Part shown: positions 1 to 31,374 of the stretch, piece by piece
Layout of the letters: the number at the start of each line of letters is the position of its first letter
How positions within the stretch are numbered: the first letter of the stretch is position 1
Source: a bacterium
GTDB taxonomy: Bacteria > Bipolaricaulota > Bipolaricaulia > UBA7950 > UBA9294
Length of the DNA stretch: 31,374 nucleotides
Assembly (NCBI GenBank): GCA_030671645.1
Contig: DAOVHV010000001.1
Span: 1 to 31,374 of the forward strand
Direction: 5' to 3'
The notes under the pieces: generated by a model
Database searches by the model: none
What the model was told of the DNA's origin: nothing
The model's input: the letters and a program-made list of their open reading frames with translations, nothing else
Translations under genes and position numbers: made by a program

Positions 1-554
1 AGAACGATCTGCCTGATTCCAATCCCCAGCGTCTCTACACAGCGCACAAGATTATGTACGGCTGTGATTGAGCCAGTGACGATATGAACATCGACTTCAA
101 GACGTGTTCCCGTCATGCCAACCGGATCAGTAATACCATCCTGGCCATCGACAATGTACTGGCGCGGGATGATGTGAATCATCTCAGATTCCGGAGGAAT
201 CTGAATCGCCTGTGCCGTCTCCACCACACGTCGAACATCTTCGTGGGTGATGATTCGGTCGGGGCGATTGATGGAAACGGTTCCCGAATTGTTGATGGAA
301 GCGATGTGCTTTCCAGCAATCCCTACATACACGGAGTCGATCTTGACATCAGCCATGTTCTCGGCTTCTTCGACCGACTTGCGGATGGAAGACATGGTTC
401 GACCGATGTCGACCACGACACCCTTCTCCAATCCGTGAGATTCGGACTTCCCCATTCCAATTATTTCGATCGTCCCGTCGATGACATTCCCGACAAGCGT
501 CACGACTTTAGTGGTGCCAACGTCAATGCCGACAACCACCGTTTCCTTTCTCAT
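1..554 (-). CDS. ftsA: Cell division protein FtsA, N-terminal part (runs off left edge; not in ORF track)
   Basis: Manual translation from ATG at 554: MRKETVVVGIDVGTTKVVTLVGNVIDGTIEIIGMGKSESHGLEKGVVVDIGRTMSSIRKSVEEAENMADVKIDSVYVGIAGKHI. It has the actin-fold GIDVGTTK motif, overlaps the ftsQ stop (ATGA), and sits in the standard ftsQ-ftsA order. Confidence 0.96.
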   Translation of the reverse strand, partial: MRKETVVVGIDVGTTKVVTLVGNVIDGTIEIIGMGKSESHGLEKGVVVDIGRTMSSIRKSVEEAENMADVKIDSVYVGIAGKHIASINNSGTVSINRPDRIITHEDVRRVVETAQAIQIPPESEMIHIIPRQYIVDGQDGITDPVGMTGTRLEVDVHIVTGSITAVHNLVRCVETLGIGIRQIV

Positions 555-1288
555 CTCCTCACCGCCTTACGGGGCACGAGCGTTGCCTCTCCCCCAAACC
601 TGATATCAATCAATTCGTAACGTTCGATCTCAATCTCTCGACAGAGTACCTCCAACGCTGCCAAACGATCCAATATGTGGACTATATCGCCCAATTGGAC
701 GCGAACATCATTCGCCAAGATTAGCTCAATAGAACGCAAATTCGTAACATCCACGCTTCGTACGACAAGCTCACATAAGTTGCTTTGGAGTGCAACAAGG
801 AGTTCAACAACTTGCAAGTTGAGAAGGACATCCCCACTCCCCCAGCCGGAGAATGCTGCACCGACGAGTTTCAAGGAAGAAGAAACGGCCTCGTCCTTTC
901 CTACGATGACACCACCCTCGGCGATGGCCACTCTGGAGTTTTCGGAGGGGTGTTGCGACCAAGCAATGACTTGCCGCTCTTCGATTACAAGTTGAATGGT
1001 ATGAGGAAAGACTCTTCGCACCGATGCATGCTTCACCCAGGGATGCTGTTCCACTCGGCGTCGAACGAGTCCTGCCGGTACGGAGAATATCGTCTGACCG
1101 CGATGGAGTTGTGACAAAGCAACCAACTCAGCCGCCGTAGCATGCTGATTCCCAGAAATTACAACCTCACGCACATCGCAGATCCGAAGCCACGGAGTGT
1201 AAAGGGCCATGATTGCAGCAGCGATGAGTACCCCCCCTGATATGAAGACCCAAACGACGCTCTGGCGCTTGGCGTTCCCCTCCTTCAC
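551..1288 (-). CDS. ftsQ: Cell division protein FtsQ/DivIB
   Basis: Short basic N-terminus, one TM helix, POTRA-like segment (VREVVISGNQH...PWVKHASVRRVFPHTIQLVIEER), C-terminal YELIDIRF; directly upstream of ftsA. Confidence 0.9.
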   Translation of the reverse strand: MKEGNAKRQSVVWVFISGGVLIAAAIMALYTPWLRICDVREVVISGNQHATAAELVALSQLHRGQTIFSVPAGLVRRRVEQHPWVKHASVRRVFPHTIQLVIEERQVIAWSQHPSENSRVAIAEGGVIVGKDEAVSSSLKLVGAAFSGWGSGDVLLNLQVVELLVALQSNLCELVVRSVDVTNLRSIELILANDVRVQLGDIVHILDRLAALEVLCREIEIERYELIDIRFGGEATLVPRKAVRR

Positions 1289-1335
1289 CCGTCAAAGACC
1301 TCTTTTTCCCCTACAGCAGAGAGATTCGTGAAAAT

Positions 1336-1364
1336 GTTATACAGTTTTTGTGCTCGAATGTCAA
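1336..1364 (-). promoter_or_regulatory. Sigma70-type promoter for ftsQ-ftsA
   Basis: Minus strand reads TTGACA (1364-1359), 17 nt spacer, TATAAC (1341-1336), about 48 nt upstream of the ftsQ GTG. Confidence 0.8.
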
Positions 1365-1548
1365 TTCGCTTGCCGATCTTAGCGATTTTGGATCGGCTGA
1401 AATCAGACCGACTTTCGATGCATTTCCTCATCAAGTACAATCATTTCGCCTAGGCTCAAGTAGGATAAGACTTAGATGTGAGATTTCCCCTTTACTTGCA
1501 TTAGGAGTTGGCACTCGCACATTCGCGACTTCACTCAGCTTCCTTGGC

Positions 1549-2943
1549 TCAAATCGAGCACGAAACGCGGTACAGGAAGTGGCCTTCTTCGAGGAGTCGT
1601 GCCAGTCGCTCTGTGTCCTGCCAGACAGCTCCGGCGCCGAAGCTGATGAGGAAATCCTCTGGCTCGATGTAATCTGCGAGGAAACGGACGGTCTCGTCCT
1701 TTGTCTCGATCATCCGTACGGCACATTGGGTATCTCGACGGATGGCGTCGAGCACATGGATGGAGGAAATTCCCGGGATCTCCAATTCACAGGCCGAATA
1801 GATAGGATTAACCAAAACAGTGTCTGCATCTGTAAATGCCACTCCGAATTCGTCTCCCAATGCTTTCGTTCGGCTGTAGCGATGTGGCTGGAAAACGGCG
1901 ATGATGCGCCTGCCCGGCCATCCAGTTCGAATTGCTTGAAGGCTCGCTTCGATCTCTTCGGGCAGATGTGCGTAGTCGTCGACCACGGTGACGCCGTTCT
2001 CTTCGAGAAGCTCGAATCGTCGGTGCGGCAACTGAAACGCAGACAAGCCGCAAGCCGCTTCTGCCAATGGCATACCCGTCAGTTGCACTGCCGCCAGCGC
2101 ACATAGCGCATTTCGAACGTTGTGTTTCCCTGGTGCCGGAAGAACGACACGATCCACCAAGGTGCCGTTCTCATATAGGTCGAACGTTGTCGTCCATTGA
2201 TCGTACGCCAGGTGTCTTGCTTCCAGGTCGGCGGCAACATCAATCCCTACGGTTGTGGCCGTTTGGAAAGCCTGTGCCAGGTTGGCCACTCGGTCATCGT
2301 CGATGCACAACACCTGTCTTGCTGATTGGCTCAGATATTGGGTGAACGCCCGTTCAATATGCTCAAGATCATGGTAGGTCTGAAGATGATCCTTCCCGAT
2401 GTTAGTAAGCACGGCGATTTCGGGTTGAACCTCCACCAACAACCCATCGGACTCGTCGACTTCGGCAACGAACCAATTTCCCGAATCCAAGCAGGCATTT
2501 CCGCCCAGAGCAGGGCAATCGGCTCCGATGAGATAGCTCGGCTTCTCCCCTCGATCTTTGAGGATGGTCGCTATCATGGCCGTGGTGGTGGTTTTACCGT
2601 GTGTTCCGGCCACGCCGATACTGCGATGCTTCTGTAGAAGCCGCGCCATAGCTCTCAGCCGGGGCACAACGGGAATGCGATGCCGCCTTGCTGCCAGCAC
2701 TTCCTCGTGATCCGCGGCAATTGCCGAAGAAACGATGACTCCGTCAAGGTTGCGAGAGACGTATCCTGCACTATGGCCGCGGTGAATGCGCGCGCCTGAC
2801 TGGCGCAGAACGTCCGTCTCGCGATTCGCGCACAGATCGGAGCCGGTCACGTGAACACCGTGAGAAAGAAGAACGGACGCCAATCCGCTCATGCCGATGC
2901 CTCCGACCCCTACGAAATGAACCCGCGAACCCCTCTCAATCAC
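1549..2943 (-). CDS. murC: UDP-N-acetylmuramate--L-alanine ligase
   Basis: HFVGVGGIGMSGLA, GTHGKTTTT, EVDESD, DDYAHLPEEI, VFQPHRYSRT motifs; GTGA overlap with murG stop. Confidence 0.97.
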   Translation of the reverse strand: MIERGSRVHFVGVGGIGMSGLASVLLSHGVHVTGSDLCANRETDVLRQSGARIHRGHSAGYVSRNLDGVIVSSAIAADHEEVLAARRHRIPVVPRLRAMARLLQKHRSIGVAGTHGKTTTTAMIATILKDRGEKPSYLIGADCPALGGNACLDSGNWFVAEVDESDGLLVEVQPEIAVLTNIGKDHLQTYHDLEHIERAFTQYLSQSARQVLCIDDDRVANLAQAFQTATTVGIDVAADLEARHLAYDQWTTTFDLYENGTLVDRVVLPAPGKHNVRNALCALAAVQLTGMPLAEAACGLSAFQLPHRRFELLEENGVTVVDDYAHLPEEIEASLQAIRTGWPGRRIIAVFQPHRYSRTKALGDEFGVAFTDADTVLVNPIYSACELEIPGISSIHVLDAIRRDTQCAVRMIETKDETVRFLADYIEPEDFLISFGAGAVWQDTERLARLLEEGHFLYRVSCSI

Positions 2944-4067
2944 GGGTGAACCTCCCTCATCAATGATCCAATCTCACCTAGGATGAGCGACTGAGCACTT
3001 CGCTGTCCCAGCCGCCTGGCATTGCCAGCCAGCCGTTCGAGACCTAGCTCATCACCCATCTGACCTAGGATGACGCCGACCAAACCATGGCGAACGATAA
3101 CCTCCTCATCCGCCACTGTACAAGCGCATTCTTCCTCCATTATCTGGGCATTCTTCCTCTGATGATCGTCGGCCGCTTCCTTCCAAGGAACGAGTAACGA
3201 GGCTTTCCCGCACGATATTATCTCCGCCAACGACGTCGCTCCGGCACGGCAGACGACGAGATCGGCAATGGCGAACGCAGCTCCCATCTGATGGACATAT
3301 CCCTTGACGACAATGTTCGCTACTCCTGCTGCGGCCAGCTCGGCTTGAATTGCCGTCTTGATTTCGGGATCGCCGGTGATAAGAAGAATCTGGAGGTCCT
3401 CGTTCCGAGCAATGGCTTCTTTCCCGAACAGCACTTGCTCCGTGATTTCCGCGGAGCCTTTTGATCCCCCGAAAACGAGAATCGTTCTTCGCCCGGGGTC
3501 GAGCCCGAAGTGACGATAGAGGGCGGGGGAACGCTTGACATGAAGAAACTCTTCACGAATCGGATTTCCTGTCACCACTATCTTGCGCGCATGAGGGAAC
3601 GAGCGTTTCGATTGTGGGAACGAAAGCATGACCAGATCGACGAAACGAGACAGCCATCGATTGGCCAATCCGCCGATTACGTTCTGCTCGTGGATGACGG
3701 TTCGAATCGGAAGCACGCACCCTAGCAGCGCGCCAAGCAGAACGGGCGCAAACGAGGAATGCCCTCCTACTCCAATAACGAGTTGAGGCCGAAATCGCAG
3801 GAAGAGCACAACCGTCTGCACAAATCCCAGCAATAGTCGAATCATTGCCGGCGCGTTTTTCATCCAGCTCGTGCGAACCAAGCCGCTGGCCAGGATGGGA
3901 TGAAAGCGAATCCAAGGATAGGAGAGCAGCATACGTGCTTCAACACCGCTCTTCGTCCCAATATGGACGAATCGTGCTTGCGGATACTTCTTTCTCAGCC
4001 CCTCACATATCGCAAGTGCAGGATAGAAGTGCCCGCCGGTTCCCCCACCTGCAACCAGGATTCTCAT
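2940..4067 (-). CDS. murG: Undecaprenyl-PP-MurNAc-pentapeptide N-acetylglucosaminyltransferase
   Basis: True start MRILVAGGGTGGHFYPALA at ATG 4067 (ATGA overlap with ftsW stop); HEQNVIGGLAN, TGNPIR, FGGSKG, RAGATSLAE motifs. The first 78 aa of the track ORF are spurious. Confidence 0.96.
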   Translation of the reverse strand: MRILVAGGGTGGHFYPALAICEGLRKKYPQARFVHIGTKSGVEARMLLSYPWIRFHPILASGLVRTSWMKNAPAMIRLLLGFVQTVVLFLRFRPQLVIGVGGHSSFAPVLLGALLGCVLPIRTVIHEQNVIGGLANRWLSRFVDLVMLSFPQSKRSFPHARKIVVTGNPIREEFLHVKRSPALYRHFGLDPGRRTILVFGGSKGSAEITEQVLFGKEAIARNEDLQILLITGDPEIKTAIQAELAAAGVANIVVKGYVHQMGAAFAIADLVVCRAGATSLAEIISCGKASLLVPWKEAADDHQRKNAQIMEEECACTVADEEVIVRHGLVGVILGQMGDELGLERLAGNARRLGQRSAQSLILGEIGSLMREVHP

Positions 4068-5164
4068 GCCTGCGCCCCCTGTTTCGAAACGTTGAGAAGA
4101 ACTCCGATCAGGGCGAGAGTGATGATAAGCGACGACCCGCCGTTGCTGAAGAAAGGAAACGTCAATCCAGTAACCGGAAGAAGTCCAACTACGACTCCCA
4201 AATTCACGAGCGTCTGGAATCCCAGCGTGAAACCGATCCCCATGGCCAAGAGTTGTCCCAGACGATCGGGCGCTGTCTCGGCGATTCTGAAGGCCCTCCA
4301 CACCAGCAATCCAATGAGTGCCACAATGGCCAGCACTCCGATGAGACCAAGTTCCTCGGCAAGGACGGACATGATGAAGTCGTTGTGAGATTGTGGCAGG
4401 TAGAACAGCTTCGCATGCGACGCGCCAAGTCCTCGCCCCAAGATTCCGCCCGATCCGATGGCCGTGAGCGATTGAATGGTTTGATAACCGGTCGATTGGC
4501 TGTAGGCCTGCGGACTAAGGAACGACAACAATCGCGCAAACCGATAGGGTTCGAAACGGATGGCCAAGAACGCGAGAGGGATACCGGCAGCGCCCACAGC
4601 CAGCAGATGTAGTATGCGAGCTCCGGCAAAGAACAACATGGCCATCGTCACCATACCGAAGACAACGATCATGCCCAGATCCGGCTGAACAATCACAATG
4701 GCTGCCAGCAGGCCCAGAAGAATGAGATAAGGCAGCACTCCCTCTGAGAAGCTCCTGATCGTGTCGCCTTTCCGACTTAGAGAGTGGGCCATGAACAAAA
4801 TGAGCGAAAACTTGACCGCCTCGGTCGGTTGGAACGTGAATGGGCCTAACGGGAGCCAGCGCCCATTCGACAAACCGATCGGGAGTATGGTCAGCAGCGT
4901 CAACAAGATGCCGCCGATGAGGAACACGTCGTTTAGCAGTACCAAGCGGTGATAATCCCAGCGCTCCAAGACAATCAGTGCAAGAATGCCGACGCCGGCC
5001 GCCAACAGTTGGCGAATCAGCATCGAGGTATCGGAACCGTAGTGACGCAAAGAAAACGGGCTACTGGCGCTGTAAAGCATGATGAAGCCAGAGAATAGAA
5101 GCAACGCGGTCACGAAAACGGCGTGTCGATCCACCAATCCACCCACGCTAGGTCCCCCTCCCAC
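4064..5164 (-). CDS. ftsW: SEDS family peptidoglycan polymerase FtsW
   Basis: Multi-TM protein with RWLPLGPFTFQPTEAVK, QPDLG, YQTIQSLTAIGSGG, LPQSHNDFI, EELGLIG, GLTFPFFSNGGSS; between murD and murG. Start could instead be GTG 5134. Confidence 0.94.
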   Translation of the reverse strand: MGGGPSVGGLVDRHAVFVTALLLFSGFIMLYSASSPFSLRHYGSDTSMLIRQLLAAGVGILALIVLERWDYHRLVLLNDVFLIGGILLTLLTILPIGLSNGRWLPLGPFTFQPTEAVKFSLILFMAHSLSRKGDTIRSFSEGVLPYLILLGLLAAIVIVQPDLGMIVVFGMVTMAMLFFAGARILHLLAVGAAGIPLAFLAIRFEPYRFARLLSFLSPQAYSQSTGYQTIQSLTAIGSGGILGRGLGASHAKLFYLPQSHNDFIMSVLAEELGLIGVLAIVALIGLLVWRAFRIAETAPDRLGQLLAMGIGFTLGFQTLVNLGVVVGLLPVTGLTFPFFSNGGSSLIITLALIGVLLNVSKQGAQA

Positions 5165-5279
5165 GCAAAGTCATGGCTTAGTTAGATACCCCGATTAATG
5201 GGTACGGCATCTGTCCATGACTGGAAAGGAAAGAGGACCACGAAACACTGAAGATCGGTCCGTCGAACAGCAGACAGGT

Positions 5280-5294
5280 GTCCCGAATCGGGAC
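5280..5294. other. Short perfect inverted repeat just after murD stop
   Basis: GTCCCGA-A-TCGGGAC. No U-tract, so function is unclear (stabilising hairpin or operator). Confidence 0.35.
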
Positions 5295-5297
5295 GAG

Positions 5298-6632
5298 CTA
5301 CGTCCTTGATTGCACGTTTTCGAAGCCGGGCTGGGATCGGATCAAACTTGCGAACGCATCGCCACGTTCGGTGTAGTCAGCGAATGCATCGAAACTGGAA
5401 CAAGCCGGCGACAACACGAGAACGTCACCCGGCTGAGCAACCAAAACCCCACGAGTCACCGCCTCTCTCATCGTTCGCACGGAACATGGCGCGGACTCAA
5501 CGCGAGGGTGCTGCTCGAAAACATGGCGTAGCGTGTTGGCGGCTTCTCCGAACAGAATGACTTCCCGGATGTCGGAAGCTGCGATTTCATCGACCAAAGA
5601 CTCATAACCCGCACACTTGGAACGCCCGCCCAACAGCAGAACAACGGGTGAATCAATGGCACGAAGAGCAGCGATCGCCGATCCGGCGTTGGTCGATTTG
5701 GAATCATTGATCACACGCACGCCGCCGACGGCCCCAACGGTCTCCATGCGATGGGGAAGCCGGAATGCCTCACGCACAGCATCCATCGGAACCTTCGATA
5801 CGTCGAATTCGGGAACGAGGCCCGCACAAGCTGCCAACGCTGCGCGCAGGTTGGAGCGTTCATGGGGCAGCAGCCTCTCCATGCTTACGGGCAAACGTTC
5901 GAAACACGTATCGTAAAACACGCGCCGGGCATTACCCTGCTCGAATTGAGAAGTGAGTGTACTCGGCAGGATGGCTACATCGGCAGGTTCCTGATTAGCG
6001 AACAGCTTGCCTTTGGCATTCGCGTAAGACCGCATGTCGCCGTGACGGCGAATGTGATCCGGTGATAGGTTGAGCAGTACTCCGATGTGTGGACGGAAGC
6101 CCCGGCTTTGCTCCAGCTGATAGCTGCTGATCTCCAGCACGAGGGTGTCCGATTCCGAGATCTCGTCAATGACGGAAATCAGGGGGATCCCGATATTCCC
6201 TGCCACCCACGCCTGTCTTCCTAGGGATTGAAGGATCTTCCCAATCACCTCAACAGTCGAGCTCTTGCCATTGGTTCCTGTCACTGCGATGACGGGGCAA
6301 CTCCCTACCATGCCTAGGGCGAAGTCAATCTCCGAGAGCACCGGTAGGCCTCTTCGTCGTGCTTCCTCGAGTATCGGAAGTTCCAAAGGGATCCCGGGGC
6401 TCAACACAACAACGTCAGCTTCCTGAAGGAATCTGGGCGTATGCCCTGACTGCTCGAAGGGGATGTTGTTCTCGCGCAACCAGTTCTGTTGGCCTTCCGA
6501 CAGGCAGCCCTGCTCGCTTACGCAGGCCCAAAGTGCATGGCGGGCAGCGAACTCGCAGACGGCTCGCCCGGTTGCGCCGAATCCCAGCACGAGGATACGT
6601 CGTAGTGTGTTTGATTCCTGGGATTGACTCAT
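5298..6632 (-). CDS. murD: UDP-N-acetylmuramoyl-L-alanine--D-glutamate ligase
   Basis: LGFGATG, VLSPGIP, AVTGTNGKSST, AGNIGIPL, LEISSYQLE, NLSPDHIRRH, INDSKSTN, LSPACSSFDAF. Confidence 0.96.
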   Translation of the reverse strand: MSQSQESNTLRRILVLGFGATGRAVCEFAARHALWACVSEQGCLSEGQQNWLRENNIPFEQSGHTPRFLQEADVVVLSPGIPLELPILEEARRRGLPVLSEIDFALGMVGSCPVIAVTGTNGKSSTVEVIGKILQSLGRQAWVAGNIGIPLISVIDEISESDTLVLEISSYQLEQSRGFRPHIGVLLNLSPDHIRRHGDMRSYANAKGKLFANQEPADVAILPSTLTSQFEQGNARRVFYDTCFERLPVSMERLLPHERSNLRAALAACAGLVPEFDVSKVPMDAVREAFRLPHRMETVGAVGGVRVINDSKSTNAGSAIAALRAIDSPVVLLLGGRSKCAGYESLVDEIAASDIREVILFGEAANTLRHVFEQHPRVESAPCSVRTMREAVTRGVLVAQPGDVLVLSPACSSFDAFADYTERGDAFASLIRSQPGFENVQSRT

Positions 6633-7516
6633 GTCATTCGCTTCGCAATCCGCGTTTCCAGGATCCGTTCCCGCGGGTCATCTTGCATCAGAAGATCAGC
6701 GGCAGTCGCGTCGTCCAGCGCCAGCTTGGGAACAAGGCCCACGATTTCGGATTCCAGTACCCGAACGCCTACTTGTTCCGCTTCACGGCTGACAGCACGA
6801 AAAGCCGCCGGGATGGTCGTAGCAGTGATGTCAGTCAGGTTCATGGAGACTTGCGCCAAATTCCGAGAGTCGAGCGATAGTCCCAATGCCTTGACGCCGG
6901 GCAAGCCGCCGTTTGCCTCGCGAATCGCCAAAGCGATTTCGCGCGCGATGGCGACTTCCGCTGTGTCCAGAACAACGTTGAAGGCGACCAGGAGATGACG
7001 TGCGCCGACGGCAACGGCTCCCGCTGTTGGATGAGGCTGCCGGGGTCCGAAATCCGGCCGCATCTCTGCCAGCTTCTTCGACAGTCCTTCGAATCCCCCT
7101 CGTCGAATCCGTGGAAGCGATGATCGATGTGCCGATCGTGCGGCCATTCCATAAAGATACACAGGCAAGGCCCAGCGATCGGCAATCGTTCGACCGATAC
7201 GTCGAGCCACGGCCACACAGTCGGCCATCTCCGCCGCTTGCAGGGGTACAAACGGGATTACATCGACGGCACCGATGCGGGGATGAACGCCACAATGCGT
7301 TCCTAAATCAATCAGGGCTGTCGCGCTTTCTACCAGCGCAACAGCCCCATCGGCAATCTGTTCCTCGTCGCCGATGATCGTGAAGACAGATCGGTGATGA
7401 TCGCAATCCGAATGAATGTCAAGTACGCAGCATCCAGTGCGCGCGATCGATTCCGCAATCCGTTCGATGATCGTACGATCGCGCCCTTCGCTCACATTGG
7501 GTACGCACTCGATCAA
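6629..7516 (-). CDS. ftcD: Stand-alone glutamate formimidoyltransferase (FT domain of FTCD)
   Basis: MIECVPNVSEGRD, DHHRSVFT, HPRIGAVDVIPFVP, PVYLYG, GARHLLVAFNV, QVSMNLTD, ESEIVGLVP. TTG start overlaps the fabZ stop; stop overlaps the murD ATG. Confidence 0.92.
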   Translation of the reverse strand: MIECVPNVSEGRDRTIIERIAESIARTGCCVLDIHSDCDHHRSVFTIIGDEEQIADGAVALVESATALIDLGTHCGVHPRIGAVDVIPFVPLQAAEMADCVAVARRIGRTIADRWALPVYLYGMAARSAHRSSLPRIRRGGFEGLSKKLAEMRPDFGPRQPHPTAGAVAVGARHLLVAFNVVLDTAEVAIAREIALAIREANGGLPGVKALGLSLDSRNLAQVSMNLTDITATTIPAAFRAVSREAEQVGVRVLESEIVGLVPKLALDDATAADLLMQDDPRERILETRIAKRMT

Positions 7517-7968
7517 TCCATCCCCTTGGCGTTCTCCATTTCGCCCGGCACCAGTAGCGAGATGGTGGCCGCGGCCGCCAACTCGCCATCCACCGTCGCT
7601 TCGACTGTTGCCTGCAGCAGTTCTCGCTTCCGACGCGCGATCCGCGCCTCCATACGCAGCTGATCCCCAGGAACCACCTTACGACGAAACTTGGCCTTGT
7701 CGATGCCGACAAGATATCCGATGGAAGGAGACTCCCTCTCATCATCCAGCACAAGGAAGGCTGCAGTTTGAGTCATGGCTTCGAGGATGAGAACTCCAGG
7801 CATGACCGCCTCCAGCGGAGGCGGGAAATGTCCCTGGAAGAACGGCTCGTTGGCAGTAACGTTCTTCACGCCAACAACTCTCTCCGCGCTTCGCTCGACA
7901 ATCCGATCGACGAGGAGAAACGGATACCGGTGAGGCAAGCATTGCCGAATCGCTTCGATATCGTACAT
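7513..7968 (-). CDS. fabZ: 3-hydroxyacyl-ACP dehydratase
   Basis: LPHRYPFLLVD, KNVTANEPFFQGHFP, MPGVLILEAMTQ, KFRRKVVPGD. Confidence 0.96.
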   Translation of the reverse strand: MYDIEAIRQCLPHRYPFLLVDRIVERSAERVVGVKNVTANEPFFQGHFPPPLEAVMPGVLILEAMTQTAAFLVLDDERESPSIGYLVGIDKAKFRRKVVPGDQLRMEARIARRKRELLQATVEATVDGELAAAATISLLVPGEMENAKGMD

Positions 7969-7981
7969 TCGTCGTCCCGTT

Positions 7982-8725
7982 CTAGAGATAGCCTTCGATT
8001 TCAGCCTTCACCAGCTCGGTGATATCGTCGATGGTTACCGGATTCCGATACATGATGACGTCCTTCTTTCGGATAACGATGTCATAGCCGTACTCGTTTG
8101 CCACCTTCTCGGTCGCCTGCACCAGCTTGGTGGTGGCCGCAGACGTGACGTAGCCGTCAAACTGTTCGAACATCGCCGAGAGTGCCGTGTAACGATTCTG
8201 AAATTCGGTAGCATCGATGGCACCTACACGAATCGTCGAAACAAGGTTGTTGATCTCGTCGATGAGGGGCTGAGCTTCTTCGCGCAACGTAATTAGGGTA
8301 CTGCGCAGATCCGAGAATTCGTTCGACGCGATCATGCGATCGAGCGTGCCGGAGGCAGTGGTAACGCGAGCATCAAGCAGCTCGGCGTTGAGTTCATAGA
8401 TGCCTCGCTCATAGTCGTCCCTGGCAATGATCCCTTGCGCGTACTCGTTTTTGAGATCGTTAATCTCGTTGTTCTTGTCAGTAATCTGCTGTCTGAGATC
8501 ACCCACAGCCAGAACGAACACGAGAAATGCATCTTCAGCGTCCATGTACGCCAGTTTCATCGATTGGGATGCACTCGCTTGCTTCAGCTGAGTGATGTCG
8601 GCTTGGATCGCGTCCAAGTCCGAACTCCCTACTCCGCCATCGGAAGGAAGCACGAACTGCAGCACCAGTGCGCCAACCGCCAGGATCAGCGCCAAACCTG
8701 CTACCACCAATATATTTCGAGACAT
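7982..8725 (-). CDS. Skp/OmpH-family periplasmic chaperone, elongated (247 aa)
   Basis: N-terminal hydrophobic helix; LAYMD beta-strand; long helical middle; C-terminal ATEKVANEYGYDIVI...DITELVKAEI typical of OmpH; directly downstream of bamA. Confidence 0.75.
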   Translation of the reverse strand: MSRNILVVAGLALILAVGALVLQFVLPSDGGVGSSDLDAIQADITQLKQASASQSMKLAYMDAEDAFLVFVLAVGDLRQQITDKNNEINDLKNEYAQGIIARDDYERGIYELNAELLDARVTTASGTLDRMIASNEFSDLRSTLITLREEAQPLIDEINNLVSTIRVGAIDATEFQNRYTALSAMFEQFDGYVTSAATTKLVQATEKVANEYGYDIVIRKKDVIMYRNPVTIDDITELVKAEIEGYL

Positions 8726-8790
8726 GTGTTCTCCTCCTTGTCCATCGCCGTTCTCTCTGATTATAAAGGCCTCAGTTCAACAAGCCACCT

Positions 8791-10971
8791 TTAGAACATC
8801 TGCCCAAATGCGAAATCAAAGACGGGGAGCCAAGTGAAATCCTCGTTCAAGATCCACACGAAATCGAGGCGTACGATAATTCCCGCCGCGTTGATTCCCA
8901 ACTCAAAACCAAATGACGAAAGAAAGTCCTCGAACCGGACGGTGCCCAGATCGAATCCAGCATCCCAGAACGTGGTCGCGTAGAGTCCTTCCACCAGCTC
9001 GAGCCGATACTCAACGTTGGCAAAGACGTATTGCCGGGTAGGGACTCCCGAGACCCCACGGATCGACGTAGGCCCTCCCAGCTCCGTCTGACGTGATGTC
9101 GGAAGCCGCTTGTCTCCCCATCCGACCTTAATTCGAATCCCCAGCGCCTGATCGATATCGGCAGCGACCAAAGGCATTGTCGTCGGTACGAAGTGCGTCC
9201 AAGTGAGATCCAATTTTGTGTATTCACGACCGGCACTAAATCCTCCCGCCTTCTCCAAACTCAGCCGACGCCGACTGCCTTCGGTTGGGAAGAACGGATC
9301 GTTGGTGTCGTCATAGACTAAGGCCAGGTTGATGACATCAGCCGGGGTCCAGTGCTCTTCGCTGGTCAAGTGTTCTTCTTCGTGGCGGTAAGCTATGCCG
9401 AGGTTGGAGTAGTCGGCCAACGGATAGCTGAACGATATTTCGGCCCCCAGCGTGATGTGCACGGCGGCGACTTCATCGACCGTCATTTCCTTGGTTTTCT
9501 GGTAAAGGTCGATGCCCACGCGATCGAATCCGGGGAAATAGGCAACCGTGCTGTAGCCCAGATTCCAGGAGCTTGGACTGGAGTCTTCCGTTCCCACCAA
9601 GCCTCGACTGTAACTTAGCTCCAAATCCTGCCCTGTGCCGAAGATGTTCTTCTCGTTCAGCGAAAGCTCCCCGAACAATTCTCCGGTCGAAGGATCGATA
9701 GCCATCGATCCTCCAAAACCACCCAGATCCGATTTTTCCGTCACAGTCAGCGTGATCTCCACGCCTCCATTCACCCATTCGGGAACGATATCCACGGATC
9801 CGAAGTATCCGAGCGACATCAATTGCTGATAGGACACGAGCAAGTCCTTGCGATTCAGCACCTTGCCCACCTCCAGCTCCGAATTTCGGATGATAACGTA
9901 GTCATGGGTTCGGGTATTGCCCTGTACAGTCACTTGGGAAATCTCACCTTCGGCGACCTTCAGTCGCAGCACGCCGTCTTCGATTGCAGATACGGAGAGC
10001 TCGACCATCGAGTAACCGCCCCGGACATATCGATCATGAACACCCTGCACCAACTCGAGCAACCCGAAGTTGTCGATGGAGTGATCCGGCAGTTCACCGA
10101 TCAAGCTCTCAAGAACTTCGGCCGGATAGATCGTGTTCCCTTCAACCTCGATAGAATCGATGGATTCAGGAGCCGCAAGCAAGGTTCGTTCCTCAAGCGT
10201 CCATCGAAGCCAGAACCGATCTCCCTCTAATCCCGCTTGGGTTGTATATTCTACGTTGGAGAAATAGACAGACTGGCTGAGGTTCGAGTACGCACCCGAG
10301 AAATCTTTCATCTGTAGAGGCTCATCAAGCGGAATCTCGATCATGTTTTCAGCGATAGATTCCGGCACTGTAGAAAGCCCCTCGATCAAATTTCCCGAGA
10401 ACTTCTGCTCGACAAACTCAATGCGCAAGGTCTCGGACAGATCGACATCGCCGATGGAGACCAGCACATACCCGTGCGTTGAGTACTCGGCTATCACTTC
10501 TTCCAGCCCCGTCATCAATGCTTGGGGATTGAGCACATCACGCTTGCGTACGTCATTTCGCCACAGGATTTGCCGAATCTTGTAGGACGACATAATAGGA
10601 GCATCGAACAGCTTGATTCCGAACAGGTAGTAATCGCGACGGTTGACGTTGCCTGTAATCACGATTTCCTGAATGACTGGGTTTTCGAACACTTGGAATA
10701 TTACGTCTCCGTTTTCCAGTGCATCGCGATCCAGCGTAACTTCTCCGAACCAGCCAAGATCGTAGATCGCTTGAGAGGCCGTTCTGAGGTCGGCTTCTTC
10801 AATAACATCCCCAACTTCGAAGTGAACGACCTCAAGAATGTCTCTCAGCTTGATTTCATCATTCCCCTCAACCGAGAGATCCAGAACAGTCAAGGGGTAC
10901 TGCTCCGCCCAACCGATCACCGATATCGCGATCAGGGCAATGAAAACCAACCCCGGGATCCTTCTCCTCAT
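8791..10971 (-). CDS. bamA: Omp85/BamA-family outer-membrane protein assembly factor
   Basis: Signal peptide; repeated POTRA starts (LSVEGN, IVITGN, IEVEGN, VTVQGNTRT); barrel with NIFGTGQ and GGPTSIRG (VRGF-like motif); C-terminal FDFAFGQMF. Confidence 0.85.
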   Translation of the reverse strand: MRRRIPGLVFIALIAISVIGWAEQYPLTVLDLSVEGNDEIKLRDILEVVHFEVGDVIEEADLRTASQAIYDLGWFGEVTLDRDALENGDVIFQVFENPVIQEIVITGNVNRRDYYLFGIKLFDAPIMSSYKIRQILWRNDVRKRDVLNPQALMTGLEEVIAEYSTHGYVLVSIGDVDLSETLRIEFVEQKFSGNLIEGLSTVPESIAENMIEIPLDEPLQMKDFSGAYSNLSQSVYFSNVEYTTQAGLEGDRFWLRWTLEERTLLAAPESIDSIEVEGNTIYPAEVLESLIGELPDHSIDNFGLLELVQGVHDRYVRGGYSMVELSVSAIEDGVLRLKVAEGEISQVTVQGNTRTHDYVIIRNSELEVGKVLNRKDLLVSYQQLMSLGYFGSVDIVPEWVNGGVEITLTVTEKSDLGGFGGSMAIDPSTGELFGELSLNEKNIFGTGQDLELSYSRGLVGTEDSSPSSWNLGYSTVAYFPGFDRVGIDLYQKTKEMTVDEVAAVHITLGAEISFSYPLADYSNLGIAYRHEEEHLTSEEHWTPADVINLALVYDDTNDPFFPTEGSRRRLSLEKAGGFSAGREYTKLDLTWTHFVPTTMPLVAADIDQALGIRIKVGWGDKRLPTSRQTELGGPTSIRGVSGVPTRQYVFANVEYRLELVEGLYATTFWDAGFDLGTVRFEDFLSSFGFELGINAAGIIVRLDFVWILNEDFTWLPVFDFAFGQMF

Positions 10972-11099
10972 CCCCAGTCCTCCTCTACCTCAAAGCAATA
11001 GACATCCAAAGACATTCTCCATGTTAAGGATTCCGCGTCAAGAATTGCACAACGATACCAGTTTCGTGTGAGGTTTTCATGAATGATTAGAGGCCTGAT

Positions 11100-12638
11100 C
11101 TAGAAGTCTGCAACCGCTTCTCCGGCCGTTCGCAATTGGATCGCCTCGGCAATGTGTTCGGCTCGGATCACGCTCGAATTCGCCAAATCAGCGATAGTGC
11201 GCGCCACCCGACGAATGCGAACATGGGCCCGCGCGCTGAGCCCGAATCGAGTTACCGCCCTCCGGAGCAATTGTTGAGCGCTCTCCTCCAAAATACAGTC
11301 GGTCTCCAGGCGCTCTCCATCAAGCTGTGCATTGGAATGGCAATCCTCGTCCTCCCTCATCCGATCCCACTGGATTTCACGAGCGCGAGCCACTCTGTCG
11401 TGGACGCGTGCTGATGACTCGGCAACGTGAGTCCCGAACAGATCGTCGGCCGGCACGCGAGGGACCTCGACGCATAGATCGATGCGATCCAAGAACGGAC
11501 CGGAAAGCCGCTTGCGATAGCGGCGGATATCGTGCATCGAGCAGGTGCAGGCCTGAATCGGGTCCCCGAGGAAGCCGCATGGGCAAGGATTCATGGCGGC
11601 AACAAGCGTAAATGCAGATGGAAATCGTACCGAGATCCCGGCGCGGGAAATGAGAATCGAGCGATCCTCCAGCGGTTGGCGCAGCGTTTCCAGGACCCGC
11701 CGATCGAATTCAGGAAGCTCGTCCAGAAACAAGACTCCATGATGGGCCAGACTGATCTCTCCCGGCCCGGGAACCCCGTGTCCGCCTCCCACCATGCCGG
11801 CATACGAAATGGTGTGATGCGGCGCCCGGTACGGGCGCCGCCATACTAGAGAGGCTCCACGCTCGAGCATTCCCGCCGTGCTGTAGATGCGCGTTACTTC
11901 CAGCGCCTCATGGAACGATAGCGCCGGAAGTAAATCGGGCATGCAGCGGGCAAGCAGACTTTTCCCCGAGCCTGGCGGTCCGATCATCAATAAGTTGTGG
12001 CCTCCGGCGGCCGCGACCTCCAGGGCACGTTTGGCTTGCAGCTGCCCGCGCACTTCGGCCAGTTCATGACGAAACGACGGCTGCTCCATGGAGCGCAGGG
12101 CATTCCGATCGACCGACACTGGCGCAATCGTAATCTCACGATTCAAGAAGCGCTGGACCTCGAGCAAAGTTTGCACCGGATATACGGGCTTGTCGGTAGC
12201 AACGGCCGCTTCGAGCGCGTTGTCCTGGGGAACAATCAGTCCATCGATTTCGTTTGACGTCTCGAGAGCAATGGGAAGTACACCACGCACGCCACGCACC
12301 TCTCCGTTTAAGGCAAGCTCCCCGAGCAACAGATTACGTTCCGTGGTTTCAGCGATCTGCCCAGTGGCAATGAGGATGGCAACGGCAATAGGCAGGTCGA
12401 AACCGACGCCCTCCTTTCTCAGATCCGCCGGCGCCAGATTGGCCGTAATTCGCCCGGCGGGGAAGCTAAATCCGGCGTTCTTGATGGCACTTCGAATACG
12501 TTCCCGGCTTTCCGCCACATCTTTCTACGGCAGCCCAACAATATTGAACGTGGGCAGCCCCCCGGATCAATCGCATTGAGTCTCGATCAGTCGCGCTTCG
12601 ATTCCGAGAACAACCCCACTCAATAAGCGTGCGAACAT
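11100..12638 (-). pseudogene. comM: ComM/YifB family AAA+ ATPase with two in-frame stops in the N-terminus
   Basis: From ATG 12638: MFARLLSGVVLGIEARLIETQCD*(TGA 12569-12567)SGGLPTFNIVGLP*(TAG 12527-12525)KDVAESRERIRSA. It continues in frame into the 472-aa track ORF with GPPGSGKS, HHGVLFLDELPEF, MNPCPCG, LDRID. Confidence 0.85.
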
Positions 12639-12976
12639 CAGTCCACGACCTGAAACGCATCCTGATAAAGACACACCTTTCCAGGTCGGACCGCGACAAC
12701 GTCAAAACGCATCGGCAACGCGCATTGCGTTACCTCCATGAACGAAAGCGCCGTTGAGATGATTCGACGCTGCTTGGCAGAATCGACAGCGGCTTCGGGC
12801 CCACCGAATCCATCACCCGAGCGGGCTTTCACCTCCACGAAAACCAGGATTCCTCCCTCGCGTGCGATGATGTCGACTTCCCCCATCCGAGTTCGCCAGT
12901 TTCGAGCGAGGATTCGATAACCCCGTTCCTTCAAGAACCGGCAAGCTTCTTCCTCTGACTCACCTCCATGCATCAA
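12638..12976 (-). CDS. yraN: YraN (UPF0102) PD-(D/E)XK nuclease
   Basis: GGESEEEACRFL, GYRILARNWRTRMGEVDIIA, VFVEVKAR, MRFDVVAV; TGATG coupling to comM. Start is TTG 12976 or ATG 12973. Confidence 0.93.
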   Translation of the reverse strand: MMHGGESEEEACRFLKERGYRILARNWRTRMGEVDIIAREGGILVFVEVKARSGDGFGGPEAAVDSAKQRRIISTALSFMEVTQCALPMRFDVVAVRPGKVCLYQDAFQVVD

Positions 12977-13003
12977 CGTCGATCACTCTCCTCCACTTTG
13001 GTT

Positions 13004-13033
13004 ATATTAACTTGGACGCCGCTTCCCTTTCAA
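13004..13033 (-). promoter_or_regulatory. Possible sigma70 promoter for yraN-comM
   Basis: Minus strand TTGAAA-N18-TAATAT in the AT-rich divergent intergenic region. Confidence 0.4.
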
Positions 13034-13048
13034 CTCTGTCCAGATGAA

Positions 13049-13077
13049 TTGCGAGCCGCCCTAACCGAAGATATACT
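13049..13077 (+). promoter_or_regulatory. Sigma70-type promoter for mtaD (and probably rpsO-pnp-pep-coaD)
   Basis: TTGCGA (13049-13054), 17 nt spacer, TATACT (13072-13077); RBS GAGGAG before ATG 13105. Confidence 0.65.
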
Positions 13078-13104
13078 TGTTCAAATCTAGAGAACGAGGA
13101 GTTC

Positions 13105-14382
13105 ATGGGAACGCTCATCCGGAACATCCGTCCGATCGGACCGTCCACTTCCACCATCAATTTGAGGTTTGAAGGAAGTCGCATTACGTCGCTGTCGACG
13201 TCCGAACTTGCCGCTCAAGATGGCGATATCGTGTTGGACGGCAGCGAGAAGCTGGCGACGTCGGGGTTCATCAACGCGCACACGCATCTTGCCATGGTGT
13301 TGTTTCGCGGATTAGCCGATGACGTTCCCCTTCAAGTCTGGTTGGAAGAACACGTGTGGCCCATCGAGCGGCAGTTGCAACCGGAAGACGTGTATTGGTG
13401 CACACTGTTGGGAATCGCCGAGGGCGTTCGATCCGGAACCACTGCATTCATCGACATGTACTTCCACTGCGATCAAGTCGCGCGCGCGGTCGAAGAGTCC
13501 GGCGTCCGCGCCTTGCTGTCCTACGGAATGATCGCGCCATCGCTTGAGGATCGCGGGACCTCGGAACTCGAGACATCAAAAGCCCTGATCAAGCAGTGGC
13601 ACGGACATGCCGACGGTCGCATTCGCGTCGCCCTCAGTCCCCACACCGTCTATACATGCGGAGAAGACGTGTGGCGCAAAGCAATTGAACTGGCACATGA
13701 ATTTGACGTTCCTCTGCATACACACGTGTCGGAAACGCGGTTTGAGGTCGAAGATTGGAAGGCGAAAACAGGGACAACTCCGGTGAAGTATCTGCATAGC
13801 ATCGAAGCCTTTTCGGTGCCCATGCTGGCCGCTCATTGCGTTCACGTGAACGAAGACGACATCGCCATTCTGGCCGATCACTCGGTTACCGTGGCCCATT
13901 GTCCCAAGAGCAACGCCAAGCTGGGAAGCGGCATTGCTCCTGTGCCGGCCATGAAACAGGCCGGCGTTTGCGTAGCTATCGGCACGGACGGAGCCGCCTC
14001 GAACAATCGACTGGACATGGTGGAAGAACTTCGAGCCACCTGGATGTTACAACGGGCGCATCACGAAGATCCGATGTGCCTGTCTTCACAAGAGGCCGTT
14101 GCCATGGCCGTGGGCGCCGCACGTGGCATCCTTGGGCTGCCCGAAAACGGACTCTCTGAGGGCGTGCCGGCTGACCTCGTATTGTTCGATACAGATCGAA
14201 TCCACACCACACCGCCTCACAACGCGGCCGCCATGCTGGCATATGCAGCCAATTCGGGAGACGTAACAGATGTCTATGTTGATGGACAAGCTCTTCTAAA
14301 AGGTGGAGAATTACGCACGATCGACGAAGAACGGGTAAAATCGGAAGTACGACGTCTGCTTCACAGGATCAAAAACAGGTAG
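13105..14382 (+). CDS. mtaD: Amidohydrolase, 5-methylthioadenosine/S-adenosylhomocysteine deaminase family
   Basis: GFINAHTHL (HxH), FRGLADD, SGTTAFIDMYF, SPHTVY, HTHVSET, AAHCVH, HCPKSNAKLGSG, GTDGAASNNRLD. Confidence 0.82.
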   Translation: MGTLIRNIRPIGPSTSTINLRFEGSRITSLSTSELAAQDGDIVLDGSEKLATSGFINAHTHLAMVLFRGLADDVPLQVWLEEHVWPIERQLQPEDVYWCTLLGIAEGVRSGTTAFIDMYFHCDQVARAVEESGVRALLSYGMIAPSLEDRGTSELETSKALIKQWHGHADGRIRVALSPHTVYTCGEDVWRKAIELAHEFDVPLHTHVSETRFEVEDWKAKTGTTPVKYLHSIEAFSVPMLAAHCVHVNEDDIAILADHSVTVAHCPKSNAKLGSGIAPVPAMKQAGVCVAIGTDGAASNNRLDMVEELRATWMLQRAHHEDPMCLSSQEAVAMAVGAARGILGLPENGLSEGVPADLVLFDTDRIHTTPPHNAAAMLAYAANSGDVTDVYVDGQALLKGGELRTIDEERVKSEVRRLLHRIKNR

Positions 14383-14438
14383 CCCCTTCTGGGAAAGCGG
14401 AACATCCCTTCCTCGGATTCGGGTGAAAAGGAGAAACC

Positions 14439-14711
14439 ATGGGACTTAGTCCGGACAGAAAAGCGGAGATTGTTAAGGAATTTGGCAAAGGCGACAACGA
14501 CACAGGATCAGCGGAAGTTCAAATCGCACTGCTGACAACACGAATTACGGAACTGACGGAACATCTGAACCAACACAAAAAGGACTTCAGCTCGCAACAC
14601 GGGCTACGAAAAATGGTCGGCCAGCGCCGACGATTGCTCAAATATGTCAAACGCCAAGACTTGGCATCCTATCGCCAGTTGATTGAGCGATTAGGAATCA
14701 GAGGAGTCTAG
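14439..14711 (+). CDS. rpsO: 30S ribosomal protein S15
   Basis: [43 protein letters not shown]; upstream of pnp as usual. Confidence 0.98.
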
Positions 14712-14718
14712 ACATTAC

Positions 14719-17421
14719 ATGTACATTCGAGAGAGTATTGATTTCAATGGTAAAGAACTGACTTTAGAGACAGGACAAATCGCAAGACAAGCAGGTGGAG
14801 CAGTACTGGTCGCACACGGGGACTCGCACGTATTGGTCACCGTGGTGACCGCGGAACCCAGACGAGACATCGGATACTTCCCGCTACGCGTGGATTACGA
14901 AGAGCGATTCTACGCGGCCGGAAAGATCCCAGGAGGGTTTTTCAAGCGGGAAGGCCGTCCCAGTGACGCCGCCATCTTGACGGGGCGCATGATCGACCGC
15001 CCCATCCGCCCTTTGTTCCCCAAGGGATACAACGACGAAGTGCAGATCGTGGCGATGGTGCTGTCGGCTGATCCGGACTGCCCACCCAATATATTGGGCA
15101 TCCTTGGCGCATCGGCGGCCTTGATGATTTCGGACGCACCGTTCCAAGGCCCGATCGCCGGCGTACGCATTGGCCGGGTAGACGGCCAGTTCGTCATCAA
15201 TCCGGATCTAGAAACCCAGGTAACCTGCGGCGTTGAGATCACGGTGGCCGGCACCAAAGACACCGTCACCATGGTCGAGGGCATGCTGAATGAGCTATCC
15301 GAAGACGAGGTCGTCGAGGCCATCGAAATCGCGCACGCCGCCATCCGTCAACTAATCGGCCTTCAAGAGCAGTTCGCCGCGCGTGTGAACCCGGTCAAGA
15401 AGGAAGTCCCGGAACAAGCACCCGAGGACGAGTCCACACTCACGCAGGTGCGCGACATTGTGTGGAGCCAGTTCTCCGCCATCCATACGCTTCCTACCAA
15501 GAAGTCCCGTGACGAATTCATGCGTGGCTTGCGAGAACAGGCAATCGAGCGACTGGTGCCCGATCATCTCAATCTCACTGAGGAAGAAAGTGCAGAACGG
15601 ACCGAAACCGTCTCCAAAGCGGTGGAAACACTGCTCAAGGAATACATGCGACAGGAGATCCTTGAACGTGGCATCCGTCTGGACGGTCGTCGTCCCGAGG
15701 AGATCCGATCCATCAACTGCGCCGTCGGCGTACTGCCGCGGGCGCATGGGTCGTCGCTGTTCACGCGTGGCGAAACGCAGAGCTTGGGTATCATCACGCT
15801 GGGTGCCACACGCAGCGACGAGCAAATCATCGACCAGATGATGTTCGACGGCCGCAAGCGGTTCATGTTGCATTACAACTTCCCGCCGTTCTCGGTTGGC
15901 GAAGTGGGACGCATCGGATCGCCGTCCCGCCGTTCGGTGGGACACGGCTACTTGGCCGAGAACTCGCTTAAAGCCGCCATGCCGTCCGAAGAAGACTTCC
16001 CGTACGTCGTGCGCATCGTGTCGGAGATCCTGGAATCGAACGGATCCTCGTCGATGGCCACGGTGTGCAGCGCGTCGATGGCCATGATGGACGCCGGCGT
16101 GCCGCTCAAACGACCCGTCGCCGGCATCGCCATGGGACTCATCGAGGATCCAAACACACAGCAGCGCGTTATCCTGACTGACATCCAAGGCGCCGAGGAC
16201 CATTTCGGCGACATGGATTTCAAGGTCGTTGGAACGCGAGAAGGAGTCACTGGCTTCCAATTGGACGTCAAAGTTGGCGGCATCGACAGCGCTACCATGA
16301 AGTTGGCGCTGGAGCAAGCCAAGCGCGCACGCTTAGCCATCCTTGATGAGATGGATCGCGCCATTGCCGAGCCGCGGGAAGAGCTGTCACCGTACGCACC
16401 CAAACTCGCCACGATCGAGATTCCCACCGAGAAGATCGGTGCGGTCATCGGTCCTGGTGGCAAGATGATTCGCAGGATCGTCGAAGAAACCGGAGCCGAG
16501 ATCGACATCTCCGACGACGGAACCGTCAAGATCGCGGGACCGAACTCGGAAGCCGTCTATGCAGCTCAGGAATGGATCGAAGACCTGACCAGCGAACTCG
16601 AAACGGGCACTGTGATGAAGGTCAAGGTGACACGCATCGTCGATTTCGGCGCCTTCGTGGCCTTGAAGAACGGATCGGAAGGCTTGGTACATGTTTCAAA
16701 CCTGGCGTCCGGATACGTGGACAACGTTCGTGACATTGTCAGCCCCGGCGATGAGATCACCATCGAGGTCATCGGTGTCGACAAGATGGGACGTCCCGAT
16801 CTCAAGAAGATCGATGGCGATGGTGATGCCAAGCCTAGGACCCCAAGGGGTGGAGGTAGCGAACAACGCGAAAGCGCCTCCGCTGAGAGATCGGCGCCCA
16901 AGGTGGAGGTTCATGTCGGCGACATCATCGACGGTACGGTCACCAACACGACTGACTATGGCGCGTTCGTGGAAATTGCTCCCGACGTCACCGGATTGGT
17001 GCACATCTCCGCGTTGTCCGACGAGTACGTCCGCCGCGTCACCGACGTCGTCAAGCCGGGCGACCCGATCAAAGTGGAAGTCTTGAACATCGACGACCGC
17101 GGTCGCTACAAGCTGCAACGCATCGTACCGGAATCGGAGAAGAAGCCGATCGAGGACGTAGAAACCTCGGCGGAAGAAAGCGAAGGTGGCGAGGGCGAAC
17201 AGCCTACGACCGTTCAGTCTGAGGTTACTCAGCCTACGCCAGCTCAATCCGAGACCGTCCAGCCCGAACCCGAGCAACCGGAACCGACACCACAGCCCGA
17301 ACCCGAGCAGCCCGGACCCGAGCAATCCAAGCCGGCTCAGCCTGAGACCGTTGATGAACCTAAAATCGCTGAAGAGCCGACTCCCGACGAGGAGCCGGCG
17401 GAATTCGAGGACCGTTGGTAA
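14719..17421 (+). CDS. pnp: Polyribonucleotide nucleotidyltransferase with KH, two S1 domains and an acidic Pro/Glu-rich tail
   Basis: ETGQIARQA, FFKREGRP, RAHGSSLFTRGETQ, HYNFPPFSVGE, ESNGSSSMA, DHFGDMDFKV, KH (GAVIGPGGKMIR), two GAFV...GLVH[VI]S S1 repeats. Confidence 0.97.
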   Translation: MYIRESIDFNGKELTLETGQIARQAGGAVLVAHGDSHVLVTVVTAEPRRDIGYFPLRVDYEERFYAAGKIPGGFFKREGRPSDAAILTGRMIDRPIRPLFPKGYNDEVQIVAMVLSADPDCPPNILGILGASAALMISDAPFQGPIAGVRIGRVDGQFVINPDLETQVTCGVEITVAGTKDTVTMVEGMLNELSEDEVVEAIEIAHAAIRQLIGLQEQFAARVNPVKKEVPEQAPEDESTLTQVRDIVWSQFSAIHTLPTKKSRDEFMRGLREQAIERLVPDHLNLTEEESAERTETVSKAVETLLKEYMRQEILERGIRLDGRRPEEIRSINCAVGVLPRAHGSSLFTRGETQSLGIITLGATRSDEQIIDQMMFDGRKRFMLHYNFPPFSVGEVGRIGSPSRRSVGHGYLAENSLKAAMPSEEDFPYVVRIVSEILESNGSSSMATVCSASMAMMDAGVPLKRPVAGIAMGLIEDPNTQQRVILTDIQGAEDHFGDMDFKVVGTREGVTGFQLDVKVGGIDSATMKLALEQAKRARLAILDEMDRAIAEPREELSPYAPKLATIEIPTEKIGAVIGPGGKMIRRIVEETGAEIDISDDGTVKIAGPNSEAVYAAQEWIEDLTSELETGTVMKVKVTRIVDFGAFVALKNGSEGLVHVSNLASGYVDNVRDIVSPGDEITIEVIGVDKMGRPDLKKIDGDGDAKPRTPRGGGSEQRESASAERSAPKVEVHVGDIIDGTVTNTTDYGAFVEIAPDVTGLVHISALSDEYVRRVTDVVKPGDPIKVEVLNIDDRGRYKLQRIVPESEKKPIEDVETSAEESEGGEGEQPTTVQSEVTQPTPAQSETVQPEPEQPEPTPQPEPEQPGPEQSKPAQPETVDEPKIAEEPTPDEEPAEFEDRW
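17260..17324 (+). repeat. Three near-identical 17-bp copies (CAGCCCG[A/G]ACCCGAGCA) encoding QPEPEQ-type repeats in the PNPase tail
   Basis: Copies at 17260-17276, 17293-17309 and 17308-17324. Confidence 0.85.
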
Positions 17422-17439
17422 TCTGCGAAGTCCGCACCT

Positions 17440-18693
17440 ATGCAAGTTCGTGAACTTTACACCAACGCAACCGAAGCGACACTGAACAACGGACTGCGGA
17501 TCCTCGTAGAGGAGGTTCCGCGGTCTCGTTCTGTTTCCACTGGTATCTGGATTCGGGCCGGCAGTCGAGACGACCCCGAGCATCAACAGGGGCTGGCACA
17601 TTTCATAGAACACGTGGCGTTCAAGGGCTCGCCCACTCGCGACGCTCGTGCCATTTCGCACGAGATCGATGCCGTGGGCGGACATCTAAATGCCGCCACC
17701 GCCAAGGAAATCACCTTCTACTACGCCGACGTACCGGCCGATGGTTTGGCAACAGCCTTGGACATCCTGGCCGACCTATCGTTGAATCCGAAGTTCGATT
17801 CGTCTGACATCGATCTGGAACGCAACGTCATCCTGGAAGAGATCCGGGGACATGAGGACGATCCGGAGCAAATGGCCTATGACCTGTTCAGCCAAGGATT
17901 ATGGGCGGATCGACATCCGTTCTCGCGATCCGTGGTGGGAACGCGACCTGCCATCGACGCCGTTCAACCGACAGACATTCGTGCATTCCATCAAGCGCTA
18001 TATCAACCCGACAATATGATTCTGGCCGTATGCGGCGCCGTCGATGCCGAGGGGGTAATTCGGCTCGCCAAGGAGTTCTTCGGCGTCAAGGCAGCCGACG
18101 AGCAGCAGGTCCCGCAAAGAGCGGCTCCCGTCTTCCAAACCGGGACTGCTCATCACGAGCGCCCTACCAGCATGACGCACATCTACGTGGGAACCGATGC
18201 GCCCAACGCCGCTCACGACGATCGAATTGCGTTAGAGGTCGTCAACTCGATCCTCGGAGACGGAACCAGTTCGCGCCTGTTCCATTCCATCCGTGAGACC
18301 CGAGGATTGGCCTATGCCGTCACCAGCTATATCAACAGCTTCTCAGACGGAGGCCTGTGGTTGACCTATGCCGGTGTCACTCCCAAGAATTCCGAGACAG
18401 TCATCGAGCTGATCCGCGCCGAATTCGATGGGCTGCTGTCCCAGCCCATCCCGGAAGACGAACTGAATCTCGCCAAGGCCAAACTTCGTGGCCATTTGAT
18501 CTTGGGGTTGGAAACTAACGGACATCGCGCCTCTCGGTTGGCCAACGCCGTGCTGCAACAACGCGACATCCTGTCTCCGGACGAGATGTTGGCACGCCTG
18601 GATGCCGTAACTTGTGACAGCGCCCACGAAGTCCTGTCGAAGTACCTCCAACCGGATCGACTGAACATCACCACGGTGGGCCCTTCCACATAG
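17440..18693 (+). CDS. M16 family (inverzincin) zinc peptidase
   Basis: AGSRDD...GLAHFIEHVAFKG (HxxEH), LNAATAKE, ERNVILEE, SSRLFHSIRETRGLAY; conserved position after pnp. Confidence 0.92.
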   Translation: MQVRELYTNATEATLNNGLRILVEEVPRSRSVSTGIWIRAGSRDDPEHQQGLAHFIEHVAFKGSPTRDARAISHEIDAVGGHLNAATAKEITFYYADVPADGLATALDILADLSLNPKFDSSDIDLERNVILEEIRGHEDDPEQMAYDLFSQGLWADRHPFSRSVVGTRPAIDAVQPTDIRAFHQALYQPDNMILAVCGAVDAEGVIRLAKEFFGVKAADEQQVPQRAAPVFQTGTAHHERPTSMTHIYVGTDAPNAAHDDRIALEVVNSILGDGTSSRLFHSIRETRGLAYAVTSYINSFSDGGLWLTYAGVTPKNSETVIELIRAEFDGLLSQPIPEDELNLAKAKLRGHLILGLETNGHRASRLANAVLQQRDILSPDEMLARLDAVTCDSAHEVLSKYLQPDRLNITTVGPST

Positions 18694-18734
18694 CCTATTG
18701 CTCTCCCGAATTCCGGAGAGTACCATGAGGCATC

Positions 18735-19226
18735 ATGGCTATTGCAATCTATCCAGGAAGTTTCGATCCGATCACGAACGGGCACATTGACATTGTCCGC
18801 CGGGCAAGAAAACTGTTTCCCAAGCTCTACATCGCCGTGGTCGCCAATCCTCACAAGAGTCCGACGTTCACAGTCGAAGAACGCGTAGAGATCACCAAAA
18901 CAGCGCTCATCGAAGCCGGCATCAACGGATTGGAAGTTATCAGCTACGATGGCCTGCTGATCGATTGTGCGCGCGAACATGGAGCTGACGCTATCGTGCG
19001 CGGACTGCGCGCTAACTCTGATTTCGAATACGAATTCCAAATGGCACTCACCAACCGCGACCTCGCGCCTGAGTTCGAATCAGTATTCTTCATGACCGCA
19101 AAGAAATACAGCTTCCTGTCGTCGTCCACTGTCAAGGAAATCTGCATGTACGGCGGAGACGTGTCGACGTTCGTACCTAGGTCGGTGGAAGCCGCTCTGA
19201 AGAAGAAATTACAGACGAAGAAGTGA
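18735..19226 (+). CDS. coaD: Phosphopantetheine adenylyltransferase
   Basis: YPGSFDPITNGHIDI, IVRGLRANSDFEYE, FLSSSTVKEI. Confidence 0.97.
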   Translation: MAIAIYPGSFDPITNGHIDIVRRARKLFPKLYIAVVANPHKSPTFTVEERVEITKTALIEAGINGLEVISYDGLLIDCAREHGADAIVRGLRANSDFEYEFQMALTNRDLAPEFESVFFMTAKKYSFLSSSTVKEICMYGGDVSTFVPRSVEAALKKKLQTKK

Positions 19227-19240
19227 AGCCACCGGCTTCA
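19224..19240 (+). terminator. Hairpin at coaD stop (possible weak terminator)
   Basis: TGAAGCC-ACC-GGCTTCA; no U-tract on the + strand. Confidence 0.3.
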
Positions 19241-19596
19241 AACACGCAAAGTACGGCGGGTAGCGAGCCAGCCTATCTTCCCCGGTAGTTCGGAGTTCCC
19301 TCACTAAATAGGAGTTCGCACCTTGGACGAGGCGATTGATCGATTCGTTGAGCGTCCTTTGGTCCTTTCGCTCCGGTTGTGCGACCGGGACAACATGGCG
19401 ACCACGACAAGGGATCACGTTCAGTTCATCAGGCCACGTGCCACACCCAGATGTTTTCGATGTCATTTCGCACCCCTGTCAGGCGCTACAGCTCCTTGCG
19501 GAGCCATATTCGGATAGGATAAGCATACTTCTCAGACCTTGCTACCTCGGAGCGATGGAGGTGGGTTTGAGCTTCAACACGAGCCAGGAGGCAAAC

Positions 19597-20586
19597 GTGG
19601 CTAAGCGAGTGGACAAACCAACGTACGAGATTGATCCCGCCGTTCATGGACGATTCGACGAACGCGACACGATCTTCATGCGCCGCTTCTGGGATCATGC
19701 GGCAAGTTTTCACGGTGTCGAGTTCCGCGACCGGGCGGCCGAGCGAATCTCGGCGAAGGAAGCTGGCTACTCGCGGATTGACTTCGCCCGCGTTCTTGCG
19801 TCGTGGACGGTACACAACTGCTTCGGCGGCGCCTTTTCGTGGGATCGCCTCGGACAGGCCGACCCGAGCATGATGCAGTTCGACCGCTATGAGGCCGACC
19901 CGGAAGAAATGACCGCGGAGGTCAAGCGGACCGCGCGGCTGTTCGGGGCCGATCTGGTCGGCATCTGTGAAGTCAACGATCAGTGGATCTATTCCCATGA
20001 TCGCAGCGGCGACCCGGTGGAGATCCCCTCCGAATGCACGCACGCCATCGTGATGGCAATCGCCATGGACAAAGAAGGCGTAGCGACGTCACCTGAATAC
20101 TCGTCCGCGGTCTCGACCGGTGTTGGCTACTCGAAGATGGCATTTGCCATCGCCAGCCTGTCTGAATTCCTGCGCAATCTACGATACAAGGCACTGCCGA
20201 TGGGCAACGACACCGCGCTCAGCATCCCGCTGGCCATCGACGCCGGACTGGGGCAGCTTGGGCGGAACGGACTGCTGATTACATCGGAATATGGCCCCTG
20301 CATCCGGCTCTGCAAGGTCTTCACCGACATGCCGCTTGTCACCGATCGGCCGATTGATTTCGGATTGACCACGTTCTGTCGGACCTGCGATCGATGTAGC
20401 GAGGCTTGCGGAGCCGACGCAATCAGCACCGACACTGAGCCGACGTTCGATGTCGCATGTCCGTAGAACAACCCTGGGATCAAGCGATGGGCAGTAAACG
20501 CCGACCGCTGCTATGAGTTCTGGGCAGAGAACACGGCCGCATGCTCCAACTGCATCGCCGCTTGCCCATTCTCAAAGATCAACTAG
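19597..20586 (+). pseudogene. Reductive dehalogenase-like (RdhA family) cobalamin/Fe-S protein, no Tat signal, interrupted by in-frame TAG at 20464-20466
   Basis: AGGAGG then GTG 19597; GADLVGI, GYSKM, SIPLAIDAGLGQLGRNGLLIT..YGPCIRLCKVFTD, DRPIDFG..FCRTCDRCSEAC. Reading through the TAG gives NNPGIKRWAVNADRCYEFWAENTAACSNCIAACPFSKIN* (second Fe-S motif). Pseudogene, sequencing error and readthrough cannot be distinguished here. Confidence 0.75.
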
Positions 20587-20635
20587 CCTACGCAGCGCAC
20601 GAAATCGTCAGACTTACAAGAACACGATCGGCGAC

Positions 20636-20979
20636 TCATCTCTGTGGATCTTCGACAAACCCAAGCCAGCAACCATCCGGACCGAGTATGACCATCGGTG
20701 TAAACGCATCATAGATCAAACGTAACCCACCTGCATCTACACGCTCACGGCCTAAATCTCATGTACCCATCGTCCGTAGCCATCATCCCCCACCCCCCCC
20801 GCCAACGTTGCTGCCACACCGATCCGTACCAATGCCACAGCCACATTGGCCGCTGATCCGCCACCATGTAACTGAGGAGCGGAGTTGGTCAGATCAGGTG
20901 GGCCTGATGTGCGATCCGGCAAACGAACGAGCATGTCTACACATGCATCGCCGAGTACTACTACCTGCGAAGCAGGCAT
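20636..20979 (-). pseudogene. PfkB/ribokinase-family sugar kinase remnant (frameshifted and truncated)
   Basis: VVVLGDACVD, GGGSAANVAVALVRIG, GGVGDDGYGR are PfkB signature 1. After a 1-nt shift near 20758 it continues DLGRERVDAGGLRLIYDAFTPMVI to TGA at 20638-20636. About 115 aa in total versus about 300 aa typical; no GAGD motif. Confidence 0.75.
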
Positions 20980-20982
20980 GTC

Positions 20983-21651
20983 TTACGAAGCTCCTTGGGC
21001 CGCCATCACAAACTGACGGATACGGTCAAGGTCTTTGCGAAAACCGCCACTCGGTAACGGCCGGTTTGTGTGTGTGAGCGAGTCCACGCCCCATGGCTGC
21101 ACCATGCGGATGGCCTCGGCTACATTCTCCGGCGACAGCCCCCCCGCCAAGATGACGGGGATCTTTAGTTGCCGGACAATCTCGCGGCTTACATTCCAAT
21201 CGTGGGTTACGCCGGACGCACCGATCCCCGCGATATCCGGGGCTTGCGTGTCTAGAATGAGATAGTCGGTCACATCCTCGTATGCCAACGCAACATCTAC
21301 TGCCTCGGGGCCGGCGACGGAGACCGCCTGCATGACGGTCAGATCGGGCAACCGTTCCCGCAGAGTACGTACGGCATCGGGAAGGAGCGTGTTCTCCAAT
21401 CCGCAGAGATGCAAGACATCAGGATGGACTGCTTGTACCATCGTTTCAATTGCATCCAAATCCGACTCTACCGACAGGGCGACACAGACAGCCGAATCGG
21501 CGACTGCCTCTACAATCGCTCGCGCGGTGGTAAAGCCCACCTCACCGGGCAGACCGAAATTGCCGGGTGTTATACCAATATGATTGACACCCAACGCGAC
21601 TACAGCATGAGCTTCGTCGACAGTTTGCATGGTATAGATCTGGATTCTCAT
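20983..21651 (-). CDS. TrpF (phosphoribosylanthranilate isomerase)-like TIM barrel, atypical
   Basis: LILDT, GASGVTHDW, PVILAGGLSPENVAEAI, PWGVDS, KDLDRIRQFV match the PRAI fold. The N-terminal KICG is replaced by QIYT. No other trp genes nearby. Confidence 0.8.
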   Translation of the reverse strand: MRIQIYTMQTVDEAHAVVALGVNHIGITPGNFGLPGEVGFTTARAIVEAVADSAVCVALSVESDLDAIETMVQAVHPDVLHLCGLENTLLPDAVRTLRERLPDLTVMQAVSVAGPEAVDVALAYEDVTDYLILDTQAPDIAGIGASGVTHDWNVSREIVRQLKIPVILAGGLSPENVAEAIRMVQPWGVDSLTHTNRPLPSGGFRKDLDRIRQFVMAAQGAS

Positions 21652-21833
21652 GCGATTCCTTATCTTGGCACGTTTTCCGCCCTTGCCACGCTTTCGCCAT
21701 GTCTTCTATTTCCTCATACTGATTTGCTGTTCTCGCATTTCATGATACAGATGTGTAGAGTTCGAGCAACGGAGGCTGTCCAGCCTATTGAGGTTAGGAA
21801 CACGAAGAATGAAAATCTGCCCGGAAGCCATTC

Positions 21834-21861
21834 CAAAGGTCAAGAAACAAGACCTAACCCC
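21834..21861 (+). repeat. REP-like 28-bp dispersed repeat, copy 1
   Basis: CAAAGGTCAAGAAACAAGACCTAACCCC; 24/28 identical to the reverse complement of 25404-25431. Confidence 0.6.
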
Positions 21862-21893
21862 GAGACCTGCACTGCTGTCGCGCTTCCTGTAGG

Positions 21894-22496
21894 TCAGTTC
21901 TGGTTCGTGGAAATAGTGGCGCACCGCAGGAAGTGGAATATGTAGTTGCCAATGTACTTGTGCCACTCCGGTTCGGGATCAGACGTCCCTCGCTCTTCCC
22001 ACGAGAATTCCGTTGCGTAGCGGACGAATTTGCCTTCAGCGTCCACCAATTCGGCTTGCTCATAGCTCAAGATGCGGTAGAGGTACGGGACACCGTTCTG
22101 TAGGATACTGAACGAGGTGCATGGTTCAAGAGGGAGAAGAACCGCAAATGGAAGAGGGGCCAGCGCTTCCAGCGGAGATTCCTCTTCGGTGAGCATCGCC
22201 GCTTGAGAAGAAGGAGAGTCCTCGGTCAAGAATATGCTGACCACGGTCTCATCTGCCCCATTGAGCTTCGTGGCTGTAAAGAACCGGAGATTCTCATAGT
22301 CGAGCGTATCTCCCGTCTCCGCGAGCAGTGCTTCAATCGGCTCGCAACGCTCTTGTACCCGTTCGATCAATCCCTGACGATCGAATACGCTGCTCGACAT
22401 GGCCGAGGTTGGCGTGGCGGGCCGCTGGAAAAGGCAACCCACTACCATCAATACCACCAGGATCAGACCCAAAAAGACACCCAATCGTCGCGTCAT
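21894..22496 (-). CDS. Hypothetical lipoprotein
   Basis: AAGGAGG RBS; MTRR + hydrophobic stretch + lipobox-like VVGC (Cys21); 200 aa, no recognised domain. Confidence 0.7.
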   Translation of the reverse strand: MTRRLGVFLGLILVVLMVVGCLFQRPATPTSAMSSSVFDRQGLIERVQERCEPIEALLAETGDTLDYENLRFFTATKLNGADETVVSIFLTEDSPSSQAAMLTEEESPLEALAPLPFAVLLPLEPCTSFSILQNGVPYLYRILSYEQAELVDAEGKFVRYATEFSWEERGTSDPEPEWHKYIGNYIFHFLRCATISTNQN

Positions 22497-22914
22497 GCTA
22501 GTACCTCCTTTGTTGCTCGTCAGTGCATGTGTGCCGCTAGCGCCTCCGCCATCTCACACGGCGTCATCTCTTCGCTTTCCTCCTGTAGCTCTAATTACTC
22601 GTAGAAGTCATCCTACAACTGTGGGGTTGCTTGATCCAATTCGCTCAAGCATGGATACGAGGAGTTTGGGGACATCACATACCCTAATCTCGATTTGAAT
22701 TGTGGTTTGTGTCCCTGGAATTCGCGATCCGCAACCTGGAGAAGCTCATTCCAGACTGCGAAACACAGCCGGAACCCGGGGTTGCAGCAGATGAGACCGT
22801 CGAAGCCGAGGCCTAAACTGTCGAGTTTCACAGTACTGTTTACAGGAGACAGAGAGACTCAAAGTGTCAACGACATTCCGGGATTGGAGCATCCTGGGAA
22901 AACGCAACGGCTCT

Positions 22915-23016
22915 TCACCATGAAGAACACGAAGAGATTGAAGGAAACCTGACACTACCTTGCATATGGAGACAGAGCTCTCCACTTCTTCATGATCTTC
23001 ATGCCCTTCATGGTTA
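22915..23016. repeat. Inverted-repeat element with arms made of three tandem 9-nt CATGAAG-type units
   Basis: Left arm TCACCATGAAGAACACGAAGAGATTGAAGG (22915-22944). Right arm 22985-23016 has reverse complement TAACCATGAAGGGCATGAAGATCATGAAGAAG. Spacer about 40 nt. Confidence 0.7.
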
Positions 23017-23121
23017 GGAGTGTCCAAACTCACAGCTCTGTCTACAGGAGGCCTGAGCTGTCAACCAATTCCGGTACTGGACATGCTAGGCAGTCAAGAA
23101 CTGTGGCATACTCGATATGAC

Positions 23122-24366
23122 ATGCCTTCCATTGAACGGATCATCATCGCCACCCTGCTAGCCATCACAACGGCCGTTCTCGGCGTTCGTGCCGAACAGC
23201 TGGCGTTCCCGCCGGACGTGGGGACCAATCACCTTGGTGTCCTATGGCCCGGATCCGATCCTGAGTACACGGGCGCCTGGGTTCGACCGCATCCCGGTCC
23301 GTTCGTCTGGGGTCTCATTGAGAGGACACCCGGAACCTACGATTGGAGGGAGTCCGACCTCGTCGTCGAGAAGCTACAGGGGGAACGCTTGGCCGTGCTC
23401 GCCACGGTCTGGCCGTTTGCCTCGTGGGATCAAAGGGCGTGCCATCTGAGCGAGCCGCCCACACGAGGTGCATTCAAGGAGTTCGACGATCTTCTGTATA
23501 TGCCGTGCGACATGCCGGGCTATCTGGCATGGCTCGCTGCACTGGTCGAACGGTATGACGGAGACGGTGTGGATGATATGCCCGGGCTCGCTTATCCGAT
23601 CCGGCACTGGGAGGTCCTGAACGAGCCTGAGATGCAAGGGCCCCAACTCACGTTCTTCCAGGAGCCGCCGGATGTCTATTGCGAGCTTCTTCGTGCTTCT
23701 TATCACGTGATCACGACAGCCGATCCGCTGGCCGTAGTTCTTCCAGCCGGGCAGTCCGGGATGCATCGCGAAGCTACCGCCTACTGGCGGCCCATCCTCC
23801 AAGATGAGACTGTGCCGTTCGATGTGGGGAACATCCATTCCATTCGTGCGACCGACATGCAGCAAGAGTCGGCCTTTTGGGCACCAGAGTATCTGGCATT
23901 TCTCGCTGACACCGGCAGGTCCGACGTGGGGTACTGGATCACGGAAGCACAAGTGGGTGCCGTCGGTCCCAAGGGGCAGATGACCGACGCGCAAAGCGCC
24001 GAGGCCTTGTTCATCGGCACTGTAGTGGCACTTGCCGAGGGTGCCGAGGTTATCTTGCACGTGTTGGCCAACGATCCGAAAGGCGAGAAAGGACACGCCA
24101 CCGTCGACACTGCCAATCTGTTGGGACGAATGATCGGGAGCTTCGCTTCCGTGGAACACGTGAGCCCCTATGCGATCCGTTTCGACATGCCCGGTGGGGA
24201 ACAGATCTACGCCCTATGGAAGGGTGGCGTTCTTCCGGCGGAAGTCGCAGGAACGGTCATGGTCACCACGTACCTTGGCACAACGAGCTCGATGGATGCA
24301 CGCGAGGTCTCCGCCGCCGTCTCGATGCTGGCCGAACCATTGCCTACAGAGAAACAACTGCCCTAG
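23122..24366 (+). CDS. Secreted clan GH-A-like glycoside hydrolase (family unassigned)
   Basis: Signal peptide MPSIERIIIATLLAITTAVLGVRA; YDWRESD; WEVLNEPE (acid/base NEP); GNIHS; YWITE (nucleophile). Start chosen at ATG 23122 rather than the track's 23020. Confidence 0.65.
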   Translation: MPSIERIIIATLLAITTAVLGVRAEQLAFPPDVGTNHLGVLWPGSDPEYTGAWVRPHPGPFVWGLIERTPGTYDWRESDLVVEKLQGERLAVLATVWPFASWDQRACHLSEPPTRGAFKEFDDLLYMPCDMPGYLAWLAALVERYDGDGVDDMPGLAYPIRHWEVLNEPEMQGPQLTFFQEPPDVYCELLRASYHVITTADPLAVVLPAGQSGMHREATAYWRPILQDETVPFDVGNIHSIRATDMQQESAFWAPEYLAFLADTGRSDVGYWITEAQVGAVGPKGQMTDAQSAEALFIGTVVALAEGAEVILHVLANDPKGEKGHATVDTANLLGRMIGSFASVEHVSPYAIRFDMPGGEQIYALWKGGVLPAEVAGTVMVTTYLGTTSSMDAREVSAAVSMLAEPLPTEKQLP

Positions 24367-24440
24367 CCAATCGGCAAGCGGCAGCATGTCGCGCCCACTT
24401 ACCGGCAGGCCAGGGATCGATCCGGTCGGGCACTTGCCCA

Positions 24441-24542
24441 AGGGAGCACGAAGTCTCCTCGGTCTCCGAGGAGACTATCACGACCTGGAGGTTCGGCAGG
24501 CACGTGTCCTGATCCTGCTCAGAATCATGCGTAGTGCTCCCT
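24441..24542. other. Nested stem-loop structure between convergent genes
   Basis: Outer 9-bp IR AGGGAGCAC (24441-24449) / GTGCTCCCT (24534-24542) encloses a perfect 11-bp IR AGTCTCCTCGG-TCT-CCGAGGAGACT (24452-24476). Confidence 0.6.
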
Positions 24543-24575
24543 GTAATCGAGACGCTCAATTGGCTGAATCAGCCA

Positions 24576-25301
24576 TTACCTGCTCTTGCGAGCCAGGTAG
24601 ATCGTGTTGGACGACTCACCGCCCGAGTATCGGTTCGGGAAGGTCACAATATGGGACTGGGAAGACCGAAACACGGCATCGAGCAAACGAGTGAATTCCG
24701 CATCCGGGGGATCGTTGGACCACAGTCCGAAGATGCCGCTGGGATGGAGCTTGTCAGCCAGGCTCCGAAGCCCCGGCACCGTATAGAAGGCGCTGTTTCC
24801 CGGGGCAAGCCAATGGCTGGGTGAATGATCGATATCCAGCAACACAGCATGAACCAGTCGGGTCTGGGCCGCATGATCGAATCCGCCCACGGATGACGAT
24901 GCCAATTCAAAGAAGTCGGCATGGACAAAGGTACAGCGGGGGTCTGAGGTCAATTCCTTCCCAAGCGGCACGAGGCCCCGACGATGCCAGTCGATGACAG
25001 GACCCATCACCTCAATCACCATGAGCGACCTGACTGACGTATGTTCCAGGGCAGCAACCGCCGTATAGCCCAGGCCCAGCCCGCCGACCACGATGTCCAA
25101 ACCGGTACCTTCAAGCGCGGCCAGGCCGAGTCTCGCAAGCTGAATCTCGGCGGTGGTGAACAGGCTGGACATGAGGAATTCGTCGCCAAGCTTCACCTCA
25201 TAGATAATCTCCCCTTCGCGCCGGAGGTCCGCCCGACGCCTCAGACTGATTGTCCCCAGAGATGTCTCCTGGTAATCCAGTTCTTCGAAATCCAACGCCA
25301 T
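24576..25301 (-). CDS. Spermidine-synthase-like class I SAM-dependent methyltransferase-fold protein
   Basis: EFLMSSLF, IVVGGLGLGYT (GxGxG), VIEV, HADFF, VLLDIDHSP, GIFGLWS. Confidence 0.75.
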   Translation of the reverse strand: MALDFEELDYQETSLGTISLRRRADLRREGEIIYEVKLGDEFLMSSLFTTAEIQLARLGLAALEGTGLDIVVGGLGLGYTAVAALEHTSVRSLMVIEVMGPVIDWHRRGLVPLGKELTSDPRCTFVHADFFELASSSVGGFDHAAQTRLVHAVLLDIDHSPSHWLAPGNSAFYTVPGLRSLADKLHPSGIFGLWSNDPPDAEFTRLLDAVFRSSQSHIVTFPNRYSGGESSNTIYLARKSR

Positions 25302-25403
25302 CTGCCAACCCCGTTTCGGACACGGCCAATCGTGCCGGTGCCCATACTAACCGCCCGCCACGAGCTTCAGCCAAACCGGATTCACCGAGCCAGCTCCGTG
25401 CGC

Positions 25404-25431
25404 GGGGTCTGATCTTGTCTCTTGACCTTTG
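25404..25431 (-). repeat. REP-like 28-bp dispersed repeat, copy 2
   Basis: Reverse complement CAAAGGTCAAGAGACAAGATCAGACCCC; abuts the stop of the upstream minus-strand gene. Confidence 0.6.
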
Positions 25432-25432
25432 T

Positions 25433-25876
25433 TCAGTTTCGGCGAGCTCGCCGGTAGTACCAGACGACGGCCACGCCGACAATTCCCAACAGTGACAACA
25501 CGGCCGCGAAGATAACCCAGGTCCATTCCGGCGGTGTGATGCCCCGATATGCTGGCCTCCGATCGAAATCGATCCAAGGCCCAGTGCGGCCGAGGACGTA
25601 GATCAGAACCCGAAAGGCGTGAAGAATGGTCGCAGCAGCAGCGATCCGCAGGGGGAGCCAAGCACGAGCCTCGCTCCCAGCGATCCACCACCAAGCAGAC
25701 CCCACGACGGTTCCCACGTTGAGCAGGAACTCAAGGACAAGCAGCGCGGAAGCCCACGACATCAAAGTCGTCATGGAGCCGTCGGTCAACATGATAACGG
25801 TCCTGAAAAGCAACACGCAGATACCCAACCCCACAAGGGTTGCGTAGGTACGTTGTCGATTCCAAGTCATGCTCAC
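25433..25876 (-). CDS. Hypothetical integral membrane protein (about 4 TM)
   Basis: Four hydrophobic segments and a basic C-terminus; GGAGG-like RBS upstream; start may be ATG 25870. Confidence 0.65.
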   Translation of the reverse strand: MSMTWNRQRTYATLVGLGICVLLFRTVIMLTDGSMTTLMSWASALLVLEFLLNVGTVVGSAWWWIAGSEARAWLPLRIAAAATILHAFRVLIYVLGRTGPWIDFDRRPAYRGITPPEWTWVIFAAVLSLLGIVGVAVVWYYRRARRN

Positions 25877-26007
25877 TGCCTTCCTCCAAGAATCATACGC
25901 TGCTGAAGTCGGATTCCATTCCCGTCAATCTCGCCATCCCACAACAAAGCAACAGGACAAGACTCCTCCAAACGAGGAGCCTGTCAGAACCTTCCACAAA
26001 GCTCCAG

Positions 26008-26502
26008 TTAAGCGCTTGCTGCCAGCAGCTTCTTCACGTGCGGGATGAGGCCGCCGTCTTCGAGGATGGCCAATACTTCCGGCGGAAGCGGTGGGAAGCC
26101 ATACGTCTTCCCGTCGTGTTCAACCACACCGTCAGCAAAGTCGATGCCGACTTGGTCGCCGGTTTGAATGGCATCCGTCCCTTCGGCCAACTCGATCACG
26201 GGCAAGCCGCTGTTAATGGCGTTACGGAAGAAGATGCGCGAGAACGACGGCGCGATGATGGCGGCCACGCCGGCAGCCTTCAAGCAGGTCGCTGCTTGTT
26301 CACGCGATGATCCGCAGCCGAAATTCTTGCCAGCTACGATGATGTCGCCGGGTTGAACGGCTTTGGCGAAATCAGGATCGAGATCTTCCAGCGCATGCTC
26401 GGCCATCTCAGCCGGTTCCATCGGTTGGTACGTGTACTTCCCGGGGAAGATGACATCGGTGTTGACGTCGTCGCCGTATTTCCAAACGCGTCCTTTATTC
26501 AT
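26008..26502 (-). CDS. LeuD/HacB/DmdB-family aconitase-like hydratase small subunit
   Basis: GGAGG RBS then ATG 26502; GRVWKYGDDVNTDVIFP, VAGKNFGCGSSREQA, FSRIFFRNAINSGLP, GGLI. Confidence 0.92.
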   Translation of the reverse strand: MNKGRVWKYGDDVNTDVIFPGKYTYQPMEPAEMAEHALEDLDPDFAKAVQPGDIIVAGKNFGCGSSREQAATCLKAAGVAAIIAPSFSRIFFRNAINSGLPVIELAEGTDAIQTGDQVGIDFADGVVEHDGKTYGFPPLPPEVLAILEDGGLIPHVKKLLAASA

Positions 26503-26523
26503 CGCTTCCTCCACATTACTTCC

Positions 26524-26873
26524 TGTGTCTCGCAAAGCCGCAAAGGTCGCCAAGGGGAACCAGACCCAACAGCAATGTCCTCGTTGCAGAACAGACTCGT
26601 GTGCGGCACTAGGCTCTCCACTTCCGTCATTTCTACTCTATCCTTGTCTTTCCTTTGCGCTCTTTGCGGCTTTGCGAGATACAGTCTGTCTTTTCTCGCC
26701 CGTTCGCTACGCTCACTCAAGCCGCCAAGAGGCCTTCTGTTCTTGCCCTTCCCTCAATAACGCTCTTCTTTGCGACCTTCGCGTCTTTGCGAGAGATCGC
26801 ATTTCAGGACCACTGCTACATCTGAGTGTTTCAGTCTTTGCTTCCTCTGCGCCTCTGCGTCTCTGCGGGAGAT
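26524..26873. repeat. Cluster of (CT[T/C]TGCG-N1-2)x3 repeat arms separating leuC-like from leuD-like gene
   Basis: Arm A 26524-26555 is a 28/32 inverted match to arm B 26652-26683. Further direct arms at about 26768-26794 and 26845-26873, and CGTTCGCTACGCTCACTC at about 26701-26718. Confidence 0.8.
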
Positions 26874-26930
26874 TGGCAACGCCCTGCGTTGCTTGGAGAA
26901 AGGCGACAACTGCCTTTCTCTTGTGCCCGA

Positions 26931-28187
26931 CTAGAAGAATTCACGAGGATCGGTGATTACGCCGGTGACGGCCGAGGCGGCTACGGTCGCCGGCGATCCA
27001 AGATAGATCTCGGCGTCACGCGATCCCATCCTGCCCTTGAAGTTGCGATTGGCTGTCGAGATGGTGGCTTCGCCCGGCGCCATTACGCCTTGATGCGCGC
27101 CCAGGCATGGACCACAGCCAGGATTCAACAACAAGCCGCCTGCCTTGACCAGCGTATCGATGACACCTTCCTTCAACGCCTCAAGCAGGATCTCTTGCGA
27201 CGCGGGCAAGACAAGCAATCGCACGCCGTTGGCGACTTTGCGGCCTTCCAAAATCTTGGCCGCCACCCGCAGGTCTTCCATGCGGCCGTTAGTACAAGTT
27301 CCCAGCAACGCTTGCTGAATCGGCTTGCCGGCCACATCCTCCACCGGAGACACGTTATCTACAGTATGCGGCCGGGCCACTTGCGGACCTAGGGCCGAAG
27401 CATCGAATTCCATCACCTGTTCGTATTCTGCGTCATCATCCGGGAACACAGTCGTATATTCGCCCTCGGCACGGTCGGCAAGGAATGCGGTGGTCTTGTC
27501 ATCAGGCGCGCAGTAGCCGTTCTTGGCACCCATTTCGATGGCCATGTTGCACAACACCATGCGCGAGGCAATCGACATCACCTCAACCGCCTCCCCGCTG
27601 TACTCGACCGACTTGTACAAAGCGCCGTCGGCACCGATGGTACCAATGATGTGCAGGATCAAGTCTTTGGCCGACACCGGATCGGTAAGATGGCCATGCA
27701 CGACGATTTGGAAGCTCTCCGGCGTTTTGAGCCAGATGCGCGAGGTGGCGTACAGAACGGCCATTTCCGAGCGGCCGATGCCCGCCGAGAACGCGCCGAA
27801 CGCACCGTAGGTTGTCGTGTGCGAATCCGATCCCAAGATCAATCGTCCAGGGAGCGCGAAGCCCTTTTCCGGCAGCACTTGATGGCAGATCCCCATGCCC
27901 ACGTCGTAGAAGCGGCGGATGCCGTTTATCTTCACGAATTCACGGATTTCCTTGTGGTTCAGAGCATACTTTTCCTGCGACGCCGGTACGGTGTGATCCA
28001 GCACGATGACGAACTTGTCGGGATCCTTCACTCGAGACACGCCGATCTTGGCGAACGTCTTGGCAATGGCGGCCGTGTTGTCGTGTGACAGGCAGATGTC
28101 GGGCTCGATTTCCACGATCTGGCCGACGTCGATGGAATCAAGTCCGGCTTTGGCCGCCAGGATCTTTTGAGCAAACGTCATCCCCAT
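26931..28187 (-). CDS. LeuC/HacA/DmdA-family [4Fe-4S] hydratase large subunit
   Basis: SHDNT, VLDHTVP, GICHQV, GSDSHTTTYGA, GTCTNGR, PGCGPCLG, STANRNFKGRMG, SPATVAASA; 418 aa short (archaeal/firmicute) type. Confidence 0.93.
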   Translation of the reverse strand: MGMTFAQKILAAKAGLDSIDVGQIVEIEPDICLSHDNTAAIAKTFAKIGVSRVKDPDKFVIVLDHTVPASQEKYALNHKEIREFVKINGIRRFYDVGMGICHQVLPEKGFALPGRLILGSDSHTTTYGAFGAFSAGIGRSEMAVLYATSRIWLKTPESFQIVVHGHLTDPVSAKDLILHIIGTIGADGALYKSVEYSGEAVEVMSIASRMVLCNMAIEMGAKNGYCAPDDKTTAFLADRAEGEYTTVFPDDDAEYEQVMEFDASALGPQVARPHTVDNVSPVEDVAGKPIQQALLGTCTNGRMEDLRVAAKILEGRKVANGVRLLVLPASQEILLEALKEGVIDTLVKAGGLLLNPGCGPCLGAHQGVMAPGEATISTANRNFKGRMGSRDAEIYLGSPATVAASAVTGVITDPREFF

Positions 28188-28191
28188 CAGA

Positions 28192-28725
28192 TCACCCCTC
28201 GATCGGGTCGAAGTTCATGAAATCGGCGAAGTGCAGGATGATGGACTCGGGAATGCGCTTGAAGGGATCGCCTTCCTTGGAATGCGTGCCGATGATGTGC
28301 TGCACGGCCGCAGGAAGCCCGTGCGCATCGGCTAACGCCACGCCGGAGAAGGCATGTCGCACCAGCACCCCGTCCGCGCTCTTGCGGAAGACGCCGTCGA
28401 CTTCTTCCATCTCCACCAGCTTGCCAACATCGTGCAGCAGAGCACCGGCCAGCAACATATCCTTGTCCAGGTTGAGGTCGACGCCACCGTAGATCTCATC
28501 AAACGTATCGGAGACAGCGGCGCAGATCCGGGTCACACTACGGACGTGCTGCGCAAACGATGCCGACACCTTCTTGGCGAGCGTGAACGGCATCCGTTCG
28601 ATGTCCTCAGGCGTCCATCCTCCCCGTTCCAATCCCGTGATCCAGGTCGCGATGACCTTTTCACGCAAGTCGGCGTCCCCGATCCACTCGATTTCCGGCA
28701 AGATCCGTATCAGTTCCTCTCTCAT
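28192..28725 (-). CDS. HD-domain metal-dependent phosphohydrolase (177 aa)
   Basis: ATG 28725 overlaps the citF stop (ATGA); motifs QHV, ALLHDVGK, RHAFSG, THS, HFADF give a full H...HD...H...H...D set. Confidence 0.88.
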   Translation of the reverse strand: MREELIRILPEIEWIGDADLREKVIATWITGLERGGWTPEDIERMPFTLAKKVSASFAQHVRSVTRICAAVSDTFDEIYGGVDLNLDKDMLLAGALLHDVGKLVEMEEVDGVFRKSADGVLVRHAFSGVALADAHGLPAAVQHIIGTHSKEGDPFKRIPESIILHFADFMNFDPIEG

Positions 28726-30266
28726 TCGAATCCCTCCACCTTCCGAACCACATCGATGATGGTTCCGTCGCGCCACTCGATAGCGGCGATGATTTCGTCC
28801 CCGAATACGGGTTTTCTTACCGGTTGAATCATCCCGTCGACTTCCGCCTTGATGTCGGCCAGCTCTTTCACCGGCAAGCCGGCAGCCAGGAAGCACTCCT
28901 TGAGATCCTCGCGCTTCGGATTCACGGCCAAGCCGCGCTCGGTCACGATGACGTCCACGACTTCGCCGGGCGTTGTCACAGTAGTGACTGAATCCACGAT
29001 CACGGGAATGCGCCCGCGTAGCGTGGGGATGGTGATCATGGTCATGGACGCGCCGGCAGCGACGTCCTGGTGCCCGCCGATGCCGTGCAGCAGCAGTCCG
29101 TCGGAATGAGTATTTACGTTGACGTTGAAGTCGAGATCGACCTCGGTGGCGCCAAGGAAGGCGGCGTCGAGCTTGTAGGTCGCGCAGCCGCGCGAGTCGT
29201 AGTCGGCATACATGCCGGGATCCATCATGAGATGGGCCGGATCTTCGTGGAGAGATTCGACGGCATCCAGGTCAAACGCTTGACCGTCAAGGATGGCGCG
29301 GATCAGCCCGCGACGCAGCAGACCGACCAGCATCTTTGTCCCTCCGCCTATGGCGAACGAGCCTACGATGCCGGCTTTCTCCATCTCCTCACCGAGGTAT
29401 TTGGTGGCCGCCAGCGAGATGCCGCCGGCTCCGCCTTGGAAGCTGAATCCGTCGACAAAATAGCCGGAGTTCACGACGGCGTCTGTGGTCAGCCGTGCAA
29501 TCAACAGCCGAGTCGGCGACTTGGTCAGTCGCAGCGTTCCGGACGCGATGTTCTCCGGATCGCCGATCTCATCCACCACAACCACGTGATCGACCCAGCC
29601 TTGTTGAATCTCCATCGGGTGCACTGGGTAAGGGGCCAGATCGTTGGTAATGACCACCGTCTTTTTGGCGTACTGCGCATCGACCGCGAGGAAACAAATC
29701 GGACCACACGGCGTCGTTCCTCGGATGCCGGTGGCATTGCCGTAAGGATCGGCTTGCGGCGCGGCGATAAAAGCAACGTCGATTTCTACGTCCCCCGCTT
29801 CCACGGCGCGCCAACGTCCACCATGCGATCGCAACACCGCCGGCTCGGTCAGTTGTCCACCCTGACTCACAAACGCTCCCACGGGTCCGTTCATCGAACC
29901 TTCGATGCGCGACACAACACCGGCCTTGATGTGATCGATCACACCGGCGTGAACTGGGAACAGAGCCGTGGGAAACAGGCGCAGATCTCTCAAGCCCTTC
30001 TTCGCGCAGGCGTCGAGCACTTGATTGATAACGCGATCGCCGTCACGGAACGAATGGTGGAACGAGATCGTCATGCCGTCCGACAAGCCGGTAGCATCGA
30101 TGGCTGCTTCAATTGAGGAAAGCACCTTGTTCTCGTTCTGGGGTGCTCCTTTCTGATGCCGCGGCGCCTTGCGATGATCGCGCAAGATCGCAAAGGCTCC
30201 CTGAAAAGGGATGACTTCGCGGGAGCCGACATGTTCGGGGATCTCTCGACCGATAGTGTTCTTCAT
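28722..30266 (-). CDS. citF: Citrate lyase alpha subunit-like ACP transferase
   Basis: LSDGMTISFHHSFRDGD, LRSHGGR, DVAFIAAP, GFSFQGGAGG, LGATEVDLDFNVNV, GIGGHQD, TPGEVVDVIVTERGLAVNP. Confidence 0.93.
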   Translation of the reverse strand: MKNTIGREIPEHVGSREVIPFQGAFAILRDHRKAPRHQKGAPQNENKVLSSIEAAIDATGLSDGMTISFHHSFRDGDRVINQVLDACAKKGLRDLRLFPTALFPVHAGVIDHIKAGVVSRIEGSMNGPVGAFVSQGGQLTEPAVLRSHGGRWRAVEAGDVEIDVAFIAAPQADPYGNATGIRGTTPCGPICFLAVDAQYAKKTVVITNDLAPYPVHPMEIQQGWVDHVVVVDEIGDPENIASGTLRLTKSPTRLLIARLTTDAVVNSGYFVDGFSFQGGAGGISLAATKYLGEEMEKAGIVGSFAIGGGTKMLVGLLRRGLIRAILDGQAFDLDAVESLHEDPAHLMMDPGMYADYDSRGCATYKLDAAFLGATEVDLDFNVNVNTHSDGLLLHGIGGHQDVAAGASMTMITIPTLRGRIPVIVDSVTTVTTPGEVVDVIVTERGLAVNPKREDLKECFLAAGLPVKELADIKAEVDGMIQPVRKPVFGDEIIAAIEWRDGTIIDVVRKVEGFE

Positions 30267-30272
30267 ACTTAC

Positions 30273-31374
30273 TTACTTGCCTCCCTCAGCCAGCCGCTCG
30301 CCATATTTGAGGGTTCGCTCCGCACGTTCCAACACCGGACGGTCGATCATCTTTCCGTCCAGGGCCACTGCACCCGAACCGGCTCGCTCCGCATCCTCGG
30401 CCGCCTCCACGACACGTCGGGCATGCTCCAGCTCGTCGTCGGTGGGAGAAAACGCATGATGGATGGACGCCAGCTGTCGAGGATTGATGGCGCCCTTGCC
30501 GTCAAATCCCAGTTCGCGCGCCAACGCACACTCTTTGGTCAATCCCTCTTCATCGGCAAGGTCGGCATAGACCGTGTCCGAGGCCTGAATTCCGGCAGCC
30601 GTCGCTGCCGCCACGATCATCGATCGTGCGAACAACATCGAACGCCTCGTTCGCAACGCACCCACATCGCGTGTGAAGTCCTCGGCACCGAAAGCCAGCA
30701 TGACAACGCGCGGATCGGCGGCCGCAATCTCCTCGCAGTGCAGCACGCCTCGGGCCGTCTCGATGATGGGCATGATCTTGGTGAAGCCGGGTTCGATGCC
30801 ACAGGCACCTTCGACTTCATCCAGCAACTTCGCCAGCCTGGTTACGTCAGTAGCAGATTCGGCCTTGGGCAGACAGAGGCCGTGCGGACGTCCCTGCAGC
30901 ACCTCTGACACGTCCTCTTCTCCTCCCGCGTCCAATTCGTTAATGCGCACCCAGACTTCTTTCGGGAATGCAACGGCTGCGAGAAGATGTTTGACAAGAA
31001 TGCGGGCCGCCGCCTTCTCCGAAACGGGCACGGAATCCTCCAGATCGAGCAACACACAATCGGCGCCGTGAATCTCGATGCCGGCCAGCAATCGAGGATT
31101 GTTCCCGGGCGCGTAGAGGCGGCTCCGCCTGGGACGATCGGACTCAGTTGCCTGTCGCTGAATCCGGGGTTCGAAGGGCGCCGCCTCCAACGGCAAGGCC
31201 GCTCGCACGGCGGTTTCCGTTCTCGCTGCCAGCACATAGTCGAGGGATCCGAAATCCTCCACCGAAACGGCCAGGCTCGGAGATCCGTATTGGATCAACG
31301 TTTTCTCGACAACGATTTGAATTCCCGGAGCAACCAGGTTCTGTGCCTTGGCCTTGACCTCAATATGCGGTGAC
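30273..31374 (-). CDS. citE: Fused citrate-lyase ACP (CitD-like) + CitE-like lyase beta subunit; 5' end beyond window
   Basis: The frame is open to the window edge: SPHIEVKAKAQNLVAPGIQIVVEKTLIQYGSPSLAVSVEDFGSLDYVLAARTETAVRAAL (resembles the CitD C-terminal half, D.GALD..I.AR.ETAV). It continues into RRSRLYAPGNNP, LDLEDSV, WVRIN, IETARG, FGAEDF, GFDGKGAINPRQ, DGKMIDRP. Confidence 0.88.
   Translation of the reverse strand, partial: SPHIEVKAKAQNLVAPGIQIVVEKTLIQYGSPSLAVSVEDFGSLDYVLAARTETAVRAALPLEAAPFEPRIQRQATESDRPRRSRLYAPGNNPRLLAGIEIHGADCVLLDLEDSVPVSEKAAARILVKHLLAAVAFPKEVWVRINELDAGGEEDVSEVLQGRPHGLCLPKAESATDVTRLAKLLDEVEGACGIEPGFTKIMPIIETARGVLHCEEIAAADPRVVMLAFGAEDFTRDVGALRTRRSMLFARSMIVAAATAAGIQASDTVYADLADEEGLTKECALARELGFDGKGAINPRQLASIHHAFSPTDDELEHARRVVEAAEDAERAGSGAVALDGKMIDRPVLERAERTLKYGERLAEGGK

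Follow-up and report, generated by a model that had tools for sequence, protein, structure and literature searches.

A gene of the reductive dehalogenase (RdhA) family, coding for a leaderless cytoplasmic protein, is interrupted by one in-frame TAG in a Bipolaricaulota contig (DAOVHV010000001.1, assembly GCA_030671645.1, positions 1 to 31,374; these 31,374 nucleotides are the window analysed here). The TAG is an ordinary young knockout or a base error, not stop-codon recoding. It is probably a real, very recent and private loss-of-function allele, in which case the strain haplotype followed by the assembler would carry a recent loss-of-function allele of an accessory rdhA-like gene.

Reading frame of the rdhA-like gene

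The initial annotation described a frame of 329 codons with a TAG at codon 290, and its coordinates are confirmed (Table 1). The GTG at 19597 is taken as the right start because AGGAGG lies 5 nt before it and because nearly all homologues start at the same M/V-x-K-R position in the alignment. A longer frame from a TTG at 19336 would add 87 in-frame residues, which match no family and which the homologues do not reach. At the other end, the terminal TAG sits where homologues end.

The 39 residues behind the internal TAG, described as homologous from the outset, produce a TIGR02486 match of their own (profile positions 243-280, 22.3 bits, E 1e-4) and hold the family-invariant residues C305, W309, N312, C316, C319 and C323. 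Past the TAG the gene has no further start codon in frame (ATG, GTG or TTG), which rules out a split gene or a two-piece protein at this site.

Table 1. Features of the rdhA-like gene, the neighbouring pfkB remnant and comM, in window coordinates
Feature	Position	Strand	Remarks
rdhA-like gene	19597-20586	+	329 codons plus terminal TAG (20584-20586); interrupted at codon 290
Shine-Dalgarno AGGAGG	19586-19591	+	5 nt 5' of the GTG start (19597); direct sequence reading
Tyr178 codon (GYSK)	20128-20130	+	Equivalent to PceA Tyr246 and NpRdhA Tyr426; invariant in 61 sequences
Arg237 codon (CIRLCKV)	20305-20307	+	Equivalent to PceA Arg305 and NpRdhA Lys488; invariant in 61 sequences
First Fe-S motif, C261-x2-C264-x2-C267-x3-C271, then Gly	20377-20409	+	Aligns with the first CxxCxxCxxxC motif of PceA
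In-frame TAG, codon 290 of the rdhA-like gene	20464-20466	+	Replaces the family Ser codon (TCG in nearest relatives)
Second Fe-S motif, C305-x10-C316-x2-C319-x3-C323-P	20509-20568	+	Aligns with the second motif of PceA; 3' of the TAG, lost when truncated
pfkB remnant, 75 aa	20752-20979	-	Matches the first 66 of 302 PfkB kinase profile positions, E 2.5e-9
comM	11100-12638	-	Stops at codon 24 (TGA, 12567-12569) and codon 38 (TAG, 12525-12527), both private

Catalytic residues and iron-sulfur motifs

Residues were mapped by tracing the profile alignment gap by gap onto 4uqu and 4ras. In the initial annotation, the Tyr of GYSK, the Arg of LGRNG and the Lys of RLCKV had been placed where catalytic residues are expected. 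The Tyr holds (Y178 = Y246/Y426), but R223 of LGRNG and K240 of RLCKV are conserved family residues and not the catalytic partner, which is R237. NpRdhA R552 aligns with the invariant W309 of the rdhA-like protein.

Eight cysteines (261, 264, 267, 271, 305, 316, 319 and 323) are in frame and all align with PceA, the last four of them behind the TAG. The first motif does end in CG in this allele, as had been noted, and the absence of Pro is a family trait, since the family mostly has C-E there. The second motif had been given as C-x11-C; its actual spacing is C-x10-C (C305 to C316). The proposal that truncation strips Fe-S ligands is borne out by the position of C305, C316, C319 and C323. Judging from the PceA alignment, a 289-aa product that lacks four of the eight invariant cluster-ligating cysteines would be unable to build its pair of [4Fe-4S] clusters, and no activity is expected of it. 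Termination at the TAG, with no later in-frame start, would thus leave the cell with an inactive product.

Origin of the stop codon

Serine occupies codon position 290 in 34 of 34 aligned homologues (19 diverse sequences and 15 listed members of the 90% cluster), and relatives encode it as TCG, TCA or TCC. L003, a syntenic contig from another sample that is 99.27% identical over 11.3 kb, reads TCG. Compared with these alleles, the TAG is a single C-to-A transversion from the TCG codon of Ser290, in agreement with the TCG>TAG change suggested earlier. An assembly or consensus artefact, such as a strain path taken at low coverage or a C>A miscall of the damage type, is a distinctly less likely source of the TAG than a genuine mutation; the organism's gene would then be intact, with TCG. 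The serine in L003 and in all 15 listed cluster members fits such an artefact.

The sequencing runs point in the same direction. Logan contigs of the four best-matching cold-seep runs all have C at 20465 at full depth; three of the four are shallow, at about 6-11x. The best-matching run holds 0.87 of the sampled words, with another haplotype. The TAG allele was found in no run and no other assembly, and five other samples or assemblies read TCG. A run search with the 65 bases around the TAG sampled only 2 words and returned one run with one of them, while exact look-up of the truncated 289-aa and 299-aa products gave no match in other assemblies.

Compared with L003, the rdhA-like gene shows 19 differences, of which 17 are synonymous, one is missense (N292 here, Ser in L003) and one is nonsense, for a dN/dS of about 0.04 by a rough count of synonymous and non-synonymous sites. 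Behind the TAG, the 39 codons differ by five synonymous changes and one missense change; as these are nearly all synonymous, the TAG appears young and the gene free of decay, a state that an artefact would also leave. The nonsense change is one of only two transversions among the 19 differences, a pattern that damage or error would explain as readily as a fresh mutation. The TAG also belongs to a private haplotype block (20465A, 20471A, 20484G, 20496A). None of the four runs matches the block from 20465 to 20496, as expected of an artefact, yet besides the stop, two of its changes are synonymous and the third gives the Asn most often found there in the family. Because synonymous changes and a family-typical residue are not the pattern of random error, the block looks like a genuine allele.

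Evidence from the rest of the contig

The quality of the surrounding consensus favours a real mutation. Over 17.8 kb compared with L003 and L015, differences are mostly synonymous outside two small clusters, frameshifts are absent, and the sole indel (2 nt) falls in non-coding DNA, so the consensus error rate is low. A contig that otherwise differs mainly by synonymous transitions and has no frameshift in 17.8 kb argues against an artefact. The long essential genes rpoB, rpoC, dnaE and uvrA (about 4300 codons) are likewise free of internal stops, a test of weak power given that about 1.4 would be expected at the window's rate. A genome-wide scan that used codon and dicodon models to look for in-frame stops between two stretches of coding signal is not discriminating and returns mostly abutting genes.

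A second gene of the contig, comM, is interrupted twice (Table 1). L015, a contig that is 99.4% identical, has GTA and GAG at the two stop sites and an intact comM of 512 aa, and once the stops are read through the full ChlI N-domain is recovered, its PF13541 score rising from 113.6 to 139 bits. Within 66 bp of the cut-off 5' part of comM, seven differences from L015 occur, six of them transversions and with clustered missense changes among them; from the GTG at 12518 on, differences are mostly synonymous. Such missense clustering in the cut-off part alone speaks for real mutation on this contig. All three stops on the contig, one in the rdhA-like gene and two in comM, involve C>A on the + strand, which suits a damage-type miscall. 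An error rate that yields three stops in 31 kb would, however, also yield dozens of missense changes, which the comparisons do not show. A genuine private mutation of very recent date thus stays the more probable source of the rdhA-like TAG.

Accessory setting of the gene

The rdhA-like gene is flanked on its 5' side by rpsO, pnp, an M16 peptidase gene and a cytidylyltransferase gene. On the 3' side, in convergent orientation, a 75-aa PfkB N-terminal remnant is followed by a PRAI-like gene. The remnant lies directly downstream of the PRAI-like gene and its end is about 165 bp from the rdhA stop; the rest of pfkB was probably removed by deletion or insertion at the rdhA 3' flank. Divergence from L003 is concentrated here, with 60 of 82 differences falling in 19244-21873 (2.6 kb), so that it reaches about 2.3% there and about 0.26% in the rest. 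Five missense and three synonymous differences from L003 fall in the PRAI-like gene, which was found in none of seven other genomes of the genus. The clustered divergence, the absence of the PRAI-like gene from genus relatives and the cut-down pfkB together make the rdhA segment look like a variable accessory islet, and loss-of-function alleles are expected in such DNA.

A dicodon model trained on the genome's own long ORFs scores the 30 codons before the TAG (20374-20463) at -5.6 and the downstream part at +2.5. The negative score may reflect foreign codon usage of an acquired gene, or just a weak model.

Comparison with L015 brings two further features of the contig to light. At the 3' end of the M16 peptidase gene (window 18429-18742, L015:7850-8160) the two contigs diverge sharply: most of the 52 differences in a 1550-bp stretch of 96.6% identity lie there, against 99.4% identity over the 6.5 kb before it, a contrast suggestive of a recombination or strain-mosaic breakpoint. 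At L015:4615-6540, three antisense ORFs are called where the window has pnp. The DNA there is 99.4% identical with no stop-making difference in pnp, and the antisense calls are probably a gene-calling oddity of that record.

Family identity and predicted fold

Profile searches used the curated cut-offs of 160.35 for TIGR02486 (NCBIfam, reductive dehalogenase), 200 for TIGR00276 (QueG) and 24.3 for PF13486. The rdhA-like protein scores 199.2 bits against TIGR02486 when read through and 170.4 bits when truncated, both over the cut-off. The QueG model gives 43.6 bits, with a match confined to residues 207-279. The original assignment to the RdhA family, with QueG as the competing identity, is therefore upheld by the HMMs. 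A profile built from 20 family members finds PceA with E-values of 1e-65 (8q4h) and 8.5e-62 (4uqu), NpRdhA with 7e-38 and QueG with 2e-10.

An AlphaFold2 model of the rdhA-like protein, computed from 61 sequences, has a pLDDT of 93.8 and a pTM of 0.92. Foldseek places this model closest to PceA (E 1.4e-25, TMq 0.84-0.87), then NpRdhA (0.72-0.76) and QueG (0.44-0.48). The predicted model fits PceA and in it the protein has an RdhA fold with a putative corrinoid-binding core. A QueG identity is rejected both by HMM (43.6 versus 200) and by fold (TMq 0.44-0.48 versus 0.86 for PceA).

Localisation of the protein

The rdhA-like protein lacks a Tat signal. Its start, M/V-x-K-R-V-D-K-P, has no h-region, and its sole RR (R29-R30) is part of a folded region. 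Hydropathy over 19 residues peaks at 0.98, with no membrane helix, and no rdhB-like or small hydrophobic ORF is found in 18700-21700. The initial annotation, which had listed a missing Tat motif, membrane anchor and rdhB, is correct on all of these. With no Tat signal, RdhB partner or rdh operon, the protein is judged to be cytoplasmic and not periplasm-facing or respiratory.

Relation to characterised enzymes

PceA of Sulfurospirillum multivorans (PDB 4UQU, 4UR0) and of Desulfitobacterium hafniense (8Q4H) is the best match in both sequence and fold, with 26-30% identity. The Tyr246/Arg305 dyad of PceA is kept as Y178/R237, as are the eight Fe-S cysteines and a Trp at the position of NpRdhA R552. 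Unlike PceA, the rdhA-like protein is about 130-170 residues shorter, its gene comes without Tat signal, RdhB partner or rdh operon, Gly or Glu takes the place of Pro behind its first Fe-S motif, and its product in this assembly ends at residue 289.

The catabolic NpRdhA of Nitratireductor pacificus (PDB 4RAS, 6ZXU) shares the cytoplasmic location without Tat or RdhB, the catalytic Tyr (Y426 = Y178) and the Fe-S domain. It is nonetheless a weaker match (E 7e-38) than PceA, with an alignment limited to 4ras residues 347-572. NpRdhA has about 700 aa, including an extra N-terminal vestigial cobalamin domain, against 329 aa for the rdhA-like protein, and it has Lys488 and Arg552 where the rdhA-like family has Arg and Trp. 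Pfam and NCBIfam profiles detect no reductase domain in the rdhA-like protein that would correspond to the NAD(P)H reductase module of the NpRdhA/BhbA type. QueG (PDB 5D08, 5D6S) is similar in superfamily, length, cytoplasmic location and use of B12 with two [4Fe-4S] clusters; it differs in that its model TIGR00276 fails on the rdhA-like protein (43.6 versus 200) and in its fold (TMq 0.44-0.48).

Work on 165 cold-seep metagenomes (Han et al., Microbiome 2025, PMC12219181) has described RdhA-like proteins that are cytosolic and have no leader, among them a short "simplified cytosolic" type. The average given there is 395 aa, with Chloroflexota and Desulfobacterota named, and cold-seep RdhA genes are under purifying selection (PMC12219181). 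Judged by that description, the rdhA-like protein shares the cold-seep habitat, the absence of Tat, rdhB and transmembrane helix, an N-terminus that is shortened and has no vestigial second cobalamin domain, and purifying selection. It differs in belonging to a clade of about 330 aa, the close members of which carry the labels Bipolaricaulota or Anaerolineae. RdhA homologues that stand alone and lack a leader are already a described class in this habitat (PMC12219181).

Distribution of the clade and an alternative function

The rdhA-like protein has more than 2000 database matches of about 330 aa, and the 120 best of these are 53-99% identical to it. Among the matches listed, named homologues are few and are called either "reductive dehalogenase" (Candidatus Bipolaricaulota, Anaerolineae) or, by JGI, "epoxyqueuosine reductase". 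Sequencing runs that contain the rdhA-like sequence are cold-seep and marine-sediment metagenomes. A literature search found nothing specific on RdhA in Bipolaricaulota or Acetothermia and no characterised member of the ~330-aa clade.

Of 41 related genomes, counting the window's own, 14 have a homologue (13 of 40 without it), as do two of seven other genomes of the genus. A genome of the same family has two rdhA-like copies, one of them with an in-frame TAA (G014:C44:310-1299), so nonsense disruption of this gene is not confined to TAG. Neighbourhoods are unrelated at the six places shown for four homologues: depending on the locus, the neighbours are YgjP and rubrerythrin; AlkZ, PEP mutase and OYE; aldo-keto reductase with Fe-S and enolase-family genes; or FMN reductase. 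At none of the six places does an rdhB, Tat, rdh regulator or small membrane-protein gene, or an operon partner, lie beside the homologue. The rdhA-like gene is accessory and patchily distributed, and its clade is scattered horizontally.

Some of these traits could also suit a protein that is not a dehalogenase, and instead a QueG-like or other B12-dependent reductase of a conserved non-halogenated metabolite. By analogy with QueG and epoxyqueuosine, the ~330-aa clade may be a cytoplasmic B12/Fe-S reductase of one specific, widespread sediment or cellular metabolite, a proposal that we consider improbable. In its favour, the family is unusually conserved among RdhAs (53-88% identity in 60 sequences aligned from the 120 best matches), has one or two copies per genome, and comes without rdh accessory genes or conserved neighbours; the name "epoxyqueuosine reductase" in some sources agrees with it. 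PF13486 gives the rdhA-like protein only 17.6 bits against its cut-off of 24.3, and many short-clade homologues likewise fall under it. The low QueG score and the poor fold match to QueG speak against the proposal, as do the invariant dehalogenase proton-donor Tyr with its Arg partner, and the patchy distribution argues against a housekeeping role. A putative reductive dehalogenase remains the better description of the protein.

Improbable decoding of the TAG

Decoding of the TAG by pyrrolysine, a suppressor tRNA or programmed readthrough, which would yield a full-length enzyme, is hardly credible: the 39 downstream codons are intact and under purifying selection, as decoding would have it, but PylS, PylB, PylD and a tRNA-CUA are missing from the genome as recovered, TAG is a common terminator, and no homologue has TAG at the site, all having Ser (TCN). 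The metagenome-assembled genome searched for amber machinery spans 1.2 Mb, is 73.5% complete and yielded 11 tRNAs, so that absence of the machinery from it is not proof. No PylS, PylB or PylD exceeds its cut-off there; PylS and PylD give sub-cut-off matches to other enzymes and PylB gives none, and no tRNA-CUA is present among the 11 tRNAs. PylS over cut-off occurs in 0 of 151 genomes of the phylum, with a positive Methanosarcina control. TAG terminates 453 of 1181 long ORFs (38%) and the rdhA-like gene itself. With no PylS, PylB, PylD or tRNA-CUA found, and with TAG so common a terminator, recoding is very unlikely. Amber readthrough had been ranked last from the start, behind a nonsense change or an error, and that order stands: the pyl search was negative for PylS, PylB and PylD, and a genuine mutation is the probable reading, an artefact a clearly weaker one and decoding next to none.

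Proposed function and significance

The rdhA-like protein is, by family, a putative reductive dehalogenase, and its substrate, cofactor loading and electron donor are proposed from what is known of related enzymes. The intact protein, soluble and of 329 aa, would bind a corrinoid and two [4Fe-4S] clusters, would take electrons from a soluble donor of the ferredoxin or flavodoxin type, and would reduce a small substrate, most likely a natural organohalide. Tyr178 would serve as proton donor with Arg237 as its partner.

The gene is correctly labelled a leaderless RdhA-family gene disrupted in this assembly, and is neither a case of amber recoding nor a QueG. The ~330-aa clade to which it belongs is large, strongly conserved and closer to respiratory PceA than to catabolic NpRdhA, and the intact allele is a compact candidate for expression. 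Were the clade to reduce a single metabolite after all, alleles like this TAG would mark the ongoing loss of that activity in some strains. If the stops are real, private stops in two accessory genes (the rdhA-like gene and comM) of a 31-kb contig would point to ongoing gene loss in a small-genome sediment bacterium.

Follow-up and report, generated by a model that had tools for sequence, protein, structure and literature searches.

Gene content and layout of the locus

The window analysed here is the entire 31,374-bp contig C92 of an uncultured cold-seep bacterium of the Bipolaricaulota, whose genome assembly is 73.5% complete in 201 contigs. Five genes lie co-oriented on the minus strand (Table 1), with gaps of 6 nt between citE and citF, 4 nt between the HD gene and leuC and 428 nt between leuC and leuD, and an ATGA overlap between citF and the HD gene; the orientation and all spacings given in a first-pass annotation of the sequence were borne out exactly. 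The same annotation had noted the lack of leuA, leuB, lysine, citC, citG and citX genes downstream of citE, and none of these was found in the window. Its family assignments for the genes also held, but there is no separate citD gene, citD being the N-terminal domain of CitE. Given that the window is the whole contig, citD'-citE is open at its 5' end and is about 22-25 codons short there compared with the full length of 388-392 aa in relatives.

Table 1. Features of the lyase-hydratase region, listed from the 5' end of the operon
Feature	Position	Strand	Description
citD'-citE fusion	30273..31373	-	degenerate carrier domain and citryl-thioester lyase beta subunit
citF	28722..30266	-	citrate-lyase alpha subunit, acetyl-thioester:citrate CoA-transferase type
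HD-domain protein, 177 aa	28192..28725	-	PF01966, HDIG domain
leuC-type large subunit, [4Fe-4S] hydro-lyase, 'YTY' clade	26931..28187	-	
Lineage-specific insert, 428 bp, leuC-leuD	26503..26930	.	arms of three 8-9-nt CTTTGCG-like units
leuD-type small subunit, 164 aa, loop K-Y-T-Y-Q	26008..26502	-	

The five genes make up the 3' five-sixths of an operon conserved in Bipolaricaulota, argF-citD'E-citF-HD-leuC-leuD, and the same gene order was found at loci L003, L005, L008, L009, L012 and L013. CitF was present in 23 of the 24 genomes of the family and in 2/3 genomes of the sister genus g23. The neighbourhood check on the linkage proposed by the first-pass annotation thus came out positive, the operon being strongly conserved in the family and the association of HD, LeuCD and lyase recurring in other phyla. 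The spacing between leuC and leuD varied among relatives, with a 10-nt gap or an overlap in L003, L012 and L008 and inserts of 277-688 bp in L005, L009, L013 and L011. Inverted pairs were found among the CTTTGCG-like arms of the window's insert, over which DNA-run depth was elevated and one variant skips 97 nt.

The lyase subunits

CitF matched PF04223 (4e-152) and scored 560 bits against TIGR01584, over the cut-off of 501; it shares 43% identity with E. coli CitF along the full length, and identity among family relatives was 74-86%. CitE matched Pfam HpcH_HpaI (8e-55) and scored 280 bits against TIGR01588 (under the cut-off of 443), and the CitE domain scored 175 bits, also under the cut-off, against RipC_Ccl, the (S)-citramalyl-CoA lyase model. 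G006, of the same genus as the window, has a CitE ortholog (L009) that shares 42% identity with the E. coli protein.

Residues 1-58 of the CitE ORF matched the CitD/MdcD carrier family PF06857 (ACP; 1.6e-8). In the family's full-length orthologs a Lys aligns with Ser14 of E. coli CitD in this domain, as seen in the relatives, the corresponding position of the window's own carrier lying past the contig end. Searches of five relatives (G035, which is closed, G038, G014, G006 and G012) gave no CitC, CitG or CitX, and those of the window's own genome, at its 73.5% completeness, no CitG or CitX. Given the loss of the attachment serine from the carrier and the failure to find these accessory genes, the lyase probably uses free CoA thioesters and not a tethered prosthetic group. 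The ACP-dependent lyase proposed earlier was therefore not upheld. The earlier view that the operon does not serve plain CitCDEFXG citrate fermentation was supported.

The LeuCD-type hydratase and the HD-domain protein

LeuC and LeuD matched archaeal-type LeuCD/HacAB subfamilies. LeuC scored 572 bits against PRK00402 and 556 against hacA_fam, and stayed under the equivalog cut-offs of LEU2 (500 vs 611) and HacA_Meth (497 vs 550); LeuD scored 199 bits against TIGR02087 and was under the equivalog cut-offs of leud (180 vs 246) and HacB. The LeuD loop reads YTYQ, where the solved M. jannaschii proteins have YLVY (isopropylmalate/citramalate isomerase) or YLRT (homoaconitase), so that a Tyr replaces the carboxylate-binding Arg of the homoaconitase loop. 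The closest solved small subunit is that of the M. jannaschii isopropylmalate/citramalate isomerase (6e-45), and the 'YTY' motif is kept across phyla.

In a LeuC tree, the check that had been suggested, the sequences of the module formed their own clade (support 95/88) apart from the leu-operon LeuC of Bipolaricaulota, to which they are 45-48% identical in the six relatives where the two coexist. This LeuCD is also retained in genomes without a LeuA-family gene, IlvD, LysA or LysW. It is a cross-phylum clade distinct from the leucine enzyme, and the coexistence and the retention both support the first-pass view that it does not serve leucine synthesis. No further aconitase-family gene was seen in the window's 73.5% complete genome.

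The HD protein matched PF01966 with an E-value of 1e-10. Its identity was 75-98% across the family, and at least 15 phyla have orthologs, 42-50% identical, in the same genomic setting. In its predicted model (pLDDT 86) the top solved match was the HD domain of YhaM (TM 0.64). The HD protein is thus a constant and conserved partner.

Further partner genes in the Bipolaricaulota

In genus g23, citD'E-citF-HD-leuC-leuD is followed by genes for a dehydrogenase (IsoA) and a PrpD-like protein in a single string, and in the window's family the IsoA and PrpD-like genes form an adjacent pair at a second locus. In the window's own 73.5% complete assembly, contig C99 begins with the PrpD-like gene, and a search for IsoA found none. 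In the closed genome G032, CitF, the module LeuC and IsoA are all absent together. The pathway of lyase and hydratase proposed in the first pass was incomplete, as a dehydrogenase of the IPMDH/ICDH type and a dehydratase resembling PrpD also belong to it. Given these additions, LeuCD is no longer the best candidate for making the tertiary alcohol, which would more likely be handled by the PrpD-like enzyme.

IsoA is an isocitrate/homoisocitrate-type dehydrogenase whose best NCBIfam scores, under every cut-off, were to methanogen homoisocitrate dehydrogenase and LEU3_arch, and the T. thermophilus homoisocitrate dehydrogenase was among its top solved matches. It carries S-P-I-V where isocitrate dehydrogenases carry S-x-N-V, with Ile at the ICDH Asn115 position, like homoisocitrate dehydrogenase, and a hydrophobic Ile-Val at the Leu-Leu site of isopropylmalate dehydrogenase. 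The PrpD-like protein scored about 100 bits against PrpD equivalog cut-offs of 458-950.

No HMGL-like gene was found in G035, G038, G014 and G006, and no IlvD, LeuA-family, LysA or LysW gene in any g23 genome, indicating that the operon is not for amino-acid synthesis. In most Bipolaricaulota relatives a fused aconitase, NADP-IDH and ACL are also clustered apart from the operon, and in one genome aclBA is inserted between citF and the HD gene. Exact-match contigs over citD'E, citF and leuD were present in a marine-sediment metatranscriptome library, where they may be DNA carry-over; expression of the operon in marine sediment is possible.

Occurrence of the module in other phyla

Among 46 non-Bipolaricaulota loci chosen by HD similarity alone, 44 had the module's hydratase, dehydrogenase or dehydratase set and 31 also a citrate-cleaving system (CitEF, CcsAB+Ccl or ACL). 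In Chloroflexota, Acidobacteriota and others, the HD/YTY-LeuCD/IsoA set occurs with CcsAB+Ccl or ACL replacing CitEF. The Bipolaricaulota operon with its IsoA/PrpD-like pair is the local version of a module of at least 15 phyla, and no paper describing the operon or the module was found in the literature. The closed Phycisphaerales genome G045 contains two citrate synthases and AcnA; no monomeric IDH was found in it, and the module IsoA is its sole Iso_dh-family gene. In G044 every aconitase-, Iso_dh- and citrate-synthase-family gene that was found lay in the module. In Acidobacteriota and Gemmatimonadota, genomes that carry the module possess citrate synthase, AcnA and further Iso_dh genes besides.

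Proposed function

We tentatively favour, at somewhat less than even confidence, an ATP-independent citrate/isocitrate/2-oxoglutarate module, in which the operon would work with the unlinked IsoA and PrpD-like pair. CitF would move the thioester between acetyl-CoA and citrate and CitE would cleave (3S)-citryl-CoA to acetyl-CoA and oxaloacetate or form it from them, both steps using free CoA in place of the tethered prosthetic group. The PrpD-like protein and the 'YTY' LeuCD would interconvert citrate, cis-aconitate and isocitrate, and IsoA would interconvert isocitrate with 2-oxoglutarate and CO2. The net reaction, acetate + oxaloacetate <-> 2-oxoglutarate + CO2, would be reversible and free of ATP; in this peptide-fermenting lineage, 2-oxoglutarate could be turned into acetate and oxaloacetate.

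Citrate is suggested as the substrate because CitF passes the citrate-lyase equivalog cut-off and both subunits resemble those of E. coli (CitF 43%, CitE 42%), because CcsAB+Ccl or ACL replace CitEF in other phyla and aclBA lies inside one Bipolaricaulota operon, and because IsoA is the sole Iso_dh of G045 and the G044 module holds the sole aconitase-, Iso_dh- and citrate-synthase-family genes found there. To our knowledge, CitEF, CcsAB+Ccl and ACL are known solely as (3S)-citryl-thioester enzymes. Against this reading are the LeuD loop Tyr at the homoaconitase Arg site, the S-P-I-V motif of IsoA and its best score to homoisocitrate dehydrogenase, the CitE score well under the citE equivalog cut-off, and the failure to find IsoA in the window's 73.5% complete genome. 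A second citrate-to-2-oxoglutarate route also seems redundant, given that relatives and other phyla have separate aconitase, IDH, ACL or citrate synthase.

This last point would be answered by seven-carbon substrates, since many genomes carry the module beside full sets of citrate, aconitase and IDH genes, which points to another substrate. The upper aminoadipate route would then run in reverse, for example in lysine/aminoadipate breakdown in a peptide fermenter: IsoA would make homoisocitrate from 2-oxoadipate and CO2, the YTY LeuCD and PrpD-like proteins would convert it via cis-homoaconitate to homocitrate, and CitEF would split this into 2-oxoglutarate and acetate. The scores, solved match and Ile residue of IsoA and the high hacA/HacB-family scores of LeuC and LeuD fit such a route, but we consider it unlikely given that the LeuD loop has no counterpart of the Arg in YLRT, closed G045 has no candidate isocitrate dehydrogenase other than IsoA, genes of the saccharopine-dehydrogenase family do not follow the distribution of the operon (G032 and family f2, both without it, have them too) and no lysine-pathway gene adjoins it in Bipolaricaulota. 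CitE, CCL and ACL are moreover Si-type enzymes acting on the pro-S arm, whereas in natural (R)-homocitrate the arm derived from acetate occupies the opposite position; the route would require either (S)-homocitrate as an intermediate or a switch in stereochemistry.

It is less probable still that the substrate is a 2-substituted malate with a small or hydrophobic substituent (citramalate/citraconate/3-methylmalate, isopropylmalate or D-malate), the module linking pyruvate or another 2-oxoacid plus acetate to the next higher 2-oxoacid. The LeuD specificity position without a basic residue, its nearest solved relative, the Ile-Val of IsoA and the RipC_Ccl match point this way, and a PrpD-type syn-dehydratase could make the cis-alkene from an (S)-tertiary alcohol for hydration by LeuCD. 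Set against this, the partners elsewhere, citryl-CoA synthetase/lyase and ACL, are known solely for citrate, CitF is over its citrate-lyase cut-off, and g23, without IlvD or LeuA-family genes, has no use for 2-oxobutyrate or ketoisocaproate synthesis. Simpler ferredoxin-oxidoreductase routes for 2-oxobutyrate and branched 2-oxoacids also exist in these fermenters (10.1101/207811). Among the substrates offered in the first pass, the evidence leans towards citrate/isocitrate over citramalate.

An ordinary ACP-dependent citrate lyase lying by chance beside a leucine leuCD and an unrelated HD gene, its accessory genes unassembled, would suit the fragmented genome, where no other aconitase-family gene was seen, and the CitF score, but is highly improbable, being contradicted by the missing carrier serine, the failure to find citC, citG and citX in five relatives (one closed), the separate genuine leu operon in six relatives, the LeuC and LeuD scores under the leucine cut-offs and the linkage of HD, LeuCD and lyase in at least 15 phyla.

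Comparison with known systems

Citrate lyase CitDEF with CitC, CitX and CitG (EC 4.1.3.6) is known from E. coli, Klebsiella pneumoniae and lactic acid bacteria. The module shares its CitF and CitE subunits and a CitD-family domain, and CoA-transferase and citryl-thioester lyase activities are expected; it differs in that the carrier is fused to CitE with Lys at the Ser14 position, in having no CitC ligase, CitG or CitX, and in its setting with HD, LeuCD-type, IsoA and PrpD-like proteins and argF as the first operon gene. The two-step cleavage of citrate in Hydrogenobacter thermophilus, by citryl-CoA synthetase (CcsAB) and citryl-CoA lyase (Ccl), and ATP-citrate lyase (ACL) have a free citryl-CoA intermediate, as proposed here, but these systems spend or gain ATP and differ in fold, whereas CitF would exchange the thioester with acetate without ATP.

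As in the methylcitrate cycle of E. coli and Salmonella, where PrpD acts with aconitase, an MmgE/PrpD-family dehydratase accompanies an aconitase-family hydratase, and this gene content suggests that each may catalyse one of the two steps that turn a tertiary into a secondary alcohol after a Si-type C-C enzyme has acted. The hydratase here is, however, of the LeuCD type and not AcnB, a beta-decarboxylating dehydrogenase follows in place of methylisocitrate lyase, and the PrpD-like protein is far under the PrpD equivalog cut-offs. Subunit architecture, size and best family scores are those of archaeal LeuCD/HacAB enzymes (M. jannaschii IPMI MJ0499/MJ1277 and homoaconitase MJ1003/MJ1271) with AksF/LeuB-type dehydrogenases; unlike these, the module has the loop Y-T-Y-Q in place of YLVY or YLRT, misses all equivalog cut-offs, is without a LeuA/AksA-type synthase partner and forms a clade apart from the leu-operon paralogue.

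Gene order and conservation of the operon

The genome from which the window is taken is 1.2 Mb in size, with 201 contigs and a completeness of 73.5%, and the window is the entire 31,374-bp contig C92. Close homologs of the window proteins are named Candidatus Bipolaricaulota, and near-identical DNA is contained in cold-seep metagenomes from two studies. The five minus-strand genes showed exactly the spacings reported in the first-pass annotation (citE and citF 6 nt apart, citF and HD overlapping by ATGA, HD and leuC 4 nt apart, leuC and leuD 428 nt apart), and profile searches returned the same gene families (CitF, the CitE fold family, HD, LeuC and LeuD). Contigs matching citD'E (citE with a carrier domain fused to its N-terminus), citF and leuD exactly were found in an RNA-library assembly from marine sediment, where DNA carry-over is possible.

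Features of the operon, its surroundings and related loci. Coordinates without a prefix refer to the window.
Feature	Location	Strand	Remarks
citD'-citE fusion	30273-31373	-	truncated at contig end
citF	28722-30266	-	citrate-lyase alpha, above equivalog cut-off
HD-domain gene	28192-28725	-	PF01966 and HDIG domain
leuC	26931-28187	-	broad archaeal-type LeuCD/HacAB subfamily
leuD	26008-26502	-	broad archaeal-type LeuCD/HacAB subfamily
leuC-leuD spacer	26503-26930		lineage-specific insert
Stretch of 97 nt omitted in a spacer variant	26555 to 26653
Region of raised DNA-run depth	26400-26800		3-4 times higher
ORFs without Pfam match	19336-20466, 21894-22496, 23020-24366, 24576-25301, 25433-25876		147-448 aa, between coaD and leuD; the last a predicted membrane protein immediately downstream of leuD
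Polynucleotide phosphorylase gene	14719-17421		900 aa, two S1-domain matches
PrpD-like gene, window genome	C99:29-1408		28 bp from contig start
aclB and aclA within the operon	L035:4500-7900		one Bipolaricaulota genome, between citF and HD
Fused aconitase-family protein (634 aa), NADP-isocitrate dehydrogenase and ACL-like gene	L017:5905-13000		separate cluster in G035
Genes of two large proteins flanking HD	L025:5307-7001, 7608-10316		564 and 902 aa; unassigned metagenome contig

CitF was detected in 23 of the 24 genomes of the window's family and in two of three genomes of the sister genus g23. The proposed linkage is conserved, since the long contigs and the fetched loci all showed the single fixed order argF, citD'E, citF, HD, leuC, leuD, with argF scoring above the ornithine carbamoyltransferase equivalog cut-off. 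Family members were 54-75% (CitD'E), 74-86% (CitF), 75-90% (HD), 78-90% (LeuC) and 76-90% (LeuD) identical to the window proteins. The g23 operon has no argF and runs straight on into the genes of an isocitrate/homoisocitrate-type, beta-decarboxylating dehydrogenase (IsoA, 373 aa) and an MmgE/PrpD-family protein (PrpD-like, 459 aa). Within the window's family an IsoA ortholog (60-63% identical) was present in 24/24 relatives, and in both family loci examined it adjoins the PrpD-like gene at a separate locus. The window genome has the PrpD-like gene close to a contig start; IsoA was not found in this incomplete genome and was probably lost at the contig break. In the closed g23 genome G032, CitF, this LeuC and IsoA are absent together. 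The genes flanking the IsoA-PrpD-like pair were housekeeping or variable.

A lyase without the carrier serine

CitF scored 560 bits against TIGR01584 (cut-off 501.45) and was 43% identical to E. coli CitF over 485 residues. CitE belongs to the HpcH_HpaI fold family and did not reach equivalog level (TIGR01588, 279.7 bits vs a cut-off of 443.4); its ortholog from a genome of the same genus (G006) was 42% identical to E. coli CitE. CitF and CitE are thus about as similar to the E. coli subunits as to the module copies from other phyla (35-51%), a similarity that was counted in favour of citrate as the substrate.

In citrate lyase, Ser14 of CitD carries 2'-(5''-phosphoribosyl)-3'-dephospho-CoA. 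The window copy lacks the carrier N-terminus because the contig end cuts the gene, and the N-terminal domains of seven full-length family orthologs were aligned with E. coli CitD. In all seven, Ser14 (G-T-L-E-S-G-D) was replaced by an invariant Lys (G-S-D-A-K-x-D), and no invariant serine was present near this position. The fused forms of g23, Acidobacteriota, Gemmatimonadota and Phycisphaerae have R-S-D at the carrier site, and Synergistota have a separate CitD that retains the canonical serine. CitC, CitG and CitX were not found in five relatives (the closed G035, and G038, G014, G006 and G012), nor were CitG and CitX in the window's own genome, and none of the 80 loci described below had E. 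coli-like CitC, CitX or CitG within 8 kb. The ACP-dependent lyase put forward in the first-pass annotation is therefore not supported by these relatives. Compared with canonical CitDEF, the alpha subunit is at equivalog level, whereas the beta subunit is below the cut-off, the carrier serine is replaced in the aligned orthologs and the three helper proteins were not found in the five relatives. Given that isolated CitF and CitE work with free acetyl-CoA and citryl-CoA, we infer that the lyase is CoA-dependent and carrier-less.

Textbooks present citrate lyase as an enzyme that depends on a covalently attached CoA-like arm and on three helper proteins, and citE/citF genes are now often scored as citrate fermentation, or ignored where citCGX are missing. 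If armless enzymes are widespread in nature, these genes would have to be read differently in metagenomes.

The LeuCD hydratase

LeuC and LeuD scored below every equivalog cut-off, including those for 3-isopropylmalate isomerase (LEU2, TIGR02083, 499.8 vs 610.65; leud, TIGR02084, 179.8 vs 245.85) and homoaconitase (HacA_Meth 496.5 vs 550; HacB models 147-175 vs 230). The LeuD specificity loop reads Y-T-Y-Q, as opposed to YLRT, with its Arg, in the solved M. jannaschii homoaconitase subunit. A separate leuA-leuCD-leuB operon coexists with the present one in six relatives (G003, G009, G012, G013, G015 and G018), and its LeuC is 45-48% identical to the LeuC studied here. In a tree built without characterised IPMI, HACN and DmdA sequences, the two paralogues fell into separate, well-supported clades, and all LeuC copies of the present type formed a single clade (support 95/88).

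No HMGL-like gene (LeuA, CimA or homocitrate synthase) was present in G035 (closed), G038, G014 or G006, three of which also lacked IlvD; IlvD, LysA and LysW were absent from the three g23 genomes. These absences agree with the published picture of Bipolaricaulota, in which they ferment peptides and sugars and have a restricted capacity to make amino acids (10.1101/207811). The view that the hydratase does not serve leucine synthesis was thus borne out: LeuCD is kept where HMGL-like genes are missing, its scores are below the cut-offs and it forms a clade apart from the leu-operon copy. An identity as 3-isopropylmalate isomerase is not supported, given the missed cut-offs and the separate leuA/leuB operon, nor is one as HacAB homoaconitase, given the absent Arg loop and the equivalog scores. 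Branched-chain amino-acid synthesis was rejected for g23, where IlvD and a LeuA-family gene were not found, as was aminoadipate lysine biosynthesis, prompted by the argF neighbour, since g23 has neither LysW nor LysA. The saccharopine-dehydrogenase family was of no use as a marker because all 41 relatives have it, including those without the operon.

The HD protein

The HD protein has PF01966 and HDIG domain matches and an HD fold in its structure model. The Bipolaricaulota proteins share an invariant H60, H98-D99, H124, H148 and D168, which is the full H...HD...H...H...D ligand set; in some distant orthologs the His of the HD pair is replaced, and several Arg and Lys are conserved. The model was confident but generic (pLDDT 86), and a search of solved structures returned only generic HD folds, the best being the YhaM HD domain (TM 0.64). 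A protein-atlas search yielded only HD clusters lacking names, and a predicted complex with LeuC-LeuD scored 0.00, which is uninformative either way. In most loci the next gene downstream of HD is LeuC or the PrpD-like gene. The protein might help to mature or repair the Fe-S hydratase, hydrolyse off-pathway thioesters or phosphoesters, or act as a metal-dependent decarboxylase.

A six-protein module in many phyla

The HD protein matched 430 cluster representatives at E < 1e-10. Next to distant members (40-49% identical) were citryl-CoA synthetase/lyase or ATP-citrate lyase (ACL), followed by HD, one or two LeuCD pairs and an Iso_dh gene. We scanned one genome per species for loci picked solely by HD similarity, which gave 80 loci in at least 15 phyla, annotated by tblastn with reference proteins from this analysis. 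Counts were made on the 46 loci outside Bipolaricaulota whose flanks reached 4 kb or more on either side, using a search radius of 8 kb. A LeuC-type, IsoA or PrpD-like gene was found at 44 of these loci and a citrate-cleaving system at 31 (21 with CitE and CitF, 10 with citryl-CoA synthetase CcsAB, citryl-CoA lyase Ccl or ACL); two had neither. As the lineages are mutually related, these counts do not represent independent events. A chance neighbourhood of ordinary genes is considered very improbable. The window itself has an HD ortholog, an adjacent LeuCD whose loop is of the [YF]-T-Y type, and citrate-cleaving genes of the Si type, the combination seen at the 31 loci.

The typical gene order is HD, PrpD-like, fused LeuCD, IsoA, CitD'E, CitF in Acidobacteriota and Gemmatimonadota; CcsA, CcsB, Ccl, HD, (second LeuCD), LeuCD, IsoA, PrpD-like in Chloroflexota; and GntR/FCD regulator, HD, two LeuCD pairs, IsoA, CitD, CitE, CitF in Synergistota. 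That regulator is the sole recurrent hint among the neighbours in other phyla, which are housekeeping or variable. The IsoA orthologs compared (Bipolaricaulota, Chloroflexota and related metagenome loci) were 58-69% identical, the ACL-linked copy 50-55%, and they have in common an S-P-I-V motif and an inserted stretch of some 20 residues. The [YF]-T-Y loop is invariably present in the module LeuD, whether this is a separate subunit or part of a fusion. A second LeuCD pair, in a distinct clade (support 100/100) and with LeuD loops such as Y-L-H-I and Y-L-A-E, was seen at L028, L031, L032, L068 and L098 (Chloroflexota and Synergistota). It suggests that the two half-reactions are split between the pairs, and that Bipolaricaulota may use the PrpD-like enzyme instead. 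At L025 the HD gene is flanked by genes of two large proteins for which neither Pfam nor NCBIfam gave a match; citryl-CoA-lyase-type genes lie to one side of these and a LeuCD pair to the other.

The operon is part of a six-protein module whose carriers include Acidobacteriota of soil, Synergistota of digesters and Bipolaricaulota of seeps. Literature searches on citrate lyase in Bipolaricaulota or Acetothermia, and on PrpD, citrate lyase, isopropylmalate and homocitrate, yielded no account of either the operon or the module; metabolic reconstructions published for Bipolaricaulota refer to no more than ACL or an incomplete TCA cycle (PMC4725000; PMC9586279; 10.1101/207811).

Substrate of the module

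We favour citrate as the substrate, with slightly less than even confidence. The three lyase systems of the module are, to our knowledge, known only as (3S)-citryl-thioester enzymes, and in one Bipolaricaulota genome aclBA lies between citF and HD; both observations were counted for citrate. These aclB and aclA are 67-69% identical to the genes at L029. In the closed Phycisphaerales chromosome G045 (module at L084), two citrate synthases and AcnA are present, and the module IsoA is the sole Iso_dh-family gene. As no monomeric IDH was found there, nor any LeuA-family gene, IsoA is the only candidate isocitrate dehydrogenase of G045. In the Chloroflexota genome G044 the sole aconitase-, Iso_dh- and citrate-synthase-family members are all in the module. 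Stereochemistry would also favour citrate. Si-type enzymes act on the pro-S arm, aconitase-family enzymes on the pro-R arm, and a beta-decarboxylating dehydrogenase requires a 2-hydroxy-acid, so that citrate alone fits if no stereochemical change occurs.

Several observations speak against citrate. Most Bipolaricaulota relatives also have the cluster of fused aconitase, NADP-isocitrate dehydrogenase and ACL, and in the aerobic phyla the module is accompanied by a complete set of citrate synthase, AcnA and IDH. The Arg with which homoaconitase binds the distal carboxylate is missing from the LeuD loop, and IsoA has Ile at the position of ICDH Asn115 and its best family scores with homoisocitrate dehydrogenase. 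The PrpD-like partner suggests how the stereochemical constraint could be evaded. PrpD acts on 2-methylcitrate by syn elimination, in the direction of the arm that the Si-type synthase has added, and a PrpD-like enzyme working with LeuCD could then interconvert the isomers of any (S)-2-substituted malate. Homocitrate and citramalate are for this reason retained as alternatives; we regard homocitrate as rather unlikely, and a substrate with a small or hydrophobic substituent as less likely still. The NADP-isocitrate dehydrogenase of the separate cluster, located in G035, passes TIGR00183, and equivalents of the cluster were not found in the window's incomplete genome.

Direction of the pathway

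With citrate as the substrate, 2-oxoglutarate could be converted to isocitrate and citrate by reductive carboxylation and then to acetate and oxaloacetate, an ATP-free route that would be possible in peptide fermenters. It is speculative, but would fit this direction, that argF acts as a catabolic ornithine carbamoyltransferase; arginine breakdown routes including this enzyme have been described (PMC11032458).

Taken over all steps jointly, the module might be a Si-type equivalent, so far undescribed, of LeuA-type 2-oxoacid chain elongation, a reading that we consider doubtful as a whole. Carrier-less CitEF, CcsAB with Ccl, or ACL would make or cleave an (S)-configured 2-substituted malate, the PrpD-like syn-dehydratase and the YTY-loop LeuCD anti-hydratase would isomerise it, IsoA would decarboxylate the product, and the small HD protein would have an essential part in catalysis or maturation. 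Bipolaricaulota and other anaerobes would use the pathway in reverse, as an ATP-neutral reductive carboxylation, shortening 2-oxoglutarate or 2-oxoadipate to acetate and the next lower 2-oxoacid. In some genomes the sole candidate for an isocitrate dehydrogenase or an aconitase is supplied by the module. Knowing which substrate the module uses, and in which direction, would complete the central-carbon map of many uncultured anaerobes at one point, and also bear on the reading of incomplete TCA cycles.

Surroundings of the operon

The leuC-leuD spacer has arms of three CTTTGCG-like units, with inverted pairs of 33 nt (88% complementary) and 27 nt, and no consensus promoter or terminator was found within it or around leuD. 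At this junction the genes of relatives are 10 nt apart, overlap, or are separated by inserts of 277-688 bp. The depth of DNA runs was raised across part of the spacer and the adjoining leuD end, and one spacer variant omits 97 nt. The operon is adjoined by a conserved rpsO-pnp-M16 peptidase-coaD block that includes the polynucleotide phosphorylase gene, and the stretch with the five ORFs lacking Pfam matches is missing from the syntenic region of L005. The arm motif of the spacer recurs on a few further contigs of the window genome.
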